A DNA stretch of 64,000 bases from Candidatus Latescibacterota bacterium (GTDB lineage Bacteria > Latescibacterota > UBA2968): contig OZ220741.1 of NCBI GenBank assembly GCA_965116885.1, positions 3,584,001-3,648,000 of the forward strand, read 5' to 3'. The notes beneath the pieces are model-generated. The model saw nothing but the letters and a program-made list of their open reading frames with translations. It had not been told where the DNA came from and did no database searches. Shown in pieces: positions 1 to 64,000 of the stretch. The position numbers and the translations under genes are program-made. Every line of letters begins with the position of its first letter. Position 1 is the stretch's first letter.

Positions 1-464
1 AAATAAACCACTTGTCTATTATTGTATATGTGATAAACCGTAGGATAGGAAAGCGAGTTTCTTATTTCAGGGGCTGGATACCAGTCTTTTACACTGTTTC
101 CAATATCCGCTACCTTTTTGGATATTAAATGTGTTCCTGGCGTTCTGTGACAACCCGACAAAATATGTAAAAAGTCATCATTATCAGCCCAGATTATGGG
201 GCAATAATGCTGGTCGTTTGAGCCTTTGGTCCCCAGTTGTAGGGGAGACGAAAAGGACTTTGTCTCAGGGTTAAGAGAAATAACAAAAGGATATGTCTTT
301 TCCTTGGTCTCAGCATCCATTGGTGCCCCGCCATTATAGACGATATATACTCGATTGTTGATAAAGATGGCTTGAGGGCGCTGCCTTCTGTCATAGATCA
401 TTTTTAATTGTCCCCCACTTCCAAAGGGAACAACGGAAAAATCCATTTGTTTCTCAGTATCCAC
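1..464 (-). CDS. BNR-4 repeat beta-propeller protein (ulvan-lyase PL24-like), 5' part; runs off the window edge
   Basis: Not in the ORF track. Translated by hand from GTG at 464 with GGAGG upstream; frame open to base 1; contains DQHYCPIIWADNDDFLHILSGCH and SYPTV, resembling BNR_4 motifs. Confidence 0.65.
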   Translation of the reverse strand, partial: MDTEKQMDFSVVPFGSGGQLKMIYDRRQRPQAIFINNRVYIVYNGGAPMDAETKEKTYPFVISLNPETKSFSSPLQLGTKGSNDQHYCPIIWADNDDFLHILSGCHRTPGTHLISKKVADIGNSVKDWYPAPEIRNSLSYPTVYHIYNNRQVVY

Positions 465-516
465 AGCCTGACCTCCAAATGCAATTGGTAAAATAAGTTC
501 GCATGGTGAAGTTTCT

Positions 517-831
517 TCAATCTTGATGAAATACCTCGCGCAGTGGTATGCAGACCGGCGAGTTGTCGGGATTGGTGTCCATGATATCGGCCATGTAGGC
601 CCACCACTTCTTGACGATTGCGGTCTCCGGCAACTCATCTGCAGTATTGTCGTCGGTCAGCTTCTGCACGGCAAAGAGTGTCAGCGTCTCCTCATCGAGA
701 AAAATTGAATAGTCCGAGACGCCAGCTTTGCCCAATTCTTCAGCCAGTTCGGGCCAAATTTCGTCGTGGCGCTTTTTGTACTCGGCTTCGTAACCGGGCT
801 TTAGCTGCATCTTGAAAGCATTGCGTTGCAT
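517..831 (-). CDS. rhaM: L-rhamnose mutarotase
   Basis: 104 aa with EYKKRHDEIWPEL, DYSIFLDEET, KWWAYMADIM, PLREVFH; AGGAG RBS. Confidence 0.95.
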   Translation of the reverse strand: MQRNAFKMQLKPGYEAEYKKRHDEIWPELAEELGKAGVSDYSIFLDEETLTLFAVQKLTDDNTADELPETAIVKKWWAYMADIMDTNPDNSPVCIPLREVFHQD

Positions 832-865
832 GATATTTTACTCCTGACTTCGAGGATGAAGGGTG

Positions 866-2965
866 TTAGCATTCGTCCCTTGAATTGTTGTTAAAGTCGA
901 GGTTGAGTTTGTAATCGCCCTTGCAAATTTCAATCTGGCCGCTATCATAATTGGATTGGATATAAGGGCTGTCGAAAACTTTTGGGTGCTCATAATCGAC
1001 ATACTTTCCACCAACTGTAGGCACATCGCTTGTATTGGCCGCATTAAATACCATTTCTGCCATTTCAGGCGCGGCACTCTTATAAACGACAACAATGCCT
1101 GTTTCTCTTGTTACCACGGTTCTATAGAGTGTGAGTTCGCCCTGCAAAATCATACGCTTAAAACTTTCCAATGTTGGGTGATCTGCCTTGCGACCTGCTT
1201 CTATCAGAACGGGACTGTATCTGTTGGTCAGTTGCAAAAACGTCCGATCGTTATTGAATCTATAGCTGTCGTTTCTAAGAACCACATTGCCCCGGTACCT
1301 GTCGGTCCCTTTTGCCCAGGCTTTGGCATCGGCCTCTGCTTCCAAAAGAATAACCCGTATTGCCACATAGACATTTCCCTTCTCTGCAAATATCCATCCA
1401 TCTGTTTCATCAATACGATCCCATCCGTTGCCTAAGAATAACCCGAATTCCCGATCATACCGATTGTCATTGGCTGGATACCAGTCTGGATTGGATTGTG
1501 CCCAACGTCTTCTTTGTTGGGTGATCAGTACTTGCTTATGCTGGACGCTGTGATACACCAATTCCATATCGTAGATATTTTCACCTTCGCGTTCTCCTTC
1601 TGGCGTATCCAGTGCAATGGTTGCCAGACGGGTGTTGGGATCTCTGGTCACCAGACCTTGCCAGCGCCCGGCGGTTGATAGGTGGTTGTAAAGCGCATAA
1701 GGGTGATCCATCTGAGTCCCCAGCACATAATCTGGCGTTATCCAGGTGTATTTGACAAACCGCGATGGCGTATCTCCCATCACGGTGCGCTCCGTCCCCA
1801 ATGGACGAGGGCTGGTAGGTTCTTCTTCTCCAATGCCTCGAGAGAGATATGCAAATGACCCGAGCCCTTTTCGATCCAGAGCCAATTCCCATACGACTCT
1901 TGGCCAGGCGTAGTCGCTTAAGAGTTGTTGTGGATAGTTGAACGAGGTTTTGCCCTCACCACCCAGATAGAAAATGGCGAGATCCGACATAGAATCGTAC
2001 CCACCAACAGTCTTGTGATGGCGCGTTTTGGGACCACCTCGTAAACCTGCAATTTGTAGCTGTGCCCAATCGGTCCACATCAGATCTAAAAACATGCCAA
2101 TTTTCTTTTTTAGCCCCTCATCACCACAGAAATTGTAGAGCATAAGAATATAACTGATGGTGTACTTCATATAGGTAGGCGAACCATTTTCAAGAAAGAA
2201 TCCCCGCTTTGCACGCTCAGTGAAATAGTCATTGAGATAGGGCAACCAGGCATCGTAATGATCGGCTGCGTTATAAGATTTTCCATCCGCCCAATTTGCG
2301 CGCCCACCACCGTGTCGATCATTGCTGCCCTGCCCACAATAGCCCGACTCGCCGTATCCGATGCCATCTCCATAACCGAGGTCGGGATAAATGCGGTCAA
2401 CATACTCGGGTTCATTGGCAAAAATACGCGCACTTAAAAGATTACAGGCTTTTGTATTCAGGTCGTGATTCTCACTACCCGCGATCCACCAGGTGCTCTT
2501 TTTTGCGACAGAAATATCATTTTTGTACCTGGTTCGCGCCCATAGTAAAGCCAGCAAAGTTCGCTCTGTTTCAGGCGTGAGTCGATTTGGCATCTGTGTA
2601 CTTTTAGACCCAAACCAATTGTAGAATGTAATCAGCCTTGGATTGCGCCACAGGCTGTAGAGACTCTGCCCGGGTTGTATGCCTTTCTCCTCACATTCTG
2701 CGAGATTTGCCAGTTCGATTTGAAAATCTATCGTCAATTCTTTGTTGACTTCGTTTAGATTTTGGTTGAGCCACATCTGATCAAATAGCTGGCGGTCTTT
2801 GCCCGAGAAATCTGATTTTGCACCTGCTTCAAAGGCTTGTTGAATGCGTTGGGGGCGCGTTTCCAATTCTTTTGCCATCAATTCGGTGATACGCTTGTCG
2901 ATGGGTGAATCACCAAATTCCAGAAGGGATCGAAACCAACTGTTTTTAGCATCTGCTTCAGGCAT
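866..2965 (-). CDS. Uncharacterised ~700 aa protein ('SENH' family; heparinase II/III-like lyase architecture suspected)
   Basis: ATG at 2965 lies directly after the upstream stop; clearly homologous to the C-terminal half of 5232..9056 (SENH, AADHYDAW, LDLMWTDWAQ..GLRGG, KVFDSPYI). Confidence 0.75.
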   Translation of the reverse strand: MPEADAKNSWFRSLLEFGDSPIDKRITELMAKELETRPQRIQQAFEAGAKSDFSGKDRQLFDQMWLNQNLNEVNKELTIDFQIELANLAECEEKGIQPGQSLYSLWRNPRLITFYNWFGSKSTQMPNRLTPETERTLLALLWARTRYKNDISVAKKSTWWIAGSENHDLNTKACNLLSARIFANEPEYVDRIYPDLGYGDGIGYGESGYCGQGSNDRHGGGRANWADGKSYNAADHYDAWLPYLNDYFTERAKRGFFLENGSPTYMKYTISYILMLYNFCGDEGLKKKIGMFLDLMWTDWAQLQIAGLRGGPKTRHHKTVGGYDSMSDLAIFYLGGEGKTSFNYPQQLLSDYAWPRVVWELALDRKGLGSFAYLSRGIGEEEPTSPRPLGTERTVMGDTPSRFVKYTWITPDYVLGTQMDHPYALYNHLSTAGRWQGLVTRDPNTRLATIALDTPEGEREGENIYDMELVYHSVQHKQVLITQQRRRWAQSNPDWYPANDNRYDREFGLFLGNGWDRIDETDGWIFAEKGNVYVAIRVILLEAEADAKAWAKGTDRYRGNVVLRNDSYRFNNDRTFLQLTNRYSPVLIEAGRKADHPTLESFKRMILQGELTLYRTVVTRETGIVVVYKSAAPEMAEMVFNAANTSDVPTVGGKYVDYEHPKVFDSPYIQSNYDSGQIEICKGDYKLNLDFNNNSRDEC

Positions 2966-2966
2966 A

Positions 2967-5186
2967 TTATTGCTCCACTGTATCGGTATCAAATGCCCAT
3001 CCGTCCCACATGTTGTCAACGGTCGCTGGTACATCCTCTCGAAAGTTTCGGGTATCGACCCACCACTGACGGTTTGGTGATGGTCCATGCGACAGGTTAA
3101 AATATGGCGTCATACCATCTCGTTGATACTCACAGGGGACAACGAGACGCACGACAGGTCGATCGCGGTCAGCAGAGCGGTTGACACCTCCCCCGTGAAT
3201 AAGGCGAGGATGCCAGAAAACAACGTCTCCTGCTTTGCCGGAAAATTCCACTGGCGCAATCTCTCGCAGCACATTGTCACGGGCTTTGCTATACGGCTCT
3301 GCGAGGTCGGGGTCAAGGGGACCGTAAACAGTCGTGTGATACAGGTGACTCATGTAATGTGACCCCGGCCAGATTGTAAAGCCACCAGAGTGCGGAGGCA
3401 CCGTATCTACAAAAACCATTGCAGACAATTGAGCCGCTGTATGGTCTCCATGGGGAGCCAAACGACTTTCTGAATTTGGTGGTTTTGGAAATATACAATA
3501 GACCCCGCGTACCCGGTTTGAACGCTTAACCGGCTCGCCGATAAACAATGAAACCAACTGCCGCATACGTGGATGGTTGGCGATCTTATCGACAAAAAAA
3601 GGCTCTGTACCAATTTTGCGCGAGCGCATCTTCCATGTGCCGCGAGAAAAGTGCCCTGCCTTTTCGGCATCTGCCTCTGTCCACTGTCCGTGTGGCGCAT
3701 CGAACCACGTTTGCACATCGTCGCGTTTGACAATTTCACGCGGCACATTTTCCCACACATAATCCACGATCCGGTCAAACGTCTCCGTCTCTTGCAGAAA
3801 CCCGCGTTTCACAATAAAACCATTCTCTTTGAAAAACGCGACTTCGGCTTCGCTGAGGGTTGGGTCTCCGTTCACAAATTCTGGATCGGGCAAGAGGGTG
3901 GGGTCTCCGTTCGCAAATTCTGGATTGACCAATACATGGGGATCGCGGATGACGACGTCTTCGGAAATTCTGAGCGCGTGTAAACCGCTTCCTTCAAATG
4001 GCGGCACCACAAGATTGTAGAATTGTTGCGCTTTCTCTTTCTGATTCATGCATGCCAATTCGGCTTTCACAGGCTCAAAATCCATATCTAAATAAAGGTA
4101 AGCGGCGAGCCTCAGACATCTAAATGCTGGCTCCCCAGAAAAGGGTTGGATCTGTGGAAGCGTCCACTCGAGATCGCCCGTCCAGTAGGGAAGAAGCCAA
4201 TCAAAGGCGCGTCGCATGGATCGCCCATCGGCAGATTCAAAATTGGCGAGATCAATACCCCACTGTCGGCCAATTTCAGCGAGTTCTAAAAGCAGCTCCA
4301 AATTCATACTCGCGTATCCAAGTGATTTTGTGCGTGCGAGTTCCAGCGGCTGTTGACCATCTGGCTCAATCTGATTGGCAATCCTTCTTTCTCCCACCCC
4401 TTTTAATATCATTCGCGCAAGATCTGATTGTCCTACAAAAAGCGCGAATGTCACAACCTGAACATCATAAGAACTCGAATGGTTATTGCCGTGACGCGCT
4501 TCGTCAACGCCATAAGGATGCTTCAACATCCATTCGAGAAACGCATGAAACCAGGCTTGCAAATCTTCCATATCTTTTTTCGACCAGTTCTTAGAGTCGC
4601 GCAAAAAACTGACCGCAGGGAGCATCTCGCGTGCAAATGCAGCCGTCTCAATAAGCCCGATACCTCGCCCTTCGCATATCCCGGGTATGGCCTGTCCAAA
4701 CAAGAGGTTTGGGTTCATCCTGGTTTCGGGATTCATAAACCATGTTCGCAACAACAATGCAGCATGTGCCGCGTAGTCTTCTCGATGTGTAAAACCATAC
4801 GCAAACCCCAGTGTTTTCACTGTTGAAATGAATTTTGCCAATAAAGGGCGGTCCGTTTTTTCGACCTCGGGATTGACCTCGCCATCTCGTCGGATATATG
4901 GCAAACCGTCGGGCTTATCGGGGTCTGGCCACCAGTAAGGCCCAACACTCATGTAATCGTGTTTGTCACCACTGGCAGGCAAGATCGGTTTGTTCACAAT
5001 GGTCAGCGGTTCCTGCTGCAAAGCGGCATCCGCTTTCACAAGCAAGGCTTTAAGGGCTTGCCCACACGGGTTATCTTCCCGTTTGCTCAACGAGCGCGCC
5101 CGCTTGATGTAGTCGGGATCTACTGTAAATATGGGTTCAGCCGGTGAAAACGCCTTGAGCAGATCAACTTCTTTGTCCGGATACAT
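2967..5186 (-). CDS. Fusion: alginate-lyase/PL38-type polysaccharide lyase + PhyH-family Fe(II)/2OG dioxygenase
   Basis: N-half: GDKHDYMSVGPYWWPDP..DGLPYIRRDG, NNH, QIEPDGQQPLELART. C-half: FFKENGFIV, PHGDH, GGFTIWPGSH, GDVVFWHPRLIHGG. Confidence 0.85.
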   Translation of the reverse strand: MYPDKEVDLLKAFSPAEPIFTVDPDYIKRARSLSKREDNPCGQALKALLVKADAALQQEPLTIVNKPILPASGDKHDYMSVGPYWWPDPDKPDGLPYIRRDGEVNPEVEKTDRPLLAKFISTVKTLGFAYGFTHREDYAAHAALLLRTWFMNPETRMNPNLLFGQAIPGICEGRGIGLIETAAFAREMLPAVSFLRDSKNWSKKDMEDLQAWFHAFLEWMLKHPYGVDEARHGNNHSSSYDVQVVTFALFVGQSDLARMILKGVGERRIANQIEPDGQQPLELARTKSLGYASMNLELLLELAEIGRQWGIDLANFESADGRSMRRAFDWLLPYWTGDLEWTLPQIQPFSGEPAFRCLRLAAYLYLDMDFEPVKAELACMNQKEKAQQFYNLVVPPFEGSGLHALRISEDVVIRDPHVLVNPEFANGDPTLLPDPEFVNGDPTLSEAEVAFFKENGFIVKRGFLQETETFDRIVDYVWENVPREIVKRDDVQTWFDAPHGQWTEADAEKAGHFSRGTWKMRSRKIGTEPFFVDKIANHPRMRQLVSLFIGEPVKRSNRVRGVYCIFPKPPNSESRLAPHGDHTAAQLSAMVFVDTVPPHSGGFTIWPGSHYMSHLYHTTVYGPLDPDLAEPYSKARDNVLREIAPVEFSGKAGDVVFWHPRLIHGGGVNRSADRDRPVVRLVVPCEYQRDGMTPYFNLSHGPSPNRQWWVDTRNFREDVPATVDNMWDGWAFDTDTVEQ
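3855..3925. repeat. 39-bp-period tandem duplication in the inter-domain linker (PEFANGDPTL / PEFVNGDPTL)
   Basis: gagggttgggtctccgttcacaaattctggat at 3855-3886 versus gagggtggggtctccgttcgcaaattctggat at 3894-3925. Confidence 0.9.
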
Positions 5187-5231
5187 GTGAATACTCCTGT
5201 TTTAAGTTGGTTATTGTAATTTGTCTTCTGC

Positions 5232-8200
5232 CTATTTTGTAAAATCGAGGATCTTCTTTCGCGTCCCCTTGCTGATGGTGACAACCCCGCTGTTCCACTC
5301 AGCATTGAGAAAGGGGCTTTCAAAGACTTTCTTTGGCGCGTAGTCGATCGGCTGGCCATTGATTGAGGGTACCGCTTTGGCGCTGGTATCAAAGGTGAGC
5401 TGATCGCCATAGATGGTTTTGTAGCTCAGCACCGTTTCATCCATATGAACTTCACAGGCCTTCACCTTTTTTTTGAAAGCGTCGAAACTCGTGACATCGC
5501 TCCTGGCCATGACTTCAATGATCACTGGTGCGTATTCGTCATTGGGGATCATGGTCGCGTTTTCGGGGACAAAACGATCCGTTTCAAACTCGCCATCCAT
5601 CCACTTGAAACCGCCTGTGGCCACGCGGATTGCCGCATAAGCGCCTTTGGCCTCGACATAGACCACACCATCCTCTTCCACTGGCGTGCCCAATCCGCTC
5701 TTCGACATCCAGATGATCATCTCGGCACCGCCCTTATGGTGCTTGAGCTTCTGGGTAATCAAGCTTCCCTTGCTCTGCACAGACCACTGTGCGTTCATGG
5801 CCACCCGGTTGTCTTTGGGGCGAGCGATGGGAACGATACGCGCATCGTGTTCGCCGGCAAAGATCACGCCTTGCCAGCGGTTTTGTGCACTGATCGCAGC
5901 CCAATCCTCCAGGGGCCTCGCTTCCGTCATCGGCGTTCCCATGATGAAGGCGGGATCACAGTAGCTGTAGCGCAGAATACCACCTCCATCGGTTCGCATC
6001 CTGGTCGGCACTTTTGTAGCAGCAATCTTCAAAGGGCGACCCGTTTTTCCCAGCCCCTGGGGACGCTGCCGCACCTCGTAGCGTCCTCGTCCTGCCACGT
6101 CGATTGCGATATCGGCCACCACGGCTGGTGGCCGGTAGTCGCTGAGAGCCGCGTTTACGTCATGACCATAAACAGCGGGCTGCTTGCCGATGCCAAAGTA
6201 GAACCAGGCCAGCGGCGCATTGCCATGATCCCGGTTTTGCTTAAGCCCTTTCCAAAAATAGATGCGCGACCGCCCACCACCTTGAACGCCGTCAATCTGT
6301 TCCTGCGCCCAATAGGCAAAATAAAGATCGAGCAACAGCCCGGCCGACCGTCTCACCTGCGGGTCACCAAAGTCGTAGAAATTGTAGAATCCCTTGATCA
6401 GTGTGCTGTTATAGTCGTCGCACATCATCTCGATGCACAGGCTTTTGCGCGCACGTTCACGGCAGTAGATCACAAAATACGCATTCCAGGCCCGATAGTG
6501 TTCCGCCGCGGTAGCGCCGTCATCATACTTGAGATCCCTGTATTCGGGCCGATCTTTCGCGATTTTGGCAAACTGCCAGCAGACCGTAAAACTCATGGCA
6601 TGATGATTCTCCGACAGGTAGATGTGCCAGGTCTTAGATTTCTCGTATTCCGCCTTATCAAGTCGGGAAACCTTTCTGACGTACTCCCAAATCGGCTTGA
6701 GAGCGAGGGCTTCGGTCTTTTTGGTGATGCGATTACTACCATCGGTGCCGTACATCTCAATCAGTCGCATGACGATCTCCGCATGCCAGTGAAAACTGTC
6801 GCGGTCATTGATGTCCAGGGGGTTGTCGAGATAATGCTGGGCATTTTCGGCAAGTGCGGCATTGGCTTCTTCCAGCATCTCGTTCAGGTAGAGGCAACGT
6901 GCGGCAAATCCCACCATGGAATAGGAATAGGCTCGCACATAATTTCCTCGCCCTGGATCGAGAGGCTTCTGCTTTTTTGCCCGCACCAACGGCTTGCCGG
7001 ATTCAGCGCGAAACATCGCATCCACGCGTTGGCCAAAGCCGGCCACGATCGCTTCGGGGGTAAAATTCTTCTTCACTGGTTCCGCTCCTTGTGGCTGACT
7101 GGTATCGATTTCCAGTTGTAAATAATCGTACATAACGCCAAAGTGGGGATAGTTCTGTCGTTGTCCGCGGTGTTTTTTTCGTGGGAGGAGGTCGAGCGTC
7201 AACACATTCTCCCCTGTACGCAACAGCGTCGCATCAAACGCGATAAAGTGCTCACTGAATCGCCCGTAGATGCCACTGCGAGGAAGCGCACTGTCGTTCT
7301 CCAAACCGGTAATTTTATCCAGAGATTTGCCATTGAGGCCGATAGCGATTCCCCCATCGCGATTCACCGACGCCAGGGCGATTGTGAGGGTCGCACGTCC
7401 GGACATTGGCTTGTCACCGCATTGAAATCGAATCTTCCAGGTAGGCAGTCGCCAGTTGCCCTTTCCAGTGCGATCAGCAGGCTGTATGCGGGGTTGCCAT
7501 CCACCTTTCTCTTCCCAAATTGCCATCTGTGCATAATTCCAGTCGCTTCGCTCTTTACTCTTGCCGATCGCGAAATCGACGTCCTCGGGAAAATCGTTCT
7601 GGTAATTGAACCATAGTCCCCAGTGACGATGGTCATCTCCACGTCGAAATTCAGCAGCAGTTCGGTCTGGTTTTCCGACACGCCAGAGCAACTTGCCGAA
7701 AGAGCGGGGTGACCACTGCAGACTGCCGAGTTTGATTTCGCCGGTTGCGTCGATCGTGACGTCGTCTTTTCTAAACTCGCCAATCATGTCAGGTGCAAAC
7801 GCATAAAGCGTATATTTTCCTTTTCGAACAGCCGGTATTGCAAAGGAACCATCATCCGCCATCCTGGCACGGTAGATGTAGTTCTCTGCGCCTTGCTGCT
7901 GCCAGCCCAGCCCTCGGTGTTCCTGGGGGCGCGCCAGAACGACCCATCCATTGCTGTGGTGTGTCAGACCCGTATCTTTGAATTGTCCCGTAACCACAGC
8001 CCTGTCGATCGGATACTCTGGATGTTCCAGCCAACTGTAGGGCCAGCGCTTTCGGTGTTTTTCACCCTCGCGCTTTGCATCATACCACAGATGCTGGGCA
8101 TCTTCACCTTTGTTCATATAAACAAAAACCGGCCCGAAGATCTTCTCCCATTTACCGCTGACATAATCTCCTCTGCTGCCGTAGTGGTGAGAATAAAGCA

Positions 8201-9056
8201 GCTTCAGGATGATCGGCCCCCGATCAGTCGCGTGGCTGGTATTGTGCTGCTTTGTCGGACCGCCGCAGAGGTATTCATTGCTCGGCGTGACCATCCACAC
8301 GCCCTGTTTTCCATTGTGCAAACCGTGTACAAGAGCCTCCTCGGTTGGAGATGACCAGTTATACTTTGTATCTACTTCTCCCGATTGGAGCGTATGTGTG
8401 GCATCCATCACCATGCCCTTTGCGCTGGATATTGCCTTGCTATCCGGAATCACACCCGAGAGCTTGTCATTGACCCTGATATTCACCATCGAATCGTTTA
8501 GGCGCATCCCAAAACGAAGCTGTGTCAGCACGGCGTCGCCCGTATCCCCGGGTTTGCTGGCCACAACATAATAATAGAACCCCGAATCACCCGCTCTCAA
8601 GACATAATGAAGTTCCATCTTGAATGGAAAGCCTTCGGGTTGTTTGGGGGTGAATGAAATATCGACCATTTCCGGGCTATTGACGTGGATGTTGAACTCA
8701 GGGCTTTGGTCGCGCAAAAATTTTGCTCTTACACTCGACTCTTTGCCCGCCATATAGTTTGTTTCTGAGTCTTCGACATAACTGGCCAGGATGGTGAAAT
8801 ATCCAAACTGCCTGGGAGATAGGAGAGCGTCCCCCTGATGTGCCAGTGAGATAATCCGTCCCGTAGATTTTTGGATCGTCATCGAAACGGAACTGTTCTC
8901 GAGGATGATTCTATTGCCAGATTCAACAAGCATCGAAACCTCGGCGAAAACCGGCGTGCTGATCATACACTGGATGGATACAAGCAGACTACACGCCGCT
9001 AATCTGCCCAATCCAATTTTTTTGAACATTTTGTGTTTTGCTATGAGGCGTTGCAC
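5232..9056 (-). CDS. Secreted fusion: PL4 rhamnogalacturonan lyase + uncharacterised 'SENH' domain
   Basis: Signal-like N-terminus; PL4 motifs YVLRAGDSGFY, TKYNWS, NEYLCGGPTKQ, KIFGP, WPYSW, GKPDRTAAEF, YDYLQLE; last ~600 aa homologous to 866..2965. Confidence 0.85.
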   Translation of the reverse strand: MQRLIAKHKMFKKIGLGRLAACSLLVSIQCMISTPVFAEVSMLVESGNRIILENSSVSMTIQKSTGRIISLAHQGDALLSPRQFGYFTILASYVEDSETNYMAGKESSVRAKFLRDQSPEFNIHVNSPEMVDISFTPKQPEGFPFKMELHYVLRAGDSGFYYYVVASKPGDTGDAVLTQLRFGMRLNDSMVNIRVNDKLSGVIPDSKAISSAKGMVMDATHTLQSGEVDTKYNWSSPTEEALVHGLHNGKQGVWMVTPSNEYLCGGPTKQHNTSHATDRGPIILKLLYSHHYGSRGDYVSGKWEKIFGPVFVYMNKGEDAQHLWYDAKREGEKHRKRWPYSWLEHPEYPIDRAVVTGQFKDTGLTHHSNGWVVLARPQEHRGLGWQQQGAENYIYRARMADDGSFAIPAVRKGKYTLYAFAPDMIGEFRKDDVTIDATGEIKLGSLQWSPRSFGKLLWRVGKPDRTAAEFRRGDDHRHWGLWFNYQNDFPEDVDFAIGKSKERSDWNYAQMAIWEEKGGWQPRIQPADRTGKGNWRLPTWKIRFQCGDKPMSGRATLTIALASVNRDGGIAIGLNGKSLDKITGLENDSALPRSGIYGRFSEHFIAFDATLLRTGENVLTLDLLPRKKHRGQRQNYPHFGVMYDYLQLEIDTSQPQGAEPVKKNFTPEAIVAGFGQRVDAMFRAESGKPLVRAKKQKPLDPGRGNYVRAYSYSMVGFAARCLYLNEMLEEANAALAENAQHYLDNPLDINDRDSFHWHAEIVMRLIEMYGTDGSNRITKKTEALALKPIWEYVRKVSRLDKAEYEKSKTWHIYLSENHHAMSFTVCWQFAKIAKDRPEYRDLKYDDGATAAEHYRAWNAYFVIYCRERARKSLCIEMMCDDYNSTLIKGFYNFYDFGDPQVRRSAGLLLDLYFAYWAQEQIDGVQGGGRSRIYFWKGLKQNRDHGNAPLAWFYFGIGKQPAVYGHDVNAALSDYRPPAVVADIAIDVAGRGRYEVRQRPQGLGKTGRPLKIAATKVPTRMRTDGGGILRYSYCDPAFIMGTPMTEARPLEDWAAISAQNRWQGVIFAGEHDARIVPIARPKDNRVAMNAQWSVQSKGSLITQKLKHHKGGAEMIIWMSKSGLGTPVEEDGVVYVEAKGAYAAIRVATGGFKWMDGEFETDRFVPENATMIPNDEYAPVIIEVMARSDVTSFDAFKKKVKACEVHMDETVLSYKTIYGDQLTFDTSAKAVPSINGQPIDYAPKKVFESPFLNAEWNSGVVTISKGTRKKILDFTK

Positions 9057-9175
9057 AATGAAATGTCTTGATTGAGGTTCATTTTTGTATGTTTATATAT
9101 ACGCAGTAGCTCTTTGTCTTGCGCCACACCGATCCGGTAGCGCGGACTGAACTCGAAACAATGGGAAGAATATAT

Positions 9176-10591
9176 ATGGCACAGGCACAAGAACGACCAC
9201 ACATACTCATTCTCACGGCGGACCAGCTACGGGCGGATTCCATGGGTTGCGCCGGTCATCCGCGGGTCAAAACGCCGGTCATCGACTCGCTTGCCAACAC
9301 CGGCATGCGGTTCAGCAATTGCCACACCGTGTCACCGGTCTGCCAGCCGTCGCGGGTGTCGTTCATCACTGGCACCTACCCTCACAACCACGGCATCTGG
9401 TACAACCGCGGCGAACTGCCGATCAACTACCCGACGCTGTTCTCCCAATTGCGGGACGCTGGCTACCACACGGCAACCGTCGGCAAGTCGCACCTCTGGA
9501 GCCACAAGAAGGTGTCTCATTTGCGCGAAGGCGAGCCGTATCTGCAAGCGCTCGGTTTTGACGTCATCGACGAACTCGGAGGACCGCGGGGGAGTCTCAA
9601 CTCGGATTCGTACTTCACCGACTACCTGCGCGAGAAGGATCTGTTCGAACTGTTCGTCAGTGACACGCGCGAACGGGTTCGCGACCCAAAGCTCGTCAAA
9701 CCGGCGGCGTTTGAGGAGGACGATCACATGGACGGGTACGTGGGCAGGCGCTCGGTCGAGTTCGTCGATTCTGCGCCCGAGGACCGTCCGACCTGTCTGT
9801 TCGTCAACTTCCCCGGACCACATGATCCGTGGGACGCGCCAGGGAAGTACGCCACTATGTATGATCCGGCTGATTCGCCACCCGCCATTGGCGTGCCACC
9901 ACGCCCCGCCACGCTCCCCGACGAAGTCGCTCAGAAGGAGGACTTCAAGACGGAGCCGGGCCTGACTGCCGAAATCGCCGCTGCGATCCGGGCAAATTAC
10001 GATGGCAAGATCACATTCGTCGATCACTGGTGCGGTGAGATCCTTGCGGCGTATGAACGGCGCGGCTGGCTCGATGATCTCTGCGTCGTGTTCTGGTCCG
10101 ATCACGGCGAAATGACCGGCGATCACGGCAGGGTGTTCAAACGCACCTTTCACGAATCTGCATTGCGGGTCCCCCTGATCCTGCGCTGGCCCGGACGGAT
10201 ACCGTCCGGTACTGTCTGCGACGCACTGGTGGAAACCATCGACGTCGGTCCTGCCTTGCTGGAAGCCCTGGGGCTCGACCAGTTGCAGATGTCCCTTGGG
10301 CAGTCGCTGGGGCATCTGTTCGCGGAACCGACCGCACACCACCGCACCGAGGTGCTGTCAGAGATTTTTTACGGCGGTTCGCGCAATACGATGGTGAAAA
10401 CCGAACACTACAAGTACGTCATGGATCAGCACGGCAGGGGGTACATGTTGTACGACATGCAGCAGGACCCGGATGAACAGCACAATCTGATCGGCGATCC
10501 CGAGCATCGGAGTACGGAGAACGAGATGCGGGATACGCTGCTTCGCCGCCTCGCTGCCAGCGCGTTTGTCATGGACAGCGTAAACCTGTGA
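9176..10591 (+). CDS. Cys-type sulfatase
   Basis: RPHILILTADQLR, CQPSR, GKSH, FPGPHDPW, WSDHGEM. Confidence 0.92.
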   Translation: MAQAQERPHILILTADQLRADSMGCAGHPRVKTPVIDSLANTGMRFSNCHTVSPVCQPSRVSFITGTYPHNHGIWYNRGELPINYPTLFSQLRDAGYHTATVGKSHLWSHKKVSHLREGEPYLQALGFDVIDELGGPRGSLNSDSYFTDYLREKDLFELFVSDTRERVRDPKLVKPAAFEEDDHMDGYVGRRSVEFVDSAPEDRPTCLFVNFPGPHDPWDAPGKYATMYDPADSPPAIGVPPRPATLPDEVAQKEDFKTEPGLTAEIAAAIRANYDGKITFVDHWCGEILAAYERRGWLDDLCVVFWSDHGEMTGDHGRVFKRTFHESALRVPLILRWPGRIPSGTVCDALVETIDVGPALLEALGLDQLQMSLGQSLGHLFAEPTAHHRTEVLSEIFYGGSRNTMVKTEHYKYVMDQHGRGYMLYDMQQDPDEQHNLIGDPEHRSTENEMRDTLLRRLAASAFVMDSVNL

Positions 10592-10615
10592 AAACAGCCT
10601 CCGAGACCGGCACGT

Positions 10616-11542
10616 CTAATTAGCAACGACTCTCTGATCAGAAGTACGCGTTTCGCTATCTTCAGCCCCAAAAGCCGCGTTGTCTTCGTCGTAATACCTG
10701 TTGTATCGTATGTTATTCCCTCCGCTTACCCACACGGCGCGAAACAGCGTTTGTCGTTTTGGCGGCATTGTAGCAATCACTTCTTTGGGTACGCTGCGAC
10801 CGCCCCATCTGCTGTTTACGGCATTGTAGAGGTGGAACAAGCTCAACCGCTGGCGATTCTCGTTTGTCCACCGAGTACCGGTATGGCATAGTGCTTCTGT
10901 GAAGATCAGCGCAGAACCTGCAGGACACGTATATGTGTCCCAAATTTCGCTCTCGCGGGTGCTCAATGACTCAGGTCGTTGAAATGCTGCCTTGTGGCTG
11001 CCAGAAGCCAGCATGGTGCCCCCGTCGCCCGGTCCGATCTCATTCAATTCCCAAACCACGCGTGTCAATCCCGAATGCACCTTACCCGGAAGCATCTGGT
11101 AGATGTGTGAATTTCCGATGAGATTAAAATAGCCGCTGCCCCCGTGAGGCTTGAATTGATCGTATCCCACCTCGCGATAGTCCGTGCGTGTGCGCTCAAA
11201 TGTAAACCCATAACAGTCCTCGGTTGCCAACTGCTGACTTGCAACGATCTCATTCAAGATCCCGACAATCACGGGATGATCCAGCAGTGCTTGGGAAGGT
11301 CCTCCCACCGGATTCCGTTCTTCTGGCGGAAGCGACTCCGGCTCCTTAACGAGCTTCATCTGGTGTTCGTGGATCTCTGCCAACTGATCGCCTTCAACCA
11401 ATCCCGGCAGGCAAATCCAGCCCTTCATATCAAACAGGTACCTGTGCTCTTCGCTCATGGGAACGATAGGGAGTCCATCGGCATTGGTGGTCGGTAACAT
11501 TTTGCCCACATCAGGCTCCAGGTTTGGACGTCCTCGATTCAT
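10616..11542 (-). CDS. PhyH-family Fe(II)/2OG oxygenase (HxG variant)
   Basis: YLFDMKGW, PHGG, DGGTMLASGSHK, GSALIFTEALCH. Confidence 0.8.
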   Translation of the reverse strand: MNRGRPNLEPDVGKMLPTTNADGLPIVPMSEEHRYLFDMKGWICLPGLVEGDQLAEIHEHQMKLVKEPESLPPEERNPVGGPSQALLDHPVIVGILNEIVASQQLATEDCYGFTFERTRTDYREVGYDQFKPHGGSGYFNLIGNSHIYQMLPGKVHSGLTRVVWELNEIGPGDGGTMLASGSHKAAFQRPESLSTRESEIWDTYTCPAGSALIFTEALCHTGTRWTNENRQRLSLFHLYNAVNSRWGGRSVPKEVIATMPPKRQTLFRAVWVSGGNNIRYNRYYDEDNAAFGAEDSETRTSDQRVVAN

Positions 11543-11544
11543 AG

Positions 11545-12534
11545 CTAACTCCTTTCTTTTTTGGGTGAAAGCAGAAAATGGTCAAACCAGGCGACCATCT
11601 GCTCGAAGTACTCAACGAGAAAGCGATGATTGCCTTCGGGTTGATAGACTTTGAAACGATCGTCGTGTCCTGTTGAAGCATAGGCTTTTTGTACAACGGG
11701 TATAAGGGCATCGACGCCTTGACGCGGCATGTCTTCGTCCCGGGTGGGCGAGATCATCATAAAAGGTCGCGGGGGCATGCAGGTGGCTACGACGCGCGGA
11801 TGATCAAAATGACACAGGAAGTTGGGGATGTAGTAATAAGCACTGTGTCGTTCGTTGTCGCTCTGGTGAATGACGCTGGCCAGGCTGCCAAGGCCACCAC
11901 AGACAGTTACGCCTGCTGCGATCCAGGGTGCACACGCCATTGAATACCAGGTTGCGTTGCCGCCAAGCGACATGCCTGTCAGGCCAATGCGGCTTTTGTC
12001 AACGCCATTTGTCGCGCAAAGAATTCGAGCGGCTTTAAGTGTTTCTTCGACGAGAATGCCCATCTGACTTCGTCCATACGGAGATAGGAGCTTGTTCTCG
12101 GTTGCCCATTCTTCAATGCTGCGGCGCCTTCCTTCTGTGCCTTTGATCGAGATGGCCAGTGTCGCGAACCCTCGTCGCGCGAGTTCACGTCCCCAGCCAA
12201 TCAATGGACCATCGGGAGATTGATGGAAGTGTGGATGGGCGACCCGTTCTGCAGAACCGGATGTGCCAGAAATGCATACGATTCCCGGTCGCAATTTTTC
12301 AGTATGTCCAGGCGGTTCCATGAGGATGGCGGGAACGGTTTCGCACAGTGAGTTCTGATAGCTCAGATGGGTGACGCGAATGTCTTCGGTTTCTCGCGTT
12401 TCTGAGGTTGTGAAATCTACGTTGTCTGGGACTGCAGCCAGTCCCAGAAGCTCTATGAGCTTTGCGCGGATATCTGAGTCGGCAAGGTCAGATGTGAATG
12501 CTGGCTGGATGTCAGGTGGTATGATAGGTGACAT
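11545..12534 (-). CDS. Dienelactone hydrolase-like alpha/beta hydrolase
   Basis: GMSLGG nucleophile elbow, LARRGF, PPRPF, C-terminal GNH. Confidence 0.8.
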   Translation of the reverse strand: MSPIIPPDIQPAFTSDLADSDIRAKLIELLGLAAVPDNVDFTTSETRETEDIRVTHLSYQNSLCETVPAILMEPPGHTEKLRPGIVCISGTSGSAERVAHPHFHQSPDGPLIGWGRELARRGFATLAISIKGTEGRRRSIEEWATENKLLSPYGRSQMGILVEETLKAARILCATNGVDKSRIGLTGMSLGGNATWYSMACAPWIAAGVTVCGGLGSLASVIHQSDNERHSAYYYIPNFLCHFDHPRVVATCMPPRPFMMISPTRDEDMPRQGVDALIPVVQKAYASTGHDDRFKVYQPEGNHRFLVEYFEQMVAWFDHFLLSPKKERS

Positions 12535-12554
12535 ATCGAGAAACCTTTGTCATC

Positions 12555-14015
12555 TCACGGTTTTTGCACGACAAATTCCGGCCGTGGAATCATGCGTTCC
12601 GGATTCCGTTCGTAACCTCGTTTCCACAACTCCTCCACAAGCCTTCCACTTTTAGCCAGTTCTTCGCGAAGCGCCTGCTGGTCCGCCTTTGCCCTCTGAT
12701 CAATGGCTTCCGGGCAGCATACCTGGTATAGCATTCGCCGAAGCCGAGCCAGTTTCTGAGACGCATCGGGATGTTCCGCAAGATCTCGCATCTCCAAAGG
12801 ATCCTCTGCAAGGTCAAACAACATCGGTCTTTCCCCAACGCATTCCACATATTTATCTGAACCCGATCGAAGAGCAAAAGCGCTTCCCGGAAGGCCCGGC
12901 CCATGAAATTCACTGATCGCGAATTCGGGAAGCGCTGCATCCGGCTCGCCCCTCGTGGATCCCAGCAAGGATGTCCCCCGCATGTGTGTTGGCGAAGGCA
13001 ACGCCAGGGCTTCCGAGAATGTCTGGAAAAGATCGAGATGTGAAACAGGTGCAGGCTCAGATCCTCCTGACTCTATGCCGGGGCCAGCCACGATCATGGG
13101 GACGCGAATTGAATCCTCATACATCGATCCCATTCCGGAATTGCGATGTGCCCCCATGCTGCCACCGTGATCCGAAGCATAGGCGACCAGGGTCGAATCC
13201 CAGAGATTCTCGGTGTCTATGGCTTTGAGCACGCGCCCCACGTTGCGATCTGCCATCTCACAGATGCCGTGGTAGCCTACCAGACCACGGCGCAACTCTT
13301 CGGGTGTGCAAAGATCGCTGCACGTGTAACGAACAAAATCCCGGTGGAAGGGGTGCAGTCGAGAAACGGGTTCCGAATAGCGCTCGTCCAGGTCTTCGGT
13401 TCGCACCAGCGGATCGTAGTAATCCCATAGATCCTGCGGCGGATTCCATCCGGGATGGGGCTGTTTGATATTCACGATCAGGACCCAGGGGCGATCTTGC
13501 GGGCGTTCATTCATCAGCCACTGTACCGCTTCTTGCGCGACCTGCGCGTCGTGCTGGTGTTCCCCACGCCCACTTGCAGGACCCGCTTCCCGCAATCGAT
13601 GCAGGTGATGGTATCGGGGTTGCACACGGCCCTCTTCGAACAGCGTGTGTACGTCCAGACTCTCCCGTGCCTTGGCCAGGCGCATGTCTGCCACGCCAGC
13701 ATCACTGCCCGGTTTGTAATCGAGCTTGCCAATGGTCGTAAGCAGGACGCCATTTTCTGCAAAGTAATGCCCCCAGCCTCTGGGCACTCCCGAATAGGGA
13801 AACGCATTGTCCCAGGTAGAGATCTCGTGAACATACCGTCCTGCCATCATCGCTCCTCGCGAAGGCGCGCACAGAGGACTTGGGCAATAGGCACTGTCGA
13901 ATCTCTTTCCTCGTCTGGCGAGCGCATCGATGTGAGGCGTACGGGTAATGGAACTACCGTAACAACCGGAAAACTCAGGGTTGTGTCGATCGGTCATAAT
14001 ATAAACAACATTCAT
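12555..14015 (-). CDS. Sulfatase (choline-sulfatase-like)
   Basis: Start re-set to MNVVYIMTD with GAGGTG RBS; CAPSR, ASDHG, MYEDSIRVP, SEFHG. Confidence 0.9.
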   Translation of the reverse strand: MNVVYIMTDRHNPEFSGCYGSSITRTPHIDALARRGKRFDSAYCPSPLCAPSRGAMMAGRYVHEISTWDNAFPYSGVPRGWGHYFAENGVLLTTIGKLDYKPGSDAGVADMRLAKARESLDVHTLFEEGRVQPRYHHLHRLREAGPASGRGEHQHDAQVAQEAVQWLMNERPQDRPWVLIVNIKQPHPGWNPPQDLWDYYDPLVRTEDLDERYSEPVSRLHPFHRDFVRYTCSDLCTPEELRRGLVGYHGICEMADRNVGRVLKAIDTENLWDSTLVAYASDHGGSMGAHRNSGMGSMYEDSIRVPMIVAGPGIESGGSEPAPVSHLDLFQTFSEALALPSPTHMRGTSLLGSTRGEPDAALPEFAISEFHGPGLPGSAFALRSGSDKYVECVGERPMLFDLAEDPLEMRDLAEHPDASQKLARLRRMLYQVCCPEAIDQRAKADQQALREELAKSGRLVEELWKRGYERNPERMIPRPEFVVQKP

Positions 14016-14052
14016 CGAAGTCACCTCAGTGCACGTTGTCAATGGCGGCATC

Positions 14053-14871
14053 TTAAGGCGTTGGAACATATCCCAACTGATCGTTATATACCACAGCTTC
14101 GGAGAAGGTCTCGTGAAGGTGGTCGAGAACCATATCAATTTTACACCCGCACAAAGAGCTGGTATAGGGCATCTCGCCGGTACGCCGGAAAAATGCCCCG
14201 TTCTTTTCGTGAAAATCACCCCGCCGGTCCATGAACTGCCCCCAGTATCCCATCGTGTATCGCATCTCTGTCCTTTTCTCAGCGCTCTGAATCCAGGCGT
14301 CGGGAAACAGCATTTGAAACCGCGGTGCCGAATTCAACCAGCTGCCGCATCGAACCACTTTTACTTCCGGACGACGTACTTGCGAATCCCTGAGCAGCCT
14401 GATTAGCGATGCCGCAAACTGTATGTGCATATCGCTGAGGGGAGATTTTGGCTGGTAAACATTGGCAATATGAAGGCTCAACGCGTCCTCGTGCTTGTAG
14501 TCATAATTCCAACATTCGTGTGAACGATCGCCAGGTCCGGACTGTTCATTACCCAATTTGCGAATGCGCGCTTCCATAAGTGGCCAGAGGATCGCAAGTC
14601 CCATAGTCTCCACGGTTTCACTATCATTACCATACTTGTCAAAGATTTCTCCCAGTTGCTCTACAATGACGTTCCATTCGGGATCTTCATCTCCCGCTGC
14701 CGGATGGTGGTTGCCGTCGTAGCGTGAGGTATTCCGGTACAGATTGACTCGCACGTTAACAGTATCTTCCAGGTCTCCAGGGTTTTCCCGCAGCCGTTTG
14801 TTCGCGTACCAAAGGCTCAACCGGGTGAATTCCCGAACATAATGCACGCGAATCGGATCGAGATCAGACAT
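14053..14871 (-). CDS. Conserved hypothetical protein (GSWL...WGQF family, possibly GNAT-like)
   Basis: Homologous to 46068..46820 (LHIAN, VRCGSWL, LFP, WGQF). Confidence 0.7.
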   Translation of the reverse strand: MSDLDPIRVHYVREFTRLSLWYANKRLRENPGDLEDTVNVRVNLYRNTSRYDGNHHPAAGDEDPEWNVIVEQLGEIFDKYGNDSETVETMGLAILWPLMEARIRKLGNEQSGPGDRSHECWNYDYKHEDALSLHIANVYQPKSPLSDMHIQFAASLIRLLRDSQVRRPEVKVVRCGSWLNSAPRFQMLFPDAWIQSAEKRTEMRYTMGYWGQFMDRRGDFHEKNGAFFRRTGEMPYTSSLCGCKIDMVLDHLHETFSEAVVYNDQLGYVPTP

Positions 14872-14899
14872 TGATTCTACCCCCGTTGTTCGTCTTGCG

Positions 14900-17086
14900 T
14901 TAATCTTTTCCTCGGCCGGATTTTGCGCCATAATCCTGCCAGCCCCAATCCAGATGGATTCGGGGTATGGAAAACTCGTAATACCAGCGAATACTCACGG
15001 GTTCGTGTTGAGGTTCCAGGTATGCATAAAAAAGAGCAGATCGACCCGTCACTTCATCCAGCATCCCTGCAGGCGTGAGTTCCGACAACAGATTCGGATC
15101 CTCTTCCACTTCCAGGTAATGCAGCAAATCATTTGTATGGTTTTCGGCGTCGCTGGAACTCACCTGAACGGGTGTCTCATGTTCATTCCACCACGACAAG
15201 TCCGATGCTGGTTGAGATTCTCCGTCTGCCGCCTTTGCCCAGATCGGTGTACTCCAGGCAAACTCTCCATCGTTCTGGCGAAGCCGTATGTAGTAGGCAT
15301 TCTCTTTGAGCGGATGCTCGTCCACGTAAGTCAGATCGACGTCCAGCGTGTTCGGACGCCAGGTCTTCAAGCGTCGATCATTCCGGATGAGATCTACGCG
15401 CTGCACTGTTGAGCATGCGTGAGCTACCACACGAACGCTGGCTGGGCCTGAAAGCTGTATCTCGCTGCCAGCGGGATTGCCCCCCAGCGAAACCATCAGA
15501 ATGATTCGAGCCCCGGTCGTGGCAAAGGTTCGTCTTTCAGCGACAGCTTGCCAGATGGCCTTTCGTTCACAGCGAGTGGCCCACACACCTGCCAGAGGAC
15601 CCGACCCAAATCCGGTGTCGCGGATGTTGAGCACCTTGTTGAACCGACCCCGGAAGCAATGGGGAGCCATTGGGGCGCCCAGTGTGGGCAGATGGATATC
15701 TCCCGATCCGATAACGGCCGGTCGATAGCCGTACCTCAGTGCCTTCTGCAGGAGCCACTCAAAAGCACCGTGACCGCTGGCCACTTCCAGCAGTGGTTCG
15801 ACATTTGGCCGAAATGCGTTCCAATTTGGCGGTCCTCCTCCAACGTGGGATTCAAGAAGAACATCCTCCCGATCTCCGTAGGTTGCCAGCAGGGTTTCCA
15901 TCGACGAAAAGGTCGGCATGTACCCATCTACCATCTCCCGGAACACGACGTTTCGGTCTCCTCCGGAGCGCGTGTGAACTTCCGATGCCAGGAAGGGCAC
16001 ATATATTCCGGGCTCATCGTGATTGGTATATGCCTGTTGAAAGGCTTCCCACAGTTCAGGTTCGTCAGCCTGATCTGGTGGCGACATGGGACCCGGAGCC
16101 GCAAAATCCAGCCGTCCCACTTCGCGGGCTTGCCTGTGTCGGGCATCCGGATCCAACTTGAAGCTGGGCTCGTCCATCAGCGCCATGGACGTATCGCCCC
16201 AAGCGTGAGAGTGAAAGTCTCCCCAGAGCAGCCGGATGTCCGGAGACTTCTGGCAGAATATCGGATTGCTTCTGGCTCGGAGGTCTCCATCCCTCGCTTC
16301 GAGGCGATAAACGCCAGGGTGGCTAATCTGCACGTCCTCCAACCTCAGGATGCCGTTATGTACTGGCTCAAACACCGCTCGATCCGGCAGACCCGATACA
16401 TTGTCGGGGGCAGTTAACTGGACGACGCCCCGATATTGTTCACACACATTTCGATGGATATCGAAAGCGACCAGATTGAGGTGAAACGATTCGCCCTGTT
16501 CGACAATGGATGGTCCCAGGATTCGCAGCATATCTGCGGATGCTTCTGAAGTAATGCGAATCCGGATCTCTCCACCCGCGATGCTGACAAATTCACCACC
16601 GCCATTGCGATCTACGGCTGCCTCCAGTCGCGCCATTGTAGTCGAGTCATAAACTTCAGCACCTGGACCACCCCCACAGCGATCACCGATTCGCAATCTG
16701 ACCCAATCTCCCTTTTGAAGGGCCCCTTTCGACACGCGAATCCTCGCAACTTCGGGTTCGTGACCATGGTCGGAATTGACAGTCAGGTCCAGCTTGGCGT
16801 CAGAATTTGACGCCATTGTCACATAGTCGCGTCCCAGTGGGTTATTTAGCTGAGGGGCGTGGCCCATGAGGAATCCGCGGCGGAAGAAGCAGAATCCACC
16901 ACCATCCTGCACATCCGCTGCAGCAGTAAATGTGATCTCCCACGTGCCGACTTTCCCAGCCGGCAGATTGAATGTGGACCCCGATGCAACAGAACCATCT
17001 GCACCCCGAAACAGGACCTCAAATCCGTCGGGTTCATCCCCGGGAATCGAGGCATGGATCCACTCTATGCGAGCGTTTTTTGACAT
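14900..17086 (-). CDS. DUF3604-like PHP-fold metallohydrolase
   Basis: SNP..WGDFHSH, GGDRNV, EVASGHG, GSGDIH, RRTFATTGARI, YYIRLRQ..WSTPIW. Confidence 0.8.
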   Translation of the reverse strand: MSKNARIEWIHASIPGDEPDGFEVLFRGADGSVASGSTFNLPAGKVGTWEITFTAAADVQDGGGFCFFRRGFLMGHAPQLNNPLGRDYVTMASNSDAKLDLTVNSDHGHEPEVARIRVSKGALQKGDWVRLRIGDRCGGGPGAEVYDSTTMARLEAAVDRNGGGEFVSIAGGEIRIRITSEASADMLRILGPSIVEQGESFHLNLVAFDIHRNVCEQYRGVVQLTAPDNVSGLPDRAVFEPVHNGILRLEDVQISHPGVYRLEARDGDLRARSNPIFCQKSPDIRLLWGDFHSHAWGDTSMALMDEPSFKLDPDARHRQAREVGRLDFAAPGPMSPPDQADEPELWEAFQQAYTNHDEPGIYVPFLASEVHTRSGGDRNVVFREMVDGYMPTFSSMETLLATYGDREDVLLESHVGGGPPNWNAFRPNVEPLLEVASGHGAFEWLLQKALRYGYRPAVIGSGDIHLPTLGAPMAPHCFRGRFNKVLNIRDTGFGSGPLAGVWATRCERKAIWQAVAERRTFATTGARIILMVSLGGNPAGSEIQLSGPASVRVVAHACSTVQRVDLIRNDRRLKTWRPNTLDVDLTYVDEHPLKENAYYIRLRQNDGEFAWSTPIWAKAADGESQPASDLSWWNEHETPVQVSSSDAENHTNDLLHYLEVEEDPNLLSELTPAGMLDEVTGRSALFYAYLEPQHEPVSIRWYYEFSIPRIHLDWGWQDYGAKSGRGKD

Positions 17087-18366
17087 ACGGTATCATCCGT
17101 TAATTCAGAAAGCCGCGAACGGTTGTCATATATCTTCTGAAACGCCTCTGCCGTTTGTTCGACCCAGATCGGATCGGGATCTACAGGGGTAGATAGCCAG
17201 AAGCACGTGCTATGTATCCTTTCGCTGATCGGCAGGCTGCCCGGTCGATACGATTTCCTCGCGTTATCTGGAAGATATCCCCAGGGACCCCCAAGACCCT
17301 CGAATGAGAAATCGTTGAACAGTGACTCCAGATGCATCACACCATACCCGTAAGGCGTTATCTCCGGTTTTGTCCGCACCCCTTCGGCTACCAGCGCTTC
17401 CAGAACTTTCGACACGGGTACTCCATAGGCTTCGGGATCGACCAGACCCGCATACAACAGGAGACCGCCGCGGGTAGCCTTTGGATAGGCCTTCTGAGTC
17501 TCAACCCCCTCTACATTCTCGAGAAGCTCGTCCATTTGTGCAAACCACTTTCGGCGCTTTTCGTTGAGCTCTGAAAGGCGTTCGAGTCGTCCTCGAGCCA
17601 TCGCGATACCAAAAGGATTCGCCCTGTATTTGACGCCCAGGCCCATATTGTGCAATCCCTTAAACCGATCGGTTTTCCACGATCCCCCGCAACGACCGTA
17701 CTGTCCCAATGCCATCATCTGGTCGTAGAGATCATCGTCATCTGTCACCACCACCCCGGCCTCCAATCCCGTAACTGGCTTGCTGCCCTGCAGACTGAAG
17801 CATCCAATATGGCCAATGCCGCCCACTGGCTTGCCATCCCACAGAGCGCCGTGTGCGTGAGAGGCGTCTTCAATCAGCTTGATATCGGTTCCGGCGATCA
17901 GGTCCAGCAGTCCATCCATATCCGCCGGATTCCCATAGACGTGTGTGACGACAATCGCGCATGTTCTGCCTGTGATTCGTTGCTTTACATCTTCCGGATC
18001 CGCACAGAAGGTGTTCGGATCTACTTCGCAGAATACGGGTGTTGCGCCGCAGTGGAGGATGGGTGAAATCGTGGCATGCCAGGTGACTGATGGCACGATT
18101 ACTTCTTTGCCAACACTGGCACCCGCAGCAAAAATGGCCGAGTGCAAAGCTGCGGTTCCATTGCACGTACAGATCGCGTGCTGGGTCTTTACCAGTTTGC
18201 TGAAATCAGATTCGAAGAGCTCGAGATGTCGCCGGGCTGTCTTCGGATCGTCCAGTACCTCGTTCACGTACGACTTTTCAAGCGGCCCGATATTTTCCCA
18301 CCCATCTCCTACCGGAGCCGTAACGGCCTTTGGGCCTCCTTCAATTGCCAGAAGTGATTGTGCCAT
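17065..18366 (-). CDS. DegT/DnrJ/EryC1/StrS PLP-dependent aminotransferase
   Basis: NGTAALH, IEDASHAHG, FSLQGSK (PLP lysine), GVKYR. Confidence 0.92.
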   Translation of the reverse strand: MAQSLLAIEGGPKAVTAPVGDGWENIGPLEKSYVNEVLDDPKTARRHLELFESDFSKLVKTQHAICTCNGTAALHSAIFAAGASVGKEVIVPSVTWHATISPILHCGATPVFCEVDPNTFCADPEDVKQRITGRTCAIVVTHVYGNPADMDGLLDLIAGTDIKLIEDASHAHGALWDGKPVGGIGHIGCFSLQGSKPVTGLEAGVVVTDDDDLYDQMMALGQYGRCGGSWKTDRFKGLHNMGLGVKYRANPFGIAMARGRLERLSELNEKRRKWFAQMDELLENVEGVETQKAYPKATRGGLLLYAGLVDPEAYGVPVSKVLEALVAEGVRTKPEITPYGYGVMHLESLFNDFSFEGLGGPWGYLPDNARKSYRPGSLPISERIHSTCFWLSTPVDPDPIWVEQTAEAFQKIYDNRSRLSELTDDTVCQKTLA

Positions 18367-18424
18367 GGTATTCTCCTAATGTAATCTCTATCCTGGTTGA
18401 GATTTTTGAAATCAAAAAAGGTCC

Positions 18425-19804
18425 TTATCCGCCCAGTCCTCTATTCCATTTGTATAAAAGCCATTTGCTCAGCGCCTGCCCATCTCCAATTTGCCACGCC
18501 CAATCTTCGAGTTTCCCGAACAGCGTCCGCAGCACTTCTTCCAGCCCGGGTTCGCGGAACCTGTTGTTTATTTCGTCTGGATCAGAGGGACGATGATAGA
18601 GTTCCGGAGGTCGCTCTGAGTTGACGATCAGTTTCCATTCATTTGTTACAATACATCTTTCAAACATCGTAGGGTCGCTTTCCGGAGGACAGTAGAGACC
18701 ATCCTGACGATAGGGATGGTTCTGAATATAAACAGAATCGCGCCATGGACCTTTGCCAGAAAGCAGGAGTTCTCTCGCGCTGCGTCCGTGCAGGCCATCG
18801 GGAATGTCTAGCCCGCAGAGATCCAGGATGGTGGGCACCAGGTCTGCGTGACTGACGAGTTCGCTTCGGACTCCAGGTTTGATCTTTCCGATCCAGTAGA
18901 AGATCAGAGGAATTCTGCTCGCCGTGTCGTAGCAATTCCGTTTTGGCTGAGGATTCCATCGATAGACAAAATCATGTCCGTGGTCCGATGTATATACAAT
19001 TAAGGTGTTTTGCTCGAGGCCTAAAGCATTCAGGACATCCACCATCCGGCCAACGTTTTCATCAATTCTGTTAACCATTGCATAGTACGTGGGGTACTGG
19101 ACCTTTCCCTGAAATCGCTCGCAGTTTTCCCGGGGAGCGGTCCACGGTGTGTGCGGAGGCCGGAAAGATACGATCAAGCAGAACGGATTCTGGTGGTGTT
19201 CGCGAATAAACTGGATTCCGCGGTCGAACTCGAAGTCAACACGGTACTCGCCTGGTTCTTCACGACCAAAATCGGGAATTGCAGACTCGTGATTGTCGGG
19301 CACGGTCCATTTCTTCATGGGCTCTCCAATCCATTGTGATTCACTCCCGTCATGACCTTGCCAGACATCAAAGTAGTCCGGAGGAGGCTGGATCGGTCTT
19401 CCCGATACAGGTCGATCGAAAGGCTCAGGTGTCGGACCCAGATGCCATTTACCGACGTAGCCGGTGGTGTAACCCATATCGTGCAGGAGCCTCGGAAAAG
19501 ACGTTGTGTGGTCGGTCAAAGTCACATCGTTGTCCCAGACCTCAGTCTTGTGGGGAAATAGTCCCGTCAGGATTGAAGATCGGGCCGCGGAACAGAGAGG
19601 CTGGGTCACAAAAGCCGATTCAAAACAGGCACCTTCACTTGCCAGTCGGTCGATATGAGGAGAAATCGCATTCCGATTGCCGTAACATCCCAATGAATCA
19701 AACCTCTGTTGATCGGGAAGGATCAGGATGATGTTGGGAGGTCTCCCTTCTGTCTCACCTATATTTTTACCTCTGGTCCAATCGTCCGATTGCCGCTGAT
19801 CCAT
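18425..19804 (-). CDS. Sulfatase
   Basis: PPNIILILPDQQR, CSAAR, GKWHL, PPHTP, TSDHG. Confidence 0.92.
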   Translation of the reverse strand: MDQRQSDDWTRGKNIGETEGRPPNIILILPDQQRFDSLGCYGNRNAISPHIDRLASEGACFESAFVTQPLCSAARSSILTGLFPHKTEVWDNDVTLTDHTTSFPRLLHDMGYTTGYVGKWHLGPTPEPFDRPVSGRPIQPPPDYFDVWQGHDGSESQWIGEPMKKWTVPDNHESAIPDFGREEPGEYRVDFEFDRGIQFIREHHQNPFCLIVSFRPPHTPWTAPRENCERFQGKVQYPTYYAMVNRIDENVGRMVDVLNALGLEQNTLIVYTSDHGHDFVYRWNPQPKRNCYDTASRIPLIFYWIGKIKPGVRSELVSHADLVPTILDLCGLDIPDGLHGRSARELLLSGKGPWRDSVYIQNHPYRQDGLYCPPESDPTMFERCIVTNEWKLIVNSERPPELYHRPSDPDEINNRFREPGLEEVLRTLFGKLEDWAWQIGDGQALSKWLLYKWNRGLGG

Positions 19805-19879
19805 TTCCTATCTCCTGTTTTCCAATGCCAGAATTCGACCCGAGAGCCAGTCGGTCTGTTTTATACGCAGAGACTCAAG

Positions 19880-22120
19880 TCAGAGATGCCCGTCAGACTC
19901 CAGGATACGCTCTTCCACTCTGAGAGGGGTCGGCCGGAGTCCAAAATCTCTCCACCCCCAGTCCACATGGATTTTGGGCATGTCGAATTCAAAATACCAG
20001 CGAATACTGATGGGATCTCGATCGATACCAAAATATCCGAGGAAAAGCGCACATTTTCCGGTGACCTCCTCGATTACGTCGAAAGGTGTCAGATCGTGAA
20101 ACGCATCGATATCTTCTTCCACCTCCAGGTAACGGTGCAGATCGGCTTCGTAAGACTCCGCCTGGTTGGGCCTGAGGTTCGTGAGATCAAGAGGCTCGTG
20201 CGCGTTCCACCTCGGCAGGTCATCTTGCTCAGATCCATCCGGACAGAAGGTCCAGATTGGCGTGGACCATGCATATTCACCGTCGATTTGGCGGAGACGA
20301 ACGTAATAGGCTCCCTCTCGCAGCGGAATTTCGTCGGTGCAGGTCAGATCTATATCGAGTGCATCGGGATGCCACGAGTGAAGACAACGGTCATTCCGAA
20401 TCAAGTCTATTCGCTGCACGGGGGCACAGGCGTGCGCGCAAATGGTGATCTCAGCAGGAGCCGCGATTTTGGCCTCGCTGCCCGCAGTGTGTCCGTTGAC
20501 ATCTACGGTCAGGATGATGCGCGCCCCAGTGGTGGCAAAGGTGCGCCGATCCCGAATCGCTTTCCAGATTTCGTTACGCTCGCAGCGCGCTGCCCAAACG
20601 GCGGCGATCGGTCCGTTCCCATACCCGGTGTCTCGGAAGTTCAAACCAATATTGTGCCACCTCCCGAAGTAGTCTTTGGCGGCGATTGGAGCGCCCATCG
20701 TAGCAAGGTGGGTGTCCCCCGATCCGATAACGGCTGGGCGAAAGCCACAGCGCAGGGCCCACTGGAGCACCCATTCAAAGCAGCCATGCCCGCTGGCGAC
20801 CTCAAGAAGCGGCTCGTGACTGGGACGATAATCGTGCCATTGAGGGGGACCACCCCCGATGTGGGCTTCAAGGATTACATCCTCTCGATCTCCAAACTCG
20901 GCCATCACTTCGTCCATGGTGCAGAAGGTAGGGGGGTAGGTTTCAGTCCATTCACGGTAGATCACGTTCCGATCTCCTCCAGGTCTCGGGTGAACCTCTG
21001 AAGCTAGAAAAGGAACGTAAGTCCCCGGCTCATCGTTGTTCCGATAGGCTTGCTGATAGGCACGCCACAGCTCTGGTCGGTCCTCCTGGATTGGCGGAAC
21101 GGCTGGTCCCGGCGCCCCAAAGTCCAGCCGGCCGACTCTCCGCAACTGTTTGTGTCTCCGCTCAGGATGAATCTTGAAGGTGGGATCGTCCAGTAGCGAC
21201 ATGCTAATGTCGCCCCATCCGTGACAATGGAGATCTCCCCAGAGGAGACGGCGGTCGTGCTGTTCCTTGCAGAGGATGGGATTGCTCACTGCCCTTAGAC
21301 CGTGGCGTTCGTCTTCCGCGATCAGACGGATAAGGCCGGGTTCTAATATGCGAATGTCTTCCAGAATCACGAGTCCGCTATCACTGGAGCCCAACGAGAT
21401 GGATTTGGGCAAACCCTCAACCGCTGAAATCGGACCAGAGAAGGCCACTCGAGCCTCAAATTGCTCGCAGATATTGTGGCTTGCATCGAAGGCCATCAGA
21501 TGCAGTGCAAAGGCCTCATCGGGCGTAACGATCGACGGGCCCAGAAGCCGAAGCAGCGTCGGCACAGGATTGGATGTGATGTGAATCCTACAAGGGTTGC
21601 AGGCCAGTTCCCGATAGACGCCATCTCCTGTCCGATCCACGGCGCCGGTAATCCGACCCAGAGTCGTTCCGTCATAAACGGCGCTCCCCGCGCCTCCATA
21701 GCTCGAATCGCCAATCTGAATGGTGAAGGAATCACCGGCCTTCATCTCACCCTCATCGACCAGCACCAGGGCGAATCCCGGACGATGGGACTGCTTTTCT
21801 GAATTGACGATCAGGCGTAAGACCGCATCACATTGGGTTTTTAGAGTGACGAAATCACGTCCCTTTGGGTTGTAGTCCTGAATTCGATGCGAAAACAGAA
21901 ACGAGTGCCGCTGAAAAAGAAAACCGCCGCCGGCAGTTATGGTTTCTGATGCGGTGGCAGTAATTTTCCACATCCCCAACTTGCCTGCGGGCAATTCCAG
22001 ATCGTACCCACAGCTACGTGAGCCGTCACTTCCGTGAAATTCGACCTCGAACGCATCAGGCTCGTTACCCGACACAGGTTGGACTGTGATGCTGACGCGC
22101 TGCACTCGTGATTTCGGCAT
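19880..22120 (-). CDS. DUF3604-like PHP-fold metallohydrolase (paralog of 14900..17086)
   Basis: WGDLHCH, GGDRNV, EVASGHG, GSGDTH, RRTFATTGARI; colinear with the paralog. Confidence 0.8.
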   Translation of the reverse strand: MPKSRVQRVSITVQPVSGNEPDAFEVEFHGSDGSRSCGYDLELPAGKLGMWKITATASETITAGGGFLFQRHSFLFSHRIQDYNPKGRDFVTLKTQCDAVLRLIVNSEKQSHRPGFALVLVDEGEMKAGDSFTIQIGDSSYGGAGSAVYDGTTLGRITGAVDRTGDGVYRELACNPCRIHITSNPVPTLLRLLGPSIVTPDEAFALHLMAFDASHNICEQFEARVAFSGPISAVEGLPKSISLGSSDSGLVILEDIRILEPGLIRLIAEDERHGLRAVSNPILCKEQHDRRLLWGDLHCHGWGDISMSLLDDPTFKIHPERRHKQLRRVGRLDFGAPGPAVPPIQEDRPELWRAYQQAYRNNDEPGTYVPFLASEVHPRPGGDRNVIYREWTETYPPTFCTMDEVMAEFGDREDVILEAHIGGGPPQWHDYRPSHEPLLEVASGHGCFEWVLQWALRCGFRPAVIGSGDTHLATMGAPIAAKDYFGRWHNIGLNFRDTGYGNGPIAAVWAARCERNEIWKAIRDRRTFATTGARIILTVDVNGHTAGSEAKIAAPAEITICAHACAPVQRIDLIRNDRCLHSWHPDALDIDLTCTDEIPLREGAYYVRLRQIDGEYAWSTPIWTFCPDGSEQDDLPRWNAHEPLDLTNLRPNQAESYEADLHRYLEVEEDIDAFHDLTPFDVIEEVTGKCALFLGYFGIDRDPISIRWYFEFDMPKIHVDWGWRDFGLRPTPLRVEERILESDGHL

Positions 22121-22209
22121 GGGTTCTCCTCAACAGCCGTTCGACGAATCACGGTGCCAGAACAAGTTCATGTTCAAGATTCGGTGGATGGGATTCATTT
22201 GCAATGTGA

Positions 22210-23238
22210 TCAGAGACCACCGTTCCTCCATTTGTCCAGGACATCACTGGCGACTTTCATATTGAACTGGTGTCCGCCATCAAATTGGTCGACAAACAAC
22301 TGATCCGAAGCGCCGGCTGCCCCATATGCCTTCCGCACTCTGACCAGGGCTCTTTCCGCCCATTCGTGTGGCGCCAGTCGATCCTCCAACCCCCATTCAA
22401 TCACCATAGGGCGGGGGGCGATGAGAGAGAAGATCTCCGGCGTATCCCCATACTGGAGAAGTCCCGGGATGAGTTGTGCGCCGCACTTTTTCAAAGCCTG
22501 ATAACGTTCCTGATACATGCTCAGACAACCCGAGGGTACGGCAATCTTGACCCGTGAATCAAAAGCAGAGATCATCATGGTCATTCGACCTCCGAGCGAA
22601 ATCCCTGCACAGCCAAGCATCTCACTGTCGATATAATCAAGGGACTGAAGCACATCGAGTGCCGCCTGTAGATCGCACAGATGTAGTGCCACAACGGTTG
22701 TGCCCATCAGCGTTGCACAAAGGTAGTTGCGCATGCAATAGTCAACCCGGGGATTTGGATAATTGGGCCGTCGTTCGCCAAACCCGCGTAGATCGGGCAT
22801 CAGGGTGACGTAGCCCTGCTGTGCGAATTTCTGGCCGAAGTTGTATCCCTTCGTAACAATTTCTTCTTTCCGCTCGGGTGAATTGTCGATCCCCGCCACA
22901 CCATCTTTCCCAAACTGGCTGTGCCCGTGCAGACAAAGGAGACCCGGAACCCGATTCTGTACCTCCTTGGGAACGAGCAAATAAGCCGGTACGAACACGT
23001 CCATCTCCGTCTGGTAGCGAATGAGATGGCGTACGTGGTCCCCACAATCCGTTTCAGTCAGGAATTCCAGAGAAAGGTCCGACCGTTCCGGGCGAAGGCC
23101 CAACAGTTCCACTACTGTTGATCGAAATCGATCCTGCCACCTCTCCAGTTCATCGACCGTTGAGCCATCGAATAGCATTGATGGCTCAAACTGATCCAGC
23201 AGTTGCGAAAGGTCATCTTCGAAGATGATGGGTCTCAT
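22210..23238 (-). CDS. Dienelactone hydrolase-like alpha/beta hydrolase
   Basis: CLHGH, PDLRGFGER, GISLGG, IAPRP, GGH. Confidence 0.82.
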   Translation of the reverse strand: MRPIIFEDDLSQLLDQFEPSMLFDGSTVDELERWQDRFRSTVVELLGLRPERSDLSLEFLTETDCGDHVRHLIRYQTEMDVFVPAYLLVPKEVQNRVPGLLCLHGHSQFGKDGVAGIDNSPERKEEIVTKGYNFGQKFAQQGYVTLMPDLRGFGERRPNYPNPRVDYCMRNYLCATLMGTTVVALHLCDLQAALDVLQSLDYIDSEMLGCAGISLGGRMTMMISAFDSRVKIAVPSGCLSMYQERYQALKKCGAQLIPGLLQYGDTPEIFSLIAPRPMVIEWGLEDRLAPHEWAERALVRVRKAYGAAGASDQLFVDQFDGGHQFNMKVASDVLDKWRNGGL

Positions 23239-23345
23239 TGTCCAGTCTCGGTCAGGATTGACTGCAGGTCAGTATAAAATTTAATCCAGCAAAGCACAAG
23301 CGAATCCAAATCTCTTTGGAATTCCCGGGATTCTTTGGTTGCGGG

Positions 23346-24380
23346 CTATTCAAACCAATGAGGGGATTGCGGGCGCTTCGTGCGAATCGAATCCAGTGCT
23401 GCCTCACAGATAGAAACTATGCGCGCACCCCATCGAGCCGGGATCGGATTACTGATTTTGCCGTCGAGCAGATTCAGATAATCGACCACAGAGCGTCCCC
23501 ATCCGTGTCCTCCAATCACCTCGTGAGCAGATGATTCTTCGATTGGAACTGGCTCATGGCCGCGGCGGAAGAGCTGGCCTTTCCACAACGTGCCCTCGGT
23601 GCCATATACGGCCAGAAAGCCACCGCCCATTCCCTCGCCCATGCCATGTCCGGAGCAGCCGCTTGTCACAAAGACTTTGCCAGTGACGCCATTTTCAAAT
23701 TGAAGGATCACAATATAACAGTCATCATCTGGAAACACCGGGATGCTGAGCTTATTGCTATAGGCATAGACCTCCGCAACCGGGGATTCGACCGTCCACA
23801 AAATCAGATCAAGAGGGTGACAGCCGCCGCCCAGCAGGATATTCTGGGGATTTTGCCGATCAATGCGCCAGGGTGTGTGACTTTTGCCTTCGGGTGAATA
23901 ATGATTCCACATGTCGTGGATGTAATCGCCCTGGACAAAGAAAACATCGCCGATCTCACCGGATTGGGCCATCAGTGCCATTTCGTGCCAGGGATGCATA
24001 TAGCGCATGGTTTGGTCGGTCATGACGTGCCGACCACTCTTTGCCTCTGCGTCGAGGATGCGTTGGGCATCTGCCACTGTGGTGGCAAGCGGTTTTTCCA
24101 CCAGGACGTGGCAGCCCTGCTCCAATGCCATGACAGTCTGGCCCGCGTGCAAGTGATCCGGTCCTGCCACGACCACAACATCGGGCTGCGTTTCTCGCAA
24201 GAGTCGAGCGTACTCGTGGGCAGTCGAGGCATCCGGATATTGCTCATGCATCATGTCCAACTGTGCCTGCTGTGGATCGACGAGCCCCACAATTTCTCCA
24301 CGTCCATCAGCGGCGACTACCTGAGCCACGTTACGGCCAGCGCTTCCACAGCCGCTAATCAAGAATTTGTAACGTTTCAT
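23346..24380 (-). CDS. Gfo/Idh/MocA NAD(P)-dependent oxidoreductase
   Basis: GCGSAG, PDHLH, HVLVEKP, GGGCHPLD. Confidence 0.92.
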   Translation of the reverse strand: MKRYKFLISGCGSAGRNVAQVVAADGRGEIVGLVDPQQAQLDMMHEQYPDASTAHEYARLLRETQPDVVVVAGPDHLHAGQTVMALEQGCHVLVEKPLATTVADAQRILDAEAKSGRHVMTDQTMRYMHPWHEMALMAQSGEIGDVFFVQGDYIHDMWNHYSPEGKSHTPWRIDRQNPQNILLGGGCHPLDLILWTVESPVAEVYAYSNKLSIPVFPDDDCYIVILQFENGVTGKVFVTSGCSGHGMGEGMGGGFLAVYGTEGTLWKGQLFRRGHEPVPIEESSAHEVIGGHGWGRSVVDYLNLLDGKISNPIPARWGARIVSICEAALDSIRTKRPQSPHWFE

Positions 24381-24411
24381 GGCAAATATCTCAAATACTC
24401 AATGTACGATT

Positions 24412-25905
24412 TCAGGTGCTGTGTCGTTCGTTGGTTGCCGTCCCCAACTCAAAGGCGTACAGGGTGGCCCGGTTCATCTCGAAGCGGACGTTGACCTTCT
24501 TGCCGGCAAGCGGCGAGAGATCCGGGCTCCCTTTCCACTTCAACGACTGCCGGAATTGATCACCCGAGACCCGTTCGCATTCGTCGAACGAATAGCCGGG
24601 AAGCGGGTCGGCTGGCTCGGGCGGATGCGGAATGTTCTCATAGAGGGCGGCTCGAATCCATCCGCCCCGGTCGGCCGTATAGTTTAGTACAAGCTCTCCG
24701 CCGCTTATCTTCCGACTCTCCAGGGTAAATGCCCCGCGATTATCCGCTCGTATGCCCCCGAGCCGGTGCTCCGGCCACATCGCCAGCCGAAACCGACCGG
24801 CTGTATTGACGTCCCGGTAGTACACTTCGTGATGTCGAGCCGTTCTGCCGCTGTATGGCAGCGCAAAGCGCCCGTCCGGCAGTACGACCAGTCCCGGTCC
24901 TCCATATACGCCACCTTCGTCGCCGCTTCCGTTTTCTCCGCGCGGAATGATCGGCTCCCGCGATGGCCTCGACCAGTTGACGCCGTTGCTGCTGACCGCC
25001 AGTTGCATCTCTACGCTGCAGTCAACCTGGTGGAAGACAGCGGGAAACATCAGGTGCAGGTCAGTTCCGGGATAACGGCAATAGGCGTTGGTATAGAGCG
25101 AGTCGCTCGGTCCATCCAGCGCATCTGCAGCGAGTATCGGTTTTGGTACCGGCCACTTCGAAAAGTTTTCGGTCTCTGACATCCCCACCGCTCTGCGCCC
25201 GTCGATTTTAGTCCTGAAATACCCGACGTACCGGTTCTTTTTACCATCGAAATACGCCACGGTCTGCGAGTCGCAAAACGCTTTAAAAACCGGTTCATCG
25301 AGTACCGTCCACTGTATCCCGTCCACAGACGTCATCGCACGGTGTGTACCCACCAGCCGCACCTTCTTCCGCACCTCGTCACGGTTGTAGCCCTGTTCGC
25401 CCAGTTCCTTCCATTTCGCAAGACCTTCTTTATTGGAAATCTCATTGCCCGCTTCGTCGTACCACCGCGGGCTATGGCCGAGCTTCTTGTAGCGGTCGCC
25501 TCCTGCGGGGTTCTCGTCGATGAATACCGAACCTCGAAGGGCATGAGGGCCGACCAGACAGATATTGTTCTTCGTCGAGCCTTCAAACTCATATAGCCCG
25601 AGTTCCGGTTTGTTCCAGCGAAAACCGTCTTCGCTTTCGGCATAACACATGAACTGTGAAGTAGGGGGGGCACCACTGCGCGCTCCGTACCACATTCGGT
25701 ACTTGCCGGCATCCTGCCTCACCGTCACGTGACTGATCTGCTGTCTCTCCCACGGCCGGTCGGGGATCACCACGACCTCTGACTTCTCAGCAGGTGTAAG
25801 CACCAGGCGAATCCCTTCGGGTGCGTGAAACGGATATGCATTTCCCGCCTCGTCGTACCGCGAGGCGCCGGCGAATACGCGCGAATAACTCAATAATGGT
25901 TCCAT
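24412..25905 (-). CDS. Putative five-bladed beta-propeller glycoside hydrolase-like protein
   Basis: PDRPWE, YRMWY, CYAESEDGFRWNKPELG, SVDGIQW, DSQ, SSNGVNW; start re-set to MEPLL with GGAGG RBS. Confidence 0.65.
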   Translation of the reverse strand: MEPLLSYSRVFAGASRYDEAGNAYPFHAPEGIRLVLTPAEKSEVVVIPDRPWERQQISHVTVRQDAGKYRMWYGARSGAPPTSQFMCYAESEDGFRWNKPELGLYEFEGSTKNNICLVGPHALRGSVFIDENPAGGDRYKKLGHSPRWYDEAGNEISNKEGLAKWKELGEQGYNRDEVRKKVRLVGTHRAMTSVDGIQWTVLDEPVFKAFCDSQTVAYFDGKKNRYVGYFRTKIDGRRAVGMSETENFSKWPVPKPILAADALDGPSDSLYTNAYCRYPGTDLHLMFPAVFHQVDCSVEMQLAVSSNGVNWSRPSREPIIPRGENGSGDEGGVYGGPGLVVLPDGRFALPYSGRTARHHEVYYRDVNTAGRFRLAMWPEHRLGGIRADNRGAFTLESRKISGGELVLNYTADRGGWIRAALYENIPHPPEPADPLPGYSFDECERVSGDQFRQSLKWKGSPDLSPLAGKKVNVRFEMNRATLYAFELGTATNERHST

Positions 25906-25939
25906 GTGCCCTCCAGTGTCTCTGAACCCCAAACGTCCA

Positions 25940-26725
25940 CTATCTTCTTTTTGCACTAATTTCAGCGATGGTGTCGCCGGTTATTTTGACGGTGTGGGTA
26001 TCTACTCGCTCAACGTCCTCACGAGCAGCTCTGGCCTCGGCACTGGTAGCAGACTGATATTCGGTCGCGAAAATATACGGAGATGGGATTGTATAAGGTG
26101 GGATTTCTCCGATTCGCCCCATGGCCTTGCGAGCGCGTTCTCGGAGCAGATCCCGAGCTTTGGTGGGGGAGAGGGTGAGTGCAGCTGTGCGGCTGAGCCC
26201 CTCTTTCACGACAACGCCTTCTATGTCGGGAACATAACGTCGAGCCTCATCTACAGCAGCCCGATCCCCGCTGATGAAAACCGTAGGCACGCCAACCTCA
26301 CCGGCATGGGCTATGTTGAAACCAATTTCGCCGATCAGTTCATCGTTCAACCAGCAGTTGGCAATGCTTCGAGAACTCCAACTGTGACACAGCACGCCAT
26401 CAGGTGTATTTTCCATCGCGTGATGGCCATACAAAAACTGCGCCTCAAATGTCAATCCCATCTCCCACGCAGAGCCTCTGGGGCGGCCGAATATCACCCG
26501 GGCTTCGCGGTGGATATGTTCGATATTGATTCCACCACTGCCGTGTCCGTCCAGCACGATAGGGTCAGTGGCGCCTCCATCCATAGCACCGTCTATGAGG
26601 GCGTTGATCTCCAGAGTGGCCAGATATTTGGCCTGTTCGTTGTCGCGCCCTCCGTCGTATGTCTGAGTTTTGAAATCTACGACGCCAGCAGTGCCTTCCA
26701 AATCGCACAAGATAAGAATTCTCAT
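25940..26725 (-). CDS. M55 family metallopeptidase (DppA-like D-aminopeptidase)
   Basis: CDLEG, DGHG, GHHA, LCHSW, IGEIG, ISGD, VVVKEG. Confidence 0.9.
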   Translation of the reverse strand: MRILILCDLEGTAGVVDFKTQTYDGGRDNEQAKYLATLEINALIDGAMDGGATDPIVLDGHGSGGINIEHIHREARVIFGRPRGSAWEMGLTFEAQFLYGHHAMENTPDGVLCHSWSSRSIANCWLNDELIGEIGFNIAHAGEVGVPTVFISGDRAAVDEARRYVPDIEGVVVKEGLSRTAALTLSPTKARDLLRERARKAMGRIGEIPPYTIPSPYIFATEYQSATSAEARAAREDVERVDTHTVKITGDTIAEISAKRR

Positions 26726-26852
26726 GGAAAGTCTCCTGATGAAATTGACGATGTTTCAAGTTGTCAAAATACATGATTGTGGGGCGCTCCTGCAAGAAGA
26801 GATGCGCCCGCCCCTCTTCCGAAAGATGCTTTGCCCAATTGCGTTTGACTTC

Positions 26853-27317
26853 GGCCTGGCGAGTTCGTATTCGCCGCCGAGGCTGCGGCGGATTCCGAGC
26901 ACGGGCGACTTGCTGTGTGTGTGGAACCAGGTGTCGCGGGATGAGATCAAACGGGGTTATCGGCGGGGACGACTGTCGGCGGCGATTTCCAGGGATAGTG
27001 GCGCGAGTTGGGAGCGGTTCAAGACAATCGAGGTGAGCGAGGGGATGGAGGACGTGGAGCGAGTGGTGCCACAGGAGCCGATTACGCCAGTGATCGGGTT
27101 GCCCGAAGTAGGCACGCTGCCGGAGGGCTTCGCCACCTTCGACTATCCCAATGTGTGGTTTACAGGCGATAAGGTGTACCTGACATACCACCGGAGCTGG
27201 GTCGAAGTAGATGAGGACGCCGGAGAAGCGGTGACACTGGGGGAACGAAAAGGGAAGGCGAGAAAGCCGCGCGAGATGGTGCTGCGCATTTATCCACTGG
27301 CGGAATTTTACCGCTGA
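26853..27317 (+). pseudogene. C-terminal fragment of a sialidase/BNR-repeat protein
   Basis: Recognisable protein begins abruptly at GLASSYSPPRLRRIPSTGDLLCVWN; one Asp-box (SRDSGASW) and DYP; no credible N-terminus. Confidence 0.7.
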
Positions 27318-27325
27318 AATGTCGT

Positions 27326-28564
27326 TTATTCTATTTCTGTATAGTCGGAGGTGAGGGTTAAATCACCCGACTTCACATTCATAAAGCAGGCGGTTGTCCC
27401 CTCGGGCTGCGTGGCGGTTACTACCCACTGCTCGGCCATCCTTTCCAGCTTTGCAGGTGATTCGATCCACTTCCTTTTGCCGGTTATCCCGGTATCAGCC
27501 GTTGATATCAGAAAGGCCTCATCCAATGGCCTTGATGATTCAAAAATTACTGTGAACTGTCGGCCCTCAGTCCTGGATGAAATTTGCCTGGCCCAGGGTT
27601 TGCCCTCTTTGACAACGCTGTCTGCGAAGGCATAGCTGTCCGGAGGTTTCCAGCCGGCCTGGTGCCCGTGTCTCATGCCGGGGATCAGACATACCATGTA
27701 GGGGCCGGATACCGTGCGATAGCAGGAGGCTTGTTTGTCTAATGGAAAGTGCTGGTCTCCCGGCCAGGAGAGCCACAGGGTCGGGGTTTTTACTTTTTTT
27801 AAGCGTAGCACAGGATCCCAGACCTGCTTGTAAAGGTCATTATTTCCAAGCGCCCTGCCGTATTGATTGGCCGCCTGGGACAGGTTCCCGCATCCGTACG
27901 TGGGAATGGCAAAAGCAAAGCGGTCGTCGATACCGATAACCGTGCTTGCAATAATGCCTCCCCAGGAGATACCCATCAGGCCGACTTTCGTACTATCTAC
28001 CTGTGGCAAGGAACGAAGGAGCGAGTTCGCGAGGATTGCATCGGCAACGGCGTGATACATCCATTGTTCTTCAATCGGTTTGTCGGAGTCACCGTAAATA
28101 CCTGTGCGGGCGGGTCCTGACCATGGGTGTTTTTTCCACCTGTTGCGCCTATTGTCGCCGGGTTTCCCTATCTCCCGTTCATCTATCTGCCCTTCCACTG
28201 CGATACTGATTGCCGCGTATCCGTGAGCATTCCACTTTTCAACCCACTCCTTAAAGGCGGTTCCGCCACCGCCATGGATTAACACGATTCCCGGGACCTT
28301 GTGGCTCGACGATGCACCCTCAGGGATACCGACCCAGGCATAGACGCGGGTTGGTTTTTCCGCGTACATAAGCGCATCAAAGTAGATCGTCTTCAATTCA
28401 CCAGCACCAATACTGACGATTTGTTCCTTTTCATTGCGGACAACAGGCGCATTTGTCAACTCTGCCAGTGCGCGTATTTTCAATTCCTCTGTGCGGTAAT
28501 CAGCCTGCACGCTCAAAGTCCTCAACATTGCTGTTAGAATAATCGTCCAGTTAATCATTCTCAT
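27326..28564 (-). CDS. Secreted alpha/beta hydrolase (acetylxylan-esterase-like)
   Basis: Signal peptide, LIHGGGGTAF, GISWGG, HGH. Confidence 0.8.
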   Translation of the reverse strand: MRMINWTIILTAMLRTLSVQADYRTEELKIRALAELTNAPVVRNEKEQIVSIGAGELKTIYFDALMYAEKPTRVYAWVGIPEGASSSHKVPGIVLIHGGGGTAFKEWVEKWNAHGYAAISIAVEGQIDEREIGKPGDNRRNRWKKHPWSGPARTGIYGDSDKPIEEQWMYHAVADAILANSLLRSLPQVDSTKVGLMGISWGGIIASTVIGIDDRFAFAIPTYGCGNLSQAANQYGRALGNNDLYKQVWDPVLRLKKVKTPTLWLSWPGDQHFPLDKQASCYRTVSGPYMVCLIPGMRHGHQAGWKPPDSYAFADSVVKEGKPWARQISSRTEGRQFTVIFESSRPLDEAFLISTADTGITGKRKWIESPAKLERMAEQWVVTATQPEGTTACFMNVKSGDLTLTSDYTEIE

Positions 28565-28599
28565 TGTATTACTTCTGTTCTCCAAAGGTCTTGATCGCC

Positions 28600-30060
28600 C
28601 TATCTCCTGAAGGGCTTCCGCCTCATCGAAGAATAGACGTCTTCCAAAGTTCCGGCCTTTTTATGCCATGCCAATGCCTGTTCATTGGCGTCTTTGACAT
28701 ACTTGAGCGCCTCGGTAATGGGTTTCCCCATAGGATCGAAATACCCGGTCTGAGACTTACCCGTAGCGTCATGCGTTCCAGCCCAGGTTTCGATATACCC
28801 ACACGCTTGCCAGCCCAGCATAAAGGGCAGGTTCATGATGCCCTTTAGGTACACGGCGTACTGCTTGCCCTTATCTTCGATTGTGGGGACTTCCACCCCC
28901 TTCACCCTATCCATCTGGGGGCGCAGGAATCCATAGGCGTGATCGCCGTTGATGATGGGCTTTCCAGTCTTTTCATAAATTCTCCGCAGTTTTTGTTCGT
29001 GAGCCGGAGTATAGAAATCGTAATCCTGGATCAGCACCACATCTACGTAATTCTTCACAATATCCCACACCCAATCGGGTTGGGGCCTCGCATTTTGTAT
29101 TTTATCGCCAAAAATCAAATGATTGGGGTCGTGTTTCCTGATGGCATCGTGGTGAGCCTTGAGATAAGCGTCAACGATTTTTGCATTCATAAGTGCCTGA
29201 TCGGTAAACCCCCTTTTGGGATCCCCAGGCATACCATACGCGCTTATTTCGAAAAAATCCTCCCACGTATTCACATTTAATCCGTACATTTTCCCAGCCT
29301 CAGCAACGGAAGAGTACTGACCTTGTAATACACCAATCCAAACTCTTTTGCCCGGTGTCTTGCCGGGGCGAGACAAGATGTCCATGATCCAGGGATGGTG
29401 CTCAAAGCTTCTAATTGGCTTTCCCAAATTGTAAATTGTGTAAGCGGGTAGGTCTTCGTAACTGTATCCTAACAGGTACTTTGAGTCCCTGTGCTTTGAA
29501 GTGTAAGCTTTGACAAAATGGTCGAGTTTTTGTTTCCAGGCAGGATCAAATACGTCGGGGAAGCGCTTGTCGGCTGACCACTGTTTGACCCGCTTGGGGT
29601 GAACATGGCTCATTCTCAGCTTGCCAAAATAATACAACTTCAATTCGTTGCAATAATCTGTGGGCATTACGTGTGGATGATGAAAGGATAGGGTATTGAA
29701 ACCGTAATCTTTATGATCCTTAGCTATAATCTTCAGCCAGGTCCTGGCTCCTTCGGACTTAAAATCGACTCTTTTCCCCTTCATGATCCCGCCGCCGATT
29801 TTCCCGATCCAGTGTTCTTTGTTGTAACTGGCAAATCTGTGCAGGGGTCCCACGTGATTCATTCCAAGAGGAATAAAGGGTTCGCCATCACCGTTCACCA
29901 TGGTCCAGATGCCGCCTACCTCTTCCAGGTGGACAAAGTCTTTGTTCCCAATGATTCTGGCTTCGTCTTCCTTGTCAATCTGAGCAAACGAATGACTAAA
30001 CGCGACTGTACAAAACAAGAAGAGCGTTGTTGATCTGAATAGAGCTTGTGAAAGTATCAT
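28600..30060 (-). CDS. Secreted GH50 (beta-agarase)-like glycoside hydrolase
   Basis: Signal peptide; GEPFIPLGMNHV, FPDVFDP, AIRKHDPNHLIFG, GKPII, MLGW; AAGGAG RBS. Confidence 0.6.
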   Translation of the reverse strand: MILSQALFRSTTLFLFCTVAFSHSFAQIDKEDEARIIGNKDFVHLEEVGGIWTMVNGDGEPFIPLGMNHVGPLHRFASYNKEHWIGKIGGGIMKGKRVDFKSEGARTWLKIIAKDHKDYGFNTLSFHHPHVMPTDYCNELKLYYFGKLRMSHVHPKRVKQWSADKRFPDVFDPAWKQKLDHFVKAYTSKHRDSKYLLGYSYEDLPAYTIYNLGKPIRSFEHHPWIMDILSRPGKTPGKRVWIGVLQGQYSSVAEAGKMYGLNVNTWEDFFEISAYGMPGDPKRGFTDQALMNAKIVDAYLKAHHDAIRKHDPNHLIFGDKIQNARPQPDWVWDIVKNYVDVVLIQDYDFYTPAHEQKLRRIYEKTGKPIINGDHAYGFLRPQMDRVKGVEVPTIEDKGKQYAVYLKGIMNLPFMLGWQACGYIETWAGTHDATGKSQTGYFDPMGKPITEALKYVKDANEQALAWHKKAGTLEDVYSSMRRKPFRR

Positions 30061-30107
30061 AACTGTCTCCTTTGGACTTGTTAGAAGCATTGGCGGCTCG
30101 ACGCCTT

Positions 30108-31277
30108 TTACGTCTGTTTTGGAGCGTGCGATTCCCGCAAAAACGCAGAGATCACAAAGAGTGCAAGGAATGCTGGAAGGACTGCCAGCAACAATGGATA
30201 GGCCATTTCACCTGTCATCCCGAGTGCTGCGACTCCAAGCAGCGGCGCAATTAACAAAGAGAGATCCATAAGGGAATCAAATGCCCCCATGGCGGCTCCT
30301 ATATATGACGTGTCAAACGCCTCCGAAGCGTACACGAATGATAATAAGTATGGCACTGCATTTGTAAGACAAAAGAGAACGTAGAACCCTATCAGCAGGG
30401 ATAGACTGTCGGCATAGACCAGTCCCACTCCCGATAGAACCAGGAGCCCGAGAGACGCGAGAACATAGATTTTTCGTCCCACTTTCTCAGAGATTGCTCC
30501 GGTGAAGTATGAGGATACACTGAATGCAAATGAACCGGTTGCCAGAATTAGCCCGATCTCCCAGGCGTCGAATCCCAACACCTCGCCCTTTGTCGGCACA
30601 AACACTCCGAAAATCCCGAAGGCAAACAGACCCGCGAATCCCATCAGAAGATAGACAAATACGCGACTGTTCCCAAAGGTTGCACCAAGGCTGCGAAAAA
30701 CGCCCAGATTGTGCTCCGATGAAGCCCGTTCTCCACCCTTGATCAGATAGAAAGCAGCACAGAAGGCCACGAGTGAGAGAAGCCCGTCCACAAGGAATGG
30801 AGCCCGAAGCGAAGCCAACGAAAGCGCTGCTCCTATGGCGGGGCCAACCACGAAGGACAGTCCTTGACTGCTTCTGAGGATCCCGAAGAACCGCCCTGGA
30901 GCATCCTTACCAAGCGTTGAAGTGATTGCCAGGAGAGCGGGCATCGAGATGGCATCAGCGACACCACCGAGGACTCGAAGAATTACCAAATGGACCCAGT
31001 CGCTCGCAATCAGACACAAAAGAGATGAAACTGAACCGAGGGCCGTGCCTATCAGAATGAGACGTTTCCGTGAGAAGCGATCCGCAAGGGTACCTGCGAA
31101 GAATTGGGCGACTACCACTGTGGCAAGGGCGGCCGACACGACTATGGGTATCTGGTACGTTTCAGCCCCGAGTTCCGTGCTGAGTCTCGGCAATACGGGA
31201 AGGCTGACGAGAGTACTCAGGAAGATGATGAACGCCATCAAGCCAATGGCATACATCCTGTGCAGATCAGATGTCAT
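30108..31277 (-). CDS. MFS transporter
   Basis: About 12 hydrophobic segments; GTLADRFSRKR motif A. Confidence 0.9.
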   Translation of the reverse strand: MTSDLHRMYAIGLMAFIIFLSTLVSLPVLPRLSTELGAETYQIPIVVSAALATVVVAQFFAGTLADRFSRKRLILIGTALGSVSSLLCLIASDWVHLVILRVLGGVADAISMPALLAITSTLGKDAPGRFFGILRSSQGLSFVVGPAIGAALSLASLRAPFLVDGLLSLVAFCAAFYLIKGGERASSEHNLGVFRSLGATFGNSRVFVYLLMGFAGLFAFGIFGVFVPTKGEVLGFDAWEIGLILATGSFAFSVSSYFTGAISEKVGRKIYVLASLGLLVLSGVGLVYADSLSLLIGFYVLFCLTNAVPYLLSFVYASEAFDTSYIGAAMGAFDSLMDLSLLIAPLLGVAALGMTGEMAYPLLLAVLPAFLALFVISAFLRESHAPKQT

Positions 31278-31331
31278 TCCCCCTCCTCTATAGGGTAGGT
31301 TGTCGAATGGCAGAAGGAGTGCAGCGACTGA

Positions 31332-31368
31332 AGCACGGACACATGGTTAAGCGTCCGTGCTGTTTTTT
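31332..31368 (+). terminator. Rho-independent terminator-like hairpin oriented for plus-strand transcripts
   Basis: agcacggac-N12-gtccgtgct followed by gtttttt. Confidence 0.5.
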
Positions 31369-31374
31369 GTTATC

Positions 31375-32529
31375 TTATTTTTGGGTGGGAAATAAGTGTT
31401 GCAGAGAATTCTTGGCAGATAGCGTATCATCAAATGGTTCGATTTTATTATTTTCAACAATAACTGATGAACGATCTCTTGGAGCAACATCAATTTCAAC
31501 AACTAATATCTTTGGATCGTTGGTGTAAAAAACATTGTTCACAACAGTGTTATCCCGCCCTGTTGGAGCAGGGATATTTTTCTGATCAAGATAGTCCACC
31601 CTTACTGGATCGTCCGTTTTTTTATTAAAAATCTGAATATATCGAGTCAGGTTCTTATTAGATCCGATGAATTTATTATCCTTTATGATGTTGGCAAATC
31701 CCGCCAGTTTGACAACCTCTTTATTGTAGGATTTTTCATAACAGTATAGAATATTATTCCGGACAGTTACAAATGAGGCCGCGTATTTGATATCGATATA
31801 TTGCCCCAGTAATCCCGGTCCCAATATGCTTTCCTCAACTATGATATTATGGGCTCTTGCCATTTTTCCTCTTTCTTCAAGCCCTTTTGATGAGCCAATA
31901 TAAAAGCCTTCTCCTTCATGGGCGTTATAATCTTTATCCAGCCATTCTCCAATATGATGGATTTTCATTCTTCTAAAGGTGTTATGGTGACTTTCATTCC
32001 TGATCGCTACAGCAGTGTTATGTGTATGATGTATATGCACATTTTCAATAATATTATGGTGTGATCCCGATCCCAATAAATATAAACCGATACGAAAACC
32101 ATGCGTGTTCCAATACCCCTTGTCCAGAGACACTTTCTTCCCGGTTATTTCTATGCGGGAAATGTTCCAGAACGAGCCACTTAGTTTGATTGCTACCAAA
32201 TCCTCTTCCTTTTTTTGACCAACTGTGGAAATTACAGCATATCGACCCTGGCCCGTGCTGTCTTTTGATGTAAGGGTGATTCTATTTTTAGCGGACCCAT
32301 TTGCATGTAGCTTAAAACTCTTATCGATTTCATACACTTTGCCGCCCTGAAGCACAATCGTATCACCAGGCTTGACGGTATCCAATGCATCGTAAACATC
32401 CTTGCTTGTAGCGCATTGATAAATATCGCTGGCGTAAAGCACATTGATATTGGCAATCAACAGGGAAAAGGAAATAATCAAAGGAGGCAAGAGTCGTTTC
32501 GGGGCTAAACTGTTAATGACGTTTTTCAT
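31375..32529 (-). CDS. Secreted right-handed parallel beta-helix protein (pectate-lyase-like)
   Basis: Signal peptide, VKPGDTIVL, Asn/Ile-rich repeats, GEGFYIG, IDIK; visibly AT-rich. Confidence 0.75.
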   Translation of the reverse strand: MKNVINSLAPKRLLPPLIISFSLLIANINVLYASDIYQCATSKDVYDALDTVKPGDTIVLQGGKVYEIDKSFKLHANGSAKNRITLTSKDSTGQGRYAVISTVGQKKEEDLVAIKLSGSFWNISRIEITGKKVSLDKGYWNTHGFRIGLYLLGSGSHHNIIENVHIHHTHNTAVAIRNESHHNTFRRMKIHHIGEWLDKDYNAHEGEGFYIGSSKGLEERGKMARAHNIIVEESILGPGLLGQYIDIKYAASFVTVRNNILYCYEKSYNKEVVKLAGFANIIKDNKFIGSNKNLTRYIQIFNKKTDDPVRVDYLDQKNIPAPTGRDNTVVNNVFYTNDPKILVVEIDVAPRDRSSVIVENNKIEPFDDTLSAKNSLQHLFPTQK

Positions 32530-33626
32530 ACATCCCTCACCATATCGTTCTCAGCCGACAGCCGTGCGACCTCCCCGCGCAGTCGGGCATTCTCTGTTAC
32601 GATCTTGCCAGCGCGAACGTCTGCCTCCCTGAACTTTGCCATGAAAACTGCTCCGTTTGGCGTGCGATTGTAATCGTAAATGATGTAGATTGTTCCATCG
32701 TCTGCCTGCACGCCATCGGGATAGGTGACCTTATCCCGTTCATCCAGCATGAGTCCGCCCTGCCACGTCTGGCCTTCATCGTCGGATACAAACGCCACCA
32801 GTTTCTCGCGTCTCGTTTTTTCGGTCATGGATCCATGTTTGACCAATAACAATGCGCCAGGTTTCAAACGACGCACAAAAAATCGGGTGGTAGGATGTGG
32901 TATTTTAAGACGTTCAACGGGCGTCCAGGTCTTTCCAAGATCGTGAGAAACTGTCTGGCCGATGCCACGGACTCGCACCAGCATCCAGAGTGAGCCATCC
33001 TTTCGCTCAACAATCATCGGTTCATCAGGCCCCCGCAATTCCGCGTTGACAATATTGGCAGTACCACGAAGCTCGAAGGTCTTGCCCTGATCGCGCGAGG
33101 CATAGACCTTGATGCTGTTGTCAGTCTTCCATACAGACGAGGTAAAGAGCCAATCGCCATTCGATAGTACCGTTGGTTTGTTCAACATGATGCCATTACC
33201 CAATCGACGCGGTTTCGACCATGTTGGGTTCTCAGCATCTGGATTGCTGGTGACAATAGTCCATATGCCGTAACGGCCATCTTGTTGACCAAAACTCTGT
33301 CCCCAGAAAACCCACAGCCGATCCTGGGGATCGGTCCAGATGGAAGCGGACATAGCCCGAACGTCCCTGCAGGGCAGTACCATGATTTTTGGATCTGACC
33401 AGGTGTGCCCATCGTCATCACTACGAATCAAGACCTGGTAGTTTCGAGGGCTTTCGACATCCCGCCCGTAAACTACCCACAACCGTCCCTTTGCGGTGCG
33501 TTCGATGCCTGGCACGCCCTGTCGCGTGGTCGGCGGCACATGCTGTTTCCACGGATTGACAATGACCGTCGCCGGTTCGAGTGCAATATCGGCATCACGC
33601 TGTTTCTCTATTTCTGAATCTGTCAT
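32526..33626 (-). CDS. Sialidase-family (BNR/Asp-box) protein
   Basis: RQGVPGIER; Asp boxes SDDDGHTW, SRDQGKTF, SHDLGKTW, SDDEGQTW; TYPD. Confidence 0.85.
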   Translation of the reverse strand: MTDSEIEKQRDADIALEPATVIVNPWKQHVPPTTRQGVPGIERTAKGRLWVVYGRDVESPRNYQVLIRSDDDGHTWSDPKIMVLPCRDVRAMSASIWTDPQDRLWVFWGQSFGQQDGRYGIWTIVTSNPDAENPTWSKPRRLGNGIMLNKPTVLSNGDWLFTSSVWKTDNSIKVYASRDQGKTFELRGTANIVNAELRGPDEPMIVERKDGSLWMLVRVRGIGQTVSHDLGKTWTPVERLKIPHPTTRFFVRRLKPGALLLVKHGSMTEKTRREKLVAFVSDDEGQTWQGGLMLDERDKVTYPDGVQADDGTIYIIYDYNRTPNGAVFMAKFREADVRAGKIVTENARLRGEVARLSAENDMVRDV

Positions 33627-33892
33627 GTTGTTTTCCTCAATCTGGACACCTGAGATACAAACTCACGGTAAAGTCCTTCAATGTCCTCAACGCCTACCCA
33701 AACCATACCATGTGCCTCGCCGACTGGATTTGCACTGAGATATATCGTCCAATCATCTCAACTCACGGATGCAAACGAACCGTCGTGCGTCCAATCCACC
33801 CTGAAACCCAAAGCGCTCTGATAATATTCCAGGCTGCTGTCAAGGTCTGAGCAACTGAGAATCGGGATTATGACCTCTACCATCTTTTGCAT
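33623..33892 (-). pseudogene. VOC/glyoxalase (bleomycin-resistance-like) pseudogene
   Basis: Not in the ORF track. MQKMVEVIIPILSCSDLDSSLEYYQSALGFRVDW...FASVS*DDWTIYL...VWVGVEDIEGLYREF; in-frame TGA at 33758-33760; C-terminal third missing. Confidence 0.75.
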
Positions 33893-33979
33893 GAGAACCT
33901 TTTCTTTTAAATTTTTTTACAAGATTCCTGTCCCAGCTAGCGGGTAAGGCACAAAAATCCTTCTTCACTCAGTGTTCTG

Positions 33980-34579
33980 TCAACTCAAGATCCCTCTGGA
34001 GACCAGATGGGATTCGAGTGTCTCTACAGTTGTATAGTGATGGGTTTTCAGCCCAACGGAAATGGCAGTTTCAATATTTGGCAGCCTGTCGTCGATGAAC
34101 AGGGATTCCTCTGCAGCAACATGCATGGTTCGCAGCACATATGTGAACGCCCGTGGATCGCTCTTGGTGAATCCAGTCTCATAGGAATAAAACTGCCGCT
34201 TAAAGACCTGCAAAAAAGGGTGATTTTGTCTGACGAAATCACCCCATTCTCTTCCATGATCTGAAAGGATGACTACATCCATCTTCTCTGCCAGCGATGT
34301 AACGAGTGCGATTGCGCGATTGTCGGATTGAAGAAGGTTTCGCCTTATCGTTTCTCTCAGCCCTTCTACAGTGATCGGCCAGCATTTCTCAGAGATTATC
34401 TCGCTGAGATACTCGTCCTCTGTTATACGCCCTACGAACAAAGTTGTGAGCAGTTTTCCACCAAAGCATGACAAGATTTCATCTTGTGGGATTCCCAGTA
34501 TTGGCTGAAGTTCTACTTCTATTCCGTACAGGCCAGAAACAAGTACCTCAGAGAGATCGGAAATGATGAGCCTTATCAT
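33980..34579 (-). CDS. HAD-family hydrolase
   Basis: IISDLSEVL, LSDH, KSDPRAF, FIDD. Confidence 0.85.
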   Translation of the reverse strand: MIRLIISDLSEVLVSGLYGIEVELQPILGIPQDEILSCFGGKLLTTLFVGRITEDEYLSEIISEKCWPITVEGLRETIRRNLLQSDNRAIALVTSLAEKMDVVILSDHGREWGDFVRQNHPFLQVFKRQFYSYETGFTKSDPRAFTYVLRTMHVAAEESLFIDDRLPNIETAISVGLKTHHYTTVETLESHLVSRGILS

Positions 34580-34716
34580 CGTCTATGATTCTTTCGTCAA
34601 ATAAGTCTTGTGGTTTCAAAGCCGAATGGCAGGTAATGTCTTCGACATGCCCGAATTGGGATGGTTGGGCGTCTTTCAATTAATACGGCTGCTATTGCCG
34701 ACGCAGGTGTGACAAT

Positions 34717-34789
34717 TTTACCACTCATCCAGATTGCGATCAAAAAAACTCATAATAGCCCTGGAATCCGGTCTATCCATATAAGCCAT
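34717..34789. repeat. 3' end of Ham1 gene, duplicated at 42352-42424
   Basis: 73 bp, 2 mismatches by manual alignment. Confidence 0.95.
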
Positions 34790-35314
34790 GTCTGAAAAAT
34801 AACATCTACTATCGAGATCACACATTATCGAATTGAGAGGCGCACCGGGAATAGTTTTTTGGCTCTGATTTGAAGTAAATAGCACTTCCATTTGCCAACT
34901 GTGAAGAAGGGGTGTAGCCTCACTGTGAACCAGAGCAATGCAATTGTGCCAGGTGCCAACAGTTGAGCCACCAACAGAACATATTTTTTTTACATAATGG
35001 TCAATAATCTGCTGGTCTGTGACCTCTTGCTCTCGGGAACAAATTCGCCGGACAAAAACGTTGGGCTGCTCCTTTTTTGACAATCCATTGATCACCAGCC
35101 CAGAATCGATCGCAAAAGATGGGAGGCCCGATGTTTGATAATAAGCTATTGCCTTTTTGATCGCATTCTTTTCAGGGGTATCGCCGTCTTCAGTGACATC
35201 TAATTTTAGTCCCAATTGGATAGGGTCTATAATTTCAATTGAAAACGGCGATAAAATATGTCTAACATGGCGAATTTTTTCTTTATTAGCCGTTCCAAAT
35301 AGAATCTTCTTCAT
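34718..35314 (-). CDS. Ham1/ITPase-family non-canonical purine NTP pyrophosphatase
   Basis: FGTANKEK, EDGDTPEKNAIKKA, IDSGL. Confidence 0.8.
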   Translation of the reverse strand: MKKILFGTANKEKIRHVRHILSPFSIEIIDPIQLGLKLDVTEDGDTPEKNAIKKAIAYYQTSGLPSFAIDSGLVINGLSKKEQPNVFVRRICSREQEVTDQQIIDHYVKKICSVGGSTVGTWHNCIALVHSEATPLLHSWQMEVLFTSNQSQKTIPGAPLNSIMCDLDSRCYFSDMAYMDRPDSRAIMSFFDRNLDEW

Positions 35315-35462
35315 TGAAAAATAAACCTCTGTTCTGTATAGAGTTAAAACAGTATTTTTTTCTGAACGGATTCAAGATTTTCCTGTCCATTCAATCTGGT
35401 AAGGAGGTGGTTGCGTACCGTCGATATCTGTAAATCCATATTCACGAGATAGGTTTCCAATA

Positions 35463-35491
35463 TTGAGAACCTGCCCCGTTCGTGATATAAT
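35463..35491 (+). promoter_or_regulatory. Sigma70-type promoter
   Basis: TTGAGA-17 bp-TATAAT with extended -10 TG. Confidence 0.6.
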
Positions 35492-35520
35492 ATTCGGGTC
35501 GCAAGCAAGGACGACGACAG

Positions 35521-36303
35521 CTATTTGCTTTCTCCGTTCTTTATCGCCTTCAGAATGAACTGAGCGGGCAAGCCATCTGATGAGTCATCACGAGCACTCG
35601 AGTATTCCAAAAGATACACGATGCGCAGCCCGGATTGGGCTACGGCTGTAACGATGCTCCCTAGCATATGAGACCACTCAATTGTAGTGAGCCGTTCACC
35701 TTCTGGATTCCACTCATTCGGCTCTTCTTGTATCTCCGTGAATGGACCCTCGACGAAGTAAGTCTCCCGATATGAACACCCCTCTGCTTTTTCTTTCGCA
35801 AACCCTGTGAGAGGATGACAGCCGTGAAGAATGAAGATACCGCCTGATTTCAGGGTCAAGTAGACACTTTCAAACCATCTGTCAAGATCGCCAATCCAGG
35901 CGGTAACCCAGGAAGAGAAGACTATGTCGAAGCCGCCCTCGAGTAGATTCTCTGGCAGTTTGAGAATATCGGCGAGAACCAATCGGCAACTGACACCCAA
36001 TTCATCTGCGAACTTCTTAGCGGTTTCTAACTGGACTGGCGAGTTATCTACTCCAACAACCTGAGCCCCTTTGTGCGCCCAGGCCAGTAATTCGGAGCCT
36101 TCTCCACACCCCAGATCAAGTAGTTTCCTTCCGGTAAGTTCACCTGCCAACTCAAAGAAGATCGGTTCAAGACGATAGTTGCCATCCCGAATTCCTTTGA
36201 CAGGATCCTGGCGAATTTTTACTAGACCCGCATCCCTTTGTCTTCGAAATGAATCCCAGGCATTTCGATTATGTTCCGCAGCCTGATCAGTCATATTGGT
36301 CAT
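35521..36303 (-). CDS. Class I SAM-dependent methyltransferase
   Basis: LLDLGCGEG, GVDNS, FDIVFS, LKSGG, HP. Confidence 0.9.
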   Translation of the reverse strand: MTNMTDQAAEHNRNAWDSFRRQRDAGLVKIRQDPVKGIRDGNYRLEPIFFELAGELTGRKLLDLGCGEGSELLAWAHKGAQVVGVDNSPVQLETAKKFADELGVSCRLVLADILKLPENLLEGGFDIVFSSWVTAWIGDLDRWFESVYLTLKSGGIFILHGCHPLTGFAKEKAEGCSYRETYFVEGPFTEIQEEPNEWNPEGERLTTIEWSHMLGSIVTAVAQSGLRIVYLLEYSSARDDSSDGLPAQFILKAIKNGESK

Positions 36304-36410
36304 GAATTGCCTCTATTTACGTTATTCTTCCACTCTCGTGCCCGAAGTGCATCCGTATTCGTTAAATAGAAAAGCCTTCAAACATAATTCTATCGACAAG
36401 CAGACAGCGT

Positions 36411-37433
36411 ATGCAAACATCTGAACAGACGAAGACCAATCTGAGGCGTTACGATACCCTCACCCGAATAGGCCAGGCTCGGCGTCTGCGAGAACTCGCG
36501 AAGTCCGCACTGCGTCAATTCGACATTCGCGTCCATCGCCTCGAACTCATCAAGCACCTGGTCAACACGACATTCAGACTCCGTTCAGATGAAGGAGAAT
36601 TTCTGGTTCGCATTCACCGAGAAAAAAACCACACCGTTCGCCTGGTCGAATCAGAACTGGCGTGGCTCCTGGCGCTATCCAAAGAAGCCGATGTTACAGT
36701 CCAGACACCCTATATCGCCCCAGACAGCAGAGTCGTTATTTTGGCGGAAGCCACCGGTGTGCCCCAAGCTTACCCCGTCACCGTGCTTTCATGGATCAAA
36801 GGAAGGATCGTGCCTCAGGCGCGTCGGACAACCGGGCATTACGAGAGCCTCGGTCGCCTTGTTGCCACACTACACAAACACGCGATGCAGTGGGATCCAC
36901 CTGACGATTTCGAACGCCCCGTCTATGATGCTATTCATCAACTGGGAAAGTTTTCAGTTCGACCCTTGCCTGAGTTAGGGCCTCGATACCTGCCCGCGCA
37001 CGTCTTGAGAGACATGGAAGCCGTCTATGAACGACGTCGAGAAGCCGAAAGGGTGTTGGGTACTGGTTGCGAGCATTTTGGCCTTATTCACTTTGACCTC
37101 AGCTTCAGCAACATCCTGTTCTCTGGCAGGGAAGCACTACCAATTGATTTCGATGCGTGTGGCTTCGGTTTTTATGCCTACGATCTCGGTGTTGCTCTGA
37201 CAGGTCCTTTTGCCTACGAGAACTTTATGGCCCGATGTGAGGCTGTCTTCCGAGGCTATCGCCAGGTCCTGCCTCTCAGGCGCGAATGGATTGAGTACCT
37301 CCCGACCTTCATGGCCTCTCGCACGGCTTCCTATATCTTACATGTCGCGGCCGATCCGAAGGCTGTAGAGTCACAGTGGCGCTCCCTTCTGCGTCCACTT
37401 CTTAAGGCCTCTCTTGATCAGTTTCCCTCCTGA
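36411..37433 (+). CDS. APH/homoserine-kinase-type-II family phosphotransferase
   Basis: NTTF, VRIH, SELAWL, LIHFDL..NIL, IDFD, YDL. Confidence 0.85.
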   Translation: MQTSEQTKTNLRRYDTLTRIGQARRLRELAKSALRQFDIRVHRLELIKHLVNTTFRLRSDEGEFLVRIHREKNHTVRLVESELAWLLALSKEADVTVQTPYIAPDSRVVILAEATGVPQAYPVTVLSWIKGRIVPQARRTTGHYESLGRLVATLHKHAMQWDPPDDFERPVYDAIHQLGKFSVRPLPELGPRYLPAHVLRDMEAVYERRREAERVLGTGCEHFGLIHFDLSFSNILFSGREALPIDFDACGFGFYAYDLGVALTGPFAYENFMARCEAVFRGYRQVLPLRREWIEYLPTFMASRTASYILHVAADPKAVESQWRSLLRPLLKASLDQFPS

Positions 37434-37491
37434 TGTCCCCTTACATCATTAAGTATCTCCGTTCGTTGGAGAGCGTGGATTTATTTCTACC

Positions 37492-39558
37492 CTAAAATCG
37501 ACCAAAATCTGGGAAACTGGCTTCAAAGAGATACGCGAGCTTTGTAAATACGGCGCGCCCACCTGGCAGTCTGTCAACAAACACAAAGTAGAAGTGGCTT
37601 TCTGGGGTGAACTCGTAGTCGAAGATTGCGTTGAAATTGTAGCTGATCTCATCTTGCAACCGTTCATCTACGCGTTCAAAAAAAATGCGCCAACCGGTCT
37701 TTTGGGTCAATTGATAGTTACTGCGGAGCCGGAAAATTAGCGTATTTCGATGTGTACGCCAAAAGAAATTATCCAGGTCGAGATCAGCGGTCAACTTGCC
37801 AAATAGGTTGACACCCGCAGAGAAGCTGGTAAATCGGTTGAATTCATCTCGACGGGTTCCGAAACGATTTGAAACCTCCAGGTGCCACCACGGTGCCTGA
37901 TAATCAATCACTGAGCCGATAAACCTGGTATCGAAAAGTTGACCGACTTCGCGAAGGGCGCCAAACCCACCATAGGTGAAGAAATCAAATCGACCAATAT
38001 CAATATCAAAACGGAACTCACTCCGCCGTTCCCGCAGCAATTTTTGTGCATTGGTTTGGTAAAAATGGCGCATATCAGCACCCAATGACTGCACGAGATT
38101 CGCCTCTGGAAACTCGTGTCTGTACCTCACGCGAGCACGCCCCCGACGGAATGCCTCATCTTCAAGCCCCATCTCATTTGGACGAAAGCCATCCTGGATC
38201 TCTTCAAGCGCGATTTCGGTCAGCCAACCTTCATGAAGCCATTCCAACTCCGTGTGATACGCCCGATGCGTTTCGCCATCGATGAAATCGACAGCATACT
38301 GCGACGTTACAGTCCAGTCTCGATGAAGTCCAAATCGACCATTGAGTGATAGGAGTGCCACATCTCGATCTGCCTGGTGTTTATGGATTCCCATTGCGCC
38401 GATGACAGTGCGCTCGCCGATGTCGTAATTAACCCGCCCAGCCAAAAGATTTGCCTGCTTTTTTTTGTCTGCATCATACCGATCGATCATTTTGCCGTAA
38501 GTGTTGATGACCGCGAAATTAGAACCGCCAATTTTACCTGCTGTTTTTACACCAAAATCGATTTCTTGAACGCGGCGGGTATAGAATAAATTGAGCGGCA
38601 GCCTGAACAGTTCAGCACCTTCCCGGAAGAATGGACGGCGTTCTGGGAGAGACAACTCCCGATCACTTGATATGTTAATTTGCGTCGGGTCACTTTCCAA
38701 TTGTGAAAAATCGGGATTGAAAGTCACATTCGAGGTGAGGTGCGTCGAAATCGGGAGAATGAGGTCTAAACCACCATCGTGGTCATTGGAACGATTTTCT
38801 ATTGCACGATAGGTCCCGTAGGGGAGAATACCGATCTTCTGCTCTGTTTTGATCTTTTCGAAATTCAATCCGGTCAAATCGCCAAACTCCGATACGCGCC
38901 CGAAAAAATCGGTGCGTGCCCACGAATAGGATTGACCATTTATCGGATGTGTCCGCCAAAAGTTGATTCCCCACGTCGTATTGTGCCGATTAAAACGGAG
39001 CACGCGAAACGGGATCGCAAATTCTGCGGTCCAGTGATTTCGGTGTTTTTTTATTTTCGATTTCCATTTTGCATCCCAACTCAGGTCGAAGACACTCTCA
39101 TTACTGACCCGCTCGTCCATCTGTGTGCCGAGTGTATTGATTCCAAAAACGTAGCAGTTGCGACGGTCGCGATAGGTATCAATCATCACTTCGATACAGT
39201 CATTCTGCCAGATCGCGGAATCCCGGCGTATTTTCGTTTCACGCAAACTCTTCATGTCCGGCTCATCGCAATATACGCCGATATAGAGCATGTGCTCGTC
39301 GTACAAAATCCTGACTTCCGTGTTCAATTGCGCTGGATGGATGCTTCCCTCCTTTGCACGAAAGAAATTGGTTGCAATTTGGGCGCGTTGCCAGACACTG
39401 TCTGTAAGCTCGCCATCAATAATGGGGGGATTATCCGTCCATGTGGCACTGATGGTGCGCGTCGAGCTTTGCGTTTCAGCGAAAAGCGGTAGCGTCAGCA
39501 GCACAATTAGCACCCAAATTATCGCGCATGACCACCGCACCTGTTTGGCTTTCTCCAC
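37492..39558 (-). CDS. Secreted CBM9-like/DUF5916 protein (probable outer-membrane beta-barrel)
   Basis: Signal peptide, PIIDGEL, WTAEFAIPF, NPDFSQLE, PERRPFF, FYTRR. Confidence 0.8.
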   Translation of the reverse strand: MEKAKQVRWSCAIIWVLIVLLTLPLFAETQSSTRTISATWTDNPPIIDGELTDSVWQRAQIATNFFRAKEGSIHPAQLNTEVRILYDEHMLYIGVYCDEPDMKSLRETKIRRDSAIWQNDCIEVMIDTYRDRRNCYVFGINTLGTQMDERVSNESVFDLSWDAKWKSKIKKHRNHWTAEFAIPFRVLRFNRHNTTWGINFWRTHPINGQSYSWARTDFFGRVSEFGDLTGLNFEKIKTEQKIGILPYGTYRAIENRSNDHDGGLDLILPISTHLTSNVTFNPDFSQLESDPTQINISSDRELSLPERRPFFREGAELFRLPLNLFYTRRVQEIDFGVKTAGKIGGSNFAVINTYGKMIDRYDADKKKQANLLAGRVNYDIGERTVIGAMGIHKHQADRDVALLSLNGRFGLHRDWTVTSQYAVDFIDGETHRAYHTELEWLHEGWLTEIALEEIQDGFRPNEMGLEDEAFRRGRARVRYRHEFPEANLVQSLGADMRHFYQTNAQKLLRERRSEFRFDIDIGRFDFFTYGGFGALREVGQLFDTRFIGSVIDYQAPWWHLEVSNRFGTRRDEFNRFTSFSAGVNLFGKLTADLDLDNFFWRTHRNTLIFRLRSNYQLTQKTGWRIFFERVDERLQDEISYNFNAIFDYEFTPESHFYFVFVDRLPGGRAVFTKLAYLFEASFPDFGRF

Positions 39559-39607
39559 CGTTTTTGCCTCCTGATCTGGACATTACAAGTCATAAGGGTG
39601 AGGAAGA

Positions 39608-39719
39608 CAAGGTTCATGTGGTTTAGACAAATGGAATGGGGTTTAGGTTTTCCGACCGAGCTATTGAGGGAAGTTAGCAATTGAGGACATTGCTTTTGTG
39701 CGCGATTTAGCGGGGTGGG
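39608..39719. repeat. trpD stop region plus downstream intergenic sequence, duplicated at 43269-43380
   Basis: About 112 bp with ~6 substitutions and 2 indels by manual alignment. Confidence 0.95.
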
Positions 39720-40726
39720 ATTCTGGACAGTCGTTTATATTCAAGAAATTTCTCTTGAACCAACCCTTTTGCGAAGAGATCCTTGCTCAGATCAAAGCCT
39801 TCCTCAATCGAATCTGTTCGTCCAAAACAGTAGAAAGCTGCACCGGCATTCAAACAGACCATGTCCAGAATTGGTTCGGGGGTCTGGTGCTGTAAAAGAG
39901 ATAGGAAGATTTCTGCATTCTCATCACTATCACCACCCGGAATCTCACTGTAATCCCGTTTCGCTATCCCAAAATCTGAAGGCGAAATCTGGTATTCCCT
40001 GGTCACACCTTCGGCCACTTCAAAGATATGCGTGTGCCCAGAAATGGAGGTCTCATCAATCCCTGGCTCTCCGACAACAATCAAGAAGCGTTTACGCCCA
40101 AGATGGCGGAGTACTTCTACGAGTTGTCTGCCCATATCGACATCAATTGTTCCGAGTATCTGATATTGAGGATTGGCAGGATTGCATAATGGAGCGCTGA
40201 GATTGAAAATCGTCCTTCTATCAACCATTTGTCTGGCGGGCACAACTTTTTTCATTACTGGATGGTATGTGCGGGCAAATAGAAAACACACATTTGTCCT
40301 CTTGAAAATGTCTTCCAAACGGTTATCTCTGAAATCAAACTCGCAGTCGAGTTTCTCCAGCAAATCAAAGCTGCCATTCGGTCGCTTTGAGCCTTTATTG
40401 CCGTGTTTCACAACCGGAACGCCGCCAGCAGATAAAACGAACGCGGCGGTTGTCGATACGTTGAATCGATTTAAACCGCTTCCACCTGTTCCACACGAAT
40501 CAATGACGTCGGAAGGGAGAGGTACAGGTCTTGCTTTGGCCAATAAAGCTCTCGCAAATCCGAGAATTTCATCAGCAGTCTCGCCCTTCTCAGAAAACGC
40601 TATGAGCAGTTCTGCAATCTGTTCGTTTGGTAGGTTACTTTCCAGGATTGCACTCAAGCATTGTTCAGCTTCATCGGCCTGGAGAGATTCACCCTCTCTG
40701 AGTTTATCAATGCATTTCGAGATCAT
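39707..40726 (-). CDS. trpD: Anthranilate phosphoribosyltransferase (stand-alone)
   Basis: KGETADE, DSCGTGG, FNVST, KHGN, HPVMK, RTIFN, LNAGAA. Confidence 0.92.
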   Translation of the reverse strand: MISKCIDKLREGESLQADEAEQCLSAILESNLPNEQIAELLIAFSEKGETADEILGFARALLAKARPVPLPSDVIDSCGTGGSGLNRFNVSTTAAFVLSAGGVPVVKHGNKGSKRPNGSFDLLEKLDCEFDFRDNRLEDIFKRTNVCFLFARTYHPVMKKVVPARQMVDRRTIFNLSAPLCNPANPQYQILGTIDVDMGRQLVEVLRHLGRKRFLIVVGEPGIDETSISGHTHIFEVAEGVTREYQISPSDFGIAKRDYSEIPGGDSDENAEIFLSLLQHQTPEPILDMVCLNAGAAFYCFGRTDSIEEGFDLSKDLFAKGLVQEKFLEYKRLSRIPPR

Positions 40727-40760
40727 AGGTGGTGCTTCCTATTTACAAAAGAGCAAGAGG
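40659..40760. repeat. trpD 5' end plus upstream region, duplicated at 44328-44427
   Basis: About 100 bp with ~6 substitutions and a 2-bp indel. Confidence 0.95.
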
Positions 40761-40769
40761 TAAAAGAGC

Positions 40770-40801
40770 GCAAGCGACGCAGCGGCAGCTGGTTGTTAGA
40801 C
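40770..40801 (-). other. Truncated attC-like half site (inverse core GTCTAAC)
   Basis: Minus strand GTCTAACAACCAGCTGC, 12 bp after the stop of 40814..41443; no matching GTT core. Confidence 0.4.
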
Positions 40802-40813
40802 GACGATGAGCCT

Positions 40814-41443
40814 CTAACGATGAGAGGTATCAGGCAGAAATTCTGGACCTGGCCTCATGCTGCCTGCTGTCGGTTGATAGAACTGATCGGCTTCCAACTT
40901 GTACCATCCGAGTGGGTTGTCATCCACGTCCGCCACCTGGATCCAAAGCTCAAGTTGTGGTCGCCGAATTTCTTTCAGCGGCACTGCCTGCTCAGATAAC
41001 AAATCGGCGGACACAACAACCCCATCTATTCTCAGGAATGTCCCACCCTCTGCACGATACTGGAGATATTCGATTGTATCTCCCTTTGAAAAACTAAAGG
41101 TATCGTACCCGCTACGACCTCGGTAGTAATCCGTTCTCGACAAATAGAACACTCTTCCGTACGAGGTATAGTGGATTGCGCCATCTTCCCGAGCAAGAAA
41201 GAGACCGGGCATAATGGTTCTAAAGCGGACATCGCTATACCTGATCATCTCACCGCGGGCGGGGCTAATCGTATCCGCAACACTGGCTTGCGCCGTGGGT
41301 GCAGTTCGCAGGACTATCTCATCTCCAGAAGCCTGAATCCTGTGGGGACCTTCACCCGGAAAGATACTGCATTCAAATGCTAAACCTGGCCCCAATAGTG
41401 CAGTGACAGCGAAAATTCCAAAGAAAAAAACGGTCCTCTTCAT
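40814..41443 (-). CDS. Secreted hypothetical protein
   Basis: Start re-set to MKRTVFFF with AAGGAG RBS; signal peptide; YLQYRAEG motif. Confidence 0.7.
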   Translation of the reverse strand: MKRTVFFFGIFAVTALLGPGLAFECSIFPGEGPHRIQASGDEIVLRTAPTAQASVADTISPARGEMIRYSDVRFRTIMPGLFLAREDGAIHYTSYGRVFYLSRTDYYRGRSGYDTFSFSKGDTIEYLQYRAEGGTFLRIDGVVVSADLLSEQAVPLKEIRRPQLELWIQVADVDDNPLGWYKLEADQFYQPTAGSMRPGPEFLPDTSHR

Positions 41444-41555
41444 ACGGCTCTCCTTCATAATTTCCGTGCGCCTATCAGGAGCAAGATAAACGCTAAAGAA
41501 AATCCCCGTCAGATAACCTATTGAACGGGGATCTATATCAAAAAATATAGTAAAC

Positions 41556-41765
41556 TCAGGCAACTCGCTCCCTTTGTTCACTTGGATGAAGCGAAAGATA
41601 CTCTCTCACCTCAAGATTCATCCGATCTATTTCAGCCAGATAGCCTCCTGCTGATAACCAATATTTTTGTGGATTGGTTTCGACCTGTCGAAGCTTTTCT
41701 ACTTGTTGCTGAAAATACTGGATGCGTTCCTTGGTCGCCTCAAGCTCCTGATCGTTCTGAATCAT
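41556..41765 (-). CDS. Small helical hypothetical protein (antitoxin-like)
   Basis: 69 aa MIQNDQELEATKERI...; GAGGTG RBS. Confidence 0.6.
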   Translation of the reverse strand: MIQNDQELEATKERIQYFQQQVEKLRQVETNPQKYWLSAGGYLAEIDRMNLEVREYLSLHPSEQRERVA

Positions 41766-41916
41766 CGCTGATCACCTCTCGTAACAATATAGCTTCCGAT
41801 ACTGGTCATTTCCAGCGAAATTTTCTCTATGTCCAAGAACAGCAAAAAAAGAATGAGATCCTAACGGCTATCCTTCGGTACCAGTACTTGTCAGAGTCCG
41901 ATCTTCTGCTTCATAA

Positions 41917-42330
41917 TTAAAGCCGTTGCTGTTGCTTGAGTTGGGGGGCAATGTACTTCCGCAATATAGGATTCAGCGGATATTTTCCTGATTCGAGATC
42001 CTCCATAGATGCCCAGACGATCTCAAGTACCTCGTCGCCGTCTGGAACAGGTTCTCCCTCAAAATCTGTTATGTAAGCTCGAATTCTAATTATGTACCTC
42101 TCATAGGTTCTCGGTGGGGAAGTTATACGTTCATATTCGCCGAAGAATTCAGGATCTGTGGGGGTTATGTTGAGTTCTTCCATCAGTTCTCTACGTAAGG
42201 CATCCAAATCCGACTCACCATCCTCGACTTTTCCGCCAGGTAAGAGGTAGTCGTCAATGCCATCACACTTGACGAGTAAGAGTCTCTCTTGCGTGATCAG
42301 AATCCCTGAGATACGATTGATAGTATTCAT
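41917..42330 (-). CDS. NUDIX hydrolase
   Basis: Nudix box GGKVEDGESDLDALRRELMEEL; start re-set to MNTIN. Confidence 0.9.
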   Translation of the reverse strand: MNTINRISGILITQERLLLVKCDGIDDYLLPGGKVEDGESDLDALRRELMEELNITPTDPEFFGEYERITSPPRTYERYIIRIRAYITDFEGEPVPDGDEVLEIVWASMEDLESGKYPLNPILRKYIAPQLKQQQRL

Positions 42331-42351
42331 TATTTCCCTCACAAAAGCCAG

Positions 42352-42424
42352 TTTACCCCTCATCCAGATTGCGATCAAAAAAACTCATAATAGCCCTGGA
42401 ATCCGGCCTATCCATATAAGCCAT
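42352..42424 (-). repeat. Orphan copy of the Ham1 3' end (MAYMDRPDSRAIMSFFDRNLDEG*)
   Basis: 71/73 identical to 34717-34789. Confidence 0.95.
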
Positions 42425-42436
42425 TTCAATGCATTC

Positions 42437-43225
42437 TCAGTCGGCAAAGTCATGGATTCTTTGATATACGCTCAATTTGGCCTGATCTAATTCCTGCCCA
42501 TATTCCTGGAAAAACAAAGGAATCCACTCAATCCCAAGATTTCTGCGAATGGTGTAGTGAACTGCGACAAAATCGAGATACCGATCTCCGATTCCCGCAT
42601 AGCCCAAATCAATGTAGCCACTTAAACGGCCATGGTGGATCATAACGTTGGGTAGGCAATAATCCCCATGGGTGAATACCAGGTCCTCTGGTGGCAGGTC
42701 GGCCCGTATGCTGTCCAGCTCATCTCGGAGAACATTCCTCGTTTCACCATCTGGTATCTGACCGTCCAGTACGCCTGAGTCCATCAAGTCTGTCGCCCAC
42801 GCAAAATAGCGTTCCATGCGCCAATCCAGAGGGCACGAATCGACCGCTATTGCGTGAATTTCGCGAAGACCACGAGCGAACAGGCGTACAAGACGCGGAA
42901 TATCATTTTTGGCATTCTGGTGGATGCCAGATACACCAGCGATTTGGGTCATGAGCAGATACTGAGTATTATCTTCTTCGTGGAAGCAGACCACGCGAGG
43001 AACGTTCAATTTTCCCTAGAGCCAGGACATTGCCGTTTTCTCGGCCAGAAGATCGGATTCTTGTGGTGCCGCATGCGTATCTCGTGCTTTGAGGAACAAA
43101 CTCTGTTTGCGTGGGTGAGTGTACCGGAACACGTCGGCACACGATGCTGTCCGGAGATTTTCCCCATCTGACTTAAAACCCTCAAGATGGGCTTGAACAG
43201 CAGTTGGAAGATTTTCGACTTTCAA
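42437..43225 (-). pseudogene. APH(3')-like aminoglycoside phosphotransferase with an in-frame TAG
   Basis: ORFs 43016..43225 and 42437..43009 are in the same frame (MSWL*GKLNVP); LFLK, THGDYCLPN, IDLG..GIGDRYLD. Confidence 0.85.
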
Positions 43226-43268
43226 TGCGCAACTCCCGACTAAGCTATTCTCAAAATAGAATCTTCTT

Positions 43269-43380
43269 CAAGGTTCATGTGGTTTAGACAAATGGAATGG
43301 GGTTTAGGTTTTCTGACCGAGCTATTGAGCAAAGTTAGCAATTCAGAATATTGCTTTTTGTGCGCGATTTAGCGGGTGGG
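43269..43380. repeat. Copy of trpD 3' tip plus downstream region
   Basis: Matches 39608-39719. Confidence 0.95.
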
Positions 43381-43439
43381 CATTTTTTTAGGCCCTGGGG
43401 TGGTGGTTGGGGCTTACAGGACACAAGCCTGAGGATTTT

Positions 43440-44303
43440 TTATTCAAGAATTTTCAGAGATTTTAATAGAGTTTTAGATGTTACTGAATAGCCCTGATGG
43501 GCTTCAATAGTGAGAATTGTAACTCGCGTTTTCCACAGTCCATCCAAAGTTTCAGCCGCTTCATATGTTGTCGTACAGTCGGTTACAACTATAGGCATGT
43601 AACCCAGGCAACTCATATTTCTTATGCCATGGGGCTTATTCATCAAACATTCATCGGTCTCAAAGCCCATGTAGAACAGGACCTTGATACGTTTTTCGGC
43701 AAGTAGCCGATGAAACTGGTCTCCTGAATAAACCAGTAAATCGCCATCCTGGGGTTCAACGGGTTCAGGTATTGATATTTGGTAATAGAGTTTCCCATGA
43801 ATATTCGCCCAATCTTTTATTCGCCAAATCAATTCGCGATGCTGATTTTTCCAACTGTCCACCCACTCTTGAGGAGGCCATTGATTGTTTCGTTCTTCTT
43901 TTAAATTTTCAGAAGAAGCAGAATTCGCAGATAGGCTCTGGCGTTCTTCATCGGTTGTTGACTGATTCCATTGAGGGTAGTTTTTCAGAAAATCTGCTTG
44001 ATTACAGTGAAAAATCTGGAAATCCATATCGCGAAGCGTATTTACTAATGGTCCGACTTTGGTCTCAATAATTCGGCGTTTTCGTTCTGCATGGGAGCGA
44101 CCTCGTTCAAAACTGCGATCACCAAGTTCTTCGTCAAAGGGGCCATCATCCCAGCCAAAATTCCAAAAATCAACCAAAGCAATCCCCACTTCTTTGACGT
44201 CAAAGGTAAATGGAATACTACGCCGACAGAATGTTTTCTCAGTGAAGGGCAATCCATCTTGGGGGCTGCGTGGAGTATATTCAAGATCAATCGTGAAATT
44301 CAT
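43440..44303 (-). CDS. Isochorismatase/cysteine-hydrolase-like protein
   Basis: ALVDFWN, YMGFETDECL, VVTDCTT. Confidence 0.75.
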   Translation of the reverse strand: MNFTIDLEYTPRSPQDGLPFTEKTFCRRSIPFTFDVKEVGIALVDFWNFGWDDGPFDEELGDRSFERGRSHAERKRRIIETKVGPLVNTLRDMDFQIFHCNQADFLKNYPQWNQSTTDEERQSLSANSASSENLKEERNNQWPPQEWVDSWKNQHRELIWRIKDWANIHGKLYYQISIPEPVEPQDGDLLVYSGDQFHRLLAEKRIKVLFYMGFETDECLMNKPHGIRNMSCLGYMPIVVTDCTTTYEAAETLDGLWKTRVTILTIEAHQGYSVTSKTLLKSLKILE

Positions 44304-44327
44304 GGTATATCCTTATAGGATTTTCTT

Positions 44328-44427
44328 CATTGTTCAGCCTCATCGGCCTGGAGAGATTCACCCTCTCTGAGTTTATCAATGTATTTCGAGAGCATAGGTT
44401 GCTTCCTACTTACAAAAGAGTAAGTGG
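44328..44427 (-). repeat. Copy of trpD upstream region plus first 22 codons (MLSKYIDKLREGESLQADEAEQ*)
   Basis: Matches 40659-40760. Confidence 0.95.
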
Positions 44428-44497
44428 ATGAGAGACTCTTGCCAATGAACGTGGATTTCTTATTGTGTGTTGCCTCCACTTCACCAACAGAACGCGG

Positions 44498-44944
44498 CTA
44501 AGGTCTCGGCCAAGCCAAGTCAACTGCGAATGCCCCCAGCGGAGTGAGGGGCAAGGACCGGGCTTGACTCTTGGTACACCACTCGCAACGATCAGTCGAG
44601 CCGTTTTGCTCGAATCTGAGATTGAGCGAATCAACAGTCACATTATAGACGATGCCGACATGGTGTACCGAGTCGTCTGTACGCTCCACACTTTTGGTGT
44701 ACGTATGTGAATACACCTCAGCGGCTCTAAAGGTCTCAACGTCCACGATGCCTGTCTCCTCTTCCAACTCGCGAAGCACCGTAGCATCCGGATGCTCCCC
44801 CCACTCAATACCACCACCTGGAATCGTCCATTTCCCTTCGTCCGGTCCGCTCGCCATGCGAACCAAGAGAAGGCGACCTGACGGATCACGGCAGAGCCCA
44901 TAGGCACCCAGGTACACGCGCGGAGTATCGGAGGCTGAAGACAT
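44498..44944 (-). CDS. NUDIX hydrolase
   Basis: WTIPGGGIEWGEHPDATVLRELEEETG. Confidence 0.92.
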   Translation of the reverse strand: MSSASDTPRVYLGAYGLCRDPSGRLLLVRMASGPDEGKWTIPGGGIEWGEHPDATVLRELEEETGIVDVETFRAAEVYSHTYTKSVERTDDSVHHVGIVYNVTVDSLNLRFEQNGSTDRCEWCTKSQARSLPLTPLGAFAVDLAWPRP

Positions 44945-44997
44945 TCTGCTTACCTTTCTTGATCAGTTTAGCCACTTTCAGCTTGTTTTTCCATGTC

Positions 44998-45028
44998 GCC
45001 TAACCTCGGGTTTAACGAACCGTTAAGG
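44998..45028 (-). other. Integron-like core site (GTTAGGC) with short adjacent inverted repeat
   Basis: Minus strand CCTTAACGGTTCGTTAAACCCGAGGTTAGGC, upstream of the NUDIX gene. Confidence 0.45.
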
Positions 45029-45045
45029 TAATCTCAGCAGGTCGT

Positions 45046-46038
45046 TTACGTCGCTAAGATATTGTCGATTGTCTGCAGTTCGTCTTCGGTGAAATTCAGG
45101 TTGTCGAGGACACCGAGGCTGTCCTCGATTTGTTCGGGGCGGCTGGCTCCGCAAAGCGCGGTCGTGACCGCCTCTTGACGAAGGACCCAGGCGATGGCCA
45201 TCTGGGCGAGGGTCTGGCCTCGGGCGCAGGCGTGGGCGTTGAGCTTGCTGATTTTGCCGAGGAATTCTTTGTTGAGGCGATTTTTGAGCGGGTGACCCGG
45301 GCGAGCGGCGCGGGAGTCTGCAGGGATGCCGTCCAGGTATTTATCCGTGAGCATGCCGCCGTTGAGGATGGAGAAGGCGATGCAGCCGATGCCTTCCTCC
45401 AGCAGTGTGTCGAAGAGGCCATTGTTTTCGGGTTGTCGGGTAAGCAGATTGTATTTGGGCTGATGGATCAGGCAGGGCGTACCTAAGTCGCGCAGGATAT
45501 GCGCCGCCTCTCTGGTTTTGTCGGGCGGATAATTGGAGATGCCAACATAGAGGGCGCGGCCTGATCGGACGGCGAAATCGAGAGCACCCATGGTTTCTGC
45601 AAGCGGCGTGTCGGGATCGGGGCGATGGTGGTAGAAGATATCGACATAATCTACCCCCAGGCGTTTGAGGCTTTGATCGAGGCTGGCAACGAGGTATTTC
45701 CGCGAGCCAAAATTGCCATAGGGTCCGGGCCACATATCAAATCCGGCCTTGGTGGAGATGATCAGTTCGTCCCGGTAGGGCGTCAGGTCGAGCTGGAGGA
45801 TGCGGCCGAGGGTCTCTTCGGCAGAGCCATAGGGCGGTCCATAGTTGTTGGCCAGATCCAGGTGTGTGATGCCGTGGTCGAAGGCGGTGCGCACAATAGC
45901 ACGCCCGGTTTCAAACACATCGATGCCGCCAAAATTATGCCACAGGCCGAGAGAGAGTAGGGGGAGTTGAATACCGCTGTTGCCGCACCGTCTATATGTC
46001 ATGCTGTCGTAACGCGATTGGGACGGGAAGTCGGACAT
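45046..46038 (-). CDS. mgrA: Aldo/keto reductase, L-glyceraldehyde 3-phosphate reductase (YghZ/Gpr/MgrA) type
   Basis: LSLGLWHNFG, DLANNYGPPYGSAE, ISTKAG, YVDIFYHHRPD, IHQP. Confidence 0.9.
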   Translation of the reverse strand: MSDFPSQSRYDSMTYRRCGNSGIQLPLLSLGLWHNFGGIDVFETGRAIVRTAFDHGITHLDLANNYGPPYGSAEETLGRILQLDLTPYRDELIISTKAGFDMWPGPYGNFGSRKYLVASLDQSLKRLGVDYVDIFYHHRPDPDTPLAETMGALDFAVRSGRALYVGISNYPPDKTREAAHILRDLGTPCLIHQPKYNLLTRQPENNGLFDTLLEEGIGCIAFSILNGGMLTDKYLDGIPADSRAARPGHPLKNRLNKEFLGKISKLNAHACARGQTLAQMAIAWVLRQEAVTTALCGASRPEQIEDSLGVLDNLNFTEDELQTIDNILAT

Positions 46039-46067
46039 GAAGGCTCCTTAGTTATAGAATCGTTTGT

Positions 46068-46820
46068 TCACTCCTCATCGAGTATCTTGAAATGTCTGTA
46101 AAAGTGCTGAATGCCGCATTCAGGCCGCATAACCTCGTAGGTAAAGCAACGTTCGCATTCTTCAGGTGAGTCGGCTATGGCGATTGCAGTTTGGAACCGG
46201 GTAATCGCCTCAATATCCGGGCGGAACCCGCCGCGCAGAAATTGACCCCACAGTGCCCAGAACTCAAGCTCATATCCAACAGGCTTGGCCGAAGCGAGGT
46301 ACTCCGGTGGAAACAGACGGCGATAGGCATCGATGTTGTAGAGCCACGAGCCTCCACGCACAGTCTCTGCCTCCGTATGCTTCTCCCTTACGTCTCGAAG
46401 AAGACAGGTTAGTTCACGACGTCTGACACCGACACGTTCAAGGCTCAGAGCACCCTTCCCAGAAGTGTCGGCGTTGCGAAAGTGAAGACGGACCCTGGGT
46501 TCATTCCGGAAGGGATAGCTGTACCAGAAGCACCCAAAGCCGTCCAGGACATTGATTGGCGGTTCGTCTTTCTCGCGTTCGAGATAGTGGTCATAGGCCC
46601 AGCGATCCGGCGCACTCGCATTTCGTAGCCCTCTCAAAAAGCTCTGCCAGGCCTCACTTTCTTGCGCGGTCTCCTTCGTGACTCGAATGTTCAAAAGTGT
46701 CCGAAGCATTGTGCAGTCAATCAGGGTGTCTTCCAGGGGGCTGTGAGACAATTCGGACATACGTCTGGCAAAGGCCAGCTGGACCGAGATGAATTCATAT
46801 GGTAGGTCGAGTTTGGGCAT
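46068..46820 (-). CDS. Conserved hypothetical protein (GSWL...WGQF family)
   Basis: Homologous to 14053..14871. Confidence 0.7.
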   Translation of the reverse strand: MPKLDLPYEFISVQLAFARRMSELSHSPLEDTLIDCTMLRTLLNIRVTKETAQESEAWQSFLRGLRNASAPDRWAYDHYLEREKDEPPINVLDGFGCFWYSYPFRNEPRVRLHFRNADTSGKGALSLERVGVRRRELTCLLRDVREKHTEAETVRGGSWLYNIDAYRRLFPPEYLASAKPVGYELEFWALWGQFLRGGFRPDIEAITRFQTAIAIADSPEECERCFTYEVMRPECGIQHFYRHFKILDEE

Positions 46821-46850
46821 TCACTATGTACCTGAAAATATCGGGATAGC

Positions 46851-46906
46851 ACTTAACGTGTTAGTGCCCCCGAACCGCACAGCAGTTGGGGGGCACTGTG
46901 TTAGCA
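46851..46906 (-). other. attC-like recombination site
   Basis: Minus strand TGCTAAC-ACAGTGCCCCCCAAC...GTTCGGGGGCACT-AACAC-GTTAAGT; 56 bp imperfect palindrome between higA and the next gene. Confidence 0.6.
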
Positions 46907-46929
46907 GACGTTGTCCTTCAAGGAACGAG

Positions 46930-47238
46930 TTACCCATCTCTATCCAGGTGCGGTCGCACCTCTCGCTCCAGGCGGTCCGATAGCTCGTCCTCTGCTACAT
47001 CCAGGGCATAGTCCATCTGAATGCCCATCCAGAATTTGGGTGACATGTTGAAGTAGCGAGCGAGTCTCAGGGCCGTATCAGCAGTAATGCCTCGTTTTCC
47101 CAACACAATCTCGTTTATACGTCGGGGCGCCACCCCGATGGAAAGCGCGAGGTGATTTTGACTCAGGTTCATCGGCTTGAGGAACTCTTCCAGCAACACT
47201 TCCCCGGGATGAATAGGAGCCAATTTCTGAGCACACAT
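46930..47238 (-). CDS. higA: HigA/VapI-family antitoxin
   Basis: [39 protein letters not shown]. Confidence 0.93.
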
Positions 47239-47250
47239 AGGTCTATCTCC

Positions 47251-47532
47251 TTAGTGATAATCTACAATCTCAACGTTATAGGCATCCCCATTTTGCCAGG
47301 TAAAACAGATTCGCCATTGGTCGTTGATTCGAATGCTGTACTGGCCGATCCGATTGCCACGAAGTTTCTCGAGGCGATTAGCTGGTGGCATCCGAAGATC
47401 AGCCAGTGTCGTTGAACGATTGATCATGCGAAGCTTGCGAAGGGCGGTCTGTTGAATATCGCTGGGTAGCTTTCTGGATCGGATGCGTTGGAATATCCGT
47501 CGGGTTTCTCGATCTTTGAAGGATCGTATCAT
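47251..47532 (-). CDS. higB: HigB (RelE/ParE family) toxin
   Basis: MIRSFKD, PPANRLEKL, QYSIRINDQWRICF, VEIVDYH. Confidence 0.93.
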   Translation of the reverse strand: MIRSFKDRETRRIFQRIRSRKLPSDIQQTALRKLRMINRSTTLADLRMPPANRLEKLRGNRIGQYSIRINDQWRICFTWQNGDAYNVEIVDYH

Positions 47533-47540
47533 ACATACAC

Positions 47541-47577
47541 AATATATAACGTTATGCATTAAACGACAAGCGTTATA
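47541..47577 (-). promoter_or_regulatory. higBA promoter/operator
   Basis: TTGTCG-17 bp-TATATT ending 8 bp before the ATG (leaderless); perfect palindrome ATAACGTTAT at 47546-47555 plus a second half-site. Confidence 0.7.
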
Positions 47578-47693
47578 CTGGATGGAAATGCAACCTATGG
47601 CGAAATTTGCTATAGAGCGGTTCTTGCGCGCTTTCAGTTTTTGCCGCTTGCGGTTAACCTCCTCGAAATTTGCGATGGTATTGGGACCTGTCC

Positions 47694-48686
47694 TCACCGC
47701 ACCTGCCCCATAGGCCATTCCGAGGTCGGCCTACCTTCCCAGGTTGATCGCCGAAAGAATCGCCCGCCTGGGGGACGACTAAACCAGCTACTAATTGCGA
47801 TTCCCCAAAAGTGCTCAAAGGATCTGTCTTTTAGATTCGCGTCACAGTATGCGTAGTGCGACAAGACCTCGTCGAGAAATGACTCTCCGTATATCCAGAA
47901 CCCATAGAAATCCTTAGCGGGATCCGTGATTTCGATGTCCCCCCAGTCTATGATCCCAGTAAGTCTTCCGGTCAAGGGGTCATGATAGATGTGTTTGTAC
48001 CAGAGGTCGTTATGAGCCAGCACAGGTTCGTATGAATGATCGATGCTTTCACTTCTTTCGATCCATGCTTCGAAAACATCGCGGACCTCACATTGAAGCT
48101 CGTCTGTCCGTTCAGCGAATAACTCCTTCCACATCCTGCGACGCCTAACCGATGCGTCACCTTCTTCTACGCCGAGGCTTCGTGCCTTCGCGACCGGGTA
48201 GCTGTGGAGTTCGCAGATGAAAATACCCAGCCTCTGAGCGGCCTCGCTGCGGTTCGCCTTGGAAAGTCTCCAAAACCGCCACGGCGAAAGTCGAGTCCCC
48301 GAAATTGTGTGGTATCCCGCAAAATCTGACGCCTTCGGCACGAATGCATAGTCGGGAATGGGAATGGCCTTCAGCCTGCTTCTAAGGGCATCCAGGACGA
48401 TCCGCTCCCTCGTCAGATTCGTATCCTCATCATTCTCGAACCGGAAAGCGATGCCATTGTCCAACAGAATCATTACATGATCGGGATCGGCAATAGTCTG
48501 AACTCTTCGGTAATTTGTCCACATGAGATCTGGAAAGGCATCTCTGATTCTCTCCAGGTAGTAGCTGGAAGCCAATGGGGGCATAGGGACCTGCCAAAGA
48601 GGATTAACTGCCGCGATTTCCTCTAACTGTTGGGGTTGCTGACGGGCTTGCAGCCTATCAGACAATTCATCAATAAAAAAAGACAA
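47694..48686 (-). CDS. APH-family phosphotransferase
   Basis: HNDL..KHI, GIIDWGD, DPAKDF; start uncertain. Confidence 0.8.
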   Translation of the reverse strand: MSFFIDELSDRLQARQQPQQLEEIAAVNPLWQVPMPPLASSYYLERIRDAFPDLMWTNYRRVQTIADPDHVMILLDNGIAFRFENDEDTNLTRERIVLDALRSRLKAIPIPDYAFVPKASDFAGYHTISGTRLSPWRFWRLSKANRSEAAQRLGIFICELHSYPVAKARSLGVEEGDASVRRRRMWKELFAERTDELQCEVRDVFEAWIERSESIDHSYEPVLAHNDLWYKHIYHDPLTGRLTGIIDWGDIEITDPAKDFYGFWIYGESFLDEVLSHYAYCDANLKDRSFEHFWGIAISSWFSRPPGGRFFRRSTWEGRPTSEWPMGQVR

Positions 48687-48745
48687 TCACAGCCATTTAG
48701 GAGTTGGTATGTAGAGGAAGCCTCAGATTTCCTTTAGTGCTTGCA

Positions 48746-49381
48746 TTACTTTGGTAATCGGTTCTTCGTTTTTGCGTTTGACGTAATTTGATTGATTTGT
48801 TCTTGGATATCGATTTCTGGCGTATAGTGAATACTATGTATGCCAACTTGCTCAGCACCTTGCACATTGTTAATTCTGTCATCCACAAAAATGGCTTCTT
48901 CAGCAGTCACTTCCAAACGGGATAGCATACGCTGAAAAATCTTTGGGTCAGGTTTACGCAAACCTTCTTCAGCTGAGAACATTATCGCGTCAAAAAGGTC
49001 ATCGTGAATCTCTTCCTGTACAATTTTGCGTGTCGTGATCCAAGCATCACTGAGTACGCCGAGTTTATATTTACCTTTTAATGAGGTAATATAGTCTAAC
49101 AGATCATAATTCCAGATGGGTTCGCCCCAGAAATCCTCACCTAATTTCTGTGCTTCATCATTTGATATATTCAGTTCACCTCCAATAACTTTCCATAACT
49201 TTTCTGGATGTTCTTCTCCCACGAAAAGTTTCGGCGTTAGAGGGTGATAGAATACCATTTGGGCCAGTTCAGCTATTGACATACCAATTTGAGGAATTTG
49301 AGTGTCGTCCACTGTTAGGTTTTCTTCTATCAGTACTCCACCCATATCCCAGATGATGGCTTTGATCACTTCACTACTCAT
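48746..49381 (-). CDS. HAD-family phosphatase
   Basis: IIWDMGGVL, LSDA, RKPDPKIF, FVDD; start re-set to MSSEV. Confidence 0.88.
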   Translation of the reverse strand: MSSEVIKAIIWDMGGVLIEENLTVDDTQIPQIGMSIAELAQMVFYHPLTPKLFVGEEHPEKLWKVIGGELNISNDEAQKLGEDFWGEPIWNYDLLDYITSLKGKYKLGVLSDAWITTRKIVQEEIHDDLFDAIMFSAEEGLRKPDPKIFQRMLSRLEVTAEEAIFVDDRINNVQGAEQVGIHSIHYTPEIDIQEQINQITSNAKTKNRLPK

Positions 49382-49820
49382 TGAGTAGCGCCAGATGAAA
49401 GCCATGCCAGTCGTCGAGATCGTTGAGGTCGGTACCGAGCCACTCTTTGTCAGACTGGGGCAACCCAAGGATCTCAAGCATTTCGCTTCGGCCAGGCTCT
49501 GGCTTGGGGAACGAGAGGATGCGCTCGTTGAATTGGTCAATCGCCTCCGGCGTCAGGCTTTCCGGTTTCGCATTTTCCTTTACCCAGGCCTCGAATGCCA
49601 GGTAGCTCGGTTGCGACGCGCTTACGAAAGCGACAGCGGCGGTCGAATCAATTCCCAGAGCGTCGAGCAGCAGGCCATCAAACCCGCCTTCGCCCGCTCT
49701 GTATTCATCTGCCAACTTGTCCTTTGCCGACAGACGCATTTTCAACCATAGCCTCGGAAGGTGAACCAATCCCAACGGGCCTTTTGTCCGGGTGCTGATG
49801 AGAGGAACATGTGTCTCCAT
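49374..49820 (-). CDS. DUF5069-like protein
   Basis: GPLGLVHLPRLWLK, GFD, NDLDDW. Confidence 0.65.
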   Translation of the reverse strand: METHVPLISTRTKGPLGLVHLPRLWLKMRLSAKDKLADEYRAGEGGFDGLLLDALGIDSTAAVAFVSASQPSYLAFEAWVKENAKPESLTPEAIDQFNERILSFPKPEPGRSEMLEILGLPQSDKEWLGTDLNDLDDWHGFHLALLNE

Positions 49821-49913
49821 TGCGAGTCTCCTTATTAGTGATTATTGTGCATGGTTTGCGGGGGTGGAATGATTGGGTAATCCAACGCTACTTTCGTGTT
49901 TCGATTGGACCTT

Positions 49914-50408
49914 TTACACAAAATCAGAGGAAAGGGATCCCAAAAATCCAACTCGCTTTTCAGGATCCCGGTACTGAATCAGTTCGTAGTGCCCAATCAT
50001 AAATCCTTGTGCTTCCCAGAATTTCAAGGCTTCTGGATTGTCCCGTCGGACATTTAAATCGATCCTATCAATTCCCAGGCTATCGGTAATTTCTATGGTT
50101 GATTTCACCAGGAACGTCCCAATGCCCCTCCTGCGCTTGGCAGGAACAACGTAGAAGTCGTTTATCTCTGCCCTGGTGCCAGAGATGGAGAATGAAATAA
50201 ATCCCACTGGGGATCCTTCGCTTAGCCCCCAAAATACCCTTGGTTCAGTGCTGGACAGGGGAAAACGATCTGCGAAATACGAATCCCGACTATCAGATGT
50301 ACATACCGTATCGGCATGTGGCATGATCTCCAGCCAGTAAGCTTCGACGAATGGACGAAATCGGTTCTGGTCGGCTGGAATTACCCGTTTGAAATTGATG
50401 CGTTCCAT
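49914..50408 (-). CDS. GNAT N-acetyltransferase
   Basis: FYVVPAKRRRGIG, NPEALKFWEAQGF. Confidence 0.9.
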   Translation of the reverse strand: MERINFKRVIPADQNRFRPFVEAYWLEIMPHADTVCTSDSRDSYFADRFPLSSTEPRVFWGLSEGSPVGFISFSISGTRAEINDFYVVPAKRRRGIGTFLVKSTIEITDSLGIDRIDLNVRRDNPEALKFWEAQGFMIGHYELIQYRDPEKRVGFLGSLSSDFV

Positions 50409-50467
50409 AATAAATCAGACTCGTCTATGCCCTGCTGTTAGATGAAGTGCGATCTATCGCTTCCTTA

Positions 50468-51781
50468 TCAGGCATTAAAATAACTGAGTCGATCGCCTTC
50501 TGCTTCCCAGAGTTCTTCAAACATTTTTCGGATGTCGGGTAAAGATACGACGGATGCCGTAAGTGGGTCCAATGCACAAGCATGGAATGCCGCTTCTTTA
50601 TCTTTTTCCATTGCAGCTTTGACGGAGAGTTCTTGTACGGCGATGTTGGTCATGTTTAATGCGGCGCACTGAGGCGGGAGTTCACCAACGTAACAGGGAT
50701 GAATGCCTTCTCTATCGACCATGCAGGGTACTTCAACACAGCATTCGTCGGGAAGATTGGTGATAGATCCGTTGTTCATGACGTTGCCGTTGAAGACAAA
50801 TGGGACACCTGTGATTTTTGCTTCTATGATTGAAGAAGCGTATTCGTGGGATGCTTGTAGTTTTGGGACTTCGGCTTCGGTATCGTCATCTGTGATGCCT
50901 GTGTCTTTCATCCAGGACCGTTTGCGGCTTTCGGGCAATTCCATGAAGACGGGATCGCGTTCTGGCAGGTTGTAGATGTCCCGCAATTCCCGAGTGCGCT
51001 GGAAGTAGGGGAGGTATTCTGAATTGTGTCGGGTGCTTTCAGTGACAAAATAGCCAAATTGCTTCATTAACTCGACCCGCACCAGGTCGTCTTTGAAACT
51101 GGGATGGGTGTCAACGGCTTTGAAGATGCGAGGGTAGAGGTCTTCGCCGTCTTTGTTGAATTTTAGAATCCAGGCCTGGTGGTTAATCCCCGCAACGAGG
51201 TAACTCACATCTTCGTAGGGAACGTCAATGCCATTTGCCAGTTTTTTTGTCGTGCCCTGTACGCTGTGGCAGAGGCCGACGTTTTGGATGGATGAACCGA
51301 TAGAATGCATCCAGGTGAGCATGGCCATGGGGTTGGTATAATTTAACATGAGTGCATCGGGGCAGTGTTTTTCCATGCTTTTGCAAAATGATAGGTGCTC
51401 GTGTGCGGTGCGAAGATAACGGAACACACCTCCTACGCCTACTGTGTCGGCGACAGTTTGGTTAATGCCGTACTTCTTGGGGATGTTGATTTCAGATGCG
51501 TAAGGTTCGCCCCAGTAGGCTGCGCCTCCAATGGATACGGCAGTGACGACAAAATCTGCGCCGGGCAATAATTCTTCGCGATCCGTGCTGGCGATGCATT
51601 TGCCAGGGAGTCCATGGCCGTCAATGGCGCGGTTCACGTAATCGTGTACCTGAGTCAATCGCTCTTCGTTGATATCGCAGAGTGCGATTGTGGAATCGTT
51701 TAATAATTCACGAGATAAAATATCGATGGACAGTCGGCTTCCGAATCCACTGCCAGCACCAATGATTACAATTTTTGTCAT
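50468..51781 (-). CDS. melA: GH4 NAD-dependent alpha-galactosidase
   Basis: IIGAGS, DTVGVGG, NYTNPM, GLCHSVQ, AGINH, TESTRHNSEY. Confidence 0.9.
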   Translation of the reverse strand: MTKIVIIGAGSGFGSRLSIDILSRELLNDSTIALCDINEERLTQVHDYVNRAIDGHGLPGKCIASTDREELLPGADFVVTAVSIGGAAYWGEPYASEINIPKKYGINQTVADTVGVGGVFRYLRTAHEHLSFCKSMEKHCPDALMLNYTNPMAMLTWMHSIGSSIQNVGLCHSVQGTTKKLANGIDVPYEDVSYLVAGINHQAWILKFNKDGEDLYPRIFKAVDTHPSFKDDLVRVELMKQFGYFVTESTRHNSEYLPYFQRTRELRDIYNLPERDPVFMELPESRKRSWMKDTGITDDDTEAEVPKLQASHEYASSIIEAKITGVPFVFNGNVMNNGSITNLPDECCVEVPCMVDREGIHPCYVGELPPQCAALNMTNIAVQELSVKAAMEKDKEAAFHACALDPLTASVVSLPDIRKMFEELWEAEGDRLSYFNA

Positions 51782-51826
51782 TAAAACCTCCAGTATTAAA
51801 GGGTAATGAAATCAGCGAGTGAGGAA

Positions 51827-52687
51827 TCAGGAAAACACCGGCGCCTGGAACACATCCTCGAATTCACCGCGGTCCTTCGCCCGCTGATACTCCCACTCGT
51901 AGGGCGATTCCCTGAGCCTGTTGGGCCCGTTCCTCACATCGTGCCCGATGTTGCTTTGCCTGGGGTAATGGCTGTAGATCATGAGCCTCCGCGGACGACC
52001 GGAAATATTCGGCCTGGAGTTGTGGATCAGCACCGAATGGAAGAGCATGATGGAGCCGGGCGGCGCCAACAGGTCGATTCCCCCATCGAAATCGATCAAA
52101 TCCGGTATCACTTCCCACCCTCTTTTGTTGGGCGGTCGGTGATGTTTTAGGTGCTGTTTGTGACTCCCTGGCCAGACGTGAAGCGGTCCGGACGATTCGT
52201 CGTATGGATCCATGGTCACGGCCGAAGAGATGATCGCTTGTGGGTAATCCTGCGCCAGATAATACGCCCAATCGTTGTGAACCGGAAACCGGTCTTCGCG
52301 ATCGACCAATGGGATGCCCTCGATCGCTTCGGGCAGCGGCTCTTTGTAGTTCAGCTTCTCCTCCATGAGAATCGGCTCGTCCCCCATGAGCTGACGCATG
52401 GGTCCGATGAGTCGTTCGTCGGCAGACACTCCGGCCAGGAATAGCGACAGGTCGTTAATGGGCTGGATCTTGCGCACCATCGGCCCGGTAGATGTCTGCA
52501 GAATATCGAGCCGCCCGCTTTTTCGCCCGTTGGCCAGAGAAGAGTTGATGATGAGCTCGAGTATCCGGTCCGCTTCATGTTGCATGCGAGCGACTTCCTC
52601 GGCGTTGAATGCCTGTGGGAGCACCAGGTAACCGTTCTCGCGGAAGTGCGCCAGGTCTTCGCCTGTGAGTTCTGTTTTCACTGCCAT
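51827..52687 (-). CDS. PhyH-family Fe(II)/2OG dioxygenase (EctD-like)
   Basis: FRENGY, KLNYK, HND, WPGSH, FHSVLIHNS..N..R; start re-set to MAVKT with AGGAGG RBS. Confidence 0.88.
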   Translation of the reverse strand: MAVKTELTGEDLAHFRENGYLVLPQAFNAEEVARMQHEADRILELIINSSLANGRKSGRLDILQTSTGPMVRKIQPINDLSLFLAGVSADERLIGPMRQLMGDEPILMEEKLNYKEPLPEAIEGIPLVDREDRFPVHNDWAYYLAQDYPQAIISSAVTMDPYDESSGPLHVWPGSHKQHLKHHRPPNKRGWEVIPDLIDFDGGIDLLAPPGSIMLFHSVLIHNSRPNISGRPRRLMIYSHYPRQSNIGHDVRNGPNRLRESPYEWEYQRAKDRGEFEDVFQAPVFS

Positions 52688-52716
52688 TCCCTCCTTTTTG
52701 GGTCTGCTTCTATGGG

Positions 52717-52747
52717 AGATAACTTCATTTGAGTTGCACAACTCAAA
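52717..52747. other. Perfect 9-bp inverted repeat next to a GTTATCT core-like site
   Basis: agataac-ttca-tttgagttg-ca-caactcaaa. Confidence 0.45.
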
Positions 52748-52754
52748 GCATCTT

Positions 52755-54179
52755 CTATCTCTGCAAACATGACGGATCTACTTCTACAGAATTTGCTGTG
52801 TGTTTGTCCAGTTGATCAGACAATTGGTGGACAACATCTGCATATTCTGGATCTCGTGCTACATTTGTGAATTCTTCTGGATCAGCGTACATATCTGCGA
52901 GGAAGATGTCTTCATCTTCAGGTTTTGGTTTTTCGCCATTGAGCAACACATTTTTATCAAGGCGATACTGACTCGTGCGTATGCAGCTTCGCCGTGGCCA
53001 ACCGCGATTGCCATACCAGTCGCCACGGCCACCATTGGGTGCCATCTTGCTGAATGGCTGGCCATATCCGATTGTAGAGTAGATACAGTCGGGCGGTGGA
53101 TCGGTGAAAAGATCGCGGCCTTTGAATTGTGAAGGTGTCTCGATGTCGGTAAAAGAAAAGAGTGTTCGTGCAATGTCCAGACTGTCGCAGATGTCATCCC
53201 GCACTTGCTCTGCAGGTATGGTGCCTGGCCAGGAGATTAGAAGTGGCACGCGATGCACTGTGGGCGTGTAAGTCAGTTTTTCGAAGGCGCCGGTCTCGCC
53301 AAGTGGATTGCCGTGGTCCGCACCAAATACGATGAGCGTTTGTTCCTGTCGCCCCGTTTTCTCAAGAAAATCTAAGACCCGTCCGACTTGAGCGTCGATC
53401 CAGGCGACCTGTGCGTAGTAGTGAAGGCGTCCTGCACGGAGTTTTTCGGGATCCATTCTGGCCACACCAAAAACTTCGGCAACGCGTTTTTCAAATGCGG
53501 AGAGGGTGTCAGGCAGCGGATCGGGCAGGCCGGGATCTTGATCGTCGAGCAGCTTTACATATTGTGCTGGCGGTAATACCGGTGTGTGGGGCTGAAGAAG
53601 GGAAACGCGCACGAGATAAGGGGAGGTTGCCGTTTGGAGCCAGTGTAGGGCATTTTCAACGACTGAGTCGGGAGGATAGGGTTCGCCGTCTGGGAAAACA
53701 CCGCCGTGCATGCCGCCGTAGGGCGAGCGGATCATCTGCACAGCGTCTTCGCCAAGATGTTCCCAGATTTTCATTTCTCCACCCGTTCCGTCGTGGTATT
53801 GGAAGATTTCATGCTCTGGATTGGCACCTGGACGTATTTCGGGGGCAACGTGAATCTTTCCAAAATTGGCCGTTGAATAGCCGTTCTGTGAAAATACGTT
53901 AGGGAAAGTTTGCAGGATGCGGGGCAACCGGAAATTTGACCATGCACCTTCGTTGTTGTACACGCCTGTGTCTTCGGGATAGAGACCCGTTAGCGTGCAA
54001 TATCTGGAGGCAACGCAAACAGGCGCATTGCAAAAGTTATTTGTGAATCGCACACCGCTGCTCGCCAAACGGTCGAGATTTGGCGTGCGCAACTGCAATC
54101 TGGGATGCCCATAACAGGCCAGCGCATCGGTGCGCAGTTCGTCACAGTAAATCCAGATAATATCCGGTTTTTCAGGCAT
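52755..54179 (-). CDS. Sulfatase
   Basis: PDIIWIYCDELR, CVASR, GKIH, QPHTP, ADHG. Confidence 0.9.
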   Translation of the reverse strand: MPEKPDIIWIYCDELRTDALACYGHPRLQLRTPNLDRLASSGVRFTNNFCNAPVCVASRYCTLTGLYPEDTGVYNNEGAWSNFRLPRILQTFPNVFSQNGYSTANFGKIHVAPEIRPGANPEHEIFQYHDGTGGEMKIWEHLGEDAVQMIRSPYGGMHGGVFPDGEPYPPDSVVENALHWLQTATSPYLVRVSLLQPHTPVLPPAQYVKLLDDQDPGLPDPLPDTLSAFEKRVAEVFGVARMDPEKLRAGRLHYYAQVAWIDAQVGRVLDFLEKTGRQEQTLIVFGADHGNPLGETGAFEKLTYTPTVHRVPLLISWPGTIPAEQVRDDICDSLDIARTLFSFTDIETPSQFKGRDLFTDPPPDCIYSTIGYGQPFSKMAPNGGRGDWYGNRGWPRRSCIRTSQYRLDKNVLLNGEKPKPEDEDIFLADMYADPEEFTNVARDPEYADVVHQLSDQLDKHTANSVEVDPSCLQR

Positions 54180-54199
54180 AAAAAGTTCGGCCTTTGTTT

Positions 54200-55477
54200 T
54201 TAGATGTCTTTTTTGGGGACAACTGCGCCGTGTAGCACGAGTAGATCGTGTAAATCAGAAAGCGGAACGTCACCGGGGGTTGTTTCCAAACGCACAGATA
54301 CTGCTGCTGCAGCACCCGCTGCCTGTCCCATAGCCATTGAAGATGCCTGTACTCGCAAAGCAGAATTTGCAAGCCGGTCACTGCTCACACTGCGTCCAGC
54401 GACGAGTAAATTATGACTGTTTTTAGGGATTAGTGCGCGTAGTGGAACTGTTGCAACTGTGCCTTCAGACAGAGGTTGGGGCTTTACACCGTCTTTGTCA
54501 TGGAGGTCAATTGGATAAAAAGAGTACGATACAGCGTCCTCAAAATGTCGGCCACTGGTATAATCATCGTGGGTTATCTGCACCTCTCCAACAATGCGAT
54601 AGGTTTCGCGCACCGCGGTTTCTGCCTGCGCTTTTAAAACGCGGGCATTTTCGCATCCAGGCAGTGAACGTACAAACCGCAAAATCCGCAACAGAGATTG
54701 TCGCCCTGCAATGTTGGTTTTGGTATGCCTGTCAGAGGTCGATGCATCAGCGCCAAATACATGCTGGGCATTTTCTCCGCCTTTTCCAAGGTAGCCGATG
54801 AACCGTGCGCGCGGATTGCTTACATCGCCGTGTTGTAATCGGCCATCTTTCACGGCTGCGATAAACTGTCTTTGTATGACATCTTCGTCCAGCGTATCAA
54901 CATCATAACCACCCAGTTTAAAAATCAATGTGCCCGGTTGTGTTTCTTCTTCGCGCAAACGAGGAAAACCGATCTGGCCCACAATATTTGCTCCGCCCGT
55001 GCAGTCAATTAACTGTTTGGTCAGGATGGTGCGCCGCAGGTTTTTTCCGACGGTCTCGATTTTCCAACCTCTGTCTGTTTCTACAACTTGCGTCGGTATT
55101 TCATAAAAGTGCAATTGCACACCTGCTTGAGTACAGGCTTCTTCTGCAAGTGCCGCATATACAGGGCCGTTGATGCGTATCTGGTGCATCCAATGGCGCT
55201 CAGGAGAGAAGACTGAAAAATCCGGCAGTTGGCCACTGTCAAGTGCTACGGCTTTTACAACCAGTTCCCATCCAATGCCCGCGACAATCTGCTTTCCCCA
55301 GGCATGAAAAAGCCCGGGGAAGGAAACGCCACCTGTTGTGGTGACACCACCGAGTTGACTGCCAGATTCAACCAGAGCCGTGCGAAGTCCCGCGCGTCCC
55401 CCTTGTATGGCAGCAATCGTGCCCGCTGTGCCTCCGCCAATTACGAGTACATCTACATCTTCTTTTATATGCTCCAT
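54200..55477 (-). CDS. FAD-dependent oxidoreductase (FAD_oxidored family)
   Basis: VIGGGTAG, IDCTG, RETYRIVG, YPIDLH, LLVAGRSVS, MAMGQAAG. Confidence 0.9.
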   Translation of the reverse strand: MEHIKEDVDVLVIGGGTAGTIAAIQGGRAGLRTALVESGSQLGGVTTTGGVSFPGLFHAWGKQIVAGIGWELVVKAVALDSGQLPDFSVFSPERHWMHQIRINGPVYAALAEEACTQAGVQLHFYEIPTQVVETDRGWKIETVGKNLRRTILTKQLIDCTGGANIVGQIGFPRLREEETQPGTLIFKLGGYDVDTLDEDVIQRQFIAAVKDGRLQHGDVSNPRARFIGYLGKGGENAQHVFGADASTSDRHTKTNIAGRQSLLRILRFVRSLPGCENARVLKAQAETAVRETYRIVGEVQITHDDYTSGRHFEDAVSYSFYPIDLHDKDGVKPQPLSEGTVATVPLRALIPKNSHNLLVAGRSVSSDRLANSALRVQASSMAMGQAAGAAAAVSVRLETTPGDVPLSDLHDLLVLHGAVVPKKDI

Positions 55478-55582
55478 ATTTTTTGCTTTCTTTGCTTCAT
55501 TCCTTTTCGAGTAAAAAACGAACCTTTAGTTCGGAAAATATGTGGGATGCTTGATGGATTGGCAATCTCTTTATGTTATCGC

Positions 55583-57178
55583 CTATGCAATGTCTTCTGG
55601 GGTAATGAATACGCCTACGATGTGGCTTTTGTTAGGTTCGTCGCCATAATTGGTGTAATCGACCAGGATGATGCGGCCATCGGGTAAGGTGAGCCAGGAT
55701 GAGTATCCGTGATCAGGACGGGGTTCTTGATCAGGATGGTTGGCATGGATTTGAACGAAGCGGTCGCGCTGATATTGATCGGGGTATTCACCGGAGGAGG
55801 CAGACCAGTTCCACGACCAGTCATCGAAGGTTCGATTTTGCGATGAAAAGCTGACGGATGTCCAGGTGCTACTGCCTGTGTCACTCCATTGGCCAAACAT
55901 GGTGCGCATATCGGGGCGGGATGAGGTATGGTCTGAGATGTGTGTTTCTCCGCGGAAGACGTTTCGGTAAATCATATCTTCACCATCAACCTGTATGCGC
56001 AAGAGGCCGCCCTTGTGGCGATAAGCGACTTTTCGTGGTTGTGAGAAGTCGATTTTTTTATGCAAATCGGTGCGTTCGAGCCTACCGAGGGAAATGAAGT
56101 CAGAGCCGATGTAGAGGATATCGCCAATGCTGCCACAAGACATAAAGGCAATGGGTTCTCCTGGTGGGCCTTCGACTTGCACTTCAGCTTCGAAGTTGAC
56201 GGTACTGAAGCGATCCTGTGGCGGGAGGAGGCTGTAACGGCATTCGTGCTCGGGTTTGTGATGGATGGTGAGACCATTTTTATTGCGTGTTGCACTGTAT
56301 TTTCTGCGGGGACCACCGATAGCATATGTTCCCGCTTCTTTTTTGAGGTCGCCAATCCAGGCATAACAGCCAAGACCGCCGTTGACGTGGCGACCTGTGA
56401 CCATGCAGCGGCCATCTTCGAGTTGTCTGACATACGGACGATGGAGGGCAAAAGGACACATCTGAGGGGCACTCCAGGTGCGCCCATTGTCCTGAGAGAA
56501 AGCTACAAAACTGGGCACACCTCCGGAGCGGTTTTCGCGCATGACACAGGCGATTTCTTTGCCGCCGTCGAGGATGACAATTGCGCCTTCGCAAAATCGG
56601 TTATAACCATCGTGGGCAACAGTGACCTCATTGCCCCAGGTTTTGCCACCGTCAGATGAAAAGGTTGCGATTTCAGCAAATTCTTGAGCTTCGCGAAACA
56701 TGATATGGCTACCGACGGCAAGACGTCCGTCGGGCAGTTCCATGATGCGATCGGGTTCAAAGCCTCTGATGTTGGGTTTGTAAGGCCCGTCCCAGGTTTT
56801 GCCCTCATCTGTGCTCCACCAGAGCCAGTTGCCGGAGGGCTGGTCTTCGTGAAAATGGCTGAAGTCGTCGTGGTCGCAGATGACAACAATGCGATCATCA
56901 CTTAAGAGGCTGATGCGCGGTGTTACGAGACGCTCATCGCCTTTGCTGCGATCAGCAGTTGCGACTTCGCTCAGTTTGTCCCAGGTTTGACCATCGTTTT
57001 CGCTGTAGAGGATGGTGAGGATTTGGGTGGTTTCACCCCAGTGGGCTTCGGTATCGGAATAAACGAGCAGAAGGCGACCGGATTTGAGGCGAATGATGTC
57101 GGGGTTTTTGGTAAAGCGGCCGGGACTGCGCCAGGCGTCAAAGACTTTGTCGTTGATAGAGCGTGGATGGATATACAT
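55583..57178 (-). CDS. Sialidase-family (BNR) protein with C-terminal insertion domain
   Basis: Asp boxes SENDGQTW, STDEGKTW, SSDGGKTW, SQDNGRTW; DHGYS. Confidence 0.8.
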   Translation of the reverse strand: MYIHPRSINDKVFDAWRSPGRFTKNPDIIRLKSGRLLLVYSDTEAHWGETTQILTILYSENDGQTWDKLSEVATADRSKGDERLVTPRISLLSDDRIVVICDHDDFSHFHEDQPSGNWLWWSTDEGKTWDGPYKPNIRGFEPDRIMELPDGRLAVGSHIMFREAQEFAEIATFSSDGGKTWGNEVTVAHDGYNRFCEGAIVILDGGKEIACVMRENRSGGVPSFVAFSQDNGRTWSAPQMCPFALHRPYVRQLEDGRCMVTGRHVNGGLGCYAWIGDLKKEAGTYAIGGPRRKYSATRNKNGLTIHHKPEHECRYSLLPPQDRFSTVNFEAEVQVEGPPGEPIAFMSCGSIGDILYIGSDFISLGRLERTDLHKKIDFSQPRKVAYRHKGGLLRIQVDGEDMIYRNVFRGETHISDHTSSRPDMRTMFGQWSDTGSSTWTSVSFSSQNRTFDDWSWNWSASSGEYPDQYQRDRFVQIHANHPDQEPRPDHGYSSWLTLPDGRIILVDYTNYGDEPNKSHIVGVFITPEDIA

Positions 57179-57259
57179 CGAATTCCTTTCTAAAATCTGC
57201 CGATACGTGTTGATCCTGGGATGACGAGGTTGTAGTGAGTACCTTCCATAAGAGTTCCA

Positions 57260-58246
57260 TTACGGCTTCCAGGCGAATCGACCATATCGAGGCGTTTTTG
57301 GAGGCACGATCGGTAACTCCTCCCACCCGGACCTGGTTTCAACCAGGATTTTCAGGCCACCCTTTTTAGGATCTGGAAAAGCCCGAGTCACAAATCCATC
57401 GGGAGACCATGTGGGATCATCACCACGCCCTGCTTTTCGCTTATTATTCCCATCACTATCGACAACCCATACATTCCAGGTTTCACCGATCAGCTTGTCT
57501 CTTTCGCGATCTTGTCTCCCTGTGAATTTGCTCATATGGATCATCTCCACACCTTCCCAATGGGCGATCCACTTGCCATCCGGTGACCAGGCAGGGACTT
57601 TTTGTTCGATGGGTAGCTTGAGGGTCCCGTCATGTTCAGCAGACGTTGGTGAAATTGGTTTGGCATCACTGCCATCGAGATTGCTCAACCAAACCCTATA
57701 GTTGCCGCTTCGATTTGAAACAAAGGCCACCTTTGTTCCGTTCGGCGAGACAACGGCCATCGAATTGCTGAACTTAATTTGCTGAGGATCGCTGAACAAT
57801 CGCCTTGATGCCCTGGTCTCCGTGTTCATGATGTGCAACTGGCTGTTTTCAGCAGGGTGTTTTCCTGGTTTGAATATCATCCATACGATGTGTTTAGAAT
57901 CAGGAAACCAGGAAGGTATCAAATTTCTCCCCGAGTCTGTGAGTACTTTCTGGTTTCTGCCATCAAAGTTGGAGATCCAAAGAGCCATTCCTTTTCCGCT
58001 CTGTTGCACGAATACAATTTTACTGCCGTCAGGAGACACGGCAGGCATCATGCATTCATGATTGGAATTTGTAATTTTGCGCCTGGATGAACCGTCCTCC
58101 TTGATGTGATAGAGTTGTAGTATGTTATTTTCATCAGGGCAACTGACAATAATCTCACGCATTTGAGGCTCTCCAGCAAACAAACCATCTGATACGCAAG
58201 CAATCGCAAAAATAGCCAGGATCAATATTAAGAATGATTTCATCAT
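57260..58246 (-). CDS. Secreted TolB-like PD40 beta-propeller protein
   Basis: Signal peptide; PAVSPDG, PSWFPD, SPNG, PAWSPDG repeats. Confidence 0.85.
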   Translation of the reverse strand: MMKSFLILILAIFAIACVSDGLFAGEPQMREIIVSCPDENNILQLYHIKEDGSSRRKITNSNHECMMPAVSPDGSKIVFVQQSGKGMALWISNFDGRNQKVLTDSGRNLIPSWFPDSKHIVWMIFKPGKHPAENSQLHIMNTETRASRRLFSDPQQIKFSNSMAVVSPNGTKVAFVSNRSGNYRVWLSNLDGSDAKPISPTSAEHDGTLKLPIEQKVPAWSPDGKWIAHWEGVEMIHMSKFTGRQDRERDKLIGETWNVWVVDSDGNNKRKAGRGDDPTWSPDGFVTRAFPDPKKGGLKILVETRSGWEELPIVPPKTPRYGRFAWKP

Positions 58247-58334
58247 ACGTGAAAGGATCGACCTACAGGTTGAAAATCAGAGATTTCTCCACGTTCTAAC
58301 TTCGATCTAATCTCCTCGAAACGTCTGATAATCT

Positions 58335-58715
58335 CTAACAAATGCCTCTAGCACCCTCACCAAGTATCGCCGCCATCATGCCTTCCAGCACATACGGCAT
58401 CCCAAAACTGAACCGCACATCATCCGCGTCATTCGCAAACGCATACACAAACGACTGTCCATCCACCGCATCATTACCCAACCAGCGCCACGTCACCCCA
58501 CCGTCTTCACTCCTCCCAGGACCACGCGTGCCAATCACATTGCTGCCGGTAAAGTGAAACCGCACGGTTCGGCCTGCTGCGCCACGCACCCGAAAATACC
58601 AGTAGAACCAGTCGCGGTCCGTATCGCGCAGATCCTGCCGAACAAACACATCATCACCATCAATTCGCTCAGCGATGATATTCCCACCCGGAAAATCACA
58701 ATCTATCATAATCAT
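58335..58715 (-). pseudogene. N-terminal fragment of an M14 zinc-carboxypeptidase-type protein
   Basis: DCDFPGGNI, WFYWYFRV, ending at GMPY; the catalytic domain (HxxE) is absent. Confidence 0.65.
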
Positions 58716-58778
58716 TGAACACGCTTCTTTATGATGTCGATTTGCATTTACTCCTCCACTATCCATTGGAGCGGTAAT

Positions 58779-59294
58779 CTAGATAGACAATGGGCGACGG
58801 AGCCGGATTTGGCGTCCGTTGTCTCGAACACCGCCATCACGTTTCCACCCCATCGCCTCGTAGAAGGCGATCCCGCGTTCATAACCCTTAACAGTCCAAA
58901 CTATCGCTTCATTATAACCGTCGGCAACGAGATGACGAAACGCGAGCGAGGCCAACGCCTTGCCGATGCCGATGCGCCAATACGAGGGGTCAATGGCGAT
59001 GGTATCGAGTTCCCCTAATGTGGCGTCAACGGGATCGCGGCTGGGACCGATGCCGACAAAACCGACAACCTTACCCGTATGCTCTGCGACCCACCACCGG
59101 TGCGGGGCAGACTTGGCAAGATCGCCGCGCCAACGCTCAACAAGTTCTGATGTGACGATGCGATTGGACTGCTCGATGAGTTCACCGAATCCTGCATTCC
59201 ACGAATCGATATATATACGTGTGACGACTTCGGCGTCCACCGCAGCGGCCGATCGGATCGTTGGCCAAGGTTTTCGTGGATGTGCGTGTTCCAA
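58779..59294 (-). CDS. GNAT N-acetyltransferase
   Basis: VVGFV, GELDTIAIDPSYWRIGIG, FYEAMGW. Confidence 0.9.
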   Translation of the reverse strand: MEHAHPRKPWPTIRSAAAVDAEVVTRIYIDSWNAGFGELIEQSNRIVTSELVERWRGDLAKSAPHRWWVAEHTGKVVGFVGIGPSRDPVDATLGELDTIAIDPSYWRIGIGKALASLAFRHLVADGYNEAIVWTVKGYERGIAFYEAMGWKRDGGVRDNGRQIRLRRPLSI

Positions 59295-59312
59295 CTCGCC
59301 TATTCCTATGTC

Positions 59313-59355
59313 ACATAACGTTTCATTACTCCCGAACCACGAAGCGGTTGGGGGA
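59313..59355 (-). other. attC/attI-like site related to 46851-46906
   Basis: acataac-gtttcatta-ctcccgaaccacgaagcggttggggga; GTTATGT core about 18 bp upstream of the GNAT start. Confidence 0.5.
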
Positions 59356-59714
59356 CGGCGAGCATCGGATTGGCTGATTCTCGCCTTTCAATCTATGCCT
59401 TCGATTGCAGAGATCCATAATTTCCGGCTGATCAGGCAGCGGGCCTGTTTCGTCTCTATATCTGGGATAGCGTGGTTCCATTGGCAACCGTCTTGTTGTG
59501 TGCTGTGCCAGCCTGGGGTGGGGAGCGGACGAACAACACTTGCAGAAATCCCGCCAGATAGGTCGTCTAGCGGGAACCGAAAAAATTTGCCGCGTCTATG
59601 ATCGCCACAGCCTCAGAAGAGATTTTTCAGGTTGGTCGATTTGGTGAAAAAGTGGCACCTACATCAAATTACAATCGGGGCGGGAATAGAGCAGGCGACA
59701 TCAGCATGTTTTTT

Positions 59715-62252
59715 TTATTCATTCCGCAAGGCATCTACAGGATTTGATCGAGCTGCCTTCATTGTCTGGAAACTCACTGTGATCATGGCAATAAGGAAAG
59801 CCAAGATACCACTTAACATAAAGAACTCAAATCCAAGATCTACCCGATACGCATAATTCTGAAGCCACTGCCACAGGGCATAGTAGCCAATCGGCCAGGC
59901 CAAGAGATTTGCAAGTGCGACCAACTTTGCAAAATCACTGGATAGCGACATAACAATATTGGATACAGACGCTCCCAATACCTTGCGAATGCCGATTTCT
60001 TTTGTACGGTATTGCGCACTCAATGTGGCCAACCCAAGTAACCCCAAGCAGGCAATCAAAATACCAAGGGTTGAAAAGAAACCAAAAATATAGCTCAGTT
60101 TTCTTTCATTTTTATAGATTCGATCCAAATTCTCATCAAGAAAAGAAAATGTGAATGGACGATTGGGTATATACCTTTCCCAGACTTTTTGTACAAATGC
60201 CAGTGTTTGAGATAAATCTTCAGATTTGACCTCTAGGTATAGTAGCCTTGCCTCATGAAATTCTGCAACCAATACGAGTCGTCCGATTTTTTCGTCAAGA
60301 GGTTTGTAATGAAAATCTTTGACAACACCGACGACTGTGCCGGAGCGTAGTCCATCTGGGTAGAACGTGCCTCCAACCTTCCAAGCAAATCGTTTCCCTA
60401 TTGGATTTGTCCAACCCAATTGCTCAACCGCTGTTTCATTCAAGATAAACTGCTCGTCTAATTTTTCCCTCAGTCTTTGCGGGTTTGTTGTTTCGGCATA
60501 TGATCGCGTGAAATTCCGGCCTGATACGCATTTAATGCCATAGAAATCTAGAAAATCCTCATCCACGATTATCACATCCATACTGTACGTGGATTTTCCT
60601 TCGGGATGGAATGTCTCTACTGTTGCTCCTTCTCCAACAGGGCCACGGGTGGTTGTTGCTCTGAGAATATTGGGATGCGTCGTGAATGCCTGCTTGATGG
60701 CGTTGTATTGGCTCTTGAAAAGCGTGGGATTGATCATCTGGTTGCTATTCGCTGCCTCAAAAATTGGAACTTCAATAATCTGCTCGCGGTCGAATCCCAA
60801 ATTTTTATTTCGAAGAAATTTCTGTTGACTGTAAACACCCCAAGTGACAACCATCAATAAAATGGCAAGAGCAAATTGTCCTACAACCAAACTCTTGCGA
60901 AGCCGAGTAGAGACGTTTGTAGCGGATTTACCTCTCAACATTGAAACAGGGCGAAATGTCGATAAGACAAATGCCGGATAACTCCCTGCCAGAATACCGA
61001 CGATGAATATAAGACCGAAAAGGCTGAGCAATAACTGGGTTGTGTTGACATTGAGTGTAATAGCGCAATCAAAAAACGAATTGAAAGTTGGCAATGCCAA
61101 TTCTACCAACACCAAAGCCAAGATAAGCGCCATACAAGCAAAAAATATAGATTCGCCCAAAAATTGTGTGATGAGCTGCAATCGGTTTGCACCGACAACC
61201 TTACGAAGCCCGACCTCTCGCCTCCGCCCAATTGCACGAGCAGTTGTTAGGTTTATAAAATTCACACAGGCAATTACTAAAATAAAAATAGCAAGCAAAG
61301 AAAACAAATACACATTTTGAATGTCACCATGAGGTTTACTGGTCTCTGGAGTACCACGATTCTCAATTTTGATGCCATAATCATGATTGGAGTATAGATG
61401 GATGCGGTTTAGGGGCTGCAAATGATATTGAATGTTATTTGCAACTGCTTCGCCCATGTATTTCGGAATCAGATCTGAAAGTTTGCCTTCAAGTTGATTC
61501 GCATCATAACCTTCTTTAAGCAAAATATAGCTTTCTACAGGACGCCCCCCTCTCGGTTTCCAAGCCATCCATTTTTCTTCCCATCGCCCATTTTTAGTCG
61601 CCGATAAAATATCGAACCGAATGGCCGTCTGCTCAGGCATATTTTTTAAGACGCCTGTAACGTGATGCGCATAATCTTTGTCGTCTTCCTCGATCAGAAT
61701 GGTTTTGCCAATCGGATTTTCAGTGCCAAACAGTTTGTGTGCAAGTCTTTGAGTGATTAAAACGGAACCTGGTTCTGAGAGAACCGTTTCGGGATCGCCT
61801 TGAATCAGTGGAAAGTCAAAAACCTGTAGAACATTCTCGTCTGTAAGGCAAAAGGCTTGTTTGTATATTCTCTTATTGTCAGCAATTATTGTTCTTTGCC
61901 AGCGATGGATACGCAAAGCCTCAGAAATTTCAGGATATACATCCTGATTCAAGACTTCTACGAGACCTCCTAATGTGCGCTCACTAAAAGCTGCTTGGTC
62001 AACTGTTTTAGTCTCTCGAATCACCCTGTAAATTTGATCTCGATTCCTTTGGTGCTGATCAAAACCTAATTCATAGTCGATATAGAGGCCTATCAGGATA
62101 CAACAAGCCAAACCAATGGCTAATCCGATAATGTTCAGAGCTGAGTAGAAACGATGGTTTATCAGGTTTCTCAGCATTATTTTGAGATAATTTTTCAGCA
62201 TGTGTCTGCCCCCAAAGAAGTGATTTCGGTTATTGGCAATTTCAGTTCTCAT
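59715..62252 (-). CDS. ABC transporter permease (MacB/FtsX, duplicated)
   Basis: MLKNYLKI, IACVNFINL, REVGLRKVVGA, LGFDREQ, RTKEIGIRKVLGA, NPVDALR; start at 62252 (RBS) or 62201. Confidence 0.92.
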   Translation of the reverse strand: MRTEIANNRNHFFGGRHMLKNYLKIMLRNLINHRFYSALNIIGLAIGLACCILIGLYIDYELGFDQHQRNRDQIYRVIRETKTVDQAAFSERTLGGLVEVLNQDVYPEISEALRIHRWQRTIIADNKRIYKQAFCLTDENVLQVFDFPLIQGDPETVLSEPGSVLITQRLAHKLFGTENPIGKTILIEEDDKDYAHHVTGVLKNMPEQTAIRFDILSATKNGRWEEKWMAWKPRGGRPVESYILLKEGYDANQLEGKLSDLIPKYMGEAVANNIQYHLQPLNRIHLYSNHDYGIKIENRGTPETSKPHGDIQNVYLFSLLAIFILVIACVNFINLTTARAIGRRREVGLRKVVGANRLQLITQFLGESIFFACMALILALVLVELALPTFNSFFDCAITLNVNTTQLLLSLFGLIFIVGILAGSYPAFVLSTFRPVSMLRGKSATNVSTRLRKSLVVGQFALAILLMVVTWGVYSQQKFLRNKNLGFDREQIIEVPIFEAANSNQMINPTLFKSQYNAIKQAFTTHPNILRATTTRGPVGEGATVETFHPEGKSTYSMDVIIVDEDFLDFYGIKCVSGRNFTRSYAETTNPQRLREKLDEQFILNETAVEQLGWTNPIGKRFAWKVGGTFYPDGLRSGTVVGVVKDFHYKPLDEKIGRLVLVAEFHEARLLYLEVKSEDLSQTLAFVQKVWERYIPNRPFTFSFLDENLDRIYKNERKLSYIFGFFSTLGILIACLGLLGLATLSAQYRTKEIGIRKVLGASVSNIVMSLSSDFAKLVALANLLAWPIGYYALWQWLQNYAYRVDLGFEFFMLSGILAFLIAMITVSFQTMKAARSNPVDALRNE

Positions 62253-62496
62253 GAAATCAACTCCTTCAAATTTGAAGACCAGACGGGCAGTTTCCGCTAA
62301 CGGTGGGTGTGCCCGACGTGTCTGCATATGAGAAAAAATATCAAGTCTTTTCACAATCAGCCCACCATTCAGAAGCAGCTATGTTGGGGAGTAGGGTACG
62401 GAAGGGTTCGGGCACACATTGTTACACGTCTGGCGGCCCCATCGCGCCTATCACGGGCAGACATGCAGTGCGCACCATCAGGCTTCTGATTCTACA

Positions 62497-62730
62497 TTAC
62501 CGGCCTGAATCTGGTTTCAGGTCTGCGTTCCCGTAAATCGTGGGAGCGCCCAGATTTCGTATCGCGTCAAGACTCTCGACCGGGCGGGGTCCGTTCAGCA
62601 CCAAGTCGCCAGCGACCACCAGACGATCATAGGGTTGGCTTTGCAGATCCTCAATAACAGCGTTGAGTGCAGAGACGTTGCCGTGAATATCTGCAATTAT
62701 CGCAACTGAATATGACAGGGAATCATTCAT
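62497..62730 (-). pseudogene. N-terminal fragment of a metallophosphoesterase
   Basis: ADIHGN, GDLV..GP, GNAD, then a stop; C-terminal HG/GHTH motifs missing. Confidence 0.75.
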
Positions 62731-62779
62731 TATCAGGCCAATGGATGCCTTCACCTCGACCACGGCGTGTTGGTTTTCT

Positions 62780-63775
62780 CTATAGAAGTGATCTGATCTC
62801 ATCCACCGATAGCGGTAGTCTCCGAATCTGCCCTTCGAAGTCAAAGCGTGAGCGCACGGCGTCTCTCACCGTTCCTGGTTTCTCAATATAGTGCGATAGC
62901 TGATCAGCATAGTAGGCCGCCCAGACGACGCCAAATGTTTCCCGGTCTCCGACTGAGAGTGGTCGCTCAGAAAGATAGCCTCGTAGGAAATCCAGCATCT
63001 CTTTCTCCAATAGAGATCGTCCCCCAGTCAGATCATTCATTAGCCATCTGTGTTGGACCATTACAAGATCTACAGTAGCTGGCGCAAAAGAGTTGCAGAG
63101 ATCGGTGAAACCGACTTTCTCTCCATCCGTGTGGACGTTGGGACCCCAGACATCTCCATGCGTTGTCATCCACTGCACTGATGTTCGTATTAGGTACTCG
63201 TAGGTGGTTTGCAACTCGGTCTGAAGGGTCTTGATGGCGTTGCGAAGATCGCCAGGAAGAGAACGGGAAAGCGCTCGCCGAAGTCTGGCCTCTACAAAGC
63301 CAGTGAGATCTTTCTTTCGCATCCTGGATTTTTCGAACTTCTCCGATGCCAGATGAATCTTAGCAAGTCCACGTCCCACCGCACCCAATCGGTGGAGATG
63401 ACGAGAGTTGCAAGGTTCCCCACCGAGATCAGTTTCCACGGAGAGCACAACAGCATCTCCGATCATGATACACAAATCTCCGGAGAGAGTGGGGACAATC
63501 TGGGGGACAGGGGCATCATTTGTTGATAGATGATTGAGGAACTCGACAACTTCCTCCGGACAGAACTGACCCCGTGCCCAGTTCAATCGTGCGAAGAACG
63601 TCGCTCCATTCTTCTCAAATGAGAAAAGGCGCTCCGTGCCTGGTACCGGTATGAGAGAACCATCGAACTGCCAGGCTGACCGAAGGGCCTCCTGAATTTT
63701 TTCCTTTGGTGGAATCTGATCCACTAACTGCTCCTCCGATACATGGTTCTCAACAGCGCTTTCGAAGACCAACAT
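62780..63775 (-). CDS. APH/homoserine-kinase-II-like phosphotransferase
   Basis: PVPQIVP, LAKIH, HGDVWGPNV, FTDL. Confidence 0.78.
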   Translation of the reverse strand: MLVFESAVENHVSEEQLVDQIPPKEKIQEALRSAWQFDGSLIPVPGTERLFSFEKNGATFFARLNWARGQFCPEEVVEFLNHLSTNDAPVPQIVPTLSGDLCIMIGDAVVLSVETDLGGEPCNSRHLHRLGAVGRGLAKIHLASEKFEKSRMRKKDLTGFVEARLRRALSRSLPGDLRNAIKTLQTELQTTYEYLIRTSVQWMTTHGDVWGPNVHTDGEKVGFTDLCNSFAPATVDLVMVQHRWLMNDLTGGRSLLEKEMLDFLRGYLSERPLSVGDRETFGVVWAAYYADQLSHYIEKPGTVRDAVRSRFDFEGQIRRLPLSVDEIRSLL

Positions 63776-63778
63776 GAC

Positions 63779-63823
63779 GTATAACTACGTTTATTGAGTG
63801 ACCCTCGTTTCCAATGGTTATGA
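63779..63823 (-). other. Short attC-like site between two genes
   Basis: Minus strand TCATAAC (contains the TAA stop of the upstream ORF)...GTTATAC, then ATG after 3 nt; 45 bp. Confidence 0.55.
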
Positions 63824-64000
63824 CCCGCTACCAAACACTGCATTCTGCCCGCCAATCGACATAATTCCGATCTCTATCTCCGTTCGATGAGCATAGAACC
63901 AATCCAGGAGTTCCAAACTGGCAGTTTCTCCTTTTATCTCCTCAAGTTCTGGGAGGCAGCGCGCAAGCATTACATACAGCAGATGGTCTTTCTCCAACGG
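63818..64000 (-). CDS. 3' end of a hypothetical protein entering from the window edge
   Basis: Open frame PLEKDHLLYVML...VFGSGS*, with the stop inside the inverse core site. Confidence 0.5.
   Translation of the reverse strand, partial: PLEKDHLLYVMLARCLPELEEIKGETASLELLDWFYAHRTEIEIGIMSIGGQNAVFGSGS

Follow-up and report, generated by a model that had tools for sequence, protein, structure and literature searches.

The duplicated ends of trpD and of a Ham1-like gene that surround two unrelated genes in this 64-kb stretch of DNA (hereafter the window), which comes from a Poribacteria-like bacterium associated with sponges, appear to be scars left by repeated duplications and deletions, and not a new form of gene capture. 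In the history that we favour, which in our estimate has about an even chance of being right, segments were duplicated and then lost parts by microhomology-mediated differential deletion, and some of the stubs were kept as expression signals. The region from 34 to 50 kb belongs to a long array of accessory genes (NUDIX, APH, HAD, GNAT, methyltransferases, a toxin-antitoxin pair, a lone trpD and the Ham1-like gene), almost all of them running in the same direction. We compared the window with four loci of 21 kb each from relatives at 90–97% identity (L001, L002, L003 and L008; 148 kb in total). L001 (OZ242311.1) is a separate single-contig chromosome assembly and L003 a short-read assembly; OX638329.1 and OZ244960.1 are further examples of relatives' chromosomes, as are the Poribacteria records OZ244821.1 and OZ253447.1. 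The array is exceptionally plastic.

All pieces of the shell lie on the minus strand, collinear with intact trpD and Ham1-like genes that stand nearby in the same order. Intact trpD (39707–40726; 315.7 bits on TIGR01245, cut-off 199) and its upstream region A (40659–40760) together occupy 39707–40760, and the TrpD protein is 93–96% identical to those of the four relatives. In L008, trpD is split by an ISKra4-family insertion sequence with a 9-nt overlap. The copy of this region, A' (44328–44427, matching 40659–40760 at 92.2% identity, E = 6e-35 in self-blastn), comprises about 35 nt of trpD upstream sequence and codons 1–22, from an ATG at 44395–44393, and is closed by a TGA at 44329–44327, leaving a trpD head of 22 codons and a stop. 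Further along in transcription order, C' (43269–43384) is 93% identical to its parent C (39608–39722); self-blastn aligned 43269–43380 with 39608–39719 at 92.9% (E = 8e-40).

The intact Ham1-like gene (34718–35314; 54.5 bits on Pfam Ham1p_like over the N-terminal half only, and below the NCBIfam cut-offs) is the parent of three fragments, again on the minus strand. The last 23 codons plus stop recur as h3 (42352–42427; 96.1% identical to 34717–34792, E = 2e-28), directly upstream of NUDIX1 (41917–42330, minus strand; Pfam NUDIX, 67 bits), which also comes next after the Ham1 tail in L008. The start fragment c2 (43251–43271; TTG, five codons and TGA), whose start codon is fused to the end of C', repeats the 21-mer at 35294–35314 with 19 of 21 positions identical, and no match arose in 100 shuffles. 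The third copy, c1 (44313–44330), is more diverged and can be read as the mini-ORF MKKIL and a stop; its 15-mer at 44315–44329 has two mismatches to the Ham1 start. It lies between the trpD head and the next gene, overlapping the TGA of the former and ending in the ribosome-binding site of the latter, and its left junction falls in a CAATG common to trpD codons 21–23 and the sequence upstream of Ham1. The four duplicated pieces described in the earlier note were recovered at its coordinates far above chance: self-blastn of the whole 64 kb returned five non-self matches, three shell pairs and two DUF3604 paralogues, and a repeat search found the same pairs.

The same shell is present in L001, where positions 4754–8366 correspond to window 46049–42421 at 94% identity, with A' at 6367–6468 and the counterpart of c2 at 7517–7531. 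Because A' and C' also share derived changes between the two genomes, the shell is old and is not an assembly artefact, as the earlier note had suspected from the divergence of the copies. Since the sequence probably stems from a metagenome-assembled genome of a community rich in strains, strain variants could have been joined chimerically during assembly or binning, but the agreement with L001 junction for junction, and similar stubs in four independent assemblies including short-read L003, make such an explanation extremely improbable.

Between A' and C' lies an intact gene of 287 codons, ICH (43440–44303, minus strand), which is only weakly isochorismatase-like: it scored 25.4 bits on Pfam, below the cut-off of 27, and had no NCBIfam match, so that its original label holds loosely. 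ICH is under purifying selection (dN/dS = 0.22 relative to the L001 orthologue), and a second, internally deleted copy is found at 15094–15283 of L001. The gene between c2 and h3 (42437–43225, minus strand, from TTG at 43225 to TGA at 42437) is APH(3')-like, with a match to Pfam APH, but in the window it is a pseudogene, interrupted by an in-frame TAG at 43016–43018. The reading frame is open in all four relatives, and the intact L001 orthologue reached 199 bits on NCBIfam APH_3p (cut-off 205).

One piece of the shell had been misnamed. C' was taken for the 3' tip of trpD, whereas in all four relatives native trpD ends differently, in ...TCCAG(C/T)A(A/G)GCAG(A/G)AGTGA. C is a 115-nt element upstream of a CBM9/DUF5916 gene (37492–39558), into which it continues, and only in the window does it supply the last five codons and stop of trpD. 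In L001, a gap of about 80 nt separates trpD from this element, which continues there into CBM9/DUF5916 as well. The start of the element does not behave as a dispersed motif, since a search returned the C copies and two to three weak matches only (shuffle mean 0.76). C' differs from its L001 copy at 9 of 105 sites and by a 9-nt deletion, a neutral-like rate. As the piece is not trpD, the near-equal lengths of the shell and the trpD segment are coincidental; we had considered a length-preserving replacement from the A'-to-C' distance, which approximates that of trpD in the window, but the trpD segment of L001 is about 80 nt longer.

The tail of Ham1 has a simple origin when the window is set against L001, whose order is Ham1 head, APH, SDR (a short-chain dehydrogenase) and complete Ham1. 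The L001 sequence reads ...GAAATGG/TCC-SDR-Ham1...GACATGG/CC (breakpoints marked by slashes) and the window ...GAAATGG/CTTATATGG; judged from this alignment, the window tail is one deletion of SDR and the Ham1 body between two ATGG of the L001 arrangement. An SDR tail stub persists in the window upstream of intact Ham1 (35372–35525, minus strand), where the last ~48 codons are 95.8% identical to residues 246–293 of the L001 SDR (8377–9261). In L008, trpD is directly followed by a separate Ham1 tail stub that starts 10 nt later (42417 vs. 42427 in the window) and then by a NUDIX head, which supports trpD, spacer, Ham1, NUDIX as the probable ancestral order. The earlier proposal, duplication of a trpD...Ham1 segment and then replacement of each gene body, is thus upheld for the duplication, given true old duplicates and the ancestral order backed by L008, but not for the replacement: the L001 arrangement and the ATGG deletion indicate that the 5' and 3' pieces of Ham1 did not arise in one swap.

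Across the window and the four relatives, the same genes appear in permuted order. All 224 aligned blocks (≥85% identity, ≥60 nt) were co-oriented and none was inverted; relative to the window, 18 of 60 consecutive block junctions were backward jumps, i.e. true permutations, as counted by eye from a table giving only permuted and collinear classes, and 19 of 60 were direct joins (−35 to +4 nt). Scrambling without inversion fits the history that we favour, because duplication and loss keep orientation. More diverged Poribacteria loci (78–91% identity) were largely collinear with only a few extra paralogous matches, so the scrambling is confined to this clade or region. The same flanks also hold different genes in different relatives, as the earlier note had anticipated. 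The slot between GNAT and a 148-aa gene is empty in the window, holds a subtilase in L001, and in L003 contains a subtilase head, GNAT and a methyltransferase; the 52-nt spacer left in the window is homologous to the L003 DNA that lies downstream of this methyltransferase, which is what differential loss would lead one to expect. Unrelated genes likewise occupy the slot downstream of trpD in L002 and L003, and the slot between HAD2 and AKR.

Stubs and gutted genes are present in all five sequences. Short intra-sequence duplicates with 77–96% identity number three in the window (plus c1 and c2), six in L001, two each in L002 and L003, and three in L008. Genes have been gutted with no insert in their place (NUDIX2 and ICH in L001; MFS and NUDIX1 in L008), gene heads precede another gene (a subtilase head in L003, a 39-codon GNAT head in L002), and AKR, APH, SDR and BNR each survive as tail stubs. 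At the handful of junctions inspected base by base, several microhomologies were found: CAATG (trpD codon 22 and Ham1 start), CTGAGAA (APH and a 384-aa gene), AGCCGCC (MFS downstream region and AKR tail) and ATGG (Ham1 tail). The idea that crossovers between ribosome-binding sites formed the junctions in general fits some boundaries, but not the AKR-MFS junction of L003.

From these observations we infer a tandem-unit history in which selection played a role and some stubs function as promoters. One or more tandem or segmental duplications would have come first, and deletions at very short or no homology would then have removed redundant gene bodies, differently in each lineage. Such a process would leave one working copy per gene, with heads and tails of lost copies beside the surviving genes. 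The shell would be what decay has left of the older copy of a multigene segment with the approximate order trpD, C spacer, ..., Ham1, NUDIX, small ORF and ICH. ICH and APH would not be foreign captures but members of the array, brought beside the stubs through deletions and where duplicated units join. Adjacencies are consistent with this: the Ham1 tail leads to NUDIX1 in the window and L008, NUDIX1 leads (via DUF6932) to the small ORF in the window and L008, and the small ORF leads to the second ICH copy in L001. Given this chain, one deletion could put ICH behind a Ham1 head. Stubs may persist because selection removes deletions that extend into a neighbouring gene or the signals for its expression, and because the trpD-head region, at least, may be used to express ICH. 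To derive the trpD shell by deletions alone, an ancestor must have carried at least three copies of the trpD region, and reconstruction of the shell by hand from its adjacencies yielded no unique order of events.

A comparable process is known from animal mitochondrial genomes, in which tandem duplication-random loss (TDRL) changes gene order. Here as there, the permutation is free of inversions, duplicates are lost differentially, and remnants remain between the retained genes; the duplicates are collinear and co-oriented with their parents, and the junctions are of the illegitimate type. A recent complete tandem duplicate, the expected intermediate, was not found: old paralogues aside, neither the window nor the four loci contained an intra-sequence repeat of >96% identity or >160 nt, and the highest identity between a stub and its parent was 96%. 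The present case differs from TDRL in its setting, a bacterial chromosome with protein genes of 0.4–2 kb and many events among genomes ~5% apart. Judged by their titles, the papers found on TDRL together with bacterial genomes all concern mitochondria. Decay by deletional bias in host-associated bacteria, which Mira, Ochman and Moran reportedly described for pseudogenes in 2001, similarly removes redundant or dispensable genes by deletions of hundreds of nucleotides and leaves fragments. In contrast, decay is coupled here to duplication and reordering, and some stubs have seemingly been co-opted (the trpD head and, in L008, a NUDIX head fused to DUF6932). Gene displacement in situ, said to have been described with mosaic operons by Omelchenko et al. 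in 2003, also places unrelated genes between conserved neighbours in close relatives. The classic cases are without physical scars, whereas here displaced genes have left heads and tails behind, from which the steps of displacement can be read.

The earlier note had proposed instead that genes are overwritten in place and that this mechanism may build the array. Insert-free shells and the many other heads and tails fit duplication and deletion more simply, which is why we prefer pervasive duplication and deletion to a special overwrite chemistry. A dedicated exchange nevertheless stays a rival because some boundaries recur with near-nucleotide precision, and this is not predicted by random deletion. 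In such an exchange, an orientation-preserving process of an unknown kind would drop modules of a ribosome-binding site and ORF just after resident starts, keeping the start and downstream contexts. In at least four independent cases, an old head precedes a new gene that carries a ribosome-binding site of its own (trpD head, c1 and ICH; c2 and APH; subtilase head and GNAT in L003; GNAT head and 2-hydroxyacid dehydrogenase in L002). In L001, three copies of the ~15–20-nt Ham1-start unit (at 6467, 7517 and 9315) delimit ICH with C' and APH with SDR, and they recur in the window; both ends of the Ham1 heads c1 and c2 coincide within a few nucleotides. The same nucleotide can also serve as boundary in differing contexts: the AKR tail begins at the same GCCGCC in L002 and L008 while the upstream DNA differs, and the small-ORF and 496-aa modules each start at the 5' edge of a ribosome-binding site in three contexts.

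Overall, breakpoints hug starts and stops, with downstream flanks of 0–30 nt, and 27 of 47 left boundaries fell −5 to +50 nt from a start codon (random mean 2.0, maximum 8 in 2000 trials). Selection alone, however, would be expected to put breakpoints at gene ends, because intergenic spacers are short. Nor did the 27 window boundaries inspected share a junction motif, and stub end points differ by genome, as the two Ham1 tails illustrate. Together with the gutted genes that lack an insert, the deletion origin of the Ham1 tail, and a Pfam scan of 51 window ORFs that detected no integrase, recombinase, reverse transcriptase or transposase, these results make a dedicated overwrite process unlikely. 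We are equally doubtful of its fullest form, a cassette system of Poribacteria-like sponge symbionts lacking both attC and integrase. There, modules of ribosome-binding site and ORF with fixed ends would be swapped at resident start codons or just behind them, always in the same orientation; the resident promoter, leader and first codons would act as an expression platform, stacked heads would be the strata of successive overwrites, and the Ham1-start unit of ~20 nt, of which there are three copies, would serve as one of the landing sites. If the recurring exact boundaries do reflect a dedicated process, it would amount to a new kind of gene-cassette system.

The earlier note argued that integron or IS chemistry does not explain the capture, and we found no integrase, transposase or attC array at the shell; 33–50 kb contained no transposase, and no inverted repeats bracket ICH or APH. 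IS-type genes occurred only in relatives: L008 has the ISKra4 element in trpD and a TnpB-like ORF, and L001 has a DDE transposase. A degenerate chromosomal integron-like array, recombining at attC-like sites, would explain the co-oriented, promoterless-looking modules of ribosome-binding site and ORF, which hug their ORFs, are shuffled among close relatives and carry typical cassette functions (GNAT, NUDIX, glyoxalase, methyltransferase, a HigB-type toxin-antitoxin pair and APH). We scanned the 148 kb with a home-made core-plus-fold search (RYYYAAC...GTTRRRY pairs and a supporting fold), not IntegronFinder, and obtained eight candidates on the gene strand, seven of them inside genes far from module boundaries. 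The sole convincing one, an imperfect hairpin of 54 nt at a module boundary in L003 (5525–5578; −19.6 kcal/mol), has its window orthologue at about 46905–46853, after a HigA-like gene, and window/L003 homology ends inside its GTTA. This was the only boundary at a G/TT junction (window 46854); none was seen at the shell junctions or the other boundaries inspected, and intergenic folds around the shell contained no attC-like hairpins. A hairpin family, CCCCAAC-N-GGTTCGGGG, has a few copies (window 46892–46868 and 59353–59330; L003 1565 and 5538), none at the shell. With a single site, no integrase in the 64 kb, beyond which the array may continue, and downstream flanks too short for attC, an integron origin is very unlikely.

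The direct repeats A'/A and C'/C, with periods of 3667 and 3661 nt, bear on two further explanations. Some integrative elements duplicate the end of their target gene, as prophage e14 does in icd, and the A'/A pair, 3.67 kb apart, could be att direct repeats of this kind, being a diverged partial gene-end copy a few kilobases from the intact gene. Here, by contrast, no integrase was found in the window, and the stubs, which derive from both ends of two genes and alternate with other genes, do not fit one element; C', c1, c2 and h3 inside the segment are left unexplained. Alternatively, a circularised or linear segment with an A-ICH-C allele could have come from a co-resident diverged strain, through a single Campbell-type crossover within the ~100 nt of homology at A or through homology-facilitated illegitimate recombination, with A' and C' as the resulting direct repeats. 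Equal periods are the exact expectation for one crossover at A, the stubs are 4–8% from their parents, similar to the distance between genomes, and block identity within one genome pair ranges from 82% to 97%, a heterogeneity that could reflect old paralogy or, equally, import from other strains. But such import merely shifts the origin of the A-ICH-C allele to another strain, an allele absent from the loci of the four relatives, and leaves c1, c2, h3 and the gutted genes unaccounted for; we regard it as improbable.

If segmental duplication and differential deletion did shape the array, it is a rare readable record of gene-order and operon remodelling, in which genomes that differ by only about 5% would allow single duplication, deletion and displacement steps to be traced, and the duplication-loss mode of mitochondrial rearrangement would extend to a bacterial chromosome. 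Neither the array nor gene shells came up in the available parts of the literature on the gene order and long-read MAGs of Poribacteria, integrons in sponge symbionts, TDRL in bacteria, illegitimate recombination or gene displacement in situ.

Dead gene ends would in that case also have found non-coding use. Between the stop codon of NUDIX2 and the start of ICH, an interval that includes the trpD head, only 6 of 194 sites differ between the window and L001, compared with 8.6% at third codon positions (P = 0.002). This fits the earlier note's claim that start contexts were retained, and such conservation would also suit a dedicated exchange; the trpD-head region appears to serve ICH expression now. 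An RNA-gene scan found no tRNA or tmRNA, and no Rfam family reached gathering score in the window or the four relative loci (one chance-level match at E ≤ 1). A scan for promoters and terminators over 39.5–45.1 kb was uninformative (5 promoter-like sites vs. 8.1 expected). One predicted site, TGGATA-N16-TATTAT at 42414–42387, lies inside the Ham1 tail upstream of NUDIX1, and offers only a lead as to why that tail was kept. A dead gene head may also be reused in frame: in L008, the first 33 residues of NUDIX1 are fused in frame to the DUF6932 body.

A self-comparison covering the full 64-kb window returned five non-self matches, three of which are the pairs named in the earlier note, all on the minus strand: A′, the trpD upstream region plus first 22 codons, with its parent A (44328-44427 and 40659-40760; 92.2% identity); C′ with the 115-nt element C (43269-43380 and 39608-39719; 92.9%); and the Ham1 tail (42352-42427 and 34717-34792; 96.1%). 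E-values for these pairs ranged from 1e-28 to 1e-40, and a repeat search found identical pairs. The 21-mer at the start of Ham1 recurs at 43251-43271 with two mismatches, compared with 0 matches in 100 shuffles, and a third, more diverged copy (15-mer, two mismatches; 44315-44329) lies between the trpD head and the 287-aa gene ICH (43440-44303). The listed duplicates are thus borne out by the self-comparison and the shuffle control. Every piece of this shell (42352-44427) is on the minus strand, in the order of the intact genes, trpD (39707-40726; full TIGR01245 match, 315.7 bits) and the Ham1-like gene (34718-35314; Pfam Ham1p_like match in the N-terminal half).

The labels given to the enclosed genes held in part. 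Profile searches place the gene between the Ham1 pieces (42437-43225) in the APH(3′) family, but it carries a single in-frame TAG (43016-43018), and its orthologues are open in four close relatives; the isochorismatase similarity of ICH is weak (25.4 bits, below the cut-off). Further APH-family genes lie at 36411-37433 (plus strand), 47694-48686 and 62780-63775.

Relatives were found with the trpD protein as query against one genome per species. Four loci (L001, L002, L003 and L008), from MAGs titled Latescibacterota, have 93–96% trpD protein identity; seven Poribacteria MAG loci (L004-L007, L009-L011) match trpD over its full length with about 80% identity, and L017, an eighth Poribacteria locus, matches its last 126 residues only (78%). 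The six mapped Poribacteria loci (L004-L007, L009, L011) are largely collinear at 78–91% DNA identity, with few extra paralogous matches, and in 6/6 (at about 10001-11815) trpD lies 3–4 nt upstream of one shared 264-aa gene. The more distant Poribacteria MAGs thus keep trpD in a conserved setting, whereas it stands alone as a module of the variable array in the clade of the window.

The entire shell is present and collinear (94%) in L001 (OZ242311.1), an independent single-contig chromosome assembly, where locus positions 4754-8366 correspond to window 46049-42421, and derived changes in the trpD-head and C copies are common to both. An assembly artefact is therefore excluded, in line with the earlier note, which took the divergence of the copies to argue against a simple assembly repeat, and the shell dates to before the window/L001 split.

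Comparison with the relatives also clarified where the pieces came from. The earlier note had read C′ as the 3′ tip of trpD, but in 4/4 close relatives trpD ends differently (...TCCAG(C/T)A(A/G)GCAG(A/G)AGTGA); L001 has this native end plus about 65 nt (about 80 nt in all) ahead of element C, which runs on into the CBM9/DUF5916 gene (37492-39558 in the window). In the window alone among these five sequences, a secondary deletion has fused trpD to C, so that the equal length of the two segments is coincidental. For the Ham1 tail, the order in L001 is Ham1 head, APH, SDR, complete Ham1, and a deletion from the ATGG after APH to the ATGG at about Ham1 codon 176 yields the exact window junction; this stub can be derived in one step from the L001 arrangement. 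The L008 Ham1 tail stub is independent, starts 10 nt later and lies directly 3′ of trpD, before the head of NUDIX1 (41917-42330 in the window, 3′ of the tail stub), which supports an older order trpD - ... - Ham1 - NUDIX1. The trpD head meets the first Ham1-like head within a shared CAATG. Across genomes, adjacencies run from Ham1 to NUDIX1, from NUDIX1 (via DUF6932) to a small ORF and from the small ORF to ICH; a deletion could therefore have put ICH after a Ham1 head, and loss of the next unit's trpD could have put it before C. Of the earlier proposal of a duplicated segment with swapped gene bodies, the duplicates stand, and a single swap of the Ham1 body is not supported. In L008, a 1.7-kb insertion (8288-10000) splits trpD; it encodes an ISKra4-family transposase (259 bits, cut-off 205) on the other strand, and its flanks overlap by 9 nt (window 40472-40464). 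The split suggests that this lineage can do without trpD.

The same genes recur in the four close relatives at 90–97% DNA identity, but their order is extraordinarily scrambled. Across the five sequences all aligned blocks are nevertheless co-oriented (224/224), and 18/60 consecutive block junctions against the window, counted by eye from the junction table, are backward jumps. At 19 of these 60 junctions the blocks join directly (−35 to +4 nt); 16 more carry 5–100 nt of filler, and further genes lie within the other 25. Left boundaries fall −5 to +50 nt from a start codon in 27/47 cases (random mean 2.0, maximum 8 in 2000 trials) and right boundaries −35 to +95 nt from a stop in 33/49 (random mean 5.0, maximum 13); the modules therefore approximate a ribosome-binding site plus ORF and little else. 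They mostly encode small modification or housecleaning enzymes (GNAT, methyltransferases, NUDIX, HAD, APH, glyoxalase, SDR, a HigB-type pair). Some slots hold different genes among the relatives, as a comparison with related genomes had been proposed to reveal. The large ORFs of the window are all on the minus strand except a sulfatase (9119-10591) and the APH gene at 36411-37433. The lower half of the window forms a cluster for polysaccharide degradation (sulfatases, alginate lyase, PL4, DUF3604, GH4, BNR), whose differences from the relatives are mostly insertions and deletions of gene size.

Short internal gene-end duplicates (77–96% identity) occur in 5/5 sequences, the window and its four close relatives. 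L001 contains two shells with empty interiors: in one, the head of NUDIX2 runs straight into the sequence downstream of NUDIX2, and in the other 113 nt of the ICH head abut 81 nt of the ICH tail. L008 contains an MFS gene with an internal deletion, a HAD fragment of 73 nt fused just a few nucleotides ahead of the trpD start, and a chimeric ORF (10851-11324) that joins the first 33 residues of NUDIX1 in frame to a DUF6932 (nucleotidyltransferase-like) body. In L003, a GNAT gene comes after the upstream region and initial ~19 nt of a subtilase gene found whole in L001; in L002, 39 codons remain of a GNAT gene present in full in L003, and a 2-hydroxyacid dehydrogenase gene comes next. Tail stubs of AKR, APH, SDR and BNR genes also lie ahead of other genes. 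Stubs are thus the rule in this array, not the exception. The chimeric L008 ORF overlaps the start of the 69-aa ORF located after NUDIX1 in the window, and at L001 14690-14790 a DUF6932 head is joined to its own last codons. A 353-nt HAD/BNR spacer (33627-33979) holds a 44-codon fragment weakly similar to glyoxalase/bleomycin-resistance proteins (E 3e-4, below cut-offs), probably another gene remnant.

Consistent with the earlier statement that integron or IS chemistry does not explain the shell, no integrase, transposase or reverse transcriptase was found among the 51 window ORFs scanned, nor any tRNA or Rfam family in the window, nor a common motif among the boundaries inspected. Insertion sequences in the relatives (ISKra4 inside L008 trpD, a TnpB-like ORF, a DDE transposase) do not occur at the shell. 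Only one attC-like imperfect hairpin was found in 148 kb, located after the HigB/HigA-like pair (window 46853-46905, minus strand; L003 5525-5578) and with a GC-rich stem between GCTAAC...GTTAGC arms; window/L003 homology stops within its GTTA, resembling an integron cassette boundary. A second GC-rich hairpin of the type found after HigA (59330-59353; CCCCCAAC-N-GGTTCGGG, then ACGTTATGTG) sits in the 420-nt spacer that precedes a GNAT gene.

The simplest account, though not proven, is that a multigene unit would first have been duplicated, segmentally or in tandem, and its copies then differentially deleted at short or absent homologies, with selection shielding neighbouring genes and their signals. 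The same orientation-preserving process is known from mitochondrial gene-order evolution, and it would explain the lack of inversions, the stubs, the gutted genes, the varying slots and the Ham1 tail. However, no fresh duplicate was seen in the window or the four 21-kb loci, a deletion-only history of the trpD shell would need at least three ancestral copies, and several boundaries fall at almost the same nucleotide despite different surroundings, an outcome that random deletion does not predict. Two alternatives therefore stay live: a dedicated module-exchange process, which the recurring boundaries favor, and import from other strains by crossover in short homologies.

The stubs may still serve the genes they flank. 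ICH evolves under purifying selection (dN/dS 0.22 relative to its L001 orthologue). Across the 194 nt that separate the stop of NUDIX2 from the start of ICH, trpD head included, the window and L001 differ at 6 positions, a lower rate than the 8.6% at third codon positions of the four flanking genes (P = 0.002). C′, in contrast, changes like third positions (9/105 sites). In this small sample, the retention of expression context proposed earlier thus fits the 5′ side at least. A scan for consensus promoters gave no useful information. A sigma-70-like match, TGGATA-N16-TATTAT (42387-42414), falls within the Ham1 tail stub some 55 nt ahead of NUDIX1, and the two independent tail stubs start 13 nt (window) and 3 nt (L008) upstream of its first hexamer.
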